Source of the DNA: a virus
Reading direction: 5' to 3' (one strand)
DNA length: 64,000 bases
Virus record (IMG/VR): IMGVR_UViG_3300036886_000043
Coordinates: 33,231 to 97,230 of that record
Both the position numbers and the translations under genes were made by a program. Of the stretch, positions 1-64,000 are shown piece after piece (position 1 is the first letter of the stretch; the number at the start of each line of letters is the position of its first letter). The notes below the pieces were generated by a model. It was not told the DNA's origin, made no database searches, and saw only the letters and a list, made by a program, of their open reading frames with translations.

Positions 1-302
1 CGAAGAGGCCAGGAGAATCTCCAATCGGTCCTACAAACGAGACCAGCGAGCAAAAGAAAAGGCCGAAGCGTTACAGTCGTGACATTCAGCATTACGTCCA
101 GTACACGTTGCTGACTGTCCAGTACAGTCGGCGGATGTCAGCACAGGAAGAAGCAGAGGAAGAAGCAGAGGGAGATATAGAATCAGAAGAAGAAAATCCC
201 CCGCAAGGCCGCTACGAAGTAGCGAGACTTGCAAGCTCAGCGCAGCGTAAAAGCCAGTATAGTGAAATACGCGAGACACATTAGGAAAAACGGAGGGAAG
301 AA

Positions 303-455
303 ATGAAGGTCCGGGTGATAAACAAGTTCAGCAACAACTACGACAAGGTTGGAATCGCGGACGTAGCCGCATGGGATCGAGACGATTTCTGGATTCCTGT
401 AACCATCAACGGGGAAAGACACTTGGTTGCCAAGAGGGATTTGGTGGAAGCGTAG
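303..455 (+). CDS. small hypothetical protein (50 aa, MKVRVINKFS...)
   Basis: GGAGG RBS, then ATG 303 to TAG 455; below the ORF-track cutoff. Confidence 0.55.
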   Translation: MKVRVINKFSNNYDKVGIADVAAWDRDDFWIPVTINGERHLVAKRDLVEA

Positions 456-485
456 CCATTCCAAATTTTTGAATTTGCTACCCTC

Positions 486-513
486 TTGACGAAAACTGCC
501 AACGTGGTACGCT
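486..513 (+). promoter_or_regulatory. sigma70-type promoter upstream of the LexA-like gene
   Basis: TTGACG-16 nt-TACGCT. Confidence 0.5.
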
Positions 514-533
514 TGTCAGGTGAAGGGGAATAA

Positions 534-839
534 ATGGCGGCTGTCACGAAGAGTCAAAGACGGGTTCTCGACTTCATCAAGGAGTTCATCGAGAAGAGGC
601 AATACTCTCCATCGTTTCAGGAAATCGCGGATGGGCTCGGGCTGAAATCATTAGCAACGGTTTTCAAGCACGTTGGGCACCTGAAGAAGAAGGGGCTGTT
701 GAAGGATTCTTTCAATCGTTCGCGGTCTTTGGAGATCGTGGAGCCGGGATCTTTAGAGGCTCGGTTTGTTCTTAATGCTACCCACTCGCATCTTTGGGAC
801 AATGTTGAGAAGTGCTGGTGGGTGAGGGAGAAGCGGTGA
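534..839 (+). CDS. LexA-type winged-helix DNA-binding domain protein lacking the peptidase domain
   Basis: TKSQRRVLDFIKEFIEKRQYSPSFQEIADGLGLKSLATVFKH...NRSRSLEI matches the LexA N-terminal domain; only 101 aa. Confidence 0.85.
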   Translation: MAAVTKSQRRVLDFIKEFIEKRQYSPSFQEIADGLGLKSLATVFKHVGHLKKKGLLKDSFNRSRSLEIVEPGSLEARFVLNATHSHLWDNVEKCWWVREKR

Positions 840-1450
840 TGAAGAAAATCGATGTGACAGAAGAGCGAGAACTGAAGTGGCCGGATGGTTGTGACCGCAC
901 GCGGATTCAGGATCGCAAGGGTCAACCGGCATGGAAGAAGAACTTGGCGCAGTACAAGGATGCGCTAGTGACGGAATTGGGAAGGCTAGGCGCAACCTCT
1001 GTTCTGGTTTGCCGCGGCCCGAATGAGCGACTGGACCCCGGCGTAGCTGTATGGTTCTCAATGGCAACGGCCGACTTTGGTTGGCAGCAAGGATTAGGCA
1101 TTGACAATCCCGCCCCGCGCTTGGAGGAGATTGACGCTGCCTTCCGTGAAAAAACGCGCTCTTGTCATCCTGACCGGCCTGACGGTGGGGACAGTGAACT
1201 ATTTAAGCGGCTCGTGGACTGGCGCCAACAGGCAAAGGCTTGGGTGATGGGTACTCACGACCAGAAGCATGACTACGTGATGGCGATTGACCAGTACACG
1301 GAGCAGCGGCTTAATCTGTGCGCCCTGCGTCTGGCCTTCAGTTATATTCGTGGGCTCAAGCGCGTGGGGGCGCCGGCGATTGTGACGCAGACCCTTGGAG
1401 CGTTCCGGGCGAAGTTGACAGGAGGTTCCAGTGCCGCAGCTACAGCTTGA
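839..1450 (+). CDS. phage J-domain (DnaJ-like) protein
   Basis: EIDAAFREK...HPDRPDGGDSELFKRL with the HPD motif; ATG overlaps the upstream TGA. Confidence 0.8.
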   Translation: MKKIDVTEERELKWPDGCDRTRIQDRKGQPAWKKNLAQYKDALVTELGRLGATSVLVCRGPNERLDPGVAVWFSMATADFGWQQGLGIDNPAPRLEEIDAAFREKTRSCHPDRPDGGDSELFKRLVDWRQQAKAWVMGTHDQKHDYVMAIDQYTEQRLNLCALRLAFSYIRGLKRVGAPAIVTQTLGAFRAKLTGGSSAAATA

Positions 1451-1889
1451 AGGCCGTGTTGACGATCCCTATCAGACCATCGAATCTCTGACGGAAGAAC
1501 TGAGCCAAAGGGACGCAGAGTTACGTGCCGAGCGCAGAAAGAACGCTGGAGTTGAAGCGGGAGTCCGTGACCTGAGAGGGATCCTCGGGCCTCTTTACAA
1601 GGCTCTGCGGCTTGTGTTTGGCGAGATCGAGGCGATGGGCGTTACAGATGGTGCGAATGGGGCGGCAAGTCCGCGAAACAGCGCCGCGTGGGAGCAGTGG
1701 AAGCAGCGGCTTGGCGGAGCGACGGCACGGGCAATCGATGCGCTGATGGTGCATGGAGAGATGAATCAGACCCAACTCCGCATCATTCTTGGATGCGCTA
1801 CGCGGACTGTTACGAATGTAGTGGCTGCGTTGAACCAGGCGAAGCTCATTGATAAGAACGGCGGAAAAATCAGCCTCAAGCAACTGTGA
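1431..1889 (+). CDS. coiled-coil plus C-terminal winged-helix protein
   Basis: N-terminal heptads; C-terminal MNQTQLRIILGCATRTVTNVVAALNQAKLI is HTH-like. Confidence 0.6.
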   Translation: MPQLQLEGRVDDPYQTIESLTEELSQRDAELRAERRKNAGVEAGVRDLRGILGPLYKALRLVFGEIEAMGVTDGANGAASPRNSAAWEQWKQRLGGATARAIDALMVHGEMNQTQLRIILGCATRTVTNVVAALNQAKLIDKNGGKISLKQL

Positions 1890-1913
1890 TTCCAAATTTT
1901 GGAGAGAGTAAGA

Positions 1914-3125
1914 ATGTCGCGCACCCCGGTTCTCATCATTTCCGATAACCCAAACGGATCAACGGGTTTGGGCATGATTGCGCGAGAGATCGCAACCCGC
2001 GTTCAAAAGCACCTGTCTGACGTGTGCTATGTCGGAGTAGCGGGATACGGCGGGGATAACGAGAACAAATTGCCTTTTCCTGTCTACCCATTTAGCGAAT
2101 TGAGGAACTTGACAATCCCATCCTTACCGTGGATTTGGAGGCAGTTCGCCGGCGAACGCAAGGGAATCATCATGACGATCTGGAACATTGCATGGCTTCC
2201 TTGGTTTGCGAACCCTGAAAATCTTCAAGTGAAAGACCGCAAAGACTTAAAACTCAAAGACTTTCTGATGTCAGAAAAGTTCAAGCTCTGGTCCTACGTT
2301 CCGGTTGATTCCGTGGGTCCGAACGATAGGCTATCGGTGCATGAAGAGAGGATTCTGAAGGGACTGAACAGGGTTCTGGCATACACGAAGTTCGGAGCCG
2401 ACGCGATTGACCGAACTCTTGGAAATGATTTAGGGACGACTCCGCACATCTCGCACGGAACGGACCCGTCGATCTTCTATCCGCGGGACCGCAAGGAAGC
2501 CCGGAAGACGCTTTTGAGCCGCATTGGAAGGGGGAACGGCGTTGTATCCGACGACATCATCCTCGTAGGTATTTTTGCCACAAACACTCCTCGAAAAGAT
2601 TGGGCGTTGGGGATTGAAATCTGCGGGCGATTGGTCGAGAAGGGCTATAACATTGGCTTGTTGATTCACGTCAATGCTATGCAGGGGAACTGGAACCTCA
2701 CAGAGTTGTGCTTAGGTTTTGGTTTACAGGGCAGGACGATTGAATCAACACGGCCGCTAGACCGCGAAGACGTTGCGTGGCTCTATGCGGCTTGCGATGT
2801 GACATTGGGCATCGGCTCTGGAGAGGGATGGGGTCTGCCTCTCTCGGAGAGCATGGCGATGGGGGTTCCGGTTGTGCATGGCCGGTATGCGGGCGGGACC
2901 GGGTTCATGCCTGAAGAGTGGACCGTGGAACCCTGCGGGTGGAGATACGAAGGGCCGTTCTCGAACAAGCGGCCAGTGTTCAATCCCGACGACTGGGCAG
3001 AGGTTGTAGGAAAAATCATGATTCCAAACAACAATCCTCGCACATCGTTTCTCGGAAAAGAGTTGATGTGGAACGTGGTTTGGTCACAGTTTGAGAGGTG
3101 GATCAGGGATGGGCTCAATGGATAG
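1914..3125 (+). CDS. GT-B (GT4-like) glycosyltransferase
   Basis: NTPRKD and LYAACDV...GEGWGLPLSESMAMGVPVV motifs. Confidence 0.9.
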   Translation: MSRTPVLIISDNPNGSTGLGMIAREIATRVQKHLSDVCYVGVAGYGGDNENKLPFPVYPFSELRNLTIPSLPWIWRQFAGERKGIIMTIWNIAWLPWFANPENLQVKDRKDLKLKDFLMSEKFKLWSYVPVDSVGPNDRLSVHEERILKGLNRVLAYTKFGADAIDRTLGNDLGTTPHISHGTDPSIFYPRDRKEARKTLLSRIGRGNGVVSDDIILVGIFATNTPRKDWALGIEICGRLVEKGYNIGLLIHVNAMQGNWNLTELCLGFGLQGRTIESTRPLDREDVAWLYAACDVTLGIGSGEGWGLPLSESMAMGVPVVHGRYAGGTGFMPEEWTVEPCGWRYEGPFSNKRPVFNPDDWAEVVGKIMIPNNNPRTSFLGKELMWNVVWSQFERWIRDGLNG

Positions 3126-3678
3126 AAACTTCGAGTCTCTTTGGGAGCCAATTGCAGGCATCAAAGGAGAATACGCCATCTCCAAGGAATCCTTGCGCTA
3201 CGTGCATTCCAAAGCAGCCATCCCTCTCAATCCGGTGTTTTTGGAAATAGGCGTCTGTCATGGACGGACCTTGGCTTTTCTTAGTCAGTGGGCCGCGTCT
3301 GTCAGCGGACGAGCCTACGGAATAGATAACTTCCTTATGGTGGAGGGAAGCCTTGAAGGGGTATTTGTAGAGTTCGAGTCAAGAAAATTGACGAACTGGA
3401 TAGTCATTGCGTCCGACACGCAGACGGCCCATTGGCGCTTGCCTATTGATCTTCTTATTGTCGATGGTGGTCACGCCGAAGAAGTTGTTTCAAGAGATAT
3501 TGAAAAATATCTTCCATTTGTGAAATTCGGTGGGTATGTGTTTTTCCATGATTATGACGACCCTTACACGCGGGACAGTTGCCATTGGGCGATACGGTAC
3601 TATGCGGATCAAGCCTGCAAAAAATGGGAAGATTTAGGCGCCAGAGTCGAGGGCCTGAAAGGATGGAGAAAGCCATGA
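3118..3678 (+). CDS. class I SAM-dependent methyltransferase (Methyltransf_24-like)
   Basis: LEIGVCHGRT; IDLLIVDGGH; GGYVFFHDY. Confidence 0.88.
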   Translation: MDRNFESLWEPIAGIKGEYAISKESLRYVHSKAAIPLNPVFLEIGVCHGRTLAFLSQWAASVSGRAYGIDNFLMVEGSLEGVFVEFESRKLTNWIVIASDTQTAHWRLPIDLLIVDGGHAEEVVSRDIEKYLPFVKFGGYVFFHDYDDPYTRDSCHWAIRYYADQACKKWEDLGARVEGLKGWRKP

Positions 3679-4232
3679 TTCCAATTCCTTATTATCCGAA
3701 GTTCTATCGTGTTCCGCTCCGCTTGGCCGATGTCCCTACGGCTTGGGGTCCGAACGAGTCTATCCTCATGGATATGATTCAGCGGTTCGATATTCCCACA
3801 AACAGAGCCCTTGAGTTTGGGGTGGACTATGGGTATTCCGCGTCGGCGCTGGCAAACTACTTCGATGAAGTAATCGCTGTAGACCACTTCCAGGGAGATC
3901 CGCAGACCGGGGAACGGGACAACTTGTATGAGCAGGCTTTGAAGGCCCTTCAGAACTTTCCTAACATTCGTTTGGTCTGCCAAGACTATCGAGAGTTCAT
4001 TAAGGTCGATAAAGACGAATACGGACTTATCCATGTAGACATGTTCCACGATTACGAATGTACCTACGGTGCCGGCCGGTGGGCCGCAGATCATGCCAGG
4101 GTAGTGATCTTCCACGATACTGAAGGGTGGGTAGAAGTGAAGGACGCGGCAGGGAAGATTTCTGAGGAGACAGGGATGAAGTTCTACAACTACGCCGTGA
4201 ACTTTGGTCTCGGAATTCTAGTGAGGCAATAA
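3675..4232 (+). CDS. class I SAM-dependent methyltransferase (Methyltransf_24-like)
   Basis: LEFGVDYGYS; LIHVDMFHDY; VIFHD. Confidence 0.85.
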   Translation: MIPIPYYPKFYRVPLRLADVPTAWGPNESILMDMIQRFDIPTNRALEFGVDYGYSASALANYFDEVIAVDHFQGDPQTGERDNLYEQALKALQNFPNIRLVCQDYREFIKVDKDEYGLIHVDMFHDYECTYGAGRWAADHARVVIFHDTEGWVEVKDAAGKISEETGMKFYNYAVNFGLGILVRQ

Positions 4233-4750
4233 TGCACCCCTCGGCGCTGAAGAGCGGAAAGCAGTTTTTCGAGAAGTACGCCATCCGCGGCTCTATCGTG
4301 GAGATCGGAAGTTGCGTGGTCGGTGGGGGGAGCCTTCGGGATGTTTCTCCCGCCGGCTGTAAATATCTTGGCTTGGATATATGTGAAGGCCCTGGGGTAG
4401 ACGTGGCGATGCCAGACCCGTACAGCTTTCCTATTCTTGACGGCTGTGCGGATTGTGTGGTTTGCTCCTCGGTTTTTGAGCATGTTGAGTTCTTTTGGCT
4501 GACCTTCTTGGAAATGGTCAGGGTCGTTAAAGTCGGGGGATTGATCTACGCGAACGCCCCAAGTAACGGCATAGTTCACGGTTACCCTGTAGACTGTTGG
4601 AGGTTTTACCCTGATGCTGGACAGGCTTTGGCAAAATGGGCATTGAGGAGTGGTCTTCCGGTCGAAGTGGTGGAAACGTGGATAGGTCCGCCCGACGGGG
4701 CAGATTCCGCAAGGTGGGAAGACTGGGTGTGCGTGTGGAGGAAACTGTGA
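4232..4750 (+). CDS. SAM-dependent methyltransferase (type 11-like)
   Basis: IVEIGS; YLGLD; SSVFEHV; HGYPVDCWRF. Confidence 0.88.
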   Translation: MHPSALKSGKQFFEKYAIRGSIVEIGSCVVGGGSLRDVSPAGCKYLGLDICEGPGVDVAMPDPYSFPILDGCADCVVCSSVFEHVEFFWLTFLEMVRVVKVGGLIYANAPSNGIVHGYPVDCWRFYPDAGQALAKWALRSGLPVEVVETWIGPPDGADSARWEDWVCVWRKL

Positions 4751-5784
4751 TGGAAAACATTCTAGTAACGGGCGGCGCGGGGTTCATCGGGAGCCATTTG
4801 ACGGACTACCTGCTCAACCAAGAACACAATGTTGTAGTCCTCGACGACCTCAGCGGAGGGTTCAAGAAGAATCTCGAATTTCTACTTTCCGGCAAGTCGT
4901 CTGACGAGCCAATTGTGAGGAGGGACTGCATTTTTGTTAAAGGGTCCATCCTCGACGTTCCGCTGGTGGACAAGTTGTTCGACCAGTATCGTTTTTCTCG
5001 TGTCTACCATCTTGCAGCATACGCAGCGGAGGGGCTTTCTCACTTTATCAAGCGGTTCAACTACCAGAACAATCTTATCGGTTCGGTGAACCTCATCAAC
5101 GCGGCCGTAAAATACGGGACGGAATGTTTTGTGTTCACTTCTTCAATGGCCGTGTACGGGTCGGCCCAAGTTCCATTTGATGAAAGCATGAGGCCGGCGC
5201 CGGAGGACTCCTACGGAATTGCCAAGTATGCGGTAGAGCAGGAATTGGCAATCAGCAAAGATGTGTTCGGATTGGACTATGTGATATTCCGTCCGCACAA
5301 CGTAATTGGAGAGAGGCAGAATATCGGCGACCCCTACCGAAACGTAGTCGGAATTTTCATGAATAAAACTCTCTTAGGGGAGCCCATGACCATCTTTGGC
5401 GACGGAGAGCAGGCCCGAGCTTTCAGTTACATCGGGGACATCGTTCCCACGATTGCGGACTCCCCCTCTATTTCGGCGGCAAGGGGGAATATCTTCAACA
5501 TTGGCGGAGACACGCCCTGCACCATCAATGAACTGGCGAATCTTGTTGCGGAGGCTATGGGTGTTGAAAAGAAAGTGGTTCACCTGGAAGAGAGGCATGA
5601 GGTAAAGTACGCCTACTGCAATCATGACCGAGCCGCCGAAACATTCAACTATGCGCCGCGAACATCGTTGCGCGATGGGATCTCTCTGATGGCGGAGTGG
5701 GTTAAGAGGCATGGTTCGCGGCGGGGAAAGGATTTTGACGGCATTGAAATTACAAAGAATTTACCGACTTTCTGGAGGAGATAG
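4750..5784 (+). CDS. NAD-dependent nucleotide-sugar epimerase/dehydratase
   Basis: ILVTGGAGFIGSHL; TSSMAVYG; YGIAK (YxxxK). Confidence 0.93.
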   Translation: MENILVTGGAGFIGSHLTDYLLNQEHNVVVLDDLSGGFKKNLEFLLSGKSSDEPIVRRDCIFVKGSILDVPLVDKLFDQYRFSRVYHLAAYAAEGLSHFIKRFNYQNNLIGSVNLINAAVKYGTECFVFTSSMAVYGSAQVPFDESMRPAPEDSYGIAKYAVEQELAISKDVFGLDYVIFRPHNVIGERQNIGDPYRNVVGIFMNKTLLGEPMTIFGDGEQARAFSYIGDIVPTIADSPSISAARGNIFNIGGDTPCTINELANLVAEAMGVEKKVVHLEERHEVKYAYCNHDRAAETFNYAPRTSLRDGISLMAEWVKRHGSRRGKDFDGIEITKNLPTFWRR

Positions 5785-5786
5785 GG

Positions 5787-6614
5787 ATGGAAATACTGCA
5801 AATGTCAGATAGGCCGCTAAGTAGTCGTATGCTGCTTGGAAGACCATCTGCGCGTTGGTTGGGTCAGTCAGAAAAAACCGGGGAAGGCTGGGGGTATCAG
5901 TCATGCTGGTTCTCGCATGATGTAACGGCCGCTAACAGGTATCCCATCTGCGAAGTGTATGACACTCCCATGATGGAGGCGTACCAAAAGTGCTTTGAAG
6001 CGTCGTTTCGGGAGGGCTGTGAATTCGTTGGAATGATCCACGATGACCTCTCGATTTATGAAATGGGATGGGACTTGCGCGTTCTGGAAGAATTCGAAGA
6101 TCCCGAGGTCGGAGCGGTGGGATTCTTTGGGGCGTTCTCTCATTGCCAGCCGCAACTTTATGATGAGCCATGCAAGCCGGTGAACTTTACTCGCTCTGGG
6201 GTGGTTTCCAACCTGCGCCGCGACGCTCATTTTTGTGGGGAGAGGTACACGGGGTCGTGTGATGTGGCGGTGTTCGATGGACTGGCCTTGTTCATCCGGC
6301 GAGACGCATTAGTTAAGATCAACGGTTGGCCGGTTGGTACTGCAATTCAATACTGGGCGTATGATTATTGGCTGTCTATGGAGCTTCGACGTATAGGGTA
6401 TCGCCTGCGCGTGGTTGGAATCGATTGCGACCATTGGAGCGGAAAGGGAATGCCGATCGCTAAACAACTGGCCGAAGCTGTCGGTAAAATCAACCCCTGC
6501 GGCGATGAGGCACACATTCTCGCTCATCAGTATCTCTACGACCTCTACAAAGGAACAGGCGTTATTCCGTACACGGTTGTGGACCAACATCGAAAGGAGA
6601 AATCTCTTGGATAA
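5787..6614 (+). CDS. GT-A (family 2-like) glycosyltransferase
   Basis: MIHDD, VAVFDGLAL, YDYWLS motifs. Confidence 0.75.
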   Translation: MEILQMSDRPLSSRMLLGRPSARWLGQSEKTGEGWGYQSCWFSHDVTAANRYPICEVYDTPMMEAYQKCFEASFREGCEFVGMIHDDLSIYEMGWDLRVLEEFEDPEVGAVGFFGAFSHCQPQLYDEPCKPVNFTRSGVVSNLRRDAHFCGERYTGSCDVAVFDGLALFIRRDALVKINGWPVGTAIQYWAYDYWLSMELRRIGYRLRVVGIDCDHWSGKGMPIAKQLAEAVGKINPCGDEAHILAHQYLYDLYKGTGVIPYTVVDQHRKEKSLG

Positions 6615-7296
6615 TCAGGACTACGCAATCTTTTGCCCAGTAGTCAATCGATTTGACTTACTTGACGCGGCGGTAGCCAGCACTGCGCCATACAACATGA
6701 CCGTCATCGACAACTCGAACGGGAAGTTAGGTGACCGCTACAAGGGCGCCGAGCATGTCACTGTCTATATTCCGTCGGTTCCTCTTACGTTTCAACAGAC
6801 CTCAAATCTTGAATGTTGGTTGGCGAAACAGCGTGGTGCGAAGTATTACGTTCACATGCACTCTGATGCTCAGTTCCCGACAGAGCGCATTGGCGAACTA
6901 CTGGATATTGCACGCAGGGCCGATGGAAAGCGGTGGCTGGTAATCTTCACGCTCTATGACATTCTCTGCGTCTACAATGTCGCCGCGATGGAAGACCTGG
7001 GGGGCTATGACGCGCATCTCTTCCATCTTTACCACGGGGACAACGATCTTTGGCGAAGGGCGAAACTTTCCGGGTATGAGCGCATCGAGGCCGGTGGGGA
7101 AGGCATCATTCACAATGGAGGAGGGTCGGCAACAATCAACTCCGATTCGCGTTGGAAAATCTGCAACGACAATCAATTTCCGTTATCGGCGGAAATTTTC
7201 AGGCGCAAGTGGGGAGGCAATCCCGAGCATGAGACTTACACTGCTCCCTTCAACCGGCCAGACGTATTTACCGACATGAAGCCTGTCATCCCATAG
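6607..7296 (+). CDS. GT-A (family 2-like) glycosyltransferase
   Basis: PVVNRFDLL, VIDNS, MHSDA, LGGYD...YHGDNDL; AAGGAG RBS before TTG 6607. Confidence 0.8.
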   Translation: MDNQDYAIFCPVVNRFDLLDAAVASTAPYNMTVIDNSNGKLGDRYKGAEHVTVYIPSVPLTFQQTSNLECWLAKQRGAKYYVHMHSDAQFPTERIGELLDIARRADGKRWLVIFTLYDILCVYNVAAMEDLGGYDAHLFHLYHGDNDLWRRAKLSGYERIEAGGEGIIHNGGGSATINSDSRWKICNDNQFPLSAEIFRRKWGGNPEHETYTAPFNRPDVFTDMKPVIP

Positions 7297-8017
7297 GGTT
7301 CCAAAATTTGGAGTGGACGTTGAATCTTCAGAGAATGACAAACCGGGATCTATGGAACGAATGGACTGAAGCCCTGGAGTCCGCGGCATTGGATGAGAGC
7401 AACGACTCCGCGAAGCGCCGGGAAGAGCAGTGCTTGAACGAGATCATCAGACGGATGCAGGAAGCGTCCACGAGGCCGCTGGTGCGGCAGGAGGCATGAT
7501 GGGAAATGAAGTCATTGTCGAAGAGCACGAGAACATACGGCCTACGTGGAAGGTGTCCTGTAATATCGGGACATTGTTGTTTACTGGATGGAAAAAGGGG
7601 TGCGCTCAGTTACAATGGACTCCGCCTGATGATATTCATTGCTTGCAGTGTTACGTGAATTTCTCTCCGGCGCCGAAAATGTGGAGGATTGTCGAAATTC
7701 TGAATCGCTTTATACGCCAAGAGTCGCACAGAGAAGACATCGTGGTAAAGGCTCAGGAGGTGCAGGCGTGAGTCGTGAAGTTATAGTCCGCGACGAGTTC
7801 TATCGGTTAGGGAAAGAGGTTCGGCAACGCCGATGGATAGGCGGTGTGCTGATATTTGATATTGGTTCTCCGGTTGTCGCCGTGGACTGCTGGAACCTCC
7901 AGAGCGCGTGGACTACTCTTGTGAAGCTGCCAGCCGCTCTTATGAAAGAGGGACCAAAGTCCCTGATGATTAAGAAATCTGTAGCATCTACGGCTTAGAC
8001 AGCGGTACGATACACCT

Positions 8018-11000
8018 ATGCCGGACGCTGTTTACAAAGAGTACCCTCTCATCTTCCAAAGCAAGGGAATCTTCGCCCGCCAGGTCGATGACCTTGTGGA
8101 CCCGCAAGGGCTTTTGAATGAGGATAATGTTGAGGAGTTGGCAGAAGGCGCTTATGCTCAAAAATTGGGCAGTGTCCTCGTAAACGCCCAGGGGACCATC
8201 GGCCAGCCGGTCTACCCGTTATCGGGGAAAGTGGTCAGCCTATCCAAATTAGGCCAGTTGGCGGGGGCATACGCAAGATATGCGGTTACGGCAGACGGGG
8301 CTCTCTGGCGCAGATCGTTGCTTTCGGCGGGGCAGTTCACAAAGATTTCTACATCCTTCAGCGGGAGCCCTTGCTCGATTCAGTCTTACTGCAACACGGA
8401 TTTTACCTCAGTATCGACGGAATTTTTTGCAGACGCCGCAGGGATGTTCAAGGACGACGGAACCTTTGCGGCTCCACAGCAGATGGGCATCTTCCAGCCC
8501 CAGTTTCCAGTGCAGGCGCAGGCGCAGCCGCCCTCATCCGTGATACTTGACAACTATGTGACCTCGGCGGGGAGCTATTCATACACCGGGATCTCTGGAG
8601 GAACCAACGCAGGATACGTGAATACGACGATCCCTGCTGGAGTTCCCGCCGCAGGGCTTCAATCGGTAACGGTGGTCGATCCTACGCAGCCGGGCCTATT
8701 CCAGCTTTTGACTGTTGACTCAGGCGGAAATGCGGAGACGGTCCTTGTCCTCTTAGTGACTCCCACGGGGTTTGTGGCGAACTTCACAAAGATTCACTCA
8801 AGTGGAGTCACGGTCACGAGCGCAGACCTCTCGGTTTCGGTTCCTGCAAGCACTACGGCAACAATAAGTGCCTCATTCGGCATCCTTCCATGTGGGGCTA
8901 AACCGATACTTGTGAACTGGCCCGTTACAAACCAGCCACTACAGCAAGCGGACTACCTTGGCTTGTATCTTTTTGTCAGTGATCCAACCCAGATACAGAG
9001 CATCACGCTCAAGCTCGATTGCGGGGATGGTTCATTCGATAGTGATTATTTCTACAAGGTCATTGCTCAAGGTCCACTCCAAAATTTGGTATCTTCGGCA
9101 ACCTCTTCAACAGACCCAACAACTGCATTGACGGACGCGCTCCTGTCAGACAGCCTCAATCTCTACGGCAACCAAGCCGGAGGGATCGGTGAACTGAATA
9201 CCGGGCTCGACAACTGGACACCGCTCCTCTTTCAACTCTCCGACTTTGCCGGCTCAGGCCGTGCGGACTTCAACGATCCGGTCTACAACTGGGCCAACGT
9301 CAACGGCTACCAGATTCAGATTGTCACCAACGACAACACGAGCGTGACGGTCAATCTTGCGGCCCTGGTGCTCTTTGGCGGAGCCGGTCCAGATACGCTC
9401 GGAGGCGTAGCTTACGACTACGTGTGGACGTTTTTCAATCCGGTGGATGGAACAGAGTCAAACCCGTCAATGATTGTGACGAACCAGAACCCGCCGAATC
9501 AGACGAACCGGGTCTATCCGCGGCGCCAGCCGGTGTTGTTGAACATGGACGTTACCACTTACGGACCATTAGGGCAGTTGCAAGACGGTCAGATCGGGTA
9601 TCTGAGAATCTACAGGCGAGGTGGAACACTCGGGGACAACTTCCGAAGGGTAGATCAAATTCCGGTCAACATAGCGGCCGGGGGAATCGTCCAGTACATC
9701 GACACAGCGCCGGACTACCTAGTAGCCGGAGCAGATATTGTCTCGTTTACCAACGATGTTCCGGTCCCGAGCCTACTCCCGGTCCCGGTCAACACGACAT
9801 TGATGACTCCGATCTATACAGAAAATCAGGTGACGAACGTCTTCCCTGTGTCGATGGCAAACATCTCTGTGCGCCAGCAGGTAACAATCGGAAGTCCTAC
9901 TGCAATAGCAAACAACTTTGAAACCGTAATTGTTCTAACCCTCGACGAAGCAAGTTTTACTGCGTTTGTGCAAAACGCTCATGCGGCTGGAGAGCCGGTA
10001 CAGGCAAGCTATCAGGTAGGCCAGCCGGTTTATGGAATGGTCATAGCCTTCAACAAGGCATGGTATTGGGGAGATCCGAATAACCCGTCTACCCTCTACT
10101 TCAGCACCGGAAATGCTCCGCAGTACGTGGGAGAGGCGAACAACGTCATTGTCTCCACCCCGGACGACTACATCACAACAGTTAAGCCTTACAAGGGAAA
10201 CATCTTCGTCAGTTGCGTCAAAAGCGGGTGGTGGATGATTCCTCCGGGCTCTCCTGCCAGCCAGCCGCCGTATCCTACGGCCTGCGTACATGGCTGCGTG
10301 GCTCCGTTCGGGGCCGTGGCGACAGAGGAAATGATTCTCTATCAGGCGGCGGACGGAATACGCGCTTTCGCTGGAGGGGCATCGGAGTATATGAGTCTCC
10401 CGATTGAATTCATTTTTCAAGGCGTGGGTTCTACTCCGATTGTCGAAGCGGATCAAACGAAGTTGTCTCAGACGGTGGCCGCGTATTGGAACTCGATGGT
10501 ATTTTTCAGCTACATCGGGACGGATGGGAACCGGCATCGAGTGATTGCCCACGCTCAATACAAGAGGTTCAGGAATGACGACGTGGACGCTCAATGCCTC
10601 TTGCTTGAGGCCGACACGAATCAGTTGCTCTATGGAGACTCAAACGGACTGGTTCACATCGACCGTCAGAACCTTCCCTATGACCAGGTAAACAGCGGCG
10701 GTGTGCTGGCCGCGGGACCGATTGCGATCAATTTGCAAACAGCCTATAGCTTCCAAGGAAGCCCCGCGAACCAGAAACAGTATCAGGCCGTTCAGATCGA
10801 CTGCAACACAGGGGGCCAAACGCTCAACGTCAACCTTCTCTTCAATGATGGAGAGATCACAGTCGCGCTCGGAACGATCAGCAATGCACAGCGCGGCAAG
10901 ATCAATCTGCCAGTGAACTTAGGGTTGGGCCAACAGGCGTATAAGATTTCGCTTCAGATCACCGGCAACGTGTCTGCCTTCGCGTACCTCTATCAAGCCG

Positions 11001-11359
11001 CAGTTGAGGCTCTGGTGCTGCCGAGGACGCGGAAAACCGTAGATACCTACGACCTGAATTGCGGATTTGCAGACTCGAAATACTGCAAGGATTTTTGGGC
11101 ACAGTACACGGCTACGGCTCCGATCAACGTGCAAGTGTATTATGACGACAACGCAACCCCAGGGTTCACTTTCACGATGCCTCAAGCCGGAGGCGTCAGG
11201 AACCCTCTTAGGGTAAGATTACCGGCAGTCTCATTCAGGACGATCCGCGTGGTAGCGGAATCGACAGGGGACTTTCTCTGGTGGCCCGATACCTGTCTTT
11301 GGGTCAAGCCCCAGTGCGCTTCGAGGGGCTATGAGAAGGTGTTGATTGTTGAGAACTAA
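8018..11359 (+). CDS. large virion protein, probably tail nozzle / packaged-DNA stabilisation type
   Basis: 1113 aa, beta-rich, propeller-like motifs (PSTLYFS, GCVAPFG, LLYGDSNG); lies upstream of GNAT and ejection genes as in podoviruses. Confidence 0.6.
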   Translation: MPDAVYKEYPLIFQSKGIFARQVDDLVDPQGLLNEDNVEELAEGAYAQKLGSVLVNAQGTIGQPVYPLSGKVVSLSKLGQLAGAYARYAVTADGALWRRSLLSAGQFTKISTSFSGSPCSIQSYCNTDFTSVSTEFFADAAGMFKDDGTFAAPQQMGIFQPQFPVQAQAQPPSSVILDNYVTSAGSYSYTGISGGTNAGYVNTTIPAGVPAAGLQSVTVVDPTQPGLFQLLTVDSGGNAETVLVLLVTPTGFVANFTKIHSSGVTVTSADLSVSVPASTTATISASFGILPCGAKPILVNWPVTNQPLQQADYLGLYLFVSDPTQIQSITLKLDCGDGSFDSDYFYKVIAQGPLQNLVSSATSSTDPTTALTDALLSDSLNLYGNQAGGIGELNTGLDNWTPLLFQLSDFAGSGRADFNDPVYNWANVNGYQIQIVTNDNTSVTVNLAALVLFGGAGPDTLGGVAYDYVWTFFNPVDGTESNPSMIVTNQNPPNQTNRVYPRRQPVLLNMDVTTYGPLGQLQDGQIGYLRIYRRGGTLGDNFRRVDQIPVNIAAGGIVQYIDTAPDYLVAGADIVSFTNDVPVPSLLPVPVNTTLMTPIYTENQVTNVFPVSMANISVRQQVTIGSPTAIANNFETVIVLTLDEASFTAFVQNAHAAGEPVQASYQVGQPVYGMVIAFNKAWYWGDPNNPSTLYFSTGNAPQYVGEANNVIVSTPDDYITTVKPYKGNIFVSCVKSGWWMIPPGSPASQPPYPTACVHGCVAPFGAVATEEMILYQAADGIRAFAGGASEYMSLPIEFIFQGVGSTPIVEADQTKLSQTVAAYWNSMVFFSYIGTDGNRHRVIAHAQYKRFRNDDVDAQCLLLEADTNQLLYGDSNGLVHIDRQNLPYDQVNSGGVLAAGPIAINLQTAYSFQGSPANQKQYQAVQIDCNTGGQTLNVNLLFNDGEITVALGTISNAQRGKINLPVNLGLGQQAYKISLQITGNVSAFAYLYQAAVEALVLPRTRKTVDTYDLNCGFADSKYCKDFWAQYTATAPINVQVYYDDNATPGFTFTMPQAGGVRNPLRVRLPAVSFRTIRVVAESTGDFLWWPDTCLWVKPQCASRGYEKVLIVEN

Positions 11360-11385
11360 GGTGTATGCTGTATCTGAGGTGATTT

Positions 11386-11553
11386 ATGCTCAACATCATT
11401 TTGGTAATTCTGATGTTTCTGTGCGGATTTGGCGGATATGCGATCCCAGTTACGCAGCCGGCCGGTTTCCGGTATGGCGTCGGTCTTCTCGGCGCTGTGC
11501 TTTTTATCTTGTTTTGCCTCATCAACCTTGGCCTGATTCACCCAGGGCTATAA
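11386..11553 (+). CDS. small two-helix membrane protein
   Basis: MLNIILVILMFLCGFGG...LLGAVLFILFCLINLGLIHPGL; GAGGTG RBS. Confidence 0.7.
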   Translation: MLNIILVILMFLCGFGGYAIPVTQPAGFRYGVGLLGAVLFILFCLINLGLIHPGL

Positions 11554-11556
11554 GCG

Positions 11557-11721
11557 ATGATTATCTTGCTCATCATTGTTCTAGTTCTGCTCTTTGGCGG
11601 CGGCTTCGGTTACTACGGCCACACTCAATGGGGCGCGAATAACGTCTATGCAGGGCCGGGAATCGGCCTTGGAACCATCCTGATTATCCTGCTGATTCTG
11701 TTCCTGCTCGGCGTCATTTGA
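11557..11721 (+). CDS. DUF3309-like small membrane protein
   Basis: MIILLIIVLVLLFGGGFGYYGHTQWG...GIGLGTILIILLILFLLGVI. Confidence 0.75.
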   Translation: MIILLIIVLVLLFGGGFGYYGHTQWGANNVYAGPGIGLGTILIILLILFLLGVI

Positions 11722-11816
11722 GTCGTGTCCGCATGTGCATGTAGGACAGTGTTTAGTCGTTCCCGCTCTGTGGAAATCTCTCCGGTTGTCGAGAAGGGGT
11801 TACTATTCAGGTAGCC

Positions 11817-11845
11817 TTGACGCAAATCATTTTCCGTGCGATGAT
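11817..11845 (+). promoter_or_regulatory. promoter P1 of tRNA block 1
   Basis: TTGACG-17 nt-(TG)GATGAT, 6 nt before the leader ATG (leaderless). Confidence 0.7.
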
Positions 11846-11851
11846 TTTGAT

Positions 11852-11923
11852 ATGAGATTTGACCGCAACAGTTTATGCCTCTCCTATTCACTCCTGTCGA
11901 GTGACGGGGAGGCTGCGGTCTGA
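11852..11923 (+). CDS. attenuator leader peptide 1 MRFDRNSLCLSYSLLSSDGEAAV
   Basis: 11 consecutive S/L/C/Y codons matching the downstream tRNAs; lies between promoter and terminator. Confidence 0.85.
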   Translation: MRFDRNSLCLSYSLLSSDGEAAV

Positions 11924-11950
11924 TTCCAAAGTTTGGAATTTCAGCGAAGC

Positions 11951-11974
11951 GGCCTCCAGAAATGGAGGCTTTTT
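11951..11974 (+). terminator. attenuator 1 intrinsic terminator
   Basis: GGCCTCCA-GAAA-TGGAGGC-TTTTT. Confidence 0.9.
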
Positions 11975-11979
11975 GTTGT

Positions 11980-12063
11980 GCGGGATTGGCGAAACGGCAG
12001 CCGCGCCCGATTTAAGATCGGGTGTCTTAGGACGTGGGAGTTCAAGTCTCCCATCCCGCACCA
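11980..12063 (+). tRNA. trnL: tRNA-Leu(TAA)
   Basis: GCGGGAT/ATCCCGC; CCCGA-TTTAAGA-TCGGG; long variable arm; CCA. Confidence 0.95.
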
Positions 12064-12064
12064 T

Positions 12065-12141
12065 GTATCGGAAGGTAAAGTTTTGGAACCAGTGGTCCGC
12101 AAAACCACTTTTAGCCGGTGGGACTCCGGCCCGGTACTCCA
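12065..12141 (+). tRNA. trnC: tRNA-Cys(GCA), atypical
   Basis: GTATCGG/CCGGTAC, U73, GTGGT-CCGCAAA-ACCAC; T-loop TGGGACT; C33. Confidence 0.8.
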
Positions 12142-12153
12142 AAGTTTAGTAGT

Positions 12154-12232
12154 GCTCGCGTAGCCCAATTTGGCAGGAGGCACTTCATTCAAAACGAAGA
12201 CAGTGCTGGTTCAAATCCAGCCGCGAGTACCA
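12154..12232 (+). tRNA. trnL: tRNA-Leu(CAA), short variable loop
   Basis: GCTCGCG/CGCGAGT; loop TTCAAAA; variable region ACAGT. Confidence 0.9.
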
Positions 12233-12240
12233 AAATATGT

Positions 12241-12319
12241 GCCCCGTTAGCCCAATTGGCAGGAGGCGTCTGACTTAGGATCAGAACAGTGATGAGTTCG
12301 AATCTCTCACGGGGTACCA
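12241..12319 (+). tRNA. trnL: tRNA-Leu(TAG), short variable loop
   Basis: GCCCCGT/ACGGGGT; TCTGA-CTTAGGA-TCAGA; variable region ACAGT. Confidence 0.92.
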
Positions 12320-12328
12320 AAATTTAGA

Positions 12329-12357
12329 TTGCAACGGGTACCAATCTACTGTAAAAT
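12329..12357 (+). promoter_or_regulatory. promoter of the inserted endonuclease gene
   Basis: TTGCAA-17 nt-TAAAAT, 6 nt before ATG 12364. Confidence 0.75.
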
Positions 12358-12363
12358 ATTGGT

Positions 12364-12963
12364 ATGAATGGTGATTCGAGTATTTGCAATGGATGTGGTT
12401 TAAGTGAGCCAGAAGTGAGATTTCGATTGCGGAAGGCGAACGGGAAAACTTACAGAAAACACTTGTGTACAAAATGTGATGATGAATATCAAAAGAAGTA
12501 CACTAAACCTCAAGGCGTAAAAGATAGGAATAGAAAATCGTATCTGAAAAGAAAGGAGAGAAGAGCACGGGGAGAAATAGTCGAGATTTTCCTTCTTGAG
12601 GACTGTCGAAGAATTGACAGAAAAAAAGGTATCAAATCCGATTTAGACTCTGAATATATTGCGGAGATAATAAAGGATGGATGCGCGTATTGCGGAGATA
12701 TAGAATCACGCATTGGGCTTGATCGGATAGATAATTCACTGGGCCACATGAAGGGAAATGTTAACGCCTGTTGTATGAGATGTAATCTTATTCGTAGGGA
12801 TATGCCATACGAAGCATGGCTGATTGTAGCGCCCACGATGAAGATTGCGAGAGAATCAAAAGCGTTTGGGAATTGGAATGTGCTTTTTGGAAACAAGAAG
12901 AAAACGGAGCGCGGGCCGGACGATAAGGCAACGGGTTGCTACCCCGCACAGCCGCAAGGCTGA
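12364..12963 (+). CDS. HNH/His-Me-type homing endonuclease
   Basis: CxxC pairs; CAYCG...GLDRIDNSLGHMKGNVNACCMRCN; AT-rich insertion between tRNA genes. Confidence 0.85.
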   Translation: MNGDSSICNGCGLSEPEVRFRLRKANGKTYRKHLCTKCDDEYQKKYTKPQGVKDRNRKSYLKRKERRARGEIVEIFLLEDCRRIDRKKGIKSDLDSEYIAEIIKDGCAYCGDIESRIGLDRIDNSLGHMKGNVNACCMRCNLIRRDMPYEAWLIVAPTMKIARESKAFGNWNVLFGNKKKTERGPDDKATGCYPAQPQG

Positions 12964-12991
12964 CTGAGTTTGACTCTCAGGCGCTCCGCCA
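12906..12991 (+). tRNA. trnS: tRNA-Ser(GCT)
   Basis: GGAGCGC/GCGCTCC, G73, loop TTGCTAC, variable arm CAGCC-GCAA-GGCTG. Confidence 0.88.
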
Positions 12992-12995
12992 GTTC

Positions 12996-13080
12996 GGAAG
13001 GTACCGCTGAAAGGTCGGCAAACGGTCCTGAAAACCGTGGCTCCTTCGGGATGGGCGTTCGATTCGTCTACCTTCCGCCA
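12996..13080 (+). tRNA. trnS: tRNA-Ser(TGA)
   Basis: GGAAGGT(A)/(T)ACCTTCC; ACGGT-CCTGAAA-ACCGT; variable arm; C33. Confidence 0.9.
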
Positions 13081-13085
13081 AGTTT

Positions 13086-13172
13086 GGGAGTGATGCTCTG
13101 TAGGGAGAGCAGCAGGCCGTAACCCTGCCGTCACTTGTGGCATAGGGGGTTCGATTCCCTCCACTCCCACCA
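13086..13172 (+). tRNA. trnY: tRNA-Tyr(GTA)
   Basis: GGGAGTG/CACTCCC; GCAGG-CCGTAAC-CCTGC; variable arm; C33. Confidence 0.9.
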
Positions 13173-13175
13173 TAC

Positions 13176-13204
13176 TTGTCAACACGGAAGAGTAGTGGTA
13201 TACT
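13176..13204 (+). promoter_or_regulatory. internal promoter without leader peptide, upstream of the initiator tRNA
   Basis: TTGTCA-17 nt-(TG)TATACT. Confidence 0.8.
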
Positions 13205-13209
13205 GAAAT

Positions 13210-13284
13210 CGCGGGTTGGTAGCGCAGCGTCATACGTCAGGCTCATACCCTGAAGATCCGGTGCAAATCCGGTACCCGCAACCA
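13210..13284 (+). tRNA. trnfM: tRNA-fMet(CAT), initiator type
   Basis: C1.A72 mismatch (CGCGGGT/ACCCGCA); TCAGG-CTCATAC-CCTGA. Confidence 0.85.
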
Positions 13285-13285
13285 A

Positions 13286-13361
13286 GGTCACGTCGTCTAA
13301 CTGGAAGGATACTTCCCTGTCTAGGAAGCTGGCGCGGGTTCGATTCCCGTCGTGATCGCCA
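13286..13361 (+). tRNA. trnD: tRNA-Asp(GTC)
   Basis: GGTCACG/CGTGATC, G73; CTTCC-CTGTCTA-GGAAG. Confidence 0.93.
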
Positions 13362-13367
13362 AGTTTA

Positions 13368-13446
13368 GCCGATGCACTCTGTACTGGATTCGGAGCACTC
13401 CCCTTCAAGGAGTTGGATGCGAGTTCGATTCTCGTCGTCGGCGCCA
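13368..13446 (+). tRNA. trnE: tRNA-Glu(TTC)
   Basis: GCCGATG/CGTCGGC; ACTCC-CCTTCAA-GGAGT; C33. Confidence 0.88.
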
Positions 13447-13454
13447 AGTTTTAC

Positions 13455-13531
13455 GGGGTCACCGTCTAATTGGTCTGGACGCCAGATTCTCAATCTGGAA
13501 ACTGTGAGTTCGATCCTCACTGGCCCTACCA
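13455..13531 (+). tRNA. trnE: tRNA-Glu(CTC)
   Basis: GGGGTCA/TGGCCCT; CCAGA-TTCTCAA-TCTGG. Confidence 0.93.
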
Positions 13532-13540
13532 GAAAATGAT

Positions 13541-13569
13541 TTGACAGAAATTGCGAACGGCGGTACAGT
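13541..13569 (+). promoter_or_regulatory. promoter P2 of tRNA block 2
   Basis: TTGACA-17 nt-TACAGT. Confidence 0.85.
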
Positions 13570-13579
13570 AGAAAACGAG

Positions 13580-13648
13580 ATGAAAAACCGAGTCAATCAC
13601 GGATTTACACCAGCGACGGCGCAACCGACGCAGGGTAATCCTATGTAG
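13580..13648 (+). CDS. attenuator leader peptide 2 MKNRVNHGFTPATAQPTQGNPM
   Basis: contains a cognate codon for all 12 block-2 tRNAs; lies between promoter and terminator. Confidence 0.88.
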   Translation: MKNRVNHGFTPATAQPTQGNPM

Positions 13649-13674
13649 CGGCTCGTGGAGTTTGAAGCAAAGCG

Positions 13675-13705
13675 CCCACCGAGCCAATCAGCCGGTGGGT
13701 TTTTT
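13675..13705 (+). terminator. attenuator 2 intrinsic terminator
   Basis: CCCACCG...CGGTGGG-TTTTTT. Confidence 0.88.
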
Positions 13706-13713
13706 GTTGATGT

Positions 13714-13789
13714 TCCAGCGTAGCAAAAAGGTAATGCGCCGCACTGTTAATGCGGAAATGTGCAGGTTCGAGTCCTGCCGCTGGAGCCA
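13714..13789 (+). tRNA. trnN: tRNA-Asn(GTT)
   Basis: TCCAGCG/CGCTGGA; CCGCA-CTGTTAA-TGCGG. Confidence 0.95.
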
Positions 13790-13798
13790 GTTTGAAGT

Positions 13799-13873
13799 TG
13801 CCCGTTCGTTCATGTGGCAGGACGGCTGACTCTGGATCAGCGGAGCGAGGTTCAAGTCCTCGACGGGCAGCCA
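13799..13873 (+). tRNA. trnQ: tRNA-Gln(CTG)
   Basis: TGCCCGT/ACGGGCA; GCTGA-CTCTGGA-TCAGC. Confidence 0.95.
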
Positions 13874-13881
13874 AGTTTTAC

Positions 13882-13957
13882 AGGGAGATGGCCGAGCGGC
13901 TTAGGCGACAGCCTTTGGAACTGTCTCAGGTAGGTTCGACTCCTACTCTCCCTGCCA
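13882..13957 (+). tRNA. trnQ: tRNA-Gln(TTG)
   Basis: AGGGAGA/TCTCCCT; loop CTTTGGA. Confidence 0.93.
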
Positions 13958-13958
13958 T

Positions 13959-14034
13959 GCGGACGTAGCTCAATTGGTAGAGCACAGCGTTGCCAATGCT
14001 GAGGTTGCCGGATCGTTGCCGGTCGTTCGCTCCA
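13959..14034 (+). tRNA. trnG: tRNA-Gly(GCC)
   Basis: GCGGACG/CGTTCGC, U73; loop TTGCCAA; T-loop ATCGTTG. Confidence 0.93.
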
Positions 14035-14119
14035 AATTTTGGAGGTTGACATGCCGCACAGGTATCATTTCAATGCCGATCTCCGAGAAGTGTACAGAAG
14101 GCTGGCGGGACAATTTCGA

Positions 14120-14194
14120 GCACCGTTAGTTGAGTCGGCACAACACGACACTCGTAACGTCGAGGCTCCGGTTCGAGGCCGGGACGGTGCTCCA
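14120..14194 (+). tRNA. trnT: tRNA-Thr(CGT)
   Basis: GCACCGT/ACGGTGC; loop CTCGTAA. Confidence 0.9.
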
Positions 14195-14208
14195 GAATTG
14201 GAAGGTGA

Positions 14209-14748
14209 GTGATGAATTTGATGCGGAAGCCGGTATTGCAGTTGAATGCAAGCTACGAGCCGCTTCGCATCATCGCGGCAAGAAGGGCATTGACGCTCAT
14301 AACCAAGGGCGTAGCCGTGGTGGAAGTGCCAACCAGCACAGTAGTCTATCCTGGCATCTACTTGCCCTCAGTGATTCGGTTGCGGACTTACCGGCATGTG
14401 CCTATTAGGATGCAGGTGATGAGCCGCAAGAACATTCTCCTTCGGGATGGCGGCCGCTGCATGTATTGCGGACAGAGGTCAAACGAATTGACGCTTGACC
14501 ATGTGATTCCGCGTTCCCGTGGCGGATTGAATACGTGGGACAATCTTGTGGCTTGCTGCAAACGCGACAATCACAAGAAGAACGACAGGACTCCAGAGGA
14601 AGCGGGAATGAACTTGATTCACAGGCCGCTTCCGCAAACGATCCACACGCCGCGGTTTGTTCTACGGTCTATGGGTTTGGAAGTAAATGAGTGGAGCCCG
14701 TACTTGTGGGCCGACTCCGAAGGCGACAAGAAGTATGCGTTTAACTGA
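14209..14748 (+). CDS. HNH endonuclease (McrA/HNH_5-like)
   Basis: VLQLNASYEPL...LPSVIRL...RDGGRCMYCG...TLDHVIPRSRGG...WDNLVACCKRDNHKK. Confidence 0.93.
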   Translation: MMNLMRKPVLQLNASYEPLRIIAARRALTLITKGVAVVEVPTSTVVYPGIYLPSVIRLRTYRHVPIRMQVMSRKNILLRDGGRCMYCGQRSNELTLDHVIPRSRGGLNTWDNLVACCKRDNHKKNDRTPEEAGMNLIHRPLPQTIHTPRFVLRSMGLEVNEWSPYLWADSEGDKKYAFN

Positions 14749-14820
14749 GCCGGGTGAACATCGAATGTTGCGGGCGCTTGTATCGCTTGCTAGTGGGTTC
14801 GACTCCCACATCCGGCCCCA
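14749..14820 (+). tRNA. trnT: tRNA-Thr(TGT), compact fold
   Basis: GCCGGGT/ATCCGGC; D arm AACA-TCGAA-TGTT; 6-7-bp anticodon stem, loop CTTGTAT. Confidence 0.82.
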
Positions 14821-14830
14821 ACAAGTTCAT

Positions 14831-14905
14831 GGGGAATATCGTTCAGCGATAGGACGCTAAGTTGTGGCCTTAGTCACCGCAGTTTGATTCTGCGTATTCC
14901 CCCCA
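14831..14905 (+). tRNA. trnH: tRNA-His(GTG)
   Basis: G-1:C73; CTAAG-TTGTGGC-CTTAG. Confidence 0.92.
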
Positions 14906-14918
14906 AGTTTTAAGTAGT

Positions 14919-14993
14919 GGGCGTGTGGTGCTAATGGGAACACATCCGGCCTGCACCCGGAAGTTGAGAGTTCGATTCTCTCCATGTCCACCA
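14919..14993 (+). tRNA. trnA: tRNA-Ala(TGC)
   Basis: G3:U70; TCCGG-CCTGCAC-CCGGA; C33. Confidence 0.93.
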
Positions 14994-14999
14994 AGTTTT

Positions 15000-15075
15000 G
15001 CCGACTTAGCTGATGAGGTCATAGCGGTCGCCTGAAGAGCGATAGAAGCCCGCTCGATACGGGCAGTCGGCACCA
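15000..15075 (+). tRNA. trnF: tRNA-Phe(GAA)
   Basis: GCCGACT/AGTCGGC; loop CTGAAGA. Confidence 0.92.
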
Positions 15076-15076
15076 T

Positions 15077-15154
15077 CGGTGTGTAGCGTAGTCTGCTTAA
15101 CGCGCTCCGTTCGGGACGGAGAGATCGCAGGTCGAAATCCTGCCACGCCGACCA
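15077..15154 (+). tRNA. trnP: tRNA-Pro(CGG)
   Basis: CGGTGTG/CACGCCG; CTCCG-TTCGGGA-CGGAG. Confidence 0.93.
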
Positions 15155-15160
15155 GTTTAC

Positions 15161-15234
15161 CGGGGTGTAGTGTAAAGGAAACATCCGTGGCCTGGGACCA
15201 CGTGTTGGGCTTTCGAGATGCCCCACCCCGACCA
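15161..15234 (+). tRNA. trnP: tRNA-Pro(TGG)
   Basis: CGGGGTG/CACCCCG; CGTGG-CCTGGGA-CCACG; C33. Confidence 0.88.
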
Positions 15235-15240
15235 ATTTAC

Positions 15241-15315
15241 GGCCCGTTCGTTCAATGGACAGGACTTCGGATTACGAATCCGACAATCAGAGTTCGACTC
15301 TCTGGCGGGCTACCA
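15241..15315 (+). tRNA. trnR: tRNA-Arg(ACG)
   Basis: GGCCCGT/GCGGGCT; TCGGA-TTACGAA-TCCGA; A20. Confidence 0.95.
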
Positions 15316-15316
15316 C

Positions 15317-15345
15317 TTGCAAGAAAAGAAAAGTTGATGTACAGT
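15317..15345 (+). promoter_or_regulatory. promoter P3 of tRNA block 3
   Basis: TTGCAA-17 nt-TACAGT, 7 nt before the leader ATG. Confidence 0.82.
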
Positions 15346-15352
15346 GGAATTC

Positions 15353-15421
15353 ATGCAGATCAGGACCAAACACGGAATAACCAGAATGACCAAGCGGGTC
15401 ATTTGGGGGATCGTGTGTTGA
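15353..15421 (+). CDS. attenuator leader peptide 3 MQIRTKHGITRMTKRVIWGIVC
   Basis: contains a cognate codon for all 12 block-3 tRNAs; lies between promoter and terminator. Confidence 0.9.
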   Translation: MQIRTKHGITRMTKRVIWGIVC

Positions 15422-15447
15422 GGGTCTGAGCATTTTGGTACGCACAG

Positions 15448-15472
15448 ACCTTCGCTCAGGCGAGGGTTTTTT
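15448..15472 (+). terminator. attenuator 3 intrinsic terminator
   Basis: ACCTTCGC-TCAG-GCGAGGG-TTTTTT. Confidence 0.9.
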
Positions 15473-15488
15473 ATTGCTCTTTGAAAAT

Positions 15489-15563
15489 AGGGGAGTGCTG
15501 GCGGCACAGCGGTTGGTCTCCAAAACCAACGTCACGGCGGTTCGAGTCCGCTCTCCCCTGCCA
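15489..15563 (+). tRNA. trnW: tRNA-Trp(CCA), compact fold
   Basis: AGGGGAG/CTCCCCT, G73; GTTGGT-CTCCAAA-ACCAAC. Confidence 0.9.
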
Positions 15564-15568
15564 TTTTT

Positions 15569-15637
15569 GGCACGTACCCAAGGCGGGAAGCGATCCTCAT
15601 AAGATCGTAAACTGGTTCGAGTCCAGGCGTGCTACCA
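15569..15637 (+). tRNA. trnM: tRNA with CAT anticodon (probably elongator Met), 69 nt
   Basis: GGCACGT/GCGTGCT; GCGATC-CTCATAA-GATCGT; minimal D arm. Confidence 0.8.
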
Positions 15638-15642
15638 GTTTT

Positions 15643-15736
15643 GGGCGATAGCACCGGCCGTGCGGCGGAGTCTTATAAACTCTGGAGAGCGCCAGATTAG
15701 CGCAACGGGAAGGATCGACACCTTCATCGCCTACCA
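15643..15736 (+). tRNA. trnI: tRNA-Ile(TAT) with long variable arm
   Basis: GGGCGAT/ATCGCCT; CGGAGT-CTTATAA-ACTCTG; GCGC-CAGATTA-GCGC arm. Confidence 0.8.
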
Positions 15737-15739
15737 TGT

Positions 15740-15814
15740 GGGTCGCAGATGTTTTTGGCGGCATACCCGGCTCTTACCCGGAATGGCGGGGTTCGACTCC
15801 CCGGCGACCCACCA
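15740..15814 (+). tRNA. trnK: tRNA-Lys(CTT)
   Basis: GGGTCGC/GCGACCC; CCGG-CTCTTAC-CCGG. Confidence 0.9.
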
Positions 15815-15823
15815 TCTGTTTTC

Positions 15824-15897
15824 GGACTGCGAGTGTGATGGTGCATAACGCCCTTTTAAGGCGTTTGGATAGAGTTCGATTCTCTAGCGGTCCACCA
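15824..15897 (+). tRNA. trnK: tRNA-Lys(TTT)
   Basis: GGACTGC/GCGGTCC; ACGCC-CTTTTAA-GGCGT. Confidence 0.9.
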
Positions 15898-15898
15898 T

Positions 15899-15973
15899 GG
15901 CCCTATAGCTCAAGGGGATAGAGTGCGGTCTTCTAAGCCGTCGATCACCGTTCGACTCGGTGTAGGGCTCCCA
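15899..15973 (+). tRNA. trnR: tRNA-Arg(TCT)
   Basis: GGCCCTA/TAGGGCT; loop CTTCTAA; A20. Confidence 0.92.
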
Positions 15974-15978
15974 GTTTT

Positions 15979-16055
15979 GCCGCTGTATCTCTCCGGTTTC
16001 CTAAACCGGCAAGAGTAGTTGGATGACGCCGGTTCGACTCCGGCCAGCGGCCCCA
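15979..16055 (+). tRNA. trnR: tRNA-Arg(CCT) with no 5' D arm (rearranged core)
   Basis: GCCGCTG/CAGCGGC; CCGGT-TTCCTAA-ACCGG; perfect T arm; CCA. Confidence 0.8.
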
Positions 16056-16060
16056 GGTTT

Positions 16061-16138
16061 GCTGCCGTATTCGGTTCTGGTTCCGAACCAGAGGGCCGTA
16101 GATGGAGAAGGCAGGTTCGAGTCCTGTCGGCAGCGCCA
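16061..16138 (+). tRNA. trnR: tRNA-Arg(CCG) with no 5' D arm (rearranged core)
   Basis: GCTGCCG/CGGCAGC; TCTGG-TTCCGAA-CCAGA; canonical T arm; CCA. Confidence 0.8.
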
Positions 16139-16143
16139 GTTTA

Positions 16144-16219
16144 GCCGGGTTCGCCCAAAGGCTTAGGGCCGATGGTCTACACCCATCTGATAGGGGTTCG
16201 AGTCCTCTACCCGGCACCA
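16144..16219 (+). tRNA. trnV: tRNA-Val(TAC)
   Basis: GCCGGGT/ACCCGGC; GATGG-TCTACAC-CCATC; C33. Confidence 0.92.
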
Positions 16220-16224
16220 AGATT

Positions 16225-16298
16225 GTCGATGTAGCTCAGTGGTAGAGCACCGCAATGGTAATGCGGCGACGAGGGTCCGATTCCCTCCTTCGGCTCCA
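16225..16298 (+). tRNA. trnT: tRNA-Thr(GGT)
   Basis: TAGCTCAGTGGTAGAGC D arm; CCGCA-ATGGTAA-TGCGG. Confidence 0.92.
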
Positions 16299-16302
16299 TT
16301 TT

Positions 16303-16377
16303 GCCGATGTAGCTCAATGGCAGAGCATTCGCTTGATAAGCGAAAGGTCAGTGGATCAGTACCACTCATCGGCACCA
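16303..16377 (+). tRNA. trnI: tRNA-Ile(GAT)
   Basis: GCCGATG/CATCGGC; TTCGC-TTGATAA-GCGAA. Confidence 0.93.
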
Positions 16378-16383
16378 AGTTGA

Positions 16384-16458
16384 GCGGGATTAGCCAAGTG
16401 GAAAGGCAATGGGCTTCCAACCCATTATGCGTCGGTTCAACCCCGACATCCCGCTCCA
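16384..16458 (+). tRNA. trnG: tRNA-Gly(TCC)
   Basis: GCGGGAT/ATCCCGC, U73; ATGGG-CTTCCAA-CCCAT. Confidence 0.94.
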
Positions 16459-16489
16459 CTTTTCTGCCAACAAGCGTTATACTACTTTC

Positions 16490-17425
16490 ATGCCGAAGTC
16501 GCCCAAACTCGGAAAGATTACATTCTCCTCTTTGTCTCTTCCAGAGCAAATCCAGATGAGCAACTTGCAGGATGCCGTGAACATCCTCGGCGGTCATTCG
16601 GGGGAAGTCGAGTTAAGCAATCATCTAAACCTCGGCGGGAACAAAATAACGAACGTGGCGGCGCCGGCCGCGGATAGCGATGTGTTGACGAGCGGAGCGG
16701 CAGAAACAAAGTATTCCGCGGCGGCTTTACGTCCGCAGCTTGAGTCGAGCGGGACGCATCCATTCGTAGGCTACAGACAAGTCAATAATCAAGGACAGCG
16801 CGAAAAAACCTCAAGCTGGCTCAACGAGCTTCTCTCTACCCCTCCGAACTCCAACAACATCAATCCCATCGTCAGTTCTTCGGGAGGCTCAACGAGCGTC
16901 ACGATCCCGGCCAGCATCTTGCAGATGGGGGATGGAACCACGCGATACCTTCCTTCGCGGACGGACACGTTGACCAACCCGGCAAGCTACTCCATTACCT
17001 CGTTTACGATTGCTTTGGGAGTGGCAACGGTGGTTTTGTCCTCGACTCCATCGCCGGCTTTGGCTGCGCCTACGGTGGTGTACATTTCAGGGACGAGTGA
17101 GATTGACGGGACGTTCCCGATTGCAAGCATTGTCAGCCCGACGACGTTCACGATCAACGTAAGCAGTGGGGTGTCTGGCACTGGAGGGACGGTAGAGACG
17201 GGAGGAATCTGCTACTATTACCTCAACAAGTCATTCCAGAAGGTGATGCTATCCGTCCTTCCGTCATCTTCAGACACCCCGTTTAGGCGTCTCGGAATTT
17301 CTGGAGACGGATACCAGTTGCTTGCGGTTGTCAGCATCAATTCGAGCGGAACTGTCCAAGTGGGGACGGCCGGAGGGGGAACGCCGAGCGTCGTTAGCAC
17401 AGCCAATGCAGGAAGCAGGTTCTAA
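16490..17425 (+). CDS. probable virion/tail-associated protein
   Basis: LNLGGNKITNVAAP fibre-like motif, S/T/G-rich; true start probably ATG 16490, 6 nt after TATACT. Confidence 0.6.
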   Translation: MPKSPKLGKITFSSLSLPEQIQMSNLQDAVNILGGHSGEVELSNHLNLGGNKITNVAAPAADSDVLTSGAAETKYSAAALRPQLESSGTHPFVGYRQVNNQGQREKTSSWLNELLSTPPNSNNINPIVSSSGGSTSVTIPASILQMGDGTTRYLPSRTDTLTNPASYSITSFTIALGVATVVLSSTPSPALAAPTVVYISGTSEIDGTFPIASIVSPTTFTINVSSGVSGTGGTVETGGICYYYLNKSFQKVMLSVLPSSSDTPFRRLGISGDGYQLLAVVSINSSGTVQVGTAGGGTPSVVSTANAGSRF

Positions 17426-17630
17426 TGGGAATTCGAATTACAAAAGAACAAGAAGTCCATGATGGAGAAAAGCTATGGCGCATCAAAGCAACATGGGACT
17501 CTAAGCATGGAGGAACTGAATCTCATGTACGTTTTGCCAAAACTCTAGTTGCGCAGCGAAGGATAGTCTACGGATTTAAGATGAAGTTCCGTATGGGGGA
17601 GTACGACTGATCCAAAAATCAGGAGGAAAT

Positions 17631-18275
17631 ATGGAAACGAAAATTCTCGAAGCGGTTGAAACGAGTAAGATGTCAGTTTGTTCACCAGTCAAAGTATGGA
17701 AGTTCCCAGAACCGGGAAAGAACTACATCTTGTCGGCAGACCCCTGCTTGGGGACTGAAACAGATAGCTCCAATGCCGCAATCGAAGTAATTGATGCGGA
17801 GACTGGGGAACAGTGTGCAGAGTTTGCTCAGGTGGTGTCTCCTGAAAACCTAGCACCGATAATCTTCGATTTGGCGAAGAGATACAATAATGCGGAAGTG
17901 GCGGTAGAGGTAAACAGTGTCGGCATGTTGACGAACAAACTCCTGATTCACAAGTTTAATTACGAAAACATCTACCGCTTCAAACGGCTTGATCGCCTTC
18001 AAAATACCATGACGGACATCGTTGGATGGTGGACCGATTACAAGTCTAAGGCGCAAATGGAAGCCATATTCAGGGATTTTTTGGGGAATAATATAGGATT
18101 GATCCACAGTAAAAAATTGCTAAATGAGATTCTTTTCTACAACGAAGATAGTCCTAAACCGAATGATCGGTTTGCAGCCATGATGATTGCTCTGGCCGTT
18201 CGGGACGAGTTACTGAAGTCTAGGGCTTCTATTCTGAAGGCAGAAGAGAAGATGAGGAATAGGGGAGTGGATTGA
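17631..18275 (+). CDS. stand-alone terminase large-subunit nuclease-like domain
   Basis: YILSADPCLG, GEQCAEF, LAKRYNNAEVAVEVN, GWWT, NDRFAAMMIAL; no ATPase domain. Confidence 0.75.
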   Translation: METKILEAVETSKMSVCSPVKVWKFPEPGKNYILSADPCLGTETDSSNAAIEVIDAETGEQCAEFAQVVSPENLAPIIFDLAKRYNNAEVAVEVNSVGMLTNKLLIHKFNYENIYRFKRLDRLQNTMTDIVGWWTDYKSKAQMEAIFRDFLGNNIGLIHSKKLLNEILFYNEDSPKPNDRFAAMMIALAVRDELLKSRASILKAEEKMRNRGVD

Positions 18276-18476
18276 CGAACTGGAAGCGATCTGCCGAGCA
18301 GATGGATTGGAGCTTCCGACAATGTACGTGGCGTGGAATCCACGTTGCCCAGTCCACGGCTTTCCTGAAGGTTCCGAGGAATATCAGAACGCTGCAATCT
18401 TGTCTGAAACTAAGGTAATGGAGACGAAGTGGTATCAGCGTTGGCGTGACCTGATGGCAAAGGAAATGGAAGCCCA

Positions 18477-18731
18477 ATGAAAATCATCGTCAAAGACGTG
18501 AAGGTTCATCCGGTAACCGGCTACATGGAAGTGGACGTGGTGGCCGTGAACGATAAGGGCGTGGAGGGTCCGAAGAAGACGTATGGAACGGACGCTCATC
18601 AACTTCAATCGGCATACAGTGGGGACATTAACTTGTGGCTGGCATCGGTGAAGGGGACTCACGAACAGCACCATGGGCACCACGAGGTTTTGGCCGCGCA
18701 GTTGTTGGGGATGAAAGGGAAGGAACTATGA
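18477..18731 (+). CDS. hypothetical protein
   Basis: 84-aa ORF in the + strand gene run. Confidence 0.55.
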   Translation: MKIIVKDVKVHPVTGYMEVDVVAVNDKGVEGPKKTYGTDAHQLQSAYSGDINLWLASVKGTHEQHHGHHEVLAAQLLGMKGKEL

Positions 18732-18948
18732 AGAAGTTTAGAGGCAAGCCGAATCCAACACGAACAAATAGGGCATTTGAGGCTTTAGCTAAAAACTTCT
18801 ACACGGACACTCCAATGTGGAGGTTTGTTGCGAGGGGTGGTAGGGGGCGTAGGTTGATGATCTTGTATCGGCGGCTGAAGGGGAGTCGGAGGCCGCAGTG
18901 CTTTCGGCAGGATGTTTGGTGATTCCAAAATTTGGAATGGAGGGTGAT

Positions 18949-19419
18949 ATGGGATTGATTTTCAAAGACGAAGTAACGTCATCGGAGCCGCTGGATATGC
19001 CTCCTGTCAATCGACGGATTGCAAAGAACTCCGTTACAGGCGAGGACTACATCCCTGGATATGTGATTGGCCGCGGCGTAAATGTTGGCACAGAAACCTG
19101 TATTTACAGTCTTGAACAAGTGGACGGTCAGCCGCCAATGACCGCGGCGCAGAAAGCATTCGGAGTTCTTTGGTATGGGGATCTAAAACCAGACCTCATA
19201 CTTTCTTCTGAGGTATACATGAAGAAGATGGTCCGCCGCATAATTCCGAATCAGCGCAAGGCGGGGATGTACGGCTGTAATTTTGGCTTCTTTCTTAACG
19301 GGGCAATATGGTCCTATAGCGAAGAGGTTGATTGCAGTGAAGGATGGGTGTTTATTTTGAACACGAAATACCCGACAGCACCGCATCTCAATGGGTGCTA
19401 TAAGGCGATGGAGGAGTGA
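18949..19419 (+). CDS. hypothetical protein
   Basis: GGAGGGTG RBS; stop overlaps the next start. Confidence 0.6.
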   Translation: MGLIFKDEVTSSEPLDMPPVNRRIAKNSVTGEDYIPGYVIGRGVNVGTETCIYSLEQVDGQPPMTAAQKAFGVLWYGDLKPDLILSSEVYMKKMVRRIIPNQRKAGMYGCNFGFFLNGAIWSYSEEVDCSEGWVFILNTKYPTAPHLNGCYKAMEE

Positions 19420-20027
19420 TGGACGGCTGGAAGTACATGACGAAGAATGCAGCGGTGGTTCCGTTCTCCCCCGGAACCGTGGTCTATCAAGATGGGATGC
19501 TCTCGACGCTTTACTACCGCAGCAAGGAACTTGGGCGTCTGGAGTATATGTTCTGTGGCGACAAGCCAGGTCATGACCAGTTCATCCGAATGTTCGACGA
19601 GTCCAAAAGGATTACTCAGATACTTTGCGAGGTTGAGAATCAGGGCACACCGCAGGAGGTTTGTCATCCGGCTGGATGTTCTTGGGTTGAGCTTTCAAAG
19701 GGCGTCGATGGCGAGAGAGCCGCAATGTGCGGGTTTGCGTTTATCAAGCGAAGCCGCTACATGGTTGATTTGGGGATGCTTGGAATTGCATATTGGATGG
19801 AGGGGCTGAAGATCGACGTTCTTCATGGCGTTTTGCTTGAGGAGAACAAGGCGGCGCAACACTTTGCTGAAAGGCTCGGGTTCAAAAAAGAAGGCGTAGT
19901 CCGACGTTTTCACTCCTACCGAGGCAAGTTGGTTTCTGCGGTTGCCATGATGATTGAGAAGGAATTTTTCCTCCCCGGATACGAAGAATGGTATGAATCG
20001 AAGAAAGTTGTAGAAACTGTAGAGTGA
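19416..20027 (+). CDS. GNAT (RimJ/RimL-like) acetyltransferase-fold protein
   Basis: ENKAAQHFAERLGFKKEGVVR; sits just before the ejection genes. Confidence 0.8.
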   Translation: MMDGWKYMTKNAAVVPFSPGTVVYQDGMLSTLYYRSKELGRLEYMFCGDKPGHDQFIRMFDESKRITQILCEVENQGTPQEVCHPAGCSWVELSKGVDGERAAMCGFAFIKRSRYMVDLGMLGIAYWMEGLKIDVLHGVLLEENKAAQHFAERLGFKKEGVVRRFHSYRGKLVSAVAMMIEKEFFLPGYEEWYESKKVVETVE

Positions 20028-20061
20028 TTTAACGTAACCTCCCATTTAGGGAGAGACTTCC

Positions 20062-20619
20062 TTGAGCAAGCCAACAGGCGAGGACCAGCAACTTCAGGCC
20101 AGTCAGGCGAATCTTGCCGACGTAATGAGTGCAACCGGCAAGCAATCGGCCCAAGAGGGTGCAACTCTCTTCAATCTCGGTCTGCCTGGATTAGAGAAGT
20201 CGGAATCGTATTATGGCAAACTGGCCAGCGGCGACCCGAACGCATTGGCAAGGGCAAACGCGCCAGCTATCCAGTCGATTACCGGACAATCCGATCAACA
20301 ACTCAAAAACATCATGCAGAACTCCCCGAGGGGGGGAGCGCGAGACCTTGCGGCCTCGGAAGCGGATTTGTCTAAGGGCGCTGGTATCAGCAACCTTACG
20401 ACAGGCTCGTACACAAATGCCTTTCCGTCCCTCGCCAGCCTTGGAGGGCAGAACGTGGGGCAGGGGAATCAGGCTACGTCCACGGGCATTTCTGGTATGA
20501 ATGCCGCGGCTAACCAGTACGGACAGTTGCAGCAGTTGAATAACGAGCAGAAGGCGACTCAGCTTGGTCTGTTCTCGTCCTTGGCCGGAGCCGGTGCATC
20601 GGCAGCGGGGGCGATGTGA
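20062..20619 (+). CDS. probable DNA ejection (internal virion) protein
   Basis: A/G/Q/S-rich helical protein with a hydrophobic Gly/Ala C-terminus. Confidence 0.6.
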   Translation: MSKPTGEDQQLQASQANLADVMSATGKQSAQEGATLFNLGLPGLEKSESYYGKLASGDPNALARANAPAIQSITGQSDQQLKNIMQNSPRGGARDLAASEADLSKGAGISNLTTGSYTNAFPSLASLGGQNVGQGNQATSTGISGMNAAANQYGQLQQLNNEQKATQLGLFSSLAGAGASAAGAM

Positions 20620-20620
20620 T

Positions 20621-22681
20621 ATGCCAGTAAACGCCGATCAGTTCGCAGTGACCCCGTACACCTCGACGGTGCCTCTTCTCCAGATCCCGCCAGGGGCGAT
20701 AGAGCAGCAGAGCCGACCGGCGCAGCCGCTACAGGGGCAATTTGGCCGGAAGGGGACCGGCGCTCTTGCAATCGGGGACTCTCTACTCAAGGGGTTTATG
20801 CTCGGCCACGAACAGAAGGAGCAGAGGAAAAACGAGCAGGCCAAGGCGACAATCAACGCGGCCGATGCCGCAAGCGAAGCGGCCTACCGGGCATACCAGG
20901 ATGCGCTTACGAAGGTTGGAGGCAAGCAGGACGATCCGGCGGCTCAGTCTGCGTATGAGGCGTATAAGGCTACCTTTAATGCCGGAAAGCAGGCCAAGGC
21001 GCAGTTTGTCATTCCAGAGAAGGGGCAGAAGGGGAAGAAGAGTTCTTCAGATAGTGTTGGCTCAACGGGAACTGGCGGCAAAGGCGGCAAAGACAAGAAA
21101 CAGGCCAGTGCGGGCTTCAACAATATCAGGGAATTCTTTGAGGCGAACCCTCATATCGTTCCTCAGATTGCATTGATGACTATGCAGCCAAAGCCGCAGG
21201 GGCTTGAGCCGCAGCGTCAAGTCCAAAGTTTGGAATTGGATACAGCCCAGCGCCAGAACAACGACTTGAAGCAAAAAGATTCTGACCGAAACATGATCGC
21301 CATGTACGGCAAGCTGACCCCAGAGGAGATAGCCAAACTACCGGCAGACGTACAAAAGCAGATCAATGACCCGCAGAATGGTCTTAAAGTTGCTCAGTCC
21401 CGGTATGCGATGGAGGCTCCTCAGAAGGGCAAGGACCGCATCTGGACGAACGGAAAGGGAGATTTTAGCTCTCTTCCTGAAGGGGAAGCTCCTCCAGTTA
21501 ATTCTGGATACTACCCGTATGAGAAGACTCCAGCAAACGGCCCGAAGGGCGAGGAAGCGTTCGTTGCCGAATATGCCACGAAGAACAATATCAGTCCTGC
21601 TTCGATGGACCCGGCAACCCGGAAGTACCTGCACGATGTTTGGACGTATCGGAACCCGCAGACGACTTCATCGGTAAGCGGGGCTACGGTTGATGCGCAA
21701 GGAAACCGCACCGCTACGAACAGGTCTACTCGTGGCTCTGCCGAGCCTAGACCGCCATCGGGTGTGGCTCCTGTTAGCGGGATGGGCATACAGCCTCCAC
21801 CGGGGGCAGCAGCGGCCCCTACAGCCCAAGGAGTACCACCCACAGCGCCTCAAGGATCGACTCAGTACACGGTTGGAGAGAAGCCGCAAGGAATTGTCGA
21901 GGAAGGCAACCTACCGATTTGGAATCGTCCTACGGTACAGAATTCCGATGGTAAGCACAGCACTGAATATTCGACATCGATGGAGGAGGACGGTAAAGAG
22001 GTTCTTGTCCCAACGGTGGTCAACGGGAAGTTTCTTACTCCAGACGGAAAGAAACCGAAAGAAGGTTCTCCGGAAGAGAAAGCCATGTTCAAGTCAGCAT
22101 GGCAGCACTATAAGGACACCGGAGAAAATCTCGGAAAGTTCAAGAGCGCAAAGGATGCCAATGCATACGCGGACACTTTGCATAATCGGGGATCGGCAAA
22201 GTCTGATTCAAGGGGAGGTATCCCCCATCCTCCAACAGTGAAGTCGGCCTCTAGCGGGCAAGGAATTACTCGTCCTCCGCAGGCTGGAAAGACCGCAAAG
22301 GCTGGAATGACACCGCCGCCAAGAGGCAAGGAAACGGCCCTCACGGCTTCAGTGACCCGGCAGGCAGTCAAGGCTCAGCAGGAAGGCTACCGGAAGGCGG
22401 AAGCACAGTACACGAAGGATATTGCCGACGCGGACAAGGCATTTGCGACGATTCAGGAGAATGCTTCCAAGAACACCGATCCGACGATTCTCCAAGCCGC
22501 CCAACAGGCCAAGGATGCAGCCTACGCCAGAGCAAAAACCTTTCTTGAAGGAGCAAAGGCCAGTGTTGCAGAGGAGTACGATGCTGCCGTAAAGTCGATT
22601 AGGGGGACGCCGGGAGGCCAATCTGGAGGAACGGCGGGAGGGCAGCAACCGAGCGGTAATTTACCTCCAGGGTGGCAATGA
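20621..22681 (+). CDS. probable DNA ejection (internal virion) protein
   Basis: 686 aa, A/P/Q-rich, ends LPPGWQ; synteny. Confidence 0.55.
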   Translation: MPVNADQFAVTPYTSTVPLLQIPPGAIEQQSRPAQPLQGQFGRKGTGALAIGDSLLKGFMLGHEQKEQRKNEQAKATINAADAASEAAYRAYQDALTKVGGKQDDPAAQSAYEAYKATFNAGKQAKAQFVIPEKGQKGKKSSSDSVGSTGTGGKGGKDKKQASAGFNNIREFFEANPHIVPQIALMTMQPKPQGLEPQRQVQSLELDTAQRQNNDLKQKDSDRNMIAMYGKLTPEEIAKLPADVQKQINDPQNGLKVAQSRYAMEAPQKGKDRIWTNGKGDFSSLPEGEAPPVNSGYYPYEKTPANGPKGEEAFVAEYATKNNISPASMDPATRKYLHDVWTYRNPQTTSSVSGATVDAQGNRTATNRSTRGSAEPRPPSGVAPVSGMGIQPPPGAAAAPTAQGVPPTAPQGSTQYTVGEKPQGIVEEGNLPIWNRPTVQNSDGKHSTEYSTSMEEDGKEVLVPTVVNGKFLTPDGKKPKEGSPEEKAMFKSAWQHYKDTGENLGKFKSAKDANAYADTLHNRGSAKSDSRGGIPHPPTVKSASSGQGITRPPQAGKTAKAGMTPPPRGKETALTASVTRQAVKAQQEGYRKAEAQYTKDIADADKAFATIQENASKNTDPTILQAAQQAKDAAYARAKTFLEGAKASVAEEYDAAVKSIRGTPGGQSGGTAGGQQPSGNLPPGWQ

Positions 22682-22684
22682 TAA

Positions 22685-25600
22685 ATGGCAGACCAACAGA
22701 CTTGGAATCCAGTACCGGAACTCAAGCAGAAGTATCCGGGCTTGAAGGACTGGTCGGATGAGAAAATCTACAATAATTTGTCGGACCCGAATAAGTTTCG
22801 GTCTGCTTTCCCGCAGTACGCCAATCTTGGCGACGATGTAATCAAGCGGAACATTGACCATCTGAAGCCCTCAATCCAACCACAGGCCGCGCCAGCGAAT
22901 GTACAGGCTCCGGTTATGCCTTCAAAGGCGCCTGAGCAACGCCCACCGGATGAATTGAGGGCATGGACTCCCACTCCGCTTCAAGAAGCGTCTATCTGGT
23001 TTCGCAACACTCAGACCGGCAAGACTCTGGCGAATTCTTTTAACGATATTCGCCAAATGGCAAGCAGCGCGTGGACTAAAGCTCAAGAGCCGTTCGGCGG
23101 TGATCCTGAAGATGTTGAAAACTTGCGTAAGAAGCAAAACCAGTTCATTGATGACTATTTTCCAGAGAGTATTGCGGGAAGCAAAAAAGTCGCCTCTGCT
23201 GTAAGAGGAGGAGCTAAAGGGGCGCTCCAGTTTGGAGAAGAGCTGACCTCTCCGGTCCAGATCGGATTGATGGTCGGGACGTTTGGCGAGAGTGCTCTTG
23301 CTCGGACTGCGGCTTCGATGGGACTACCGAAGTTGGTCCCAGCGGCTCGGGTAATGGGAAAGCTAATTCAGGCTCAGTTCATCTCTCAGATGGTCGAAGG
23401 TGGATACACGAGCATTCGTGATTCCGTGAAGACCTATATTAGCGGGGATTGGGACACGGCGACACAGCAGGCGGTAGTCGGATTGGGTAGCCTACTGATG
23501 GCAAGGGCTGGCATCAGCCACGCTGAGGCTACAGAGAAAATACACGCCGACTTGGACAAGACCGCTGTCGAAAAGCACGGCCAGAAATTCAATAAGCTCT
23601 CTCCAGAAAATCAAGGTCTGGTTATCGAAGAAACTGTCAATCGTTCGCCAGAGTACAAGGCGATGATGGAGACGGTTGACGCCAAGAACGCCGAAGTCGC
23701 AGACAGCATTCAGAAAAAGCGGCAGATGCAAGTTGCACGCTACTCTGGAATCGCATGGGATCAGGCGTGGAATCCAGATGCCGCGCATCGGGCGGTAGAT
23801 GCTCTCCACGCGGAACGCGCTGAAACTGCGAGGAAGGAACAAGTACAAAAAGTCGTCGGAACAATCAGGGCCAGGGTCAAGCAGCGCACCGACGAGATCA
23901 AAGCGGAAAACGAGGAACGTCTGGCCGCTGCCCGTGAGGGTCGCGAAGAGAAGCGCAAGGCCGCGGCTGAGGATCGTGAATCCGTACAGCAAACCGCAGA
24001 GGAAATCATCAAAGGCAGAGATGAGACCTTCGCTGGACGACAGGCAATCGGTGAAATCCCAACTGAAGAGGAAATGTCGCGCCCAGTCGAGGCCGCAGTT
24101 GACAACTCAGGCCACGTCAGCTACCCGGTCCAATACTGGGGAGAGGAAAACAGGTTCGGAGTCGGAACTGACGGAGAGAGGCATTCGGTTTACCGTCAGA
24201 CTCCACGCGGAGTCGAGTGGCTGGACCGCAGCGGCAATTTCACTGAAACTCCAGAGGCGCTTTACTTCAATACCGACGACAAGACTTCAGATACAGTTGC
24301 AAGACTCTCTTCGCTGAAACTTGAGTCCGACGGCGTAGCAGCGCAGCCGGAAGCTACTGCCGAGCAAGTTAAGGACGCTGAGACGCTGGGCGAGATTCGC
24401 CGGCAGTTGATTGAAGGGGAGATCAACGCAGCCGAAGCGCAGAAACGCGCCGGCATCGCAGAGAAGACTACTCTTCCAGACGTGTATGCGGCGGCTCGGG
24501 AAGGCCGTCTCAGTGGACCCTTCAGTGAGAAGTCTGCAACGGATTACGAACATGAAGTTGTGTTGGAACTACTCAACAACGGCGCCAGCGAAGAAGAAGT
24601 CCAGGCGACACTTGAAAGCCTGCCAGCACTCGCAAGGGTGGACATCGAAAGAAACCTTCATCACGTCTACCAGCCGGGAGACTATATCATCTCGAAGCGT
24701 GACGTGAAGTGGACACTTGACGCAAAAGGCTTGTTGCATCCTTCGGATGGTGGAATATCTGTACCTTTAATGAAGCGGGGAACGTACTCGAATCAAGCTA
24801 TGCAACTTGCGGCTTCGGGCAGGGTTGGGTATGGTACGAAGACCCGGCTGGAGCGGAGAGCCGACTTCTCAAGAAACCGCGACATCAAGAGGCAAATCGC
24901 AGTCCGGCAAGAAGAGTTTGACCGGGAGATGCGGGTTGCTCAACAGAACGCCGGCCTGGAAGCAATTCCACAGGAAGGCGACGTTCACTACGAAGGGGAG
25001 CGTGAAGAACGCCGCAAGCAGTTCCTTGGCAGACCTCCGGTTCCCGAGGAAACTCACAAGGCAAGAGTAGAACGCAGGGCGGCTTACAAAGCCTCGAACG
25101 ATCCAAACAACATCATCAACCAACTGGCAAAGCAGTTTGGAGTGACACCGGATGAAGTGATGCGGATTGGACTGTCTGAGAGGACTCCGACCATCGAGGC
25201 AAAGGTGGCTTCGCTTGAAGTCGGGGACAGGGTTTCAGATCCATTCAGGCCGGACAGACCTTGGATTGTCGAGGAGAAGAATGGCCAAACCTACCTGCGG
25301 TCTGGACAGGCCAACCCGATTCCGTTTGACAGGCTGAATCCGAGCCCTCGCGTTTTCCAAATTTTGGAAAAAGGCGACATCACGCATGACCGCGACTGGA
25401 CCGCAGAGGAGAAGGAAAAAGTCGCGTTTGAGAAACCGTACCTGGTTCACCAAAGATTCCTCGTAGATGGCGTTCGGGACCGGATGGAGGGCAAAGTCGT
25501 TGACCCAGAGCCGAAGACACAGGTGCAGGCCGAAACGCAGGCGGCCGCGGCAGAGAGCCGGAAAGCCGCAGCCCACTCAGTGGCAGTGGAAGCCGCGGAG

Positions 25601-28600
25601 AAGGCCACAAATCCAGAGATTGCCCATGACGACACTCCAGAGAAGGCAGTAGCCAAGGCAGAAGAACTCGCAAGGAAGGCCGAAGACGCGAAGAAGGTAG
25701 CGAAGGAAGCTGTAGCTCAATCCGCGGAAGCAAAGGCTAAAACTGGACCGAAGGGGAACTTCCCGCAGCGTTATGTCCCAAATTATCCTCTTGGGAAACC
25801 GACGACTATAGATCAAAATGGCCGTCAGTTAAAAGCGCACTATCGTCTTGTTCCAGTGGGGGCGGTAATCATTTCGCATACTTGGAAGGGTGACACATTG
25901 GTGCGGACGCCGGAGAATGAATATCCGAAGGTCTTGCAGCCAAGGGAGCCAAACGAAAGAACGATTCTCCAAAGACGCATCGACGCGCAGCGGTTTTCTC
26001 GATCTGAAGATGGAAGAATTTCTGGTTACAACTTCGACAAGTACGCAAACAAGACGATTGATGCTATGTCGGGGCCGACAGTAGTTGAGCATGGTCTCCG
26101 GTCGGTAGCTGGTACGGGTAGATTCCAGCGGTTCCTGATGCACATTCAAGTTCTCAAAGAGATACCAGACGTTGAAGAGAGGGAGGGCGCCCTTGCCGTC
26201 CTGAAGGAAAGGTTAGTTAAACTCGCCGAAGATTCAGGATTTAGGGTTTATCCAGAGGACGGACAATTTCACATTGTTGTTAGAGAATTAGACGATCCAA
26301 TTCAGACAATGGAAGAGGCAACCAAACTCGGACTTCTCTTTAACGAATCAGAAGCCGACAACATCAGCGACTCACAGAAAGGATTGGTCTACAGCCGCAG
26401 TTTCGATCAGGATGTAATCAACAAAATCGGTCGCATGGTGGAAGGCTCTGAAGGCGGAATGAACGCGGCCATGCGTGACAATCCTCTCTTCTTCGCGGAG
26501 GTTGTCGCGTCGAGATTCGATATTCCGGTATCGCAGGCGTCCGCATGGTTCGTGAAAGATAAGATGGGCAACGACGTTCTTACTGAAGAGGGAGAACGTC
26601 TGTTCCGCAGAGCCATGAACGGGTACGTCATACAAGACCCGGACTTACTGGCCGGCGTGGAGAATGAGGTTGCTTACAGGGCTTTTGAGAATGCCATCGG
26701 GTACATCTCGCGGCTGAAGGCGTTCCCCGAGTTGGACCTTACCGGAAAGATCAAGGAGTCTCTCGAAGCGGCGCGGTTGACAGGGAGCGTCAATCGGGAT
26801 TTGGCGGCAAGCGGCGATCCTTGGGATGCGGTCTATCAGCCGAGCCAGATTGACTTGGCTGGAATGGAAGAAGAACCGCCGCCGGAACCGGATCGAATGA
26901 CGGAGACTTTATGGAGATCACTCAATGCCTCTAAGGTGGCGGCTCCCCGCGTATTCAGCGACCGGATGAAGCGGTGGATTTCAGATGAAGATACTCAGGC
27001 CGGTATGTTTGATTCAACAGAGAAGGCGCTGGAGAAACCAGTTGACAAGTTCAACAGGGTATTCGCTCCAGAGTTGAAGCAAGTCGCTCTACGGCGCAAT
27101 AAGGGGACGCCCAGAGAGGGAACACCGGACGGATGGATGCTTTCTCAGACCGAGTACGATGCGGCTATGCAGGGCCGTGAAGTGAGCGACGAAGAGAGGG
27201 TAGAGGAGAAGCCGGAAGCGACTCCAAAATTCGAGCACATGGATCTCGTGACGGTAGTTCGTGGGCCTGGAGATTTGACCACGAACGTACCGGGATGGGT
27301 CTCCGATGTCCTTCCAGACGGAAGATTGAAAGTTGTCCCCGACAGTAAACTTCACGGCGGAATGATGACCGTTCCGGCTGAGTGGGTCGTTAAGAGGGAA
27401 GAGACTCCAAAATTTGGACCTCCGCCCAAGGCCGCATCCACCGTTGAAGTTGGGAAGCGTGTTACGTTCACCCCGACAAACTTTAATCACAATGAAATAG
27501 TCGGCGTAGTGCGAGATACCATTACCAGTACGTCTGGAGCCAAAGGCTATCAAATTGTCGATGATGCAGGCATCGAGCATAGGGTGTGGGAGAAAGATGG
27601 GACAATCGGCGCAGAGACGAAGGCGGTAGATCAAAAAGCGATCAACGGTCTCAATGACGAAGAAAGAAGTTTGCGGAAGCGGCAGGCGGTTTTGGAGGCC
27701 CAAGTCAAGAAGCCTTCTGGAATGATTCCTCCAGCTATTACGTCCGAACTAAACGTCAAGCGTAGCGCCGAGTTACATGATATTCAGAAGCGCCTCGATG
27801 CGATTATCGATGAACGGCGAAAGTTAATGAAGGGCGGCATCAAACCCCCGCCCGAGGCCGCATCTCCAGCGGTTGTCGCAGACCGCAAGATAGCAGCAGA
27901 GAAGACAGAGCAGGGGTACATCACCCCTCACACCTTTAAGGAAATGTTGAATGCTTTCCCGGTAACCAAGGAGAATGCTGGAACTATATACGACACTGCT
28001 AAGGCTTTGGCGGCAGCGAGATGGGAGCGCCGCAAACCGGAGGGAGTGGAGCATAAAGACGCCCTAGCATGGGTATTGAAAGAAATTGGCTTCAAGGGTA
28101 TCGAAAAGGGAGACGACCCTCGTCATCGCGGGGAATATGACTTTGCGACCGGGGTTATGCGGCTAAACAAAGCCGCAGACAAAACGACGGCTATTCACGA
28201 GTTCATCCATGCAATTTCTCCCCTTCTCGACGAAGAGGAGTGGGAACAAATCGATACAATCAAGGTCAATAAGGCTGCTTACAAGAGGGAATACGGAAAA
28301 GATTGGGCCTACACAGGTCAAAACGAAAGGATGGAAAAACTGGCTTATGGAAGCGAGAAATTCTTTCGTGACGAAAATGCGGTGGACTTTCAGCCAGGAT
28401 TTGAACTGCGGAAAGTCCTCAAAGACATCAAAGAAATGTTCATCTCCGTCTATCGTAAACTGCAAAGTGATCCTCTATCTCCGTTCAAACTCAGCGACGA
28501 CTTCAGGCAGTGGATGGCAGACAACCTCGGAATTACCGGCTTCGATGTCGCGGACGATTGGCGTGAGGAAGTTAAGAAGGCCAGAGCAGCAGAGAAAAAG

Positions 28601-31600
28601 ATTGTTAGGCCGGAAGAGCAGCCGCATCCCGTGGTCACATTGGCAAGAGAGCTTGGAGGAACGGGACTAAGGGAATCAATCGATGGAAAAGTTGTCGATG
28701 AGGTTGGGGACCGCGTAGACCCGAAGAAGCCGGTTGTGGTAATCATGTTCCCATCCGAAGAGGAGGCGACTTCGGCAGTGAGCCGAATTGCCGATGGCAA
28801 GGACAAGATTAACGGCGCCGAACTGATTCATGGGAAAGACGGAACCTGGGCGATGAAGATCAGCGCTGCGACGAAGATTCCGCGGGGAAGTTTGTTCCAA
28901 GAGTTGCCAAAAAGTGAAATTATGCTGGCAAACAGACGGCCAAATGTCGTTGTTCGCCAACTGAAAGACATCGATGGCAATGTACTTGGACAAATTGTTG
29001 AACCCTATGATGGGACAGAGGAAGGAGCAATTAAAGCTGCTCGTATAACATACGACAAAATGATTAGACTGCCACGTTACGGTATGTCGGGGATGAGTAG
29101 AGTTGCGGCTACAGATGCAGAAGGAACCCCGAAATGGATGATTTCTCCCTATAGCAGTTCCGCCTACAAAGAAAGCATAGCGGAAATTGGCACAGATGAA
29201 GCTCGTGAGATGTTCGATTTTCCAGAGAAGGTAGGATCGAGAACAAGACGTGTTGATACACGCGCTTTACTGGCTAAGTGGGACGAAGAAGCAAAACAGG
29301 CAATAGAAGCGAAGAAAAAAGATTTTCTCGAAAAGACGGCGCAGCGTTCACCGATTGCTCCGCCTTCTGCTCATCCATCTGCGGATGTTATGACGATTGC
29401 CGAGCGTCATCCCGGCCTTCAACTCGAAGACCTTGAGAAGCGGCTGCGCGAAACACCATCGTACAAAACATTTGAGCGCCGGTTGGTTCAAGGCCAGATT
29501 GACAGACTCAAGGCGAGAATCAGGAACGAAGCAGGGCTCAATGAACCGGAGCCGCAGCGTGATCCTGAATTGCCAAAACAAGTATTGCAAGAGGTGAAAA
29601 ATGCCCAAGCATCCGACAGAGGAAGAACAGCGAATGATGACGCTCCTGGGATTTCAAAGCCTCCGCGAGTTGGAGGAATTCCTAAACCTCCCCAGTTGGG
29701 GGTGTCAGGATATGCAGGAGCCAAGCGTGGAGGGCCAACTCCAAGAAGCAGCGTACCAAGAGCGCCAGTAAACCTTGAGAACGTCAAGCCGGTGACTCTG
29801 GAGCCGCTGGCAGGCGTCCGCGGTGAGCCGGTAGGAATGACCACTGGCGAGAAGTTCGACCAGAAGGCGTGGGTTGAGAGAAAGAAAAAAGGTGGTATAG
29901 CTGAGGGCACGCCGTATCCTACGTGGGCACTTGAGCATAAGACTGCATCGCAATTGATGAGCGGACAGCCAGTAGTTGTCCAGACCGTGATGAGTGCGTT
30001 GGAACAAGGAGATGGTGTTGTCGTCGTGACGCCTCCTGGCACGGGGAAATCGAAATATGTTGGTCCGGCTATCATCAAGGAATACTTGCGTAAGAAACCA
30101 GACGCGAACATCCTAAATGTGTCGATGAATAAGCGTCTGCTTAAAGAAGCAAAGAAGAGTGCTGCAAACAATTTCGGACTTGACTATGATCTTGATCCCC
30201 CAAGTGGTGAGCCGGGAATCTATTGTGTGAGTTTTATGGGGATGCTAAACAACGAGATTTACAAGAATACGAAGTGGGATTTGGTGTTAGTAGACGAGAG
30301 CGGTGGGGCTCGAAGGGCGCATGACGAAAATACGCAGTGGGGTCCAATGTTGATGGATGTGGTTGCTAACTCAGAGAAGGCTGTCTACATGAGCGCCACT
30401 CCCTTCCACTCCCCAAATGAATACTTTTATATCTACGATAAGCTGAATCTCGGGCCGAAGGGACAGTTCGACAAGTGGATTCAGGAGAACTTCGCTCACG
30501 AGAAGATTGGAGACAAGATCGTTGCGCGTCTCGACCCCGGCAAACAGGCGAAGTTGAGAGAGCAGTTAATCGCGGATGGCCGGTTTGTTTCTCAGGCAAT
30601 CTCGTATGACGGCTATAACGCGCATTTTGGAGTAGTGCCGGTCACTGACCACATGAAGCGCGGCCTCGACCGCATCAGAGAAGGGTTTGACAGGGCCAGG
30701 GATCAGTTTGTGCGGATGGGCAAGCAGGGGCTCGCAAGGAAAGCCGCAGCGTTTGAGGCGGTTTACACGAAGAACTTCCTTGAGCGCGAGAGACTGCCGC
30801 AAGCGATCGAACTCGCAAAACAGGCAAGAGAGCAGGGCTGGAGAGTCCTCTTCTTCTCTGAGCACACGGCAGATGATTTGTTCCGCAGAGAGAGAACCGA
30901 AGGGGAAGAACCGGGCACCTACCAGCAACTTGACGATGCGATGGGAGGACAACTCTCGAAGATCATTCCTGCGTACCCGAGCATCTACAACGAACTCTAT
31001 GCGGAGTTTGGCGATAAGGTTGGAGACTACAGCGGCCGTGGAAATACCGATGCGGCTCGTGAAAAGACTCGCACTGATTTCCTCAAGGGCGAAGTTCCTA
31101 TGATGTATACCTCGTATGCCGGCGGCGGCATTGGGGTTGATATGCACGATGCGGACTACCCCGAGTTGAACGTCAAGGGCGGAAGCAAGCCGATAGTCGC
31201 AATCTACCTTGGACCGCCGTACTCGGGCGTGTTGCTTGAGCAGGCGATGGGCAGGCCGTGGCGGTTTGGCGTCAAGAGCGACGTTCACGCTGTCTTCCTT
31301 GCAACGGACTCGGAGCCGGATATTCGCTTGATGCAGACGAAGGTTGGACCCCGCATGAAGGCGCTGAGGGCCGCAGTTTTGGGAGAGAGAGACTCTCTTG
31401 GAAATGTGATGTCCACATACACCGACGAAGAGAAAGTGAGGGAGCGTCAAGACCAGTTGGCTTATGCCGAAGGCAACGAAGTGAAGGTGAACGCGACTCA
31501 GTTCCAAGTCCGCAGCAAACAGAGGAACGTGGGCATTCAAGATTGGTCTGCAATCACTTTCCCATCGGCTGAAGAAGCAAAGAATAAAGGCATGAAATAT

Positions 31601-34117
31601 GGGGAGGCAGTAACAGGTGGGGATTGGAGCAGTCTCTACCAGTCGAAGTTTGAACTGCGGCCTCCAGACTCAACCGAATCCATAAGGGGCAAGGAAGAGA
31701 TCGACGCCATCGGGATTGGGGCGACATTCAATCCGCCGCCGTCACTCCAAAATTTGGAACCGGCAGACCGCAATGCGGTAGTGGGCGGAGCATCGGCAAT
31801 GGCGGCTGATGGGGTAGAACTGCCTGTGGACCGCGATAAAGAGGCTGTCGCAAGGCAGACGATGCAGTGGGCGCTTCACATCCCGAAGGGAATGGAACTT
31901 ACCTACGAGCGCCAAAGGACAAGATTCGGACTCAAGAAGGCAAAGGCGGTTTGGAAGTTCCCTGAAGGAAAAGAACCGTATAACCGGCCCATCGGTCCAT
32001 TTGGCGAAGGAGAAATGGAGGACAAGACAACCCGTTATATCGGATGGGGAAGCATGAAGGGCGGCATTGAATCAATGACCCGCCAGGCCGGTGTTCCTGA
32101 AATCGGCTTGCAGTTGACGGACATGATCGGCTCCGCGCAGCGAGACCAGGACGTGTTCAAGAGCATGTATCGCTACCATGCAGTTCATGCTTTTGAGGAC
32201 AACGGCTTGAAGAGGGATGGGAACACTGTTGCCGAAGTCCGTGATGTCGTAGAAGGAAAGACAAGTTCCGCAAATCCGGCAATCACCAAAGCCGCGGCCG
32301 AGATGCGCGATCTCAACGAATGGGCCGCGAGTGAAGTGCAAAAGGCAGGAGTCAAGAGGCATTTGTCTGGAGGAAATTGGGAGCCGTGGGTTCCGCGTGC
32401 AAATTATTTTACGCACCAGATCGACTGGGATGCCGATGTGGAGTATCAAGATCCACACACAGGGAATACGGAACGTCATCCACTCAAGGATGTGATGAAG
32501 CGGACCTTCCCTGAAGAGAAACATCGTGACATCATGGCGCGGTTGGCGTCAAGGGCGAGGAATTCGGATGGAACCGCTGTCAGCCCAGAGGCGATGGACA
32601 ATTGGCTGCGCCAGCACTATCGGCGCGGTACACCAGTTCAGCCGAACATCCAAGAGCAAAGGACAATCGAGTTCCCGGTTCTAAAAAACGATTGGGGCGT
32701 GATCGACAGCTACGGCGACCAGCTAGGAAAGGCTATTGGGATAGCGCGTAACTTTGGCTCAGAGAGAGAGAAGATCAACGAACTGGTAGCTAAGATCCCG
32801 AGCGCAGGCGCCCGTAGGGACATCACCACAATCTTTGACTCCATACTCTCTCCGCAGCAATTGAGCGGAAACTGGAGAAAGTTCACCAACGCATTCACGG
32901 CATTTACGGCTCTCACGAAGATGCCGCTTTCATTTGCCAAAGTTCCCTTTCACTCGCTGCACATGATCTACGCATTGCATGGCGACGTGCGACCGATGGT
33001 GAAGGCCGCAGCGAAGATGATGGTCGATTTCAAGAACGTGCATGACGAGAACGTGTACATGGGAACGCTTGCGCGACAGACGGACTTCACTGGCGCCATT
33101 GAAGGCTGGCAGAGTAAAGGAGCGCAACATTGGATGTTCGACGTGACTGGCTTCAACGCCATGTACAACGTGAGCCGCATCTTTGCTTCGGAGGCCGCAA
33201 GAATCCACATGGAGCAGTACGCTATGAACGATCTCTTGAAGGGAGGAAAGAGGGCAGAGGAAGCGAGACGGATACTCAATCATACGATGCTGATTGGTGA
33301 TGGAGACATCGACCAAGCAATTGCGAACAGGCGTTTCAGCGCAGAGGACATCAGGAGAGCTCAAGTCGCATTTGCCAACGAGGTGATGTTCACGGACAAT
33401 CCTACAGAAATGCCGAAGTGGGCTCGTGAGCCGATTACTAGGGAAACGGCAGGATCGGCGGCGAACGTCTTTAAGGCAATGCGGCTGGCGTATTCGATGG
33501 CTTCGTTCACGGTCAAGACGAGAATGTTCCTGCGGAAGCATATTTGGGATGAGACGTTCCGCTACCACAATCCGAAGATGCTTGCTCTGTTTGCGGTGAT
33601 GGAGCCGATAATCGGAGCCGGAGTAACGACCGTGGGATCTACGCTGAAGTCTGGCATCCAACGTTCAATCGGAGGGATTACAGGCCAGCCGAAGAAAGAA
33701 GATGCTCTCGACCGCGAGAAATTGTTATTTGAGAACGCATGGAAGGGCGGATGGGGCAAGAAGGGGCTGGCGGAAAAGGCGGAACTGTACATCGACTTGT
33801 TGACCTGGGGAACGGCTCAGGAGCAAGTCCGTTTGTGGGGGGATATGCTTCTGAACGTAGCGGCCAGCCCGAAGAAAGCCATAGCGGAAGCGCGGTACTT
33901 TGGTCCCGACTTGCTGGAAGGGGCGGTTGGTCCTATCTGGAACAGCACGGTCATCAGGCCGCTTGGATGGGCCACAGACGAAGTGGCAATCTGGGCTCGT
34001 GGCGGGCCGAAGGAAAACAAACGTGCATGGGCACGCCTGTGGAAAGAGATTTTCGGAGAGTCGTCAATCTCCTCAAACATCCCGCAAGTGAAGAAGTTGG
34101 AAGCACCACCGAAGTAA
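22685..34117 (+). CDS. 3810-aa polyvalent virion protein (ParB-like, HExxH and SF2 strawberry-notch-like helicase domains)
   Basis: YRLVPVGAVIISH...LQPRE...GTGR (ddrB-like ParB); AIHEFIH; PPGTGKS, LVDESG, MSATP, EQAMGRPWR. Confidence 0.8.
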   Translation: MADQQTWNPVPELKQKYPGLKDWSDEKIYNNLSDPNKFRSAFPQYANLGDDVIKRNIDHLKPSIQPQAAPANVQAPVMPSKAPEQRPPDELRAWTPTPLQEASIWFRNTQTGKTLANSFNDIRQMASSAWTKAQEPFGGDPEDVENLRKKQNQFIDDYFPESIAGSKKVASAVRGGAKGALQFGEELTSPVQIGLMVGTFGESALARTAASMGLPKLVPAARVMGKLIQAQFISQMVEGGYTSIRDSVKTYISGDWDTATQQAVVGLGSLLMARAGISHAEATEKIHADLDKTAVEKHGQKFNKLSPENQGLVIEETVNRSPEYKAMMETVDAKNAEVADSIQKKRQMQVARYSGIAWDQAWNPDAAHRAVDALHAERAETARKEQVQKVVGTIRARVKQRTDEIKAENEERLAAAREGREEKRKAAAEDRESVQQTAEEIIKGRDETFAGRQAIGEIPTEEEMSRPVEAAVDNSGHVSYPVQYWGEENRFGVGTDGERHSVYRQTPRGVEWLDRSGNFTETPEALYFNTDDKTSDTVARLSSLKLESDGVAAQPEATAEQVKDAETLGEIRRQLIEGEINAAEAQKRAGIAEKTTLPDVYAAAREGRLSGPFSEKSATDYEHEVVLELLNNGASEEEVQATLESLPALARVDIERNLHHVYQPGDYIISKRDVKWTLDAKGLLHPSDGGISVPLMKRGTYSNQAMQLAASGRVGYGTKTRLERRADFSRNRDIKRQIAVRQEEFDREMRVAQQNAGLEAIPQEGDVHYEGEREERRKQFLGRPPVPEETHKARVERRAAYKASNDPNNIINQLAKQFGVTPDEVMRIGLSERTPTIEAKVASLEVGDRVSDPFRPDRPWIVEEKNGQTYLRSGQANPIPFDRLNPSPRVFQILEKGDITHDRDWTAEEKEKVAFEKPYLVHQRFLVDGVRDRMEGKVVDPEPKTQVQAETQAAAAESRKAAAHSVAVEAAEKATNPEIAHDDTPEKAVAKAEELARKAEDAKKVAKEAVAQSAEAKAKTGPKGNFPQRYVPNYPLGKPTTIDQNGRQLKAHYRLVPVGAVIISHTWKGDTLVRTPENEYPKVLQPREPNERTILQRRIDAQRFSRSEDGRISGYNFDKYANKTIDAMSGPTVVEHGLRSVAGTGRFQRFLMHIQVLKEIPDVEEREGALAVLKERLVKLAEDSGFRVYPEDGQFHIVVRELDDPIQTMEEATKLGLLFNESEADNISDSQKGLVYSRSFDQDVINKIGRMVEGSEGGMNAAMRDNPLFFAEVVASRFDIPVSQASAWFVKDKMGNDVLTEEGERLFRRAMNGYVIQDPDLLAGVENEVAYRAFENAIGYISRLKAFPELDLTGKIKESLEAARLTGSVNRDLAASGDPWDAVYQPSQIDLAGMEEEPPPEPDRMTETLWRSLNASKVAAPRVFSDRMKRWISDEDTQAGMFDSTEKALEKPVDKFNRVFAPELKQVALRRNKGTPREGTPDGWMLSQTEYDAAMQGREVSDEERVEEKPEATPKFEHMDLVTVVRGPGDLTTNVPGWVSDVLPDGRLKVVPDSKLHGGMMTVPAEWVVKREETPKFGPPPKAASTVEVGKRVTFTPTNFNHNEIVGVVRDTITSTSGAKGYQIVDDAGIEHRVWEKDGTIGAETKAVDQKAINGLNDEERSLRKRQAVLEAQVKKPSGMIPPAITSELNVKRSAELHDIQKRLDAIIDERRKLMKGGIKPPPEAASPAVVADRKIAAEKTEQGYITPHTFKEMLNAFPVTKENAGTIYDTAKALAAARWERRKPEGVEHKDALAWVLKEIGFKGIEKGDDPRHRGEYDFATGVMRLNKAADKTTAIHEFIHAISPLLDEEEWEQIDTIKVNKAAYKREYGKDWAYTGQNERMEKLAYGSEKFFRDENAVDFQPGFELRKVLKDIKEMFISVYRKLQSDPLSPFKLSDDFRQWMADNLGITGFDVADDWREEVKKARAAEKKIVRPEEQPHPVVTLARELGGTGLRESIDGKVVDEVGDRVDPKKPVVVIMFPSEEEATSAVSRIADGKDKINGAELIHGKDGTWAMKISAATKIPRGSLFQELPKSEIMLANRRPNVVVRQLKDIDGNVLGQIVEPYDGTEEGAIKAARITYDKMIRLPRYGMSGMSRVAATDAEGTPKWMISPYSSSAYKESIAEIGTDEAREMFDFPEKVGSRTRRVDTRALLAKWDEEAKQAIEAKKKDFLEKTAQRSPIAPPSAHPSADVMTIAERHPGLQLEDLEKRLRETPSYKTFERRLVQGQIDRLKARIRNEAGLNEPEPQRDPELPKQVLQEVKNAQASDRGRTANDDAPGISKPPRVGGIPKPPQLGVSGYAGAKRGGPTPRSSVPRAPVNLENVKPVTLEPLAGVRGEPVGMTTGEKFDQKAWVERKKKGGIAEGTPYPTWALEHKTASQLMSGQPVVVQTVMSALEQGDGVVVVTPPGTGKSKYVGPAIIKEYLRKKPDANILNVSMNKRLLKEAKKSAANNFGLDYDLDPPSGEPGIYCVSFMGMLNNEIYKNTKWDLVLVDESGGARRAHDENTQWGPMLMDVVANSEKAVYMSATPFHSPNEYFYIYDKLNLGPKGQFDKWIQENFAHEKIGDKIVARLDPGKQAKLREQLIADGRFVSQAISYDGYNAHFGVVPVTDHMKRGLDRIREGFDRARDQFVRMGKQGLARKAAAFEAVYTKNFLERERLPQAIELAKQAREQGWRVLFFSEHTADDLFRRERTEGEEPGTYQQLDDAMGGQLSKIIPAYPSIYNELYAEFGDKVGDYSGRGNTDAAREKTRTDFLKGEVPMMYTSYAGGGIGVDMHDADYPELNVKGGSKPIVAIYLGPPYSGVLLEQAMGRPWRFGVKSDVHAVFLATDSEPDIRLMQTKVGPRMKALRAAVLGERDSLGNVMSTYTDEEKVRERQDQLAYAEGNEVKVNATQFQVRSKQRNVGIQDWSAITFPSAEEAKNKGMKYGEAVTGGDWSSLYQSKFELRPPDSTESIRGKEEIDAIGIGATFNPPPSLQNLEPADRNAVVGGASAMAADGVELPVDRDKEAVARQTMQWALHIPKGMELTYERQRTRFGLKKAKAVWKFPEGKEPYNRPIGPFGEGEMEDKTTRYIGWGSMKGGIESMTRQAGVPEIGLQLTDMIGSAQRDQDVFKSMYRYHAVHAFEDNGLKRDGNTVAEVRDVVEGKTSSANPAITKAAAEMRDLNEWAASEVQKAGVKRHLSGGNWEPWVPRANYFTHQIDWDADVEYQDPHTGNTERHPLKDVMKRTFPEEKHRDIMARLASRARNSDGTAVSPEAMDNWLRQHYRRGTPVQPNIQEQRTIEFPVLKNDWGVIDSYGDQLGKAIGIARNFGSEREKINELVAKIPSAGARRDITTIFDSILSPQQLSGNWRKFTNAFTAFTALTKMPLSFAKVPFHSLHMIYALHGDVRPMVKAAAKMMVDFKNVHDENVYMGTLARQTDFTGAIEGWQSKGAQHWMFDVTGFNAMYNVSRIFASEAARIHMEQYAMNDLLKGGKRAEEARRILNHTMLIGDGDIDQAIANRRFSAEDIRRAQVAFANEVMFTDNPTEMPKWAREPITRETAGSAANVFKAMRLAYSMASFTVKTRMFLRKHIWDETFRYHNPKMLALFAVMEPIIGAGVTTVGSTLKSGIQRSIGGITGQPKKEDALDREKLLFENAWKGGWGKKGLAEKAELYIDLLTWGTAQEQVRLWGDMLLNVAASPKKAIAEARYFGPDLLEGAVGPIWNSTVIRPLGWATDEVAIWARGGPKENKRAWARLWKEIFGESSISSNIPQVKKLEAPPK

Positions 34118-34151
34118 AATGATTTATACTGCTAACAAGGAGGAAAAGACG

Positions 34152-34385
34152 ATGAAAGCATTGCTTACGAAAAAGATCGCAACCGAAAAAGCCATGGGCG
34201 GTATTAAATCCGCAGTGGAATCATTTGTAAATTGGGAGCTTGAATTTAATACAAGGAATGTCTTAAATGGAACTCCTGAGTTCGTGCTTGACGTTGACGA
34301 GGATACATTCAATCGGGTGAAGGTTGGACAACACTACCAGATCAACATTGAACCAATCGGTTCTGAGGCATTTCCCACCGTTTGA
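34152..34385 (+). CDS. hypothetical protein
   Basis: AAGGAGG RBS; AT-rich. Confidence 0.6.
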   Translation: MKALLTKKIATEKAMGGIKSAVESFVNWELEFNTRNVLNGTPEFVLDVDEDTFNRVKVGQHYQINIEPIGSEAFPTV

Positions 34386-34428
34386 GGATGCGTTTGGCAT
34401 CAAGCCGCCACCGAAATGAGAAGGAGAT

Positions 34429-34692
34429 GTGATGGGGAAAGAAATGGTATGCGAGGGATGCGGGGAACCGCTAGGTCTATTCCTTAATGGGAGATGTCAC
34501 CCCGACGCGCTTGTAGAAATCTTCATGGTGGGGTCAATGAAGGTTCCAGGGAAGTTGATAGCGCGTTGCGGCGAGTGCAAAAAGGAGTTTGCGGAGTTTG
34601 CTGTGTCTGAGATCGTAGACCTTGAAAAGCATCCGAAGATCAGTAGAAAACTTCCAAGGTGCTCACATCACGCTGAGCCGCCACCGAAGTAG
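34429..34692 (+). CDS. small zinc-binding protein
   Basis: CEGC...CHP...CGEC; AAGGAG RBS. Confidence 0.6.
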   Translation: MMGKEMVCEGCGEPLGLFLNGRCHPDALVEIFMVGSMKVPGKLIARCGECKKEFAEFAVSEIVDLEKHPKISRKLPRCSHHAEPPPK

Positions 34693-34705
34693 GAGGTAAA
34701 CCGCA

Positions 34706-34897
34706 ATGCCAATGAAGAGGGGAACGAGTAAGCGAACCACGGAAGAGAACTTCCACGAGTTCCGTCACGGCAAGACGTTCAAACGCACCGCAGCAAAGTC
34801 CGGCAAAGAGAAAGCACACAAGCAGATGATCGCGGCGGTTTTGACGAATAAACGGAAGGCGAAGCGCAAAGCGAAGACCCGCAAAACCTCAAGGTGA
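34706..34897 (+). CDS. small basic phage protein
   Basis: MPMKRGTS...NFHEFRHGK...KQMIAAVL; AGGAGGT RBS. Confidence 0.7.
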   Translation: MPMKRGTSKRTTEENFHEFRHGKTFKRTAAKSGKEKAHKQMIAAVLTNKRKAKRKAKTRKTSR

Positions 34898-34911
34898 TGT
34901 AAACTGCGTAC

Positions 34912-35289
34912 ATGGCCTTTAAGGACATCCCGCCTTATAAGATTCCATGCCCGACGTGTGGGGCGCAGATAGGGAAACCGTGTTTCTTCAATGAGCTACC
35001 GGGGGAGCATAAATACAAAATTGCTCATCATGAACGATGGAATGCTGCGCCGAAAGCGTGTAGGGTTCCGCAGAGTCGTTCGCTAGATCCTCCGAAGATC
35101 AAAAAAATTAAGAAGGAGCGGCTACTAGGAATTCCGAGAGGCAACAAATCCGTATCGGGTGCGTGTTCAAGGGAAAAGCATACGATATGTTTTAGCAGTC
35201 AGTGCAAGTGCTGGTGTCATCCGGGGAACGTAAAGCCTCTACAACCTGTTTCGCCAACTCCATCTTGTCCAGAAAATCTGCAAGCATGA
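34912..35289 (+). CDS. zinc-finger protein
   Basis: IPCPTCGAQIGKPC...HHER. Confidence 0.55.
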   Translation: MAFKDIPPYKIPCPTCGAQIGKPCFFNELPGEHKYKIAHHERWNAAPKACRVPQSRSLDPPKIKKIKKERLLGIPRGNKSVSGACSREKHTICFSSQCKCWCHPGNVKPLQPVSPTPSCPENLQA

Positions 35290-35875
35290 CTTCTCTCTGG
35301 GGGGATGGCTGGCGCATCATCCACTGAATCTTCTTTTGGAGTTCGGCGTCTTCCTTGAAAGCCGCATCTGTGGGGACGATGGCTTCCTCTGTGGCCTGAA
35401 ACCTTCTGTAGAACAAAATTACGTCACTGAGAAGAATTGGGGCTAGTTGTTTCGAGTATCGGCCTCGGCCATTCCTCTTGAAAATCATATCTCTAACCGC
35501 AGAGACGGAAAAGAGCAATGCGCGTTTTTTAGAATTCTCAAACCTAAAGCATGGAATCTTTTTTTCTGCCAAGTATACTTTGGCGTACCGTGGGCTCCAC
35601 CCCATGATCTCTGCGACTTCTCGGCTGGTGAGCAGGAAGGTTGTGGGGAGGTCAATTTTGAAAGTTACGGCAGCGTTTCGAGAGAGCAGGACGGCGGCAA
35701 GCCGCAGTCTTTCTGCGTACTCAGGGGTGGGATCTAGGTAGCGATAGTCGGGTGGATTCTTCCCGATCCGCACGAGGTACTTCTGCTTGTAGAGAGACTT
35801 CACTTGGGACGGGGTGAGGTTGAGGACCGTGCAGATTCCAGAGAGGGAGAGCCAGCGTTGGGGGAGATCAGGCAT
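35192..35875 (-). CDS. excisionase/MerR-like HTH protein
   Basis: LLTSREVAEIMGWSPRYAKVYL. Confidence 0.6.
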   Translation of the reverse strand: MPDLPQRWLSLSGICTVLNLTPSQVKSLYKQKYLVRIGKNPPDYRYLDPTPEYAERLRLAAVLLSRNAAVTFKIDLPTTFLLTSREVAEIMGWSPRYAKVYLAEKKIPCFRFENSKKRALLFSVSAVRDMIFKRNGRGRYSKQLAPILLSDVILFYRRFQATEEAIVPTDAAFKEDAELQKKIQWMMRQPSPQREVMLADFLDKMELAKQVVEALRSPDDTSTCTDC

Positions 35876-36119
35876 TCTCGGCGTCTACCTTCTTCTTGCG
35901 GCCTCCGTGGTAGCCGCCTGGACGATGGCCGGCGCCGTGACTTAGCTTCGCCATTTCGGAGAAATAGTCTGACTTGAGCTTCCTTTTTGCCGCGGAGATA
36001 GCGCCGATCTTCGCGTAGTAGCCGGGATCGGCCTTGGTGAGCTTCACTTTGACCGCCTGGGCCTTCTGGACCTTCTTGGGGACTACGGCTTTGGGCTTCT
36101 TTATTGTCAGTTTCTTCAT
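35868..36119 (-). CDS. small basic protein
   Basis: K-rich, YYAKIGAIS repeat-like motif; overlaps the downstream start. Confidence 0.6.
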   Translation of the reverse strand: MKKLTIKKPKAVVPKKVQKAQAVKVKLTKADPGYYAKIGAISAAKRKLKSDYFSEMAKLSHGAGHRPGGYHGGRKKKVDAENA

Positions 36120-36212
36120 AGAAATCATTATCCTATATGCCTACATGATGTTTCCACTGCCAAATTTGGGGTCGATTTGACAACTCTAAACGACTGTGCA
36201 ACGATAGTGTGC

Positions 36213-36506
36213 ATGGGAAACAAGACACGACAATACAGCGCAAACAACCTGTTGACTATCGATGGGGCGGCTTTGACTCGGGCTAGAATCAAGTCGCAGC
36301 TTTCGATGGAAGACTTGGTGCAGGGTTTCCCTGGGTGCAACAAAAGCACAGTCAGCCGATGGGAGCAGGGGGTTCTATCGCCTTCGACCGAAAGATTATT
36401 CATGCTGGTGGACCTGTTGGGGACGCATGATTTTGTCCGGTTGAACGGCAAGGCCGTATTGACGGCTGAGGAGATCGAGGTAGTCAGGAAGTTGAGGGAG
36501 GGGTGA
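36213..36506 (+). CDS. XRE/Cro-like HTH regulator
   Basis: ARIKSQLSMEDL...NKSTVSRWEQG...PS; divergent from the minus-strand pair. Confidence 0.85.
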   Translation: MGNKTRQYSANNLLTIDGAALTRARIKSQLSMEDLVQGFPGCNKSTVSRWEQGVLSPSTERLFMLVDLLGTHDFVRLNGKAVLTAEEIEVVRKLREG

Positions 36507-36507
36507 A

Positions 36508-37905
36508 ATGGCAGAAAAAGGACTGGCAGTAGTCGAACATCGTGAAAGTCAACTTGCGCATCCGGTTGAATTCAGCAATGAGCAGGTGCGGCTCCTCGCA
36601 GAAACTATTGCGAGGGGATGCGACCAAAATGAACTGGCGTTCTTTTTGAACGTCTGCAAACTGAAGCGGCTCGATCCGTTTACCGGACAGGTCCACTGCG
36701 TCAAGCGGTGGGATTGGGACTTGGGTCGAGAAAAGATTACCGTCCAGGTGGGCATTGATGGTCTGCGTGTGATCGCAGCGAGGACGGGAGAATTGGCCGG
36801 CAACGATGAGCCAATCTTTGACACCGAAGAAGGGGAACATCCCAATAAAGCAACTGTCACTGTTTATCGGTGGAGCCAAGGGAAGGGTCTTGGAGAACGC
36901 ATCACGTATACGGCGTCGGCTCGTTACAGCGAGTATGCGCAACTGAAAAAGGATGGAAATCCGAACATCATGTGGGCCACAAAGCCTTACATCATGCTCG
37001 GAAAGTGCGCAGAGGCCCTTGCTCTCAGGAAGGCTTTTCCAGACGAACTCAGCGGTATGTATTCTGACGAGGAGATGGATCAGGCTGATAATGATGGCGG
37101 CGTGACCCCTGCATCCTTGGCTAAGAAACCCGTCACTCAGCCGCAGCGTGCCAGCGAACGGGCCGCAAAGGAGGCGGACACGAAGATTTCGCCCGCATCG
37201 ACGACGACTGGTTCAACGACTGGTGGGAACGCAGCCGAGACTAGAGCCGCAGAGAAGCCGGGCGAGAAGGAAGTCTCCGGCATCATCGAAAGCGCAAAGC
37301 AAGCCAAGAGCGGAACCTTGTGGGTCATAGTCAAGGGCGAACCGTTGGTAGTGGCCGTGGACGGGAAGGACATCGACGGCGACATGGTAGCCGGGAACTT
37401 CATCAAGTTCCGCGGCTTGCACAAGTGGAATGACAAGCTGAAGACCGAGCAGAATCCGCATGGAGATTTCTGGTCTCTTGTCGGCTTGATTGAGCTATCT
37501 CCGGTTCAAGAGGCAGAGGTAACGAAGGCCGATGATGGGAAGATGGCTCCTGATGCCTCGGCTACGGCCGATGAGATGTTTGGCAAGCAGGCGCCAGCTG
37601 GCAATGCCGCAATCGAGGACTTGAAGAACAAGGGGCAGGTCACAACTGCTGCGCAGTTGCCGGAGGGGAGCGGGAAGAAGCCGGGAACCATCGGGATCAA
37701 CAGGGCAAAACGGCTTTATGCTATCGCCGGCCAGAATAAGAAAACGACAGGCTTCACCGACGACGACATCAAGAAGGTGTTGGCGAAGTTTCCTCCGCCT
37801 GTTGGTCCTCTCGAACATCTTCGGGATCTCCCGATGGACCTTTACGAGACGTTCGAGAAACTCTGCACAGGAGAAGTGGACTGGAAAGAATACTTGGCTG
37901 ACTGA
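36508..37905 (+). CDS. bet: phage single-strand annealing protein (Bet/RecT family)
   Basis: LDPFTGQVH...QVGIDGLRVIAARTG...MWATKPYIMLGKCAEALALRKAFP...GMYSDEEM. Confidence 0.93.
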   Translation: MAEKGLAVVEHRESQLAHPVEFSNEQVRLLAETIARGCDQNELAFFLNVCKLKRLDPFTGQVHCVKRWDWDLGREKITVQVGIDGLRVIAARTGELAGNDEPIFDTEEGEHPNKATVTVYRWSQGKGLGERITYTASARYSEYAQLKKDGNPNIMWATKPYIMLGKCAEALALRKAFPDELSGMYSDEEMDQADNDGGVTPASLAKKPVTQPQRASERAAKEADTKISPASTTTGSTTGGNAAETRAAEKPGEKEVSGIIESAKQAKSGTLWVIVKGEPLVVAVDGKDIDGDMVAGNFIKFRGLHKWNDKLKTEQNPHGDFWSLVGLIELSPVQEAEVTKADDGKMAPDASATADEMFGKQAPAGNAAIEDLKNKGQVTTAAQLPEGSGKKPGTIGINRAKRLYAIAGQNKKTTGFTDDDIKKVLAKFPPPVGPLEHLRDLPMDLYETFEKLCTGEVDWKEYLAD

Positions 37906-38390
37906 GCGGTTTCCAAAATTTGGAATGAGGTAGAGGATGCGCAAGCCGCAGAGCAGCGAAGAGATTAGGTGGACGCTCTACTTTTGGGCGGTGGTAATCA
38001 TTGTGGGCGGTGGAACGGTTGTGGGAGCCTTTTTCATCGCCAGAGCCGCAGTAAGACTTTTGTCACACAGTTTTGGTTTACCGATGTGAGGAGGGAACGG
38101 GGATGAACGCACAGGAAATACGCAAACGGCAAGAGATCATTGAAAAGGTGATTCTCAAGCGGAATGATTCAATGAACGACGCGCAAGGGATGGGGTATGG
38201 CCTTTGCTTCTGGCTCTCCGAGCTTGCCTTGCAGTTTGCCGAAGCCAATGAGCACCTGGCGAAGATCGCCAACCCGCCGATGGTGGTGGAAAATCAAGAG
38301 GTAGTCCAATGCGCGTTTTGCAATGATCCTGCTACGACAACTACGCAGACATGCGAAAAGCACCAACCGCAGTAAAGGAGGGAAAGTAAC

Positions 38391-38636
38391 ATGGCAGATG
38401 AAAGCGGTTTTGAGGTAATTCCGTCGCAGTCAAGTTCACAGATCGACGGAGTTCAGTTCAACGCAGAAACCAGCCAGGGGAGAATTTCGTTCATCAAGAA
38501 CGGCTCGCTCTATGAGTACGACGACTGCACCCAGGACGAAGCGACTCAGATCGCCAGCGGCGCTATCGGCGGCTCGGTGGGGATTACTTTCGGTCAACTG
38601 TGGAAGGGCGTCAAGCCGTTTCGCAGGATAAGCTGA
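38391..38636 (+). CDS. KTSC domain protein
   Basis: SSQIDGVQFN...F.KNGSLYEY...SVG. Confidence 0.75.
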   Translation: MADESGFEVIPSQSSSQIDGVQFNAETSQGRISFIKNGSLYEYDDCTQDEATQIASGAIGGSVGITFGQLWKGVKPFRRIS

Positions 38637-38881
38637 TGGCCTACTTGGAATTCATCCTCGGCAAGCGTCCCAAGGGCAGGAAGACCGATGTTTGGAAAGT
38701 AGTATCGGCAGGCAAGACTAATGATCTTCTTGCTTCTAGTGGGATAGGTACGGTTGGTTGGTACTCGCATTGGAGACGCTACGTGTTCGAGCCGCGCGTC
38801 GAAACCATCTTCGATCCGGCGTGTCTGCGGGAACTGGCAGACTTTGTGGAGCGGCAAACCGTAGCGCAGAAGGCGAAGTAG
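38636..38881 (+). CDS. hypothetical phage protein
   Basis: RKTDVW...GTVGWYSHWRRYVFEP...CLRELADF. Confidence 0.65.
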   Translation: MAYLEFILGKRPKGRKTDVWKVVSAGKTNDLLASSGIGTVGWYSHWRRYVFEPRVETIFDPACLRELADFVERQTVAQKAK

Positions 38882-38891
38882 GGAGGGTGAC

Positions 38892-39539
38892 GTGGGGAAT
38901 AGCGAATGGGGCGTCGAAATTCCGGGAGGTTCCTTTAGGGAAAAGGACCATGCCTATTTCAACGAGCGGCACACGCGAGTTCCGTCAACGACCCAGGTTT
39001 TCTCCATCCTTGGCTGTAATGATTTTGATGGGGTTCCGCCGGATGTTTTGGAGTGGAAGCGAAACTACGGAATCGCGGTTCACCGGGCCATTGAATTTCT
39101 AGTTGCCGGGGATCTGGATTGGGACTCGCTCGATGAAGCGATCATTCCGGCCGTGACCGGGTTGGAGCAGAAGCTCAAGGCGATGCAATTCAAGTACGAA
39201 GCCGCAGAGGAAATGAAAATCCACTCGCTTTACGGAATGGAATTTGGACTGACGGTTGACTTGCGGGGAACCATCGTTCATCAGGGAAAGACGCGGAACG
39301 CTGTGATCGACCTGAAGAGCGGAGTGAAGTTCTCTCCAACGTGGCGCTGGCAGTTAGGCGGCTACACCGTGGCTCAGGAGAAGATAAACGGTGGCTGGAT
39401 GGGGGTAGTCCTCCAGTTCGACAAACTTGGAGAGGTCCATCCGCATTACATCGACTTGTTGCCGGCACAGAGGGAATTTCAGACATTGCTTGCGGCTTCG
39501 ATTTTGAAGCTCAATGCGGGATTGGCGAAGTTGGGGTAG
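38892..39539 (+). CDS. PD-(D/E)XK exonuclease, probable partner of Bet
   Basis: HAYF...VPSTTQV...GIAVH...TVDL...VIDLKSG...QLGGY. Confidence 0.82.
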   Translation: MGNSEWGVEIPGGSFREKDHAYFNERHTRVPSTTQVFSILGCNDFDGVPPDVLEWKRNYGIAVHRAIEFLVAGDLDWDSLDEAIIPAVTGLEQKLKAMQFKYEAAEEMKIHSLYGMEFGLTVDLRGTIVHQGKTRNAVIDLKSGVKFSPTWRWQLGGYTVAQEKINGGWMGVVLQFDKLGEVHPHYIDLLPAQREFQTLLAASILKLNAGLAKLG

Positions 39540-39576
39540 TATTGTTCATGTAGGCAGATTCAAATTGGAGGGTGAA

Positions 39577-40326
39577 ATGGGAACAACAACGATTAACGGC
39601 GCATTGGTTTTGAAGGTTCCGGCCGAGCTTCTTGGACCGGGTGGGGAGTACGACCGCAGAAGGATCGCACTTCAGAAAGACATCAATCAACTTGTTCTGG
39701 ACGCCAGCAAGATCGTGCAGGTGACGACGCCGGAAGAGTTGGAAAACGCCAACAACGCCGGCCGCGTACTTCAAGCCTCGACGAAGGAAGTCGAGTTGTT
39801 TTACAAGCCGCTGAAGCAGCAGGTGGACGCTTTCAAGGCCCCTCTGTTGGCACACGAGAAGGAGTTCGCAGGGCCGATTGACGCGGAGAAGCGGCGGCTT
39901 GGGGGGCTCATCACCGGCTTCATGCAGGAGCAGGAGCGCAAGCGTCAGGAAGCGGAGCGGATTGCTCGTGAGGAAGCGGACAGGGTTGCCCGCGAGGAGC
40001 AGTTGGCGAGGGCAGTTGAACTGGAGCAGGCTGGAGACACCGAGGCCGCGGAGCAAGTTCTGAATGAGCCTACCATGGCGGCGCCGGTTGTGATTCAGCA
40101 GGAAGCACCTGTGCGGATGGTCGGGCAGGTGGAGACCACGCGATTTGTAGTGACGGTGACGGACGCAAAGGAGATATACAGGGCCATCGCCGAAGGAAAG
40201 TTGTCGATGGAATGTGCGCCGATCAACGTGGCTTGGCTGAATAAGAAAGCCAACCTGGAGAAGCAGGGCTTCGATGTTGTCGGGTGCGTGGCGAAACCGG
40301 AATCAAGCACCCATTTCAGGGCATAG
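39577..40326 (+). CDS. coiled-coil phage protein of the recombination module
   Basis: long E/A/R-rich helix; GGAGGGTG RBS. Confidence 0.65.
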   Translation: MGTTTINGALVLKVPAELLGPGGEYDRRRIALQKDINQLVLDASKIVQVTTPEELENANNAGRVLQASTKEVELFYKPLKQQVDAFKAPLLAHEKEFAGPIDAEKRRLGGLITGFMQEQERKRQEAERIAREEADRVAREEQLARAVELEQAGDTEAAEQVLNEPTMAAPVVIQQEAPVRMVGQVETTRFVVTVTDAKEIYRAIAEGKLSMECAPINVAWLNKKANLEKQGFDVVGCVAKPESSTHFRA

Positions 40327-40615
40327 CAGTTTAGGTTCCTTGGGTGTTGCCTCCCAAGGGAAACGGCAAGGGAGCGAATCCCACTGCCGGTGGCGGCAGG
40401 TAACAGGTATGGCCGGATGGCCTATCCCTGAGCCGAGCCTGGGGGACGCCTTGGGATGCCGCCACGAAGATTTAGCTTTCGGCCGCGACATGCTCTGGCG
40501 AGGCTGAAGGATGCGCGGGTCATTCTGAGGGAAGCGTGACGGGAGTTATCCCAAACAGTCCACACCCCGAACGCATAGAGGAACGGCCCGCGCATTGAAG
40601 ATTGAGGAGGAAAGC

Positions 40616-40852
40616 ATGGACGTTGAAGCAAAAGTGAAGACCATCATCGCCGAACAGTTAATGGTGGATGAAAGCGAAGTGACTCCCGGCTCGAACCTTG
40701 TGGACGACCTCGGGGCTGACTCTCTCGATGTAGTCGAGATTGTCATGCAGGTTGAAGAGGATCTCGACCTTGAAATTTCCGATGAGGAAGCCGAGAACGT
40801 CAAGACCGTGCAGGACATCATTGACGGCATCAAAAGGAAACTGAATCTGTGA
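40616..40852 (+). CDS. acpP: acyl carrier protein
   Basis: [10 protein letters not shown]...[18 protein letters not shown]...ISDEEAE.VKTVQD with the phosphopantetheine Ser intact. Confidence 0.95.
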
Positions 40853-41219
40853 GCGGCGAGAAGGAAGCGGCGTGCTTGCGGCTTTGCGGCGATTCAGCGA
40901 CTCGCGGCATCCACTTCCAAGGGTGTCCTATTCTGCGGGACATCTGGCTTGGGAAAAAGAGGCCAACACAGAAATTCCAAAATTTGGAAAGTGGAGAGAA
41001 GAAACCATGAGCAAATGGCTTTACGAGCGGTGGATGGAAGGGGGGTGGGAGATTCTGCCTGTTTACAAGAGGGCCATATTCGTCCACACTCCGTCAGCAC
41101 CAGGAGCCCATGACGACATGGTGATGGCAGCGGCTTTGGCAACGAAGATGTTTATGGACAGAATGCCGTGGTGGAAGAAGTTGTTACGCAAGATCAAAAT
41201 CTTTTTCAAGGAGAGAATC

Positions 41220-41600
41220 ATGAAGCGAATTGCAATCATTTTCGGATTAACGGCGCTGATGCTTGGAGCAGCGGTAGCGCAGCAGCCACCGGCTCAACCG
41301 CCTGCTCGACCGCAGGTCGTAACCCCGAAGGCCCCTTACGACAGCGACAAGGCTCAGTTGGCAGTCAAGCAGGAGACGATTCTTCAGTTGACGGCTACTG
41401 CCGATCAGACGGCATTCCAGGCCCACATGAAAGACCTTCAGCAGCAGTATCAAGCCGAGGAAGCCAAACTCATTGCATGGATTGCGGATGTGAAGAAGGT
41501 CAACGCCTGGGACGACAGCTACACCTACGACCGTGTCGGCGACAAGTGGACGCACGCGCCGAAGGCAGAACCCAAACCGGCTGAGACGCCGAAGAAGTAA
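41220..41600 (+). CDS. secreted hypothetical protein
   Basis: AAGGAG RBS; signal peptide MKRIAIIFGLTALMLGAAVA; in frame with the ORF from 41007. Confidence 0.6.
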   Translation: MKRIAIIFGLTALMLGAAVAQQPPAQPPARPQVVTPKAPYDSDKAQLAVKQETILQLTATADQTAFQAHMKDLQQQYQAEEAKLIAWIADVKKVNAWDDSYTYDRVGDKWTHAPKAEPKPAETPKK

Positions 41601-41956
41601 TGCCCACTAACCTCCAGCGCACGATAGAGCGGCAACGGGCGGTGTACGAAACACTAGCTACGCCGCTCTTGTACCAGTTAGCTCGGATACACGGGTTGAG
41701 CATCAGGGAGTTTGCGGACATCTTTGGGATATCGAAGAACCACGCCGAAGCGGTTTTGAAGCATCGGACATCGCCTTCACTGGAGTTGGCATTTCAGATC
41801 GCGCGGTACTTTGATGTGAAGGTGGACGAATTGTTTGGGTGGATGTTCGACGACACTGGGAACCGCAGGCCGTTGGTTGTGGAAGTGAAGGGAAAAGCGT
41901 TCAGGGTGAAGTCTACGGACTCTCCGCTGGAATTGGTGGAGGTTGAGAAGGGGTGA
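41600..41956 (+). CDS. XRE-family HTH regulator
   Basis: GLSIREFADIFGIS...PSLELAFQIARYFDVKVDELF. Confidence 0.85.
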   Translation: MPTNLQRTIERQRAVYETLATPLLYQLARIHGLSIREFADIFGISKNHAEAVLKHRTSPSLELAFQIARYFDVKVDELFGWMFDDTGNRRPLVVEVKGKAFRVKSTDSPLELVEVEKG

Positions 41957-42681
41957 GTGATGGTTGAGGACAAGGCAGGGAAGGCGACGGCGTTCGAGGT
42001 CACGAGAAAACGCCGCTCACCTGTATTTGGGATGAAGCGCCCACTTAAACCAAAGCCGCACGACTGTCCCAACGCTGGCAAGCGGTTCAAGGTGGCTACT
42101 GTTCAATTGGAGGAGTTATGAGCTATAGAAGCCGTCGTATGATCCGTCGCTATAGGCGAAAGCAAGAAGCGCGTCGGGAGGCATGGGGGGATTTTTGGTA
42201 CGGCGTGTTGGTCTTTGTGTTGCATCCCGTAAAAGTGATGCGACGGTTGCGGCGGGTGGCTACCGTGGAACTGGAGGAACTAGCGTGAAGTGTCCAAAGT
42301 GCGGCGGGAGCCTTTACCGGGGTCTGAGTACAGGAACCCTTATATGCCGCAACAGAAAGTGTGGCTACAGGGTTAAGGGAGGGAAGCGATGAGTCATCAA
42401 GGGTTGCCGTCAAGGAGAATGGGAGGTCGCATGGCTGAAGACAAGATGAGAGCGATGAGCGAGATCGAAAAAGGTATTCCGATTCCAGGAGAGAAGCGTC
42501 TTAATCTCGAAGACAAATTCCCGCAATTCCTGAAACTAGAAGTTGGCGATTCCTTTGTCATTTCTGAAAAAGACTTTAGTGCTACCTGCTTTATAGAGAT
42601 AGCCAACTTTGGGACCAGAAACAGACAGTGCCATGAAGTTCGGGAATTAAGCAACAAGAATTTTCGGGTGTGGAGGACAGC

Positions 42682-43176
42682 ATGACGCAACGCTACGCAG
42701 TACCGGAAGACGGCTTGAAGGCAATCTCCGTCGTATTCGATGAGTTTTTAGACAAGCTCGAAGATGCTGATCCTTTTCTCAAGTCAACTATAGAGCGCGA
42801 AGAATTTAAGCGCAAAACTGCCGAAGCCTTGATCCGCTGGCAGTCGGAGAACCCGCAGGTGCCAACTTGGGAACAAAAGAAAGCGTTGCGCTGTCACCTT
42901 CACCCGGCAGAATCTAAAGGCAATGGTGCATGGATGGGAACAACCGACATCGAAGATGGTGCTGTCGAGTGGCAGCGCCGGATGTACCTTGCCCCGGAGC
43001 CGGAAGTGCCGAAGGATGCCAATCGCTTCGGTGCTTTCAATCCCGAGGAGCGCAGCATTTTGCTTGTGCTACTTCAGGAGCGTGCTAACGCAGTGAGCCA
43101 GATTGCATCTGGAGAGCACAGGGTATCAGCCTACCTATTGGCGATTGAACGGCTAGAAGCGGAGGCCCAAGGATGA
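42682..43176 (+). CDS. hypothetical protein
   Basis: GGAGG RBS; overlapping stop/start junctions. Confidence 0.55.
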   Translation: MTQRYAVPEDGLKAISVVFDEFLDKLEDADPFLKSTIEREEFKRKTAEALIRWQSENPQVPTWEQKKALRCHLHPAESKGNGAWMGTTDIEDGAVEWQRRMYLAPEPEVPKDANRFGAFNPEERSILLVLLQERANAVSQIASGEHRVSAYLLAIERLEAEAQG

Positions 43177-43721
43177 GTGTATTTTTAGGAATTGACCCAG
43201 GGGCATTGGGGGCAGTGGCGCTTATCAGACGGGATGGTTCTGTGACCTTTTGGGATACGCCGGTCGTGCATATCAAGAGCGGAAAGAAGACAAGAACGGA
43301 GATGAACGCGGTCGCGGCATCGATGCTACTTTCTGACATCCGAGACGGCAACAAGGATAGCGTATTTGTGACGATTGAAAAGGTCGGAGCAATGCCTGGG
43401 CAGGGGGTCACTTCGATGTTCTCCTTTGGGAAAAACTTTGGAACATGGCTGGGAATCTTGGCGGCCCTCAAGCTCCCCCATCAGCAAGTAGCGCCTGTCA
43501 GTTGGAAGAAAAGGATGATGACCGACATGGGGAAGGACAAGGACGCGAGTCGGGTTCGCGCTATGCAGTTATTTCCAAACGCTCAACGCGATTTGTACCT
43601 GAAGAAGCATCATGGAAGAGCGGACGCATTGTTGATCGCAGAGTACGGAAGGCGGCAACTGGGCGAACCTCAGTGGGAACCGGCAGCGGAAGTTGCCGGG
43701 GCAAGAACGCTGTTTCAATAG
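43173..43721 (+). CDS. RuvC-like Holliday junction resolvase
   Basis: FLGIDPG...IEKV.AMPGQGV.SMFSFG...P..WKK...GRADALLIA. Confidence 0.88.
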   Translation: MSVFLGIDPGALGAVALIRRDGSVTFWDTPVVHIKSGKKTRTEMNAVAASMLLSDIRDGNKDSVFVTIEKVGAMPGQGVTSMFSFGKNFGTWLGILAALKLPHQQVAPVSWKKRMMTDMGKDKDASRVRAMQLFPNAQRDLYLKKHHGRADALLIAEYGRRQLGEPQWEPAAEVAGARTLFQ

Positions 43722-43730
43722 GAGAAACTC

Positions 43731-44309
43731 ATGGCAAAGCAACTCGCACGTCTCAAGGACTTCTTTGAAGGCAAGCGGCGCAGGTGTACGCTCGACGACT
43801 ACCACCAACTGAAGAGCGTCGGCAACGAGAACCGGATGAAGTTGATGATCTCGATGCCGCTCTCGAATCACCCAGTCAGCGGACTCCCTGATGAATTCGT
43901 GGAAGAGTACGCGCTGATGGAGAAGGGAAACTCGGCCGCGAACTTCAAGAAGATTTCGGTTGAGGTCAAGGCCGCAAAGTTCACGATCTTCACCACCGAC
44001 ACGATTAAGAGCCATGTGGTGCGGACGGACGGATGCACATTGAACAGCTTCCGTCTTATCGGCGCCGGCGTGGAAGAGAAGCGAACGGTGTCTCTGGACT
44101 TCATCGTGTATATTCCCTGGAGCGACAACCTGCACAAGTGGTGCGCGGAAAATCTTCATGCTGACTTCTTCTGTGAGACAGTGCCATCACAGATGGAGTT
44201 GGTTGAAGAGGAGCTGGAAAAGCCGAAGGGGAAGAAGAAAGACAAGCGAACAGAGTTTGATCCAGAGGCCATTCAGAAAGCCGCAAAGCAGGGCGATTTG
44301 ATCCAGTAG
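43731..44309 (+). CDS. hypothetical protein
   Basis: AGGAG RBS, 192 aa. Confidence 0.65.
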   Translation: MAKQLARLKDFFEGKRRRCTLDDYHQLKSVGNENRMKLMISMPLSNHPVSGLPDEFVEEYALMEKGNSAANFKKISVEVKAAKFTIFTTDTIKSHVVRTDGCTLNSFRLIGAGVEEKRTVSLDFIVYIPWSDNLHKWCAENLHADFFCETVPSQMELVEEELEKPKGKKKDKRTEFDPEAIQKAAKQGDLIQ

Positions 44310-44458
44310 TTGCGGCTGTATGCAAATTGGGGTAGTCTGTAGTTGCCTGGTCATGTTGGCCGGGAAGTGACCGCAGAATGCAGGCTGCGAGTTGCGCCCT
44401 CCAGCGGCGGGTGGACCCCATCCACCCGCTGCCCTCCGAATGGGGCGGAAAGGGAATC

Positions 44459-45088
44459 ATGGAAGTGACAATCGACACATTGATTATTGAGAAGCTGTCG
44501 TCCAAAGGCATCTTAGCGTATATCGCTGTGTCTCTGGCAGAGGATACAGAGGCCACCACCGCAGCCTTGGCGGGGCTTGTACGGGCTCAGACGGGGGTAA
44601 TGCTTGAGGGGCTGAAGGAACTCGCTGTAGCGGCTCCTGAGTTTATTGCGAAGGCTCCCAAGAATAAGTGGCGGTGTGGGGTAGTGAAAGCCGGCGAGGG
44701 CGTCATACTCCAAAGTTTGGAATCGGAGCGGTACAGGGTTTTCGTGGACGACCTGAAAAAGTATTGGGACTTCCTGAATCCTGGGTTACCGTTTGAGATG
44801 GGCGGCAAAGACGGTGTGCAGATCCGGCGGTTCCTTGCGGACCATCGGCAGTGGACTCAGGAGCAGTGTTTGATAGCCTTGCGGCATCGGGCAATCAGCG
44901 TAGTAAAGTTCGGAGCGGAAAGCCGGACTAGGCCGTTGTGGACCTGGGTGGGACAATTAGACAACTACGCAGCAGGGCCGCTAGACAGGTTCAACAAGCC
45001 GGTGGAGGGGAATGGGAATGGCAAAGCCGCAATCAGAGAGCAAAGCAATCGTCAAGGTGACGAAGCCTACATTGCTAGTCATCTGTGA
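44459..45088 (+). CDS. putative replication initiator-like protein
   Basis: position upstream of a small loader-like ORF and DnaB. Confidence 0.4.
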   Translation: MEVTIDTLIIEKLSSKGILAYIAVSLAEDTEATTAALAGLVRAQTGVMLEGLKELAVAAPEFIAKAPKNKWRCGVVKAGEGVILQSLESERYRVFVDDLKKYWDFLNPGLPFEMGGKDGVQIRRFLADHRQWTQEQCLIALRHRAISVVKFGAESRTRPLWTWVGQLDNYAAGPLDRFNKPVEGNGNGKAAIREQSNRQGDEAYIASHL

Positions 45089-45319
45089 AGACTACGAGGC
45101 GAAGGGCGTAGCGATTCTCGGATACCTGAGACAATTTGCTGCAATCGACCGGCGAGAAGTGACGGACGAACTCCGCGACTCGTACATCAAGGCGATTTGC
45201 GGTCGTAAGCCGGAGTTGTCTTTGCGGCAGGTGGAGAAGGGGTTGGCGGCTTACCTGGAGAGCGGGGACCGTTGGCCGTGGCCGGGGACGTTGATAGAGA
45301 TGATGGAGGAAGAAGTCTG

Positions 45320-45604
45320 ATGCCAGTCAGAATTCAACGCAAGCGCACTAAAGGCTGGAGGGCACCTACGGGTGTTGTGAACTGCACACGACCGGGGAAG
45401 TGGGGAAACCCGTTTCGAGTAGGCATCGATGGCACTGCCGAGGAATGTGTTGCCAAATATCGCGCTAAAATTGACAGCAATGTGTGGACGTTCCCCACGA
45501 AGAAAGACATTCAAGAGCAACTGCGCGGCAAAGACCTGATGTGCTTTTGCGGACCAGACTCGGTGTGTCATGTAGATATTCTTCTGGAGATAGCCAACAA
45601 GTGA
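45320..45604 (+). CDS. DUF4326-family protein
   Basis: RIQRKRTKGWRAP...RPGKWGNPF...LRGKDLMCFC...CHVDILL. Confidence 0.88.
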   Translation: MPVRIQRKRTKGWRAPTGVVNCTRPGKWGNPFRVGIDGTAEECVAKYRAKIDSNVWTFPTKKDIQEQLRGKDLMCFCGPDSVCHVDILLEIANK

Positions 45605-46959
45605 CGCAATCATACGAAGACTCCCCACTCCCGGCCAGTGTTGACGCTGAGAAAGCAATTCTCGGGGGGATCCTTTTAGATAATGAAGCCTTCTTTGATG
45701 ACTCCCTAGACCTTACAGCCGAAGATTTCAGTTTAGACTCGCACCGCCGCATTTTTCTGCGGATGAGCGAGATCATGTTTGGGCTTACACCGGATGCTCA
45801 CCACGTAGACATCGTTACGCTGGCAAACGAATTGGCCCGGAACAAGGAAATCGAATCCATCGGCGGAGTTGCTTACTTGGCCTCGTTGACGGAAGGATTA
45901 CCGCGGCGCCCGGTGATCGAAGAATATGTACGGATCGTCAAGGACAAGGCGCGGCTGCGCAAGCTCATGCTTGTCTGCTCGACAACCATTGCCCGTGCTG
46001 CCGACCAAAGCGAGAGTTCTCTTGGAGTCCTCGGTGAACTGGAAAACAAGCTCATGGAGATCAGCGCCGATGGGCCAGAGCATTCGACACCGATAGGGTC
46101 TATCGACGTTGAATCGGGAATCAGGGGGAAGCGGACCATCTCCAATGAGCGGACGGCCTTGGAAATGACATGGGGAGTGAAGGGCTTGGACGAGTTCACA
46201 CACGGCGCGTTCAAAGGGGAGTTCACGATTGTTGGCGGAGAAGAAAGTTCTGGAAAATCGGCGTTCCTTTTGCAGATGCTCGTTGCGAATGCTCTGGAAG
46301 GTACTCCCTGCGGACTGTTTTCTTTAGAGATGTCGAAGGATCAGGTCAAGCGGAGATGCTACCCGCTGTTGAGCGATATTCTGACCAGCGGCCAAATCCG
46401 CGATCCACGGTTGATGAACCTCCACACTCACGTACCGGAAATGGAGCGGGTGACGGAGGAACTGGCAAAGCTCCCCATCTACATCGACGACACGCGAGAG
46501 TTGCGGATCGACAAGCTGATCGTCAGGATGCGGATGATGCGACGGAAATTTGGGGTGAGGCTGTTTGGAGTAGATTTTATGCAGTTGATAAAAGTCATGC
46601 CGAAGATGCAGCACTTGGAAGCGTTCATCGACATGGTAATCAAGCTCAGGGATTTTCCAGCGATGATCGAGCCGGACTGCCATCTGGTAGCACTCAGTCA
46701 ATACTCGAATCAGGACAACTTTTTGAAGTCGAAGAAGCGAGGGACGAGCAGTTATTATGGTGGATCAGTGATCCGGTATGCGGCTCAGAACCTTCTAATG
46801 ATTTCGGTTGAAGATCCAGAGAAAACCGAGAATGACTTGTTGGAAGCCGCATTCAGAATCGCAAAGCAACGCGACGGCAAGCGCGGAACGGTGAAGTGTT
46901 CTTATGACAAAAATCACTACAAGTTCACGTACCCAACTCCATACCTGAAAGGAACATGA
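45601..46959 (+). CDS. dnaB: replicative DNA helicase DnaB
   Basis: AEKAILGGILLDN; DF...HRRIF; GGVAYLASL; GKS; FSLEMS; IYIDD; VDFMQL; ALSQ; IAKQRDG. Confidence 0.93.
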   Translation: MTQSYEDSPLPASVDAEKAILGGILLDNEAFFDDSLDLTAEDFSLDSHRRIFLRMSEIMFGLTPDAHHVDIVTLANELARNKEIESIGGVAYLASLTEGLPRRPVIEEYVRIVKDKARLRKLMLVCSTTIARAADQSESSLGVLGELENKLMEISADGPEHSTPIGSIDVESGIRGKRTISNERTALEMTWGVKGLDEFTHGAFKGEFTIVGGEESSGKSAFLLQMLVANALEGTPCGLFSLEMSKDQVKRRCYPLLSDILTSGQIRDPRLMNLHTHVPEMERVTEELAKLPIYIDDTRELRIDKLIVRMRMMRRKFGVRLFGVDFMQLIKVMPKMQHLEAFIDMVIKLRDFPAMIEPDCHLVALSQYSNQDNFLKSKKRGTSSYYGGSVIRYAAQNLLMISVEDPEKTENDLLEAAFRIAKQRDGKRGTVKCSYDKNHYKFTYPTPYLKGT

Positions 46960-46960
46960 G

Positions 46961-47740
46961 ATGGCAACAATCAGTATTTTGCAGCCAATATCCGAAGACG
47001 CAGAGCTTCGGAAGAAGGAAGCCAAAGAGCATTGGAAGGCGATCCAGCAGTCGGGACCGCTGGTATCCACTAACAGCCTGCGGATTGGGTTTCATGCTGC
47101 GGCTTTGAAACGAAACAATCTCTTCGGTCTACTCGGTTACGCCAGCGAGAAGGACGCCCAGGAAGCATCAGGAATCAAACAGGCGACTTGGTACAACGTC
47201 ATGCGGATAGCTGAAGCGTTCCCGAACGTCGAGGAAAAGCTCTTCATCGCCATGAAACTCACGAACGCAGAAGCCGCTATGGACTTGCCCGAGTCGAAGC
47301 GGTTTACGGAATACTGGCTGCGCCGGGCTGCAACCGATCCGATTGACCTCTTTCAAGCCGCTGTGGATACAGAACTGGACGGCAAAGCAAAGGAATCGGA
47401 CGGCAAAGAGCGAGTGGTTTCCTACAGCGTTCGGATGCCGAAGTCGAGGAAGACGGCGGTCGATGCCGGCCTGAAGGAGTACGCCAAAGAAGTTGGGTGT
47501 GAAGGTGACGATAGCAAAGCTCTGGAACTTATGGTGGCAGAGCATACTGGCGGCGGCGTTTCTCTTGTTGGCAGTGTGCATTTCGCACTTCGTAAGATTG
47601 CGGAAATCAAGAAACTAAATAAGACCAACATGAGTGCGTCCGAGATGTTGGAAATGTCGTATGAGATGCTGGACGAGGTGGTTGAGCATTTCAGGAAGGC
47701 GCTGGAAGGATTCCAAAATTTGGAATCGAGTGGAAAATGA
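46961..47740 (+). CDS. hypothetical protein
   Basis: 259-aa ORF in the operon. Confidence 0.65.
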   Translation: MATISILQPISEDAELRKKEAKEHWKAIQQSGPLVSTNSLRIGFHAAALKRNNLFGLLGYASEKDAQEASGIKQATWYNVMRIAEAFPNVEEKLFIAMKLTNAEAAMDLPESKRFTEYWLRRAATDPIDLFQAAVDTELDGKAKESDGKERVVSYSVRMPKSRKTAVDAGLKEYAKEVGCEGDDSKALELMVAEHTGGGVSLVGSVHFALRKIAEIKKLNKTNMSASEMLEMSYEMLDEVVEHFRKALEGFQNLESSGK

Positions 47741-48072
47741 ACCTGCCTGCCTTCCCAAAACCCAGTCAAGTGAAGAAGCCCCCTGTGGCTGTCCGCGTTT
47801 TCAGGGGCGGCCGCGAAGTTTGCAACCACCTGATAAAAGCCGGGAGGGACGAATACGAACGCCGGAAACGGAAGGCTTGGGAGGACCAAAAGCACATCTG
47901 TGCAATTTGCCATAAGCCTTTGAACTGGGCAGATACGACAGCAGACCATATTAAGGTTCGCGGCATGGGCGGCGGCTCCCGTGATGACAGACAGGAGAAC
48001 TTGGCGGCGGTTCATTGGACCTGCAATACGCAACGTGGCTCAAGAACAAAGGGATTCTATGGGGTAGATTGA
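47737..48072 (+). CDS. small HNH endonuclease
   Basis: CAICHKPL...TADHIK...GG...ENLAAVHWTCNTQRG. Confidence 0.85.
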   Translation: MNLPAFPKPSQVKKPPVAVRVFRGGREVCNHLIKAGRDEYERRKRKAWEDQKHICAICHKPLNWADTTADHIKVRGMGGGSRDDRQENLAAVHWTCNTQRGSRTKGFYGVD

Positions 48073-48117
48073 AAATGTTGTGGCAGAACGGGGCCGATTT
48101 CCCTTACCATTGGGGAT

Positions 48118-49479
48118 ATGAAGCGTCTCTGGATAATCATTTGCGCTCTGGTTCTGTCTCCGCTCGGGTGGGCGCAGTCCATCCCAATCTCAGGGTTCGT
48201 CGTGGACCAGTACGGAAGTCCGGTAGCTGGGGCACAGGTTTTCATTTGCTCCGCGGCCGGATCGAGCGGCCTTCCCTGTACCCCGCCAGCGTCGATCTTT
48301 CAGGACTACGACCTCGCAACGCCGGCGCCGAACCCGACGCAAACCGATGCAAACGGGAATTTCAACGTCTACGTTGGGCCGCTGGCCTTCCCAAACACCT
48401 ATGTCGTCAACATGGTAACGCCATCGGGTCCGACTTACACCCAACTCTACCCTGGTCCGAGTTGCCCTTTGGGCGGCTGCACCTTCACGGGGCCGATAAC
48501 GGGAACACTGTTTAACGCCACGGCGAGTCCGTATTTTGAAGTGAATGGGACGCAGCTTGCCAGCACGAATCTCTTGGATACGGCCAATATCGCCTACCTC
48601 AACGCTCAAAACACCTTCACGGGCAGCAAGCAGACGGCGCCGATTTGGAACGCGACGACGGGGTTTCAGGTAGGCGGAGTGGCTCTAGCCTCGGCAAACT
48701 TGTCGGACACCGCAAATCTTGCTTACTTGAATCTCTCGAACACGTTTACGGGGACCACCAACACGTTCAAAGCCGTAGTGGGGACAACGATCACAGGGAC
48801 CACGATCAACGCCACAACGGGCTTTCAAGTTGGCGGGGTCGCACTATCAGCCGCGAACCTGAGCAACGGCGTCTCGGGAACCGGCGCTGTTTGCTTGGCA
48901 TCTGGTAGCATTTGCTCGACTTCTTCTTCGGAGTATTACCAGACGGTAGCGGCGAACGGTGTAGCGCAGACTCAACGCCCTACATTGAATTTCTCGCCAC
49001 GCTTTACTCTTACGGACTCGGCTTCTCCTGCTAAGACCACTGTTGACCTTGCGACAAGCGGAGTGACAGCGGGGAGCTACACACTTGTCAGTATTATTGT
49101 AGATGCTTACGGACGCATCACAACGGCAACGAATGGGAGCATCGCAACAAGTCAAAAGAACTGTCTGAGTGTAGCTTGCGCGGGAGGAAGCACTTACACA
49201 ACTGGAGTGACATACACCAACTCAAGCGGCGTGCCGGTGATGGAGGAAGTGACGTATTCAACACTTGCCGCATCGGAGTGTACTGGGGCGAACTCTTACA
49301 TCACAGCATATGTAAATAGCAGCATCGTAGGGGCAGCCGGCGTGTCCAATGAGTGTCAAGGCACCAATTCCACATCTTTCATTGTTCCGCCAGGCTCCAC
49401 GTTCGAGGTTGTCTACGGAACTTTTGGTACGGCCCCTAGCTCTTGGGCGATTTCTGGTTGGGCAGAGGTGTCTCTATGA
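48118..49479 (+). CDS. fibre-like protein with N-terminal signal peptide
   Basis: MKRLWIIICALVLSPLGWA; repeats ANIAYLNAQNTFTG and NATTGFQVGGVAL; SGVTAGSYT...VDAYGRIT. Confidence 0.7.
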   Translation: MKRLWIIICALVLSPLGWAQSIPISGFVVDQYGSPVAGAQVFICSAAGSSGLPCTPPASIFQDYDLATPAPNPTQTDANGNFNVYVGPLAFPNTYVVNMVTPSGPTYTQLYPGPSCPLGGCTFTGPITGTLFNATASPYFEVNGTQLASTNLLDTANIAYLNAQNTFTGSKQTAPIWNATTGFQVGGVALASANLSDTANLAYLNLSNTFTGTTNTFKAVVGTTITGTTINATTGFQVGGVALSAANLSNGVSGTGAVCLASGSICSTSSSEYYQTVAANGVAQTQRPTLNFSPRFTLTDSASPAKTTVDLATSGVTAGSYTLVSIIVDAYGRITTATNGSIATSQKNCLSVACAGGSTYTTGVTYTNSSGVPVMEEVTYSTLAASECTGANSYITAYVNSSIVGAAGVSNECQGTNSTSFIVPPGSTFEVVYGTFGTAPSSWAISGWAEVSL

Positions 49480-49490
49480 GAGGGACAAGT

Positions 49491-52400
49491 ATGAAAAAGA
49501 TTTTAGCTGTAGTGTCACTAGCAATAGCGGCTTCGGCGACCTATGGGCAGACGATCTCAAATGTTTATGTGAGCGCCAGTACGTCAACGACGGCAACGAT
49601 TGTCTGGACGACCAGCACGCCGGCCAAGTCTCAGATCCGCTACGGCCTCGACAACACGCTGCCATTTTCTAACAACACAAACTACGCGCTCGTCACTTCG
49701 CACTCGATGACGTTGACGCTGTTGAACGCTGCACAGCCGTACTATTTCGCGGTAGTCTCGGTGGATGGCGGGGGGCACTCAACGCAGTCCTCGACCTACG
49801 AGTTTGCTCTTTGCGGTCAAGGAATTGTTCCTGCGACGGGGACTGTGAATCTCTTTTACGGATTTGGGACAGCGACGTTGACGTGGGTTCCACCGGCCGG
49901 CGCCAGCGGAAGTCCGACGATCTGTGGGCAACCAGTGCAAACTACCATGACCGCGACTCTGAGCCAAATGGGAAGTTTCTCAACAAGCGTAGCGGATGCT
50001 TACAAGGTAACGCCGGGACCGGGGACGTGGACAGTGGCGGTAGCGGACATAGGGGACATTGCCCCAATCAGCATCACGGAGCCGCTGTCAGTTGCCAACC
50101 AAGATGTATCTGTACCTTTGCAGGCCGCAGCCGCGGGGGCGGGGCTCACGTGGTTTTATGGAAACATGATCACCCATGCAACCTATCCGTCGATTGCGCC
50201 CTTGTTCGGTTTGCCGACAAATAATCCCACATTCACGGGAACGATAACAGGGCCGCAATATGTTCTTGGGACATCTCCTTTCGTGTCGAGTACGGATGGG
50301 ACGGGATCTCAGGTTGTCACAAAGACTCCGAGTGGAGCATGTGCAATTGCAAGTGGTTGCACGGGCGCAACCACGCCATCCGCGGCGTTGGCGAACCTAT
50401 TTGCTGGCCCGGTTATCAGCATCCATAACTCGCAATGCGGCGGCGTGGTAAACGGGACGACGGACGATACAGCGGCATGGACAGCTTGCATTGCAATAGC
50501 GTCGGCGCAGAATGGTACCGTCACGACGGATGGGTTGTCGCTGCTGAAAAGCACGCCAACGATTCCGAGTGCGGGAAACTTCCGCATCCAAGGCACAACT
50601 CCCGGCGCGGGGATGTACTTCTCGAATCCGGCCGGATTTCCAAACACGACTGTATCTCCCTGGCTCTACGGCTCGGTTATCAACGCGGGGCTGTTTTTTC
50701 CGACTGGAACCTCCAATGTAGAGATCGACCACATGAATCTGACCTGCGACCCTTCGACTTCTACCGGATGCAGGCAGGTGGTGTTCCTGCTGGACGACAA
50801 TAATATCAATCTGCACGACAACCATTACAGCGGAGGTTGGGGCGGAACAGGCAGCAACATCGACCTACAGGGCGGCCACGACCTTACTTTCAAGGACAGC
50901 ACGGGGACCGGCTATTACACGGCGGCAGTGTTGACGAACGATAGTAGCGGCTTGGTCGGGGCACCGCTGCGCGTGCATGTGCAGAACTTTACGGCTTCTG
51001 GCGGAAACCCCGCCAGCACAAATGACCCCACTCCATTTATATTCTTTGACACGCAGTTCAGCGATCTGACGGACAGCACTATAGACCAAGGCAACGTACC
51101 AGTTCAACCCGGCACGGGCGGGTCATACGGCGCTGGATTTTACACCGTGAGCAACACTTCCTTGCGCATCTTGTCACTGACAGGCAAGGGGCCGACGATG
51201 GCAGCAACGGTGCCGGGAAGCGCACCAGTCTCAGTGAGCAGCGCCAGCGGAAACGGCACCACTCTCACCCTTAATCTTGGCACACCTATCTTTGCGGGGG
51301 TGCCTTCGCCGGCGGCGAGTCCGGTGGGCGGCATTTCAGGGATTACCTGCGGAAGCGGATCGTTGCCGAGCGGAGCCTACTACACGATTACAGGAACAAG
51401 CCAAGTAACCATTCCGGCCAGTTGCGCATCCCCGACTTTGAGCAGCGCGGTGTTTTGGATGTACGGCTATTTGCCAGACATCGGCCAGTCTTTCTATGTA
51501 AACTTGCTTGGCGTTCTCAACGGCACTGGCGCGCCGATCAGCAGTCTTTCCTACACTTATCCCTACATCACATCGACCATTTCTACAGGACACTTCTCAC
51601 CGCTTAATGCAGGGATATTCTCCTGCTCCCTGGCCGGAATCACAGTACCGACCGTGCCGACCGTCACAGCAAATATAGTTGCCGGGGCAATCACCAGTTA
51701 CACCGTGAACACCGGGGGGGCCAATGCCACCATCGACTACACAATTGTAGTTACCGATCCTACAGGAACGGGAGCTACAGTCGGAGCGCAGACTTTCAAT
51801 TCCAGCGGAGCGTTGACCGCACTGGGGACTGGACTGATTACCGGCACTGGCTATACAAACCCCACCGTGACCTTAACCGGGGGCGATGGGTTGTCTGGAG
51901 CCTATGGATGCCAGATTGCCAGCGTCGCGCCAGACACGTTTACAGTGCAGGCACAGCTTGGATTACACGCTACGATCCCCGCCGGAGCGGTTTCTTCCGC
52001 CGTGATGCAGACCACCTTGAGCGGCCCTGTGATGGCGACCGTCACGGGATATGGCGCGTTCAGCTTCGATCTTGAGGGCGGGGACTCGGCTGGAGTGAAT
52101 CTGTCGAACGCGATCACGGCAATCAGCGGCACGACGACGATCACGGTGACAGTAGGCGCAGGCTTGCTTCCCCCTGTAGGAACACAGTTCAGAGACTTAA
52201 TTACCGGGGTGACCGGGGGGAGCCTCCTGAATGGCGGGTGGGTCGTAACGGTCACGTCGCCGACGACATTCACATTCACCAATGCAGGGTCTACTGCGGT
52301 GGGCGCATCTGTCTCAGGTGCGTACTCTGTTGCGGAAGCGTATATCTATTCTGCTTTCGATGTCTCTAAGGGAAACACCTACAAGAACACGGGGGGCAGC

Positions 52401-55400
52401 GGGCTTTACCTGCAAGGATGCGATTACTGCTCTTCTAAGAATGACCAGTTTTTTAATATAGACCAACAAGAGCAAGATACTACGCTGCCTGCTGGTGGTG
52501 TCGCAATCAACAACGGCATCGGCGCTCAGATCGTTGGAGACAGCGTAGTCGGCTCTGGGCAGAACTGCTATGAGGCGGAAAGTGTCTACGGCCTTGTATT
52601 CTCCGGGAATTACTGTGAGAACCCGAAGGAAGCGGGGATTAAGTTATCTGTCGTCTTTGGCTATACGATTGGGGACTACAAGCAGCGCGGAACCTCCAGG
52701 TATGGCTTCTACGCCACTGGTCCAGTCAGCGGCACGACAGGCTTGATGGACATTGAAGGATCGAGCGCAATAGCGATTAACCCTGCTGGAAGCGGGTCAA
52801 CCCTCTTGAAGTTTGGAGGGCCAACCAGGGTGGCGAATGGCAGCGGGTACTGCCTGATGGACGATACGACCGGCTCAAGTTATGCGAACCTCGACTGCAA
52901 CGGACTGCCGATTCTACTCAGCGGTGTCAATCAGGCCTTTGACAGCCTGCATATCGAGAACATCGCCAGGGGCTTTGCCATCGCGTTGCAAGGTGCGACC
53001 AGTCCCCATTTCAACAATCTCACTGCGGCAAATATCTGGAGTCTGTTTTACACGCAAGGTAATACGACCGATCTGGAAGTCAACGTGGCGAACCTGTCTG
53101 GTATCCTTGGCGGAACCTATCAAGATCAAGGTCCGGGCTATGTGATTGGGACAACGACGAACAACTCCTACGTCATTAGTTCCATGCCCTCGGCAAGTAC
53201 CCTAACCGTTGGAGATATTGTCTCTGATTCTGTAAGTTTCAGTGGAAGCGGATATATCCCGGCAGGCACTACCGTTATGTCTATCAACTCCGGGTCTGGA
53301 TGCTCGTCAAACTGTGTGGTCATGTCGCAAAAGGCAACTGGTGCCGCGTCGGGCGAAACCATCGCCGTTTTCGGTTCCATTCTCACCGGCCTGAAATGGT
53401 ACAACGTGACAACGAGCGGTACTGCGGGTCAGGGTTTTGTCTCGTATTCCACGCAGGGAATCGACATGCAGGGTGGAAGTTTCACAGGATTCGCGGGGGC
53501 GTCCAATGGGTCTGTTGACTTTAGCGGGGTTTCTGGGGTACTGGCTGGAAACAGCGTTCAAGGTGTAACCATCGTGGGCGGTTACATCGGCCTCGGTGTT
53601 GCGCAGCAGGTATCCAACCTGACGGCTTTCAACAATACGATTTCAGGCGCAATCCTGACAGGAATCAGCGACCAAACATCCAATCTGGGCAACAGCTACT
53701 TAGGCAACATCCTAAAAGGTAATCCAACTCCCACGACGATCACGAATGTCAACGCTGTAGTCGGCGGGAACGTGGCCGGGGAAGGTACCGGGACACCCAC
53801 ATCGGCGGGCATCCCTTGCAATGCGGCCTCAGTTACGAATCTCTACTATCAGGCGTCGAGTGGGAGCGGAAGACAGTCGTGGATGTGCGACCCGGTGACC
53901 GTGGCGTGGGTCCAGGTGCCGGCGCCGAGCGCGGCTACATCAGGTACAGTGACCAGCGTGGATGGCTCGGCTTCTGAAGGAGTAGAAACGGCAGTCGCCG
54001 GCGCCGTGGCTGCGATTACTACCTCTGGCATCGTTCGAGGAGCGTTTCCCTATCTAGTCGAGACTGGCGGTGTAACGCTGACCGAGGCTATGCGCGGACA
54101 CTTCATCGTCACCAGCGATTCAGGAAATGACGTTTACGTGCTACCCACACCCAGCGGGACAAGTCTCCAGAATGGCTGGTACATAGAGGTCAAGAACACC
54201 GGCACAGGAACGGTGACACTAACTCCGGCGGGCAGTACAACAATCGACGGACAGACCACTGTGGTGCTGCCAGCGAAGACTTCTATCAAGTTTCAGAGTG
54301 ATGGGACAAACTACCACTCGATGATGATTTCGCCGGGGAGTAGTAATGCGCAGAATCTTGTTTATGCTAGTCCCGCCGCCGCTACTGGTCCGCCCAGCAT
54401 GAGGGCATTGGTAGGGACAGACATTCCAGCTATCAATCTCGCGGCAAGCGGCCCAGGGGGTGTTACCGGGACTTTGCCGACAGGTAACGGAGGAACTGGC
54501 GAGGCCGGAACCATCACCGGCGTCGCGTTCCACAACGGAGCCTCAGCCGACACCGCAGCCACAACTGCGCAGCTTCAGACGGCGATTGGCTCTGGTGTCT
54601 ACGCGCCGATCACCAACGCGCCCTCTGCTTTAATCTCTGTCGCTCCAACCAGCGATATACTCTGCGCGTCAGGGAATAACTCATGGCCGAACAGCAAGAA
54701 CGTCAGCATCGCGCCATTGGCGGTCAGCAATATCATTTACAGTGCGCCCACTTTCACGTTTACAGTCGCTAGTGGGTTGAAGACGGACGGGTATATTGTC
54801 GGGCAGACAGTGCAAATTACCAGCACGACAGGCGGCACGGGAAACTTCAACGTCTCCGACTACGCAATTACCGCAGTTACCAGCCAAACATCCTTCACGG
54901 CAACCTCTGCCACAGCGACAGGCACAGCCTATGGAAGCGGCGGGACGCTTTCGATGGTCTGCAATAACAGCAGCGATGATCTGACCGTGGCACCCTTTGC
55001 TTCGACGCTTCCGTTGCCCATCATGTCCACCTACACGAGGTTTGCTGTCGAAGCGGATTTCTCTGTATTCACAGCTGCCACTGCGCCGAACGTTCAGGTT
55101 CCCAGACTATATTACAACAACAATGTATTAGTGATAGGCAGTGCAGCCCTGACTCTTCCCGCGAGTTCGGTTGCAAACCTGGGCGGCTCTTACTATACAT
55201 TTACATCGCAAAGTTCCGGGCTGGTGGATGGCGTCTTTAAAAGCCAGACGTTATCTACAACTCCGGAGTATTCCAACAGCTATGGAGTTCAATACATTTC
55301 CACTGCGGCCAGATATAATCTGGCGTTGGAAGACTTCTTCTCGGCGAGTGGCTTAGGCGGGACACTGGCGCTGACTTACAGCACTGGCGGGTTAACCTGT

Positions 55401-55652
55401 ACGAACGGCACGCAGACGGTAGGAACCTTCAATGGCGCGGGAACCGGCGGGACGGGAACGATTACGGTATCTGGCAATATCCCAAGCGGCGCGATTACAT
55501 TCACGAATCCAGGGTATGGCTACACTAGCATCCCAACCACGGCGCAAGTGGCAACGTGTACGGGCCTCACGACATTCACCAACACAGGAGCCTTGGGTGG
55601 AGCGGGACAGACGGCGCTGAGGCTGATTTCATTCACAGCGAAGCAGCAGTAG
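49491..55652 (+). CDS. about 2050-aa tailspike/adhesin-like protein (signal peptide, FN3-like domain, pectate-lyase-like beta-helix)
   Basis: MKKILAVVSLAIAASATYG; TATIVWTT...S.IRYG...H...L..L; GVVNGTTDDTAAW; G/T/S-rich. Confidence 0.75.
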   Translation: MKKILAVVSLAIAASATYGQTISNVYVSASTSTTATIVWTTSTPAKSQIRYGLDNTLPFSNNTNYALVTSHSMTLTLLNAAQPYYFAVVSVDGGGHSTQSSTYEFALCGQGIVPATGTVNLFYGFGTATLTWVPPAGASGSPTICGQPVQTTMTATLSQMGSFSTSVADAYKVTPGPGTWTVAVADIGDIAPISITEPLSVANQDVSVPLQAAAAGAGLTWFYGNMITHATYPSIAPLFGLPTNNPTFTGTITGPQYVLGTSPFVSSTDGTGSQVVTKTPSGACAIASGCTGATTPSAALANLFAGPVISIHNSQCGGVVNGTTDDTAAWTACIAIASAQNGTVTTDGLSLLKSTPTIPSAGNFRIQGTTPGAGMYFSNPAGFPNTTVSPWLYGSVINAGLFFPTGTSNVEIDHMNLTCDPSTSTGCRQVVFLLDDNNINLHDNHYSGGWGGTGSNIDLQGGHDLTFKDSTGTGYYTAAVLTNDSSGLVGAPLRVHVQNFTASGGNPASTNDPTPFIFFDTQFSDLTDSTIDQGNVPVQPGTGGSYGAGFYTVSNTSLRILSLTGKGPTMAATVPGSAPVSVSSASGNGTTLTLNLGTPIFAGVPSPAASPVGGISGITCGSGSLPSGAYYTITGTSQVTIPASCASPTLSSAVFWMYGYLPDIGQSFYVNLLGVLNGTGAPISSLSYTYPYITSTISTGHFSPLNAGIFSCSLAGITVPTVPTVTANIVAGAITSYTVNTGGANATIDYTIVVTDPTGTGATVGAQTFNSSGALTALGTGLITGTGYTNPTVTLTGGDGLSGAYGCQIASVAPDTFTVQAQLGLHATIPAGAVSSAVMQTTLSGPVMATVTGYGAFSFDLEGGDSAGVNLSNAITAISGTTTITVTVGAGLLPPVGTQFRDLITGVTGGSLLNGGWVVTVTSPTTFTFTNAGSTAVGASVSGAYSVAEAYIYSAFDVSKGNTYKNTGGSGLYLQGCDYCSSKNDQFFNIDQQEQDTTLPAGGVAINNGIGAQIVGDSVVGSGQNCYEAESVYGLVFSGNYCENPKEAGIKLSVVFGYTIGDYKQRGTSRYGFYATGPVSGTTGLMDIEGSSAIAINPAGSGSTLLKFGGPTRVANGSGYCLMDDTTGSSYANLDCNGLPILLSGVNQAFDSLHIENIARGFAIALQGATSPHFNNLTAANIWSLFYTQGNTTDLEVNVANLSGILGGTYQDQGPGYVIGTTTNNSYVISSMPSASTLTVGDIVSDSVSFSGSGYIPAGTTVMSINSGSGCSSNCVVMSQKATGAASGETIAVFGSILTGLKWYNVTTSGTAGQGFVSYSTQGIDMQGGSFTGFAGASNGSVDFSGVSGVLAGNSVQGVTIVGGYIGLGVAQQVSNLTAFNNTISGAILTGISDQTSNLGNSYLGNILKGNPTPTTITNVNAVVGGNVAGEGTGTPTSAGIPCNAASVTNLYYQASSGSGRQSWMCDPVTVAWVQVPAPSAATSGTVTSVDGSASEGVETAVAGAVAAITTSGIVRGAFPYLVETGGVTLTEAMRGHFIVTSDSGNDVYVLPTPSGTSLQNGWYIEVKNTGTGTVTLTPAGSTTIDGQTTVVLPAKTSIKFQSDGTNYHSMMISPGSSNAQNLVYASPAAATGPPSMRALVGTDIPAINLAASGPGGVTGTLPTGNGGTGEAGTITGVAFHNGASADTAATTAQLQTAIGSGVYAPITNAPSALISVAPTSDILCASGNNSWPNSKNVSIAPLAVSNIIYSAPTFTFTVASGLKTDGYIVGQTVQITSTTGGTGNFNVSDYAITAVTSQTSFTATSATATGTAYGSGGTLSMVCNNSSDDLTVAPFASTLPLPIMSTYTRFAVEADFSVFTAATAPNVQVPRLYYNNNVLVIGSAALTLPASSVANLGGSYYTFTSQSSGLVDGVFKSQTLSTTPEYSNSYGVQYISTAARYNLALEDFFSASGLGGTLALTYSTGGLTCTNGTQTVGTFNGAGTGGTGTITVSGNIPSGAITFTNPGYGYTSIPTTAQVATCTGLTTFTNTGALGGAGQTALRLISFTAKQQ

Positions 55653-55725
55653 GCAGGACCGGCCTTACGCAGTAATGGCTCCGTGGAATCGGGACGGCTG
55701 GACGAAGGGAACGAGGTAAGATGAA

Positions 55726-56166
55726 ATGGACAGACAAGACGCGGATGACCTTCGAGAACTTCGGAAGGATGTCGGAGAAATGGAACATCAAGTTGCCGAA
55801 TTAAAACCGCAAGTAGCTGTCGCGCTGGCGGGCGTCTCGAACTTCCGCGACTTCCAGGAGGAGGAGAGGGGGAACTGGTCTGAACTCAAGGCGGAACGCA
55901 AGGTTGTAGCGGATCGCCTATGGACGCGGATGCAGAAGATTGCCTTAGCCGCAATCATAGTTCCCATTGCCGTCACACTCTTAGTTTGGGGGATACGCAG
56001 CGCCTATTATTTCATCAAAGATGTGAGCCAAGCCATTCAACAAATACGTGAGCTTCACAAGGGCAATCTCGACAAGAAAAACGTGATACCGCCAACCACC
56101 GGAGAAGTCTATACTGTACGTATGAACCCGCCGCAGGACGCGGCTCTCAAACCGCACTACCAGTAA
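55726..56166 (+). CDS. single-TM membrane protein (holin/antiholin-like)
   Basis: coiled coil followed by IALAAIIVPIAVTLLVWGI. Confidence 0.55.
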   Translation: MDRQDADDLRELRKDVGEMEHQVAELKPQVAVALAGVSNFRDFQEEERGNWSELKAERKVVADRLWTRMQKIALAAIIVPIAVTLLVWGIRSAYYFIKDVSQAIQQIRELHKGNLDKKNVIPPTTGEVYTVRMNPPQDAALKPHYQ

Positions 56167-56348
56167 AGGAGAATCATGGGAACCACATGGCCAGACCCTC
56201 CACCGCCCGATCCGCCAGGAAAGAAGCCAACACCCCCGCAGCAGCCGTGCGCCGTCATCACCGACCCGCCGCCGGAAGCTACCGCAGACGATTTGGACGC
56301 CGTGGCTAGGGAGCGACAGGCCGCGCAGGACACCGCCGAAAATACCGC

Positions 56349-56377
56349 TTGACAGGCTCAGCGTGTGATGGGACAAT
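56349..56377 (+). promoter_or_regulatory. leaderless promoter
   Basis: TTGACA-17 nt-GACAAT, 6 nt before ATG 56384. Confidence 0.7.
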
Positions 56378-56383
56378 GTCCAC

Positions 56384-56578
56384 ATGAGCAAACCGCGCGT
56401 AATCGAGATTCGCCCCTTCCGCAACCTGCCGTCCGGAGAACTCAAAAGGATTTTGGTCGCGGCGGCTGAGTGCGGAGTACGCCCTAGTGAATTCTGTCGC
56501 AGCGCGGTCTCGGACTGGTGCAGGAAACACGAAGCAGAGCAGAACGCGGCCAAACGCCTCACAACGAAGGAGCCGTAA
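56384..56578 (+). CDS. ribbon-helix-helix-like small regulator
   Basis: IEIRP...ELKRILVAAAECGVRPSEFCRSAV. Confidence 0.6.
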   Translation: MSKPRVIEIRPFRNLPSGELKRILVAAAECGVRPSEFCRSAVSDWCRKHEAEQNAAKRLTTKEP

Positions 56579-56799
56579 CCGTGACTCAAACAGGGCATGA
56601 ACAGCAGAGACTGCGCATCGCAGCGGCGCGGCGGTTTTTACACTGCTCCATAGCGGAGTCTGGTGGACGTAGGGACTCAGCCTTGAACGCGGCAGCACGC
56701 GAGAACAATGCTATCGCACTCTTCGAGATACGCTTGCAAGACATGGACAAGCTGGAAGCGGAACTCAGGGCTGCGAAAATCAAGAAGGAGAAGTAACCC

Positions 56800-57189
56800 A
56801 TGCAATTCATCCAACACGTAAACCTGTACTGGTTGGTGTTTGAACTGCTTGCGGGATTGGCGGTAATCGCGCTGGTGTGGCGATACTTCGACGTAATCCT
56901 GGCATGGCTCAAGAGCAAGAACTGGACCACGCATACCGTCGGTGCCGCGTGTATATCGGCAGCCATCTATATTTCTGCCAGCCAGCAAGCGCAGCAGTTC
57001 CTTTTAGACTTGCTCAAAGCGCATCCTGCTTTGGCTGCGGACGCAATTCTCTTGGCGACGTTGATTGCCAAGGCCAGTCGCTCCAGTTCACCTGCTGGCA
57101 CGATGGCAGCGGCAAGGGCTATACGGGCCGATGGCGACCAGCCGACAACCAAACAGGTAGACGAGGCAGACACGGCCATCACCAAGTAG
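56800..57189 (+). CDS. holin-like membrane protein
   Basis: 2-3 hydrophobic helices; AAGGAG RBS. Confidence 0.55.
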   Translation: MQFIQHVNLYWLVFELLAGLAVIALVWRYFDVILAWLKSKNWTTHTVGAACISAAIYISASQQAQQFLLDLLKAHPALAADAILLATLIAKASRSSSPAGTMAAARAIRADGDQPTTKQVDEADTAITK

Positions 57190-57366
57190 CGCATCCAGCA
57201 GCGAGAGGACGGCTATGCCTTTTATCAAAGACCCCGAAATGCCGAAAATCCGACCTTGGTGGCTAAACTTTCTAGTCTATTGGCGGCTCATCTTCATGGG
57301 CGGAAAATGGGTAGACCCGCGAGACGGTCAAGAATGGATGATTTGGTATTAGCGCATCCAGCAGCG
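57187..57366 (+). repeat. 17-bp direct repeat TAGCGCATCCAGCAGCG flanking a 45-aa ORF (57215-57352)
   Basis: copies at 57187-57203 and 57350-57366. Confidence 0.85.
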
Positions 57367-57598
57367 GCAGAGGAGATGAAGATGCTTAATCCCGTTTATT
57401 GTAGGCAGTTGGAAGATCACAGCGGTTTCGGCATATTCCAGGGAATCGTCAAGTGGAGTAAGCACTTGTCCGCAGAAGTTCTTGATGAGAAATGGGAAGT
57501 ATGCCTGGGCTTAGGAAGCACAAGAAAGGCCGCTTGGAAAGATTATCGCAACCAGTAACCGCACCATCAACCCGCAGGACACGCCATAGGAGGCGCAC

Positions 57599-57961
57599 AT
57601 GAAACGAATCGCAATCGCCGCAGTTCTGGCGCTGGTCGCAGTTGGGATGGTAGGATGCGCGAATTGGGAGCGTACCACTTTCCAAACGCTATCGACCAGC
57701 CAAGCCGTTATCAACCAAGCGCAGGCCGACTACACGACCGGGACTGCCATTCCACGCAGCACCGCCGCCTACAATGCCATCAACACAGCCAAGACCGCAC
57801 AGAACACCGCTGTGAACCTGATGGTCACTTACGAGGAAATCAAGGCCGCTGGCGGGACTACTGCCAGTCTGACCGCCGCGCAGAATGACGTGACAATCGC
57901 GCTGACAAATCTTCCAACCATCATCGCCAACGTGAAGGCGCTCTATTCGGGGGTGAAATAA
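57599..57961 (+). CDS. lipoprotein
   Basis: MKRIAIAAVLALVAVGMVG-C lipobox; AGGAGG RBS. Confidence 0.8.
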   Translation: MKRIAIAAVLALVAVGMVGCANWERTTFQTLSTSQAVINQAQADYTTGTAIPRSTAAYNAINTAKTAQNTAVNLMVTYEEIKAAGGTTASLTAAQNDVTIALTNLPTIIANVKALYSGVK

Positions 57962-58206
57962 TGGTAACCGTCGGACAAGTTCTCACTGTTGTACAGCAAG
58001 TTCAAGCAGCCGCCAACATAATTCTGGCCGAAGCCGAAACGCTTGACCCAGGGCTGGCCCTTCCTGTCGGAATCGAGCAAGCTGTTGAGGCGATGGCAGT
58101 AACGGCGCTGACCGCGTGGACAACCTCAGCCGGTACTCCTGTCACTGTGGCATCGGTGCAGGCACTACTGGCAAACCCTGCGCCCTTGCCGCTGCCCACG
58201 AGCTAA
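57961..58206 (+). CDS. hypothetical Ala-rich protein
   Basis: TAATG coupling to the lipoprotein gene. Confidence 0.6.
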   Translation: MVTVGQVLTVVQQVQAAANIILAEAETLDPGLALPVGIEQAVEAMAVTALTAWTTSAGTPVTVASVQALLANPAPLPLPTS

Positions 58207-58208
58207 CC

Positions 58209-58457
58209 ATGCCCACTCAACTGACAATCATCGACGCTGATCTCGCCGCGCTTATACAGGCGGCGAAGGCCACTCTAGCGAAGATTGACGCGCTGGCGGA
58301 TTCCCTTTCTTCCTCCGTTATATCGATTCGGCAGGATGTACAGGATGTAGCGAATACTATCACTGCGGCTATCCCAGCGATTCAGGCCGATGTGAAGCAA
58401 GCGGCCGACGCAGTGACGGCGTTCCACATCAAGGGGCCGCTTGGGATAAGCAGCTAA
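58209..58457 (+). CDS. hypothetical helical protein
   Basis: follows directly in the operon. Confidence 0.55.
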   Translation: MPTQLTIIDADLAALIQAAKATLAKIDALADSLSSSVISIRQDVQDVANTITAAIPAIQADVKQAADAVTAFHIKGPLGISS

Positions 58458-59248
58458 CCAGTTTGCGCGGGCCTCGTGGTAGGTAATACGCGGTGCAGGC
58501 TCGAAGGCGTGCATAGTTCTGAGCACAGGACGGCCCGCGCGAAGCCTGTCGTTTGAACTACAAATCATGTGCGCGGCGGTGTCCAAGACCACGGTAGCAT
58601 GAGCAGGCGCAGGAGACAGGCGCAATTCATCTCGTCCACCACAGCAGCTAAATGCGTGGAAGGAGTCACGGGGCCGTTCACCAGAGCGGCTTCAGTTCAT
58701 TCAGGAGGACAAACATGGTTAAACCTGTTTGGTATAAGCCTGCCCATGCACGATTGTTTCATGCTTTCCGTGACGGGGTAAGTCTTTGCAGATCATGGAA
58801 GATTACACGGCCTTTGCAGCCAATGAAGGCGGGGGCTAAGGCTAATAGCCAATGCGGAAAGTGCTTTTTGGAATACGCTAAGAGCCTTACCTGTCTATGC
58901 AAAGACGGGAAGCCTGCAAATCCAAGGTGCCGTCTTCATGGCAGGAACCCGCTTGTGCCTATACCTGCTATTCAGGAGGACAACCAGCAATGACCCTTAT
59001 AGGCTCTGATTTTGTCGCCGTGTTCCAAAAGAAGAGAACGCGCTGCTCTGAATGTCAAAGCGTGATTGAAACTGGAGAAGCGGCTTTTGAGTCCATCCGT
59101 GACGGCAAATGCAAGAAGCGTGTCTGCTCCGAGCGTTGCCGCCTTGCTTTCGATGATGCGTTCTGGCAGGCAGCGGCACAGAGAAACCACCCGCAGGAGG
59201 CCCAATGAATAGCATCCCCTACACGGCTCCCCACGCAGGTCTGCTCCA

Positions 59249-59635
59249 ATGAATATGGCCGTCCATTTCAGTTCCGCGAGTGAGCATTGGGGCACACCAA
59301 AGGCTGTCTATGCTGCATTGGACGCCGAGTTTCACTTTGATTATGACCCGTGTCCTCTACGTTCTGAGGTTGATGGCCTAGAGGCAAATTGGGGAGGGCA
59401 TAGAGTTTATTGCAATCCGCCTTATGGTCCTGCGATTCGGAAGTTTCTTGACAAGGCGTTAGAGGCTTCGGTCGCCGTGTTTCTCATCCCGGCTAGGACC
59501 GATACGCGCTGGTTCCATGAGATTGTTCTGCCGTTTGCAAACGAGATCCGATTCATCAAAGGAAGACTCAAGTTCGGAGACGCGAAGAACTCAGCGCCAT
59601 TTCCGAGCATGATCGTGGTCTTCAAGGAGAAATAA
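59249..59635 (+). CDS. phage DNA N6-adenine methyltransferase (Dam-like family)
   Basis: WGTP...EFHFDYDPC...VYCNPPYG...LIPARTDTRWFH...RFIKGRLKF...APFPS. Confidence 0.93.
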   Translation: MNMAVHFSSASEHWGTPKAVYAALDAEFHFDYDPCPLRSEVDGLEANWGGHRVYCNPPYGPAIRKFLDKALEASVAVFLIPARTDTRWFHEIVLPFANEIRFIKGRLKFGDAKNSAPFPSMIVVFKEK

Positions 59636-60204
59636 TGGTTTCAGCCTACTCAATCCCGTATGCGGTGGTTTCCCCTGTACATCCTGGCCTGCTCTACTCG
59701 AGTGGGCGACGTGGGCCTTATACGCCATAGTCGGGCTTGCGGCCCTATTCCTCATGCCAAGCCAGCTACGGGAGTCTGTGGCGCGGCTGTGGGCACCGCT
59801 GAGCGCGTTCCTAGCCTGTCTGTGCTGGCCGCTGGCCGTGGCAGGCTGTTGGGCATGGGTACGGCTCTCCGGGGCCGTCCTGGGGCAGATATGGAGCGTT
59901 CTGTGGCCTGTTGAGGACGAATATACAGGGCCACAGGACCAGGAGAGCCGGAAATGGGGCGAGTGGCTGCGGTGGCAGCCGAGGACGTGAAAGGGTAGAA
60001 TTGAGTTTGCGCGGCGGTCTACAGGATGCCGGGACGGGAGTCAAGCGCCCGGAATACTGCAAGACCTAAGCTGCGAATGAGCAGCCCACGTAAAGCGTCT
60101 TGGTCCGCAGTAGGCCAAGTGGACGCCGGGGACGTGGGCTTGCTAGTCAATCTGGCAGGCCCACGCAATTCACTTTAGACCGGCCCACACACACGGAGGC
60201 ATGA

Positions 60205-60576
60205 ATGGCTTGGACATATCAGCAATCGACAGGCGATTTGACAGACCCGCAAGGGGTCGTTATCGGGCAAGGCTATGCGGGCCATGGGGCAGGCGTGGAC
60301 AATCCCGCCGATGAGCGGATTCACGATGTAGGACCGCTCCCAACCGGAAATTATACTATAGGGCCGTTCTACAATGACCCTGGCGGCAAGGGGCCGATTG
60401 TCGCACACTTGATTTCAGGCCCATCAAATGAGATGTTCGGACGTTCCGGCTTTATGATTCACGGCGACACTACTATCTGCAATCACACGGCCTCTGAGGG
60501 TTGCATTGTGCTGGCCCATGCGCTCCGCCAAGCGATTGCGTCAAGCGACGATAGTGCCCTGATTGTCGTCCCATAA
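60205..60576 (+). CDS. DUF2778/Tlde1-like L,D-transpeptidase-fold peptidoglycan enzyme
   Basis: WTYQQSTG...GYAG...VGPLPTGNY.IG...GRSGFMIHGD...ASEGCIV. Confidence 0.88.
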   Translation: MAWTYQQSTGDLTDPQGVVIGQGYAGHGAGVDNPADERIHDVGPLPTGNYTIGPFYNDPGGKGPIVAHLISGPSNEMFGRSGFMIHGDTTICNHTASEGCIVLAHALRQAIASSDDSALIVVP

Positions 60577-61120
60577 TTCCACACTAGGAAACCGGGCCAT
60601 CGTCGCCGCGCACCCGGAGAAGCAAGAATATCTCGCGGGCTGGATTGCCCGCGCCCGGAAGTAAATCCCGCAACGATTACGAAGTCCAGATCCCCGGTCA
60701 CATCGGCCGGGGTTTCGTGCGTTTGAGGATCTCGGGCGCCGGCTACTCCCCTATTTTGCGTAAAAGGTGTAAACTGCCTACATCGCCAATAAATCTGATT
60801 CGTCAGATTAAGGCGTATTGGAGGGAAGCGTGACGCCAAAAGAGAAAGCATAAGCCATCGACGCTGTTACAAAGGGCGATGCGACAGCCGTGGAAACCTT
60901 GGAAAAGTTGTCTCGGTCCAGTTCCACGCTCAAGAGGGCTGCGGCATGGACGCTGGCTATCGGTGCATCACCTATGCCGGGAACATCGAAAGAAGATGGT
61001 GAGCGTGTCCGTGAGCAGATGGCGCAGTTGGTAGTGGACTGTTACAGCGCGGGATTCATTGCCGCACTTGAAATCAAGTAACCCGCGCTGGCTGTGCTGG
61101 CGCCGTGAAAGGACAGGATA

Positions 61121-61519
61121 ATGGACATCGGAAATGTAACAAATGACATTATGCGCGAAGCGGCTGTGGATAAGGAAATGATGTACTGCTTCGACACGCT
61201 ACTAAGGCCAGAACACCAAGGCGAATCCTTGTCTAAGGCTATGTATAAGGCAAAGACCATCGCACGCAAGGGCATGGTGCCGATTGAGGCGGTGGAGAAG
61301 GCGATACGGGATGAAATCGAAATATGGCTCAACCAGAATGGGAGAAACATCAACACCATTCCTGATGCTGTGATCGCCCGCCTGACCGCGCCGCCCAAGC
61401 CCACGAGGCAGGAGCGCATTGAGGCGATACTAATTGGGAACAATCTCTGGAACGGCCAGACGAAGAAAGTCGCCGCTGAGATCGTAGCGGAACTGGACAA
61501 GGAGGCGCACCATGAATAA
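61121..61519 (+). CDS. hypothetical protein
   Basis: RBS; ATGA overlap with the next gene. Confidence 0.6.
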   Translation: MDIGNVTNDIMREAAVDKEMMYCFDTLLRPEHQGESLSKAMYKAKTIARKGMVPIEAVEKAIRDEIEIWLNQNGRNINTIPDAVIARLTAPPKPTRQERIEAILIGNNLWNGQTKKVAAEIVAELDKEAHHE

Positions 61520-61775
61520 GCCGTGTCCGTTTTGTGGTGGAAAAGCGCGAAAGACAAAGAATCCGTATCCGCATTATGTATATTGCGTAAAATGCGGCGC
61601 GTCAAGTGACGCTTGGAAGGACATGAAAGATTCCATTGCCGCATGGAACACACGCAAGCCAACCAACGCCCTGGTTGCCGCGCTGAGAATCATTGCAAAG
61701 ATTGGCGGCATGAACGAGCGAGACGTGGCACTTGAGGCCCTACGCGCTGCCGGAGAACTGGAGGAAACGAAATGA
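61512..61775 (+). CDS. Lar-family restriction-alleviation-like zinc protein
   Basis: KPCPFCGGKA...C.KCGA...AAWNTR. Confidence 0.8.
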   Translation: MNKPCPFCGGKARKTKNPYPHYVYCVKCGASSDAWKDMKDSIAAWNTRKPTNALVAALRIIAKIGGMNERDVALEALRAAGELEETK

Positions 61776-62899
61776 GTGAGCCGATTTATGACAGCGAATT
61801 TGCGGAATATAACGAGTCCTGCGTAACTGACCTAAAAGCGGAGAACACTCGTCTTGAGGCCGAGAGGGAAGCAATGCAGCGTCGTGCTGAATCGGCTGAG
61901 TCTGATTGGCAAACGTCCGAGGCTGAGAACGCCACGCTCCGGACGCAAGTGGAGCAACTGGAAACCGACAAATTCAATTTACGAGTGAGGCTCCGTATGG
62001 CTAATCGTGTGGTGAATGAACTTGAGGACGAATTGGAGCCACCGGGAGACTTTTAACGCAGCACGGAAGGAGGCCGGGAATGGCGTTTCCAAGACTGAGT
62101 AGTAAAGACGAACAGGACCGCATCGCCGAGCTAGAGCGGCAGCTTGCCAGTTTCGAAGAGATACGCAGAGCGGAAGAGAAAATCCTCATCGCAGAAATTG
62201 AGGCGGCGCACAGAAACGAAGCGCAGGGGCAAGGAGGGAACGAAGCCATGACAGCGGAACAGCAAGTGAAGGAGATTTACCCGAAGGCAAAGGCACAGTA
62301 CCATCCGGGGTTTCGCCTTTGGTATATCGTTAAGAGTTCCTACTCGAAGTTTGGGCTGGCAGAACCGAACTGCCGCGAATCGTGGGCATGGGCCGACGCT
62401 CTACGCCGCATCAAGTGAAGGAGAGAAGTCATGAAGTTGACCAAACTGGAACGGGAGATGTTTGAGGCGTTATGTGACGTTCTCTCTGCATGGCGCAGTT
62501 ACGGCGCAATAGCACTTCGCAGTACTGACGAGTACAAATCATTGTCAGCGGTTCGTCGCGCCCTGAAACACGCGAAAGAGAAGATGGAGAAGCCATGACC
62601 GACAGAGAGTTTGTTGAAAGCGTCGCCGAGATTGAGAAGTACGAGACGGCGCGCGAAATTATTATTTACTGGAAAGGAGAACCGCGCTTCTATACATGGG
62701 CCGGTGCTGCTCAGTATTTCCGCGTCGCGCTAGAGGAGATTCGGCAGGTCAAGGAAGCGGCTGAGTGGGTTCAGGATTGTATTGATATGTCTGGGATAAC
62801 CGAGCCAGAAAAGGGCATACCAGAACAGCGATTTATTCTCGCCCTGTTACGCGTCCATCTGGAAACGCTCAGCCGGGGCATCAAACCAGAGGTGCTGAA

Positions 62900-63205
62900 A
62901 TGACCACACATGAGCACCTTTACTTAAAGTTGATGGAGGAGTGTGCCGAGGTCCAGCAGAGAGCATCTAAGCTGTTACAATTCGGCAGCGAAGAATCACA
63001 GCCGGGAGACTATCAGACTAACGAGATGCGGCTACGTGAAGAACTCAACGATCTCCTGACTGTCATCGACATGGTGGAGCAACGCGGGTTTATGATGAAC
63101 GGGCCTGAACGCCTCCATCAGCACATGGATGAGAAGCGCCAAAAGATAGCAAAGTATCTTGCTTACTCACAGGAGCTTGGGCGCGTTGATAGGGGGCCAT
63201 CATGA
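62900..63205 (+). CDS. MazG-like all-alpha NTP pyrophosphatase-fold protein
   Basis: KLMEECAEVQQRASKLLQFG...LREELNDL. Confidence 0.7.
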   Translation: MTTHEHLYLKLMEECAEVQQRASKLLQFGSEESQPGDYQTNEMRLREELNDLLTVIDMVEQRGFMMNGPERLHQHMDEKRQKIAKYLAYSQELGRVDRGPS

Positions 63206-63642
63206 CCATACGCCGTATCGGTTTCATCAGCTTAGGTTGTGCAGCCTTCTATTTGGCGCTGTGCATGGCGATTGAGGCCCTGCCGCAGACGCCCTGCCAC
63301 GGCAAGACGGCGCGGGAGCAGTGCGCGTGCCTGGGGCAAGTCTACGATGCCAAGTTCAAGGGCTGTGTCATTACGCCTAAGACGCTAACGGGTTCACCTA
63401 TTGTGCTTCCCGCCTTGCTCATGCCAGAACCTTGCGCCCCGCCAAACTGGTGGACCCCAGACGGGCGCTGTCACATGAAGTTGATAGTCTACGGCCGCTG
63501 TTCGATAAGGGCCACGGCCGGCAAGACCACGGTGGAGTGTAGCTGGAAGCCGAAGGCGGAGTGAAATGACGCAAATGAGTGCATGTCGGTTCGCAGGATA
63601 TATTCTTATGGGAATTATGTATTTAACTTCCTTGGAGGATAA

Positions 63643-63927
63643 GTGATGCCGAAACATAAGGAATATCAGTGCGGGCGATGCGGATCGAGCATCATGTTCG
63701 AGGAATGCCCGGACTGCGGCGGTGAGGGGTTTTCTAGCCATGATTGCGGGGAAGATTGCTGTTGCTGCCTTTACCCAGAGGACAATGTGCCCTGCGATGC
63801 GTGCAACGGGGACGGAACATTTGCTCGTTGCTTGTCTTCGCCTGAATGGTGCGAGGCACATCCGATGCGTGGCCGCGAAACAACCGAACGGAGCACAGTG
63901 GAGAGCTTTTCGATAGGGGCGGTATGA
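63643..63927 (+). CDS. Cys-rich zinc-binding protein
   Basis: CGRCG, CPDCGG, HDCGEDCCCC, CDACNG. Confidence 0.7.
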   Translation: MMPKHKEYQCGRCGSSIMFEECPDCGGEGFSSHDCGEDCCCCLYPEDNVPCDACNGDGTFARCLSSPEWCEAHPMRGRETTERSTVESFSIGAV

Positions 63928-64000
63928 GCGAGGAAGTTAAGTACGTAAATCCCATTCTTATAGTGCTGGGTCTTGCGTTATGCACATGCCCTGCTGCCCA

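What the first reader, a model, noticed from the sequence alone, without database searches (positions are those of the whole stretch)
15979..16138. Two tRNA-Arg genes with the D-loop relocated 3' of the anticodon arm
Both Arg(CCT) and Arg(CCG) have perfect acceptor, anticodon and T arms plus CCA. Only 7-8 nt lie between acceptor and anticodon stem (TATCTCT; TATTCGGT), so no D hairpin can form. An 18-nt segment after the anticodon arm pairs back with that strand, with compensatory changes (CTCT/AGAG and TC/GA; CGGT/GCCG and TTC/GAA). It loops out TAGTTGGAT or TAGATGGA, which reads like an Arg D-loop with GG followed by A (G18, G19 and the ArgRS identity element A20). The same architecture in two divergent sequences argues against decay. 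Inference: a topologically rewired L-shaped tRNA that standard scanners would miss or call pseudo, possibly resistant to host tRNA nucleases.
Basis: partly seen in the sequence, partly recalled or inferred. Interest (0 to 1): 0.82.

Follow-up and report, generated by a model that had tools for sequence, protein, structure and literature searches.

The report
Two phage arginine tRNAs, rewired D-arm
These two phage genes are very probably working arginine tRNAs that are not cloverleaves: one strand of the D-stem and the whole D-loop sit after the anticodon arm and pair back around it, a conserved design that gene finders miss and that I found in no paper.

Summary
Window 15979-16055 (anticodon CCT) and 16061-16138 (CCG) have perfect acceptor, anticodon and T arms plus an encoded CCA. 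They have no D hairpin. ARAGORN and Rfam's tRNA model miss both.

They are not decayed genes. I collected 80 relatives (78 distinct) from 60 phage, prophage and bacterial tRNA-array loci, including cultured Salmonella phage Felix O1, where the gene is unannotated.

- **Helix:** a 3-bp helix joins the 5' linker to the segment after the anticodon arm. It is 98.7% paired, with compensatory changes at all three pairs.
- **D-loop:** what follows reads as a complete D-loop (A14, R15, G18, G19, A20, A21) and then N48.
- **Tertiary partners:** R15 covaries with N48, and both A19 variants carry U56. The core therefore looks like a cyclic permutation of the cloverleaf that keeps the L-shape.
- **Anticodons:** 77 of 78 distinct sequences carry Arg anticodons. 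Within arrays they fill the Arg anticodons that canonical genes leave open (2 overlaps against 16.5 expected).

Nuclease resistance is untested.

This scan has noted the same design before on other DNA. Seven literature searches found no description of it.

The parts
15979..16055 (+). Rewired tRNA-Arg(CCU) gene with encoded CCA; reads AGG
   Evidence: Sequence; 86.3 bits to family model R1, against 34 bits or less for ordinary tRNAs; missed by ARAGORN and RF00005
15986..15987 (+). U8 and A9 of gene 1
   Evidence: Both invariant in 78 of 78 family members
15989..15991 (+). Gene 1: 5' strand of the rebuilt D-stem (CTC; takes the place of positions 23-25)
   Evidence: Pairs with 16013-16015; helix 98.7% paired, with double changes in all 3 pairs
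16000..16002 (+). Gene 1 anticodon CCT in loop TTCCTAA
   Evidence: the only CCU-anticodon tRNA in the 97-kb phage genome
16013..16015 (+). Gene 1: 3' strand of the rebuilt D-stem (GAG; takes the place of positions 10-12), after C44' and the AA bulge (16010-16012)
16016..16027 (+). Gene 1: relocated D-loop and N48. U13', A14, G15, UU, G18, G19, A20, UG, A21, C48
   Evidence: Family conservation: G18 and A21 in 78/78, A14 in 77/78, A20 in 74/78. R15/N48 covary; here G15-C48
16028..16044 (+). Gene 1 T arm (GCCGG-TTCGACT-CCGGC)
16061..16138 (+). Rewired tRNA-Arg(CCG) gene with encoded CCA; reads CGG
   Evidence: Sequence; 72.5 bits to R1; missed by ARAGORN and RF00005
16072..16074 (+). Gene 2: 5' strand of the rebuilt D-stem (CGG). 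The linker has one extra U at 16070
   Evidence: Pairs with 16096-16098
16083..16085 (+). Gene 2 anticodon CCG in loop TTCCGAA
   Evidence: the only CCG-anticodon tRNA in the phage genome
16096..16098 (+). Gene 2: 3' strand of the rebuilt D-stem (CCG), after G44' and the GG bulge (16093-16095)
16099..16110 (+). Gene 2: relocated D-loop and N48. U13', A14, G15, AU, G18, G19, A20, GA, A21, G48
   Evidence: G15 with G48 is the second commonest 15/48 combination in the family (12 of 78)
16111..16127 (+). Gene 2 T arm (GCAGG-TTCGAGT-CCTGT)
15899..15973 (+). Canonical tRNA-Arg(UCU) in the slot that holds a rewired Arg(UCU) in relatives L006, L021, L031 and L013

Best explanation
Both genes encode functional arginine tRNAs that read AGG (anticodon CCU) and CGG (anticodon CCG). 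Their core is a cyclic permutation of the universal cloverleaf.

The chain order is:
1. Acceptor stem, then U8 and A9.
2. The strand that normally forms positions 22-25, then position 26.
3. The complete anticodon arm.
4. A position-44-like base and a 2-nt bulge.
5. The strand that normally forms positions 10-13.
6. A full D-loop: A14, R15, N16, N17, G18, G19, A20, N, N, A21.
7. N48, which leads directly into the T arm.

The D-stem therefore closes around the anticodon arm instead of closing its own hairpin, and it stacks on the anticodon stem as usual. The usual tertiary contacts can all form: U8-A14-A21, R15-N48, G18-psi55 and G19-C56. The molecule would then keep the L-shape and the ArgRS identity elements (A20, C35, G36 or U36).

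The acceptor/T minihelix, the elbow and the anticodon stem-loop are unchanged. These are the surfaces used by RNase P, EF-Tu and the ribosome.

Shown here: conservation of the family, covariation of the helix, covariation of the tertiary partners, Arg-only anticodons, and complementarity with canonical Arg genes.

Inferred: processing, arginylation, the three-dimensional fold, and any selective advantage of the rewiring.
For: 1. **Family.** Pattern scans found 27 viral contigs and 7 true bacterial or MAG contigs. Looser scans and model R1 raised this to 80 members, 78 distinct, in 60 loci. Members score 44-90 bits and ordinary tRNAs 34 bits or less.
2. **Rebuilt D-stem.**
   - It is 100% paired in the MAFFT alignment of 39 sequences.
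   - It is 98.7% paired in the model-fitted alignment of 78 distinct sequences.
   - All three pairs show changes on both sides (6, 28 and 22 cells). Types seen include CGG/CCG, CTC/GAG, CAG/CTG, CAC/GTG, TCC/GGA, CCG/CGG and CGA/TCG.
   - None of 500 shuffles reached the observed values, and slid controls collapsed.
   - RNAalifold predicts the same helix on the MAFFT alignment.
3. **Tertiary signature.**
   - U8, A9, G18 and A21 are invariant. A14 and U13' are present in 77/78 and A20 in 74/78.
   - A15 goes with U48 in 60 of 61 cases. G15 goes with G48 or C48 in 17 of 17. Fisher p = 2.9e-16, not corrected for phylogeny.
   - The two members with A19 (L031:6312, L102:1046) are the only two with U56.
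4. **Decoding role.**
   - 77 of 78 anticodons are Arg: TCT 33, CCT 27, CCG 11, ACG 3, TCG 3. A scan with the anticodon left free found only Arg.
   - In 36 arrays that also hold canonical Arg genes, rewired anticodons duplicate a canonical one twice, against 16.5 expected. None of 20000 shuffles gave so few.
   - In syntenic arrays (Lys-Lys-Arg-Arg-Arg-Val), each of the three Arg slots holds a canonical or a rewired gene depending on the phage.
5. **This phage.** These two genes are its only CCU and CCG tRNAs. CGG and AGG make up 22.9% and 20.5% of its Arg codons.
6. **Felix O1.** It carries an unannotated member with anticodon UCU at AF320576:25951-26029. Its genome paper expected an AGA tRNA and found none with tRNAscan-SE (PMC3185647).
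Against: - No RNA-level evidence: no RNA run holds this phage, so transcription, end processing and charging are not shown.
- No structure was computed or solved. The L-shape is inferred from covariation and from textbook tRNA geometry.
- The pattern scans fixed some positions: GTAT or GTAC, U33, C35, TAR, and GGA in the first two scans. Conservation at those positions is partly built in. Only the later scans and the members found by the model are free of that bias for GGA and C56.
- The 19-56 covariation rests on two sequences.
- The Fisher and shuffle figures are not corrected for shared ancestry.
- Four members lack A20. One relative has a UAU (Ile-type) anticodon, so the design is not strictly limited to Arg.
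Confidence: 0.8

Rival explanations
1. These are D-armless tRNAs of the mitochondrial kind. The D-arm is simply lost, the long 3' segment is a floppy connector, and the molecule works with a loose, non-canonical fold.
For: There is no contiguous D hairpin, and the linker is only 7-8 nt. D-armless tRNAs that function are known in metazoan mitochondria (PMC7609411).
Against: Total length is normal at 74-75 nt before CCA. The 3' segment is not floppy. It contains a covarying helix strand and an almost invariant D-loop motif (A14, G18, G19, A21). R15/N48 and A19/U56 covariation point to the canonical elbow and core. The T-loop is the standard TTCRANY.
Confidence: 0.07
2. These are tRNA-like RNAs that do not decode. 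They could act as decoys or sponges for a tRNA-binding nuclease or enzyme, or as regulatory RNAs carried in the array.
For: No aminoacylation or ribosome data exist. Phage tRNAs are known to neutralise tRNA-targeting defences (PMC11464382, listed).
Against: The anticodons fill the Arg gaps left by canonical genes in each array (2 overlaps against 16.5 expected). Slots are interchangeable with canonical Arg genes. A20, C35, the 7-nt loop with U33 and the encoded CCA are all kept. In this phage they cover 43% of Arg codons. A decoy would not need this bookkeeping.
Confidence: 0.08
3. These are decaying pseudo-tRNAs or assembly artefacts left in the array.
For: Gene finders reject them, and Rfam tRNA gives no hit.
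Against: There are 78 distinct sequences in 60 loci, with 97.6% of stem cells paired and hundreds of compensatory changes. The same DNA is present in peat metagenome runs from 2018 to 2025. A contig of a 2025 run from another study covers the stretch without a difference.
Confidence: 0.02
4. The permutation exists only at gene level and is undone at RNA level. The transcript would be cut and religated into a normal cloverleaf, as with the permuted tRNA genes of Cyanidioschyzon.
For: Permuted tRNA genes that are repaired through a circular intermediate exist in some algae (PMC3978253, listed).
Against: Here the 5' and 3' acceptor strands are already at the ends, followed by CCA. Restoring a cloverleaf would need two internal cuts and two ligations. 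I saw no bulge-helix-bulge motif in the sequences I read, and the hosts are bacteria. The helix that covaries is the rewired one.
Confidence: 0.02

Closest known systems
Canonical class I bacterial and phage tRNA-Arg (Rfam RF00005), for example this array's own Arg(UCU) at 15899-15973 and Arg(ACG) at 15241-15315
   Same: 7-bp acceptor stem, 5-bp anticodon stem with a 7-nt loop and U33, and a 5-bp T stem with a TTCRANY loop. U8, A14, R15, G18, G19, A20, A21 and N48 are present, total length is the same, and CCA is encoded. The genes occupy the same slots in homologous arrays and carry the same Arg anticodon repertoire.
   Different: The order of the core segments differs. The 22-25 strand comes before the anticodon arm, and the 10-13 strand plus D-loop come after it. 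There is no D hairpin and no ordinary 4-5 nt variable loop. RF00005 and ARAGORN do not recognise the genes.
Metazoan mitochondrial D-armless tRNAs (for example mt-tRNA-Ser(AGY/UCU); reviewed in PMC7609411)
   Same: No contiguous D hairpin. A short connector lies between the acceptor and anticodon stems.
   Different: The mitochondrial forms are shortened, lack the G18/G19 D-loop, and adopt a looser fold. The phage family keeps full length, a complete D-loop and covarying tertiary partners.
Circularly permuted tRNA genes of Cyanidioschyzon and other algae (PMC3978253)
   Same: The linear order of tRNA segments in the gene departs from the cloverleaf order through a permutation.
   Different: In the algal genes the whole molecule is permuted in the gene, and processing restores a normal cloverleaf RNA. 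Here only the internal core (positions 10-48) is permuted. The ends are normal, and the mature RNA itself is expected to be permuted.
Allo-tRNAs and other non-7/5 tRNAs from metagenomes (PMC5389517)
   Same: Natural, conserved departures from the standard cloverleaf, found in phage and metagenome data and missed by standard models.
   Different: Allo-tRNAs change the stem lengths (8/4 or 9/3) and have long variable arms, but they keep the cloverleaf order. The family here keeps 7/5 and changes the connectivity.

Membership tests
Canonical cloverleaf tRNA (Rfam RF00005) | 7-bp acceptor stem, 5-bp anticodon stem with a 7-nt loop and U33, 5-bp T stem with a T-loop | tested here: met
   these stems are 97.7-99.2% paired across 78 sequences, and U33 is invariant
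Canonical cloverleaf tRNA (Rfam RF00005) | Contiguous D hairpin (10-13 / loop / 22-25) between the acceptor and anticodon stems | tested here: not met
   Only 7-8 nt lie there. The covarying partner of that strand lies 3' of the anticodon arm
Canonical cloverleaf tRNA (Rfam RF00005) | Score at or above the family's gathering threshold (29 bits) | tested here: not met
   No RF00005 hit at E <= 10; only RF01852 hits of 23.9 and 27.7 bits, below its threshold of 47
Canonical cloverleaf tRNA (Rfam RF00005) | Core tertiary partners U8-A14, R15-N48, G18-psi55, G19-C56 | tested here: met
   The bases are present and conserved. 15/48 and 19/56 covary. Physical contact was not tested
tRNA-Arg identity | A20 in the D-loop, C35, G36 or U36 (E. 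coli-type ArgRS identity set, from established knowledge) | tested here: met
   Both genes have A20, C35 and U36 or G36. In the family A20 is present in 74/78 and an Arg anticodon in 77/78
tRNA-Arg identity | Charged with arginine by ArgRS | not testable with these tools
   No RNA run holds the phage. This needs a bench assay
Mitochondrial-type D-armless tRNA | Loss of the D-loop/T-loop elbow contact and reduced length | tested here: not met
   Length is 74-75 nt. G18 is invariant, and A19 co-occurs with U56
Class II tRNA (long variable arm) | Variable region longer than 10 nt that forms its own hairpin | tested here: not met
   The 18-nt segment has no conserved self-pairing. Its 5' part pairs with the linker
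Permuted tRNA gene restored by processing | 3' half encoded upstream of the 5' half, with processing motifs at the junction | tested here: not met
   The acceptor 5' and 3' strands are at the gene ends, followed by CCA
   86.3 and 72.5 bits to R1. Both genes were in the training set, so this match is by construction. Independent members found by the model share the layout

The most novel reading that the evidence does not exclude
The rewiring is adaptive rather than a tolerated accident. Moving half of the D-stem and the D-loop behind the anticodon arm would keep everything that ArgRS, EF-Tu and the ribosome need. It would remove the contiguous D hairpin that some host or rival-phage factor recognises on tRNA-Arg, such as a tRNA-targeting nuclease or a modification or quality-control enzyme. 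Phages would then have a private, attack-proof arginine decoder.
Probability: 0.2. Interest if true: 0.95.

Novelty: new variant of a known kind. Interest (0 to 1): 0.85.

Why it matters
The cloverleaf order of tRNA segments is treated as universal outside organelles.

- **Basic biology.** A natural, widespread and evolutionarily maintained tRNA whose core is cyclically permuted, yet keeps the tertiary signature of the L-shape, would show that the fold rather than the connectivity is what translation requires.
- **Annotation.** These genes are systematically missing from phage tRNA inventories. Felix O1's long-missing AGA tRNA is one of them, so codon-usage and tRNA analyses of phages are biased for arginine.
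- **Engineering.** The design offers a natural scaffold for tRNA engineering.
- **Experiment.** A cultured phage carries a member, which opens a direct test of whether phages alter tRNA architecture to escape tRNA-directed defences.

Tried and rejected
- **INPHARED blastn:** the stretch gave no match. It is too divergent and short for BLAST, so patterns and a covariance model were needed.
- **Chance hits:** the genome-contig scan gave three (L037, L042, L043). They fail acceptor and T-stem pairing and were discarded.
- **Structure-only Python scan of all loci:** the non-Arg hits were mis-registered ordinary tRNAs or random sequence.
tested and rejected.
- **Sole host tRNA?** No.
  - Devosia and Aquamicrobium each have a canonical Arg(UCU) as well. 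The Devosia copy lies beside phage tail genes.
  - The two Acidobacteriota MAGs tested (a Bryobacterales and an Acidiferrales genome) each have a canonical solitary Arg(CCU) elsewhere.
- **Common origin of canonical and rewired genes in one slot:** I compared them by eye for shared stems and saw no obvious similarity, so in-place conversion can be neither shown nor excluded.
- **RNA evidence:** no RNA holder is listed for this phage. Laying four DNA runs showed only presence and related variants.
- **Literature:** seven full-text searches and the 2020 review of non-canonical tRNAs describe nothing like this architecture. Subscription-only papers were not searchable.

Full report
**Setting.** The window is bases 33231-97230 of a 97,230-bp IMG/VR virus record with direct terminal repeats.
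- The same DNA is held by peat metagenome runs from 2018 to 2025.
- All of its tRNA genes lie in one array. ARAGORN of them, at window 11980-16458.
- The finding occupies the only 170-bp hole in the last block, between Arg(tct) ending at 15973 and Val(tac) starting at 16144.

**Observation.**
- Each has a perfect 7-bp acceptor stem, a 5-bp anticodon stem with a 7-nt loop (anticodons CCT and CCG), a 5-bp T stem with a TTCGANT loop, a discriminator base and an encoded CCA.
- Only 7 or 8 nt lie where the 17-nt D arm should be, and 18 nt lie where 4-5 nt of variable loop should be.
- The spacers are 5 nt, as for neighbouring genes.
- ARAGORN calls neither gene.
- Rfam's tRNA model gives nothing even at E <= 10. 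There are only sub-threshold tRNA-Sec hits of 23.9 and 27.7 bits against a threshold of 47.
- The single-sequence folds give the acceptor stem, the T arm and an anticodon stem extended through a 2-nt bulge by pairing of the linker with the 3' segment.

**A family, not an accident.** A relative of the phage, found through the 1113-aa protein upstream of the array (L006), has three such genes in a row (UCU, CCU, CCG) at the same place. I then ran several scans.
- *Architecture pattern.* It did not specify the acceptor, T or linker helices. My own estimate from its information content was less than one chance hit. It found 27 viral contigs, and almost all had 7/7 acceptor and 5/5 T-stem pairing.
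- *Bacterial genomes.* The same pattern over 185,579 bacterial genomes gave 10 stretches. Seven are true members: Devosia, Aquamicrobium, three Bryobacter-like MAGs, an Acidiferrales MAG and a 1.5-kb contig binned as Micrarchaeota. Three are chance hits that fail the stems.
- *Free anticodon.* A scan with the anticodon left free found only Arg anticodons.
- *Covariance model R1.* Built from 39 distinct members, it separates members (44-90 bits) from ordinary tRNAs (34 bits or less).
- *Looser scans.* Two scans left the D-loop and position 56 free. With model searches they brought the set to 80 members, 78 distinct, in 60 loci (alignment A2).

**Structure.**
- *Helix.* On the MAFFT alignment, the three pairs between linker positions 4-6 and the strand after the anticodon arm are paired in 39 of 39 sequences, with changes on both sides at every pair.
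  - RNAalifold predicts the same helix unprompted.
  - On A2 the helix is 98.7% paired, with 6, 28 and 22 doubly changed cells.
  - Types seen include CGG/CCG, CTC/GAG, CAG/CTG, CAC/GTG, TCC/GGA, CCG/CGG and CGA/TCG.
  - None of 500 shuffles reached the observed values, and sliding the partner by one to three columns drops pairing to about 40%.
- *Neighbouring positions.* The base next to the helix and its opposite number pair in only 41% of sequences, much like positions 26/44 of ordinary tRNAs. A 2-nt bulge follows, usually NA.
- *D-loop.* After the helix come U, then A (77/78), R, N, N, G (78/78), G, A (74/78), two or three variable bases, an invariant A, and one last base before the T stem.
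- *Numbering.* Read against the standard numbering, this is 13, A14, R15, 16, 17, G18, G19, A20, 20a/b, A21 and N48. The 5' linker is U8, A9 (both invariant), then 22-25 and 26.

**Tertiary partners.**
- *15 and 48.* The third base of the loop and the last base before the T stem covary as 15 and 48 do. A goes with U in 60 of 61 cases. G goes with G or C in 17 of 17. Fisher p = 2.9e-16, not corrected for phylogeny.
- *19 and 56.* The only two members with A in place of G19 (L031:6312-6385 and L102:1046-1119) are the only two with U in place of C56 in the T-loop. A canonical Arg(CCU) in a related array (L019) shows the same A19/U56 swap.
- *Reading.* I take the core to be a cyclic permutation of the 10-48 segment. 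The new order is 22-26, anticodon arm, 44, bulge, 10-13, 14-21, 48.
- *Geometry.* From textbook tRNA geometry this is plausible. The linker strand runs into the anticodon stem exactly as 22-26 does. The strand leaving position 43 continues the stack as 10-13 does. Position 21 lies next to 48, and 8/9 lie next to 22/23. This step is inference, because no structure was computed.

The proposed TC/GA and TTC/GAA pairing would reuse a base of the real helix. Across the family it is 53.8% paired, the same as shuffled columns.

**Function.**
- *Anticodons.* The counts are TCT 33, CCT 27, CCG 11, ACG 3, TCG 3 and TAT 1.
- *Complementarity.* I ran ARAGORN on every locus and compared anticodons.
  - In the 36 loci that also hold canonical Arg genes, 50 rewired entries duplicate a canonical anticodon only twice, against 16.5 expected.
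  - None of 20000 shuffles gave so few.
- *Slot swapping.* Within one syntenic array type (Trp-Met-Ile-Lys-Lys-Arg(UCU)-Arg(CCU)-Arg(CCG)-Val-Thr-Ile-Gly), each Arg slot holds a canonical or a rewired gene depending on the phage.
  - UCU is canonical in the window, L038, L019 and L020, and rewired in L006, L021, L031 and L013.
  - CCU is canonical in L019 and L020, and rewired in the window and five others.
  - CCG is canonical in L013, and rewired in the window and six others.
- *This phage.* The two genes are its only CCU and CCG tRNAs. CGG and AGG make up 22.9% and 20.5% of Arg codons in its long ORFs.
- *Conclusion.* This is how interchangeable decoders behave, not decoys or wrecks. Processing and arginylation remain inferred.

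**Distribution.**
- *Hosts.* In Devosia the gene lies beside phage tail genes. Devosia and Aquamicrobium both also have a canonical Arg(UCU).
- *A bacterial array.* In one Bryobacterales MAG the array lies on a 437-kb contig, among a histidine kinase, an oxidoreductase and regulator genes. No phage structural genes lie within 20 kb, and that genome has a canonical Arg(CCU) elsewhere. The design therefore also occurs in accessory tRNA arrays of bacteria.
- *Felix O1.* This cultured Salmonella phage has a member with anticodon UCU at AF320576:25951-26029 (63.9 bits). It is not annotated in the record, and a predicted ORF overlaps it. The genome paper found 22 tRNAs with tRNAscan-SE and remarked that an Arg(AGA) tRNA would have been expected (PMC3185647).
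- *ARAGORN.* It overlaps only 5 of the 80 members, always as an over-long call of 86-92 nt.

**Known or new.** Seven full-text searches and the 2020 review of non-canonical tRNAs turned up nothing on this layout.
- The nearest known things are ordinary tRNA-Arg, mitochondrial D-armless tRNAs, gene-level permuted tRNAs that are repaired by processing, and allo-tRNAs. Each differs in a defining respect (see the membership table).
- This scan's own earlier notes describe the same design in other genomes, including Felix O1-type phages. These are unreviewed AI notes. I re-derived the family here and checked the Felix O1 claim myself.
- I class the finding as a new variant of a known kind: a tRNA, but with non-cloverleaf connectivity.

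**What remains open.** Why arginine, and why rewire at all? Canonical and rewired Arg tRNAs coexist in the same arrays. A blanket need to hide all Arg tRNAs from a nuclease is therefore unlikely, although a factor specific to one isoacceptor is not excluded. A single origin followed by anticodon switching within the Arg box, with identity held by A20 and C35, would explain the Arg bias. That idea is inference.

Noticed in passing
window 15353-15421 and 15446-15469: A 22-codon ORF (MQIRTKHGITRMTKRVIWGIVC) lies just upstream of this tRNA block. It uses AGG, AGA and CGG once each, the three Arg codons read by the block's three Arg tRNAs. It also uses ATA, AAA, AAG, TGG, ACC, GGA and ATC. A terminator-like hairpin with a T run follows it.
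   Followed up: partly
L109:396-472 and L124:1214-1290: A relative with the same rewired layout (43.8 bits to R1) has anticodon loop CTTATGA (UAU, Ile-type, with G37) and GGT instead of GGA in the D-loop. The design is therefore not strictly limited to Arg.
   Followed up: partly
window 15643-15736; also L006:19758-19851, L038:5589-5680, L040:5450-5544, L041:6006-6097: ARAGORN's tRNA-Ile(tat) is 92-95 nt long in this array and in several related arrays. That is far longer than a class I tRNA, and the extra length is conserved.
   Followed up: no
window 12065-12153, 12996-13076, 13215-13280, 15568-15636: The array has more tRNA-like genes that ARAGORN or RF00005 miss or score poorly. There is a sub-threshold tRNA-Sec-model hit at 12996-13076 (34 bits), a weak tRNA hit at 13215-13280 (22.8 bits), a 69-nt Met, and a 90-nt gap after Leu(taa). 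The true gene count is probably above 28.
   Followed up: no
window 14209-14748: An HNH endonuclease ORF (Pfam HNH_5, E = 1e-14) sits inside the tRNA array.
   Followed up: partly
L019:5646-5722 (- strand): A canonical Arg(CCU) in a related array has A19 in the D-loop together with U56 in the T-loop. This is the same tertiary swap seen in two rewired members.
   Followed up: partly
L041 and flanks L187, L188 (contig of 436,879 bp): An array of at least 24 tRNAs with a rewired Arg(CCU) lies in a bacterial-looking chromosomal context in a Bryobacterales MAG. Neighbours include a histidine kinase, a GFO/IDH/MocA oxidoreductase and an AAA/TPR regulator. No phage structural genes lie within 20 kb.
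   Followed up: partly
L031:2182-2255: ARAGORN calls a tRNA with anticodon TCA (labelled SeC) in a related phage array. It may be a UGA suppressor.
   Followed up: no
window 22685-34117 and 49443-55652: There are two very long + strand ORFs, of 3810 aa and 2069 aa. I did not examine either.
   Followed up: no
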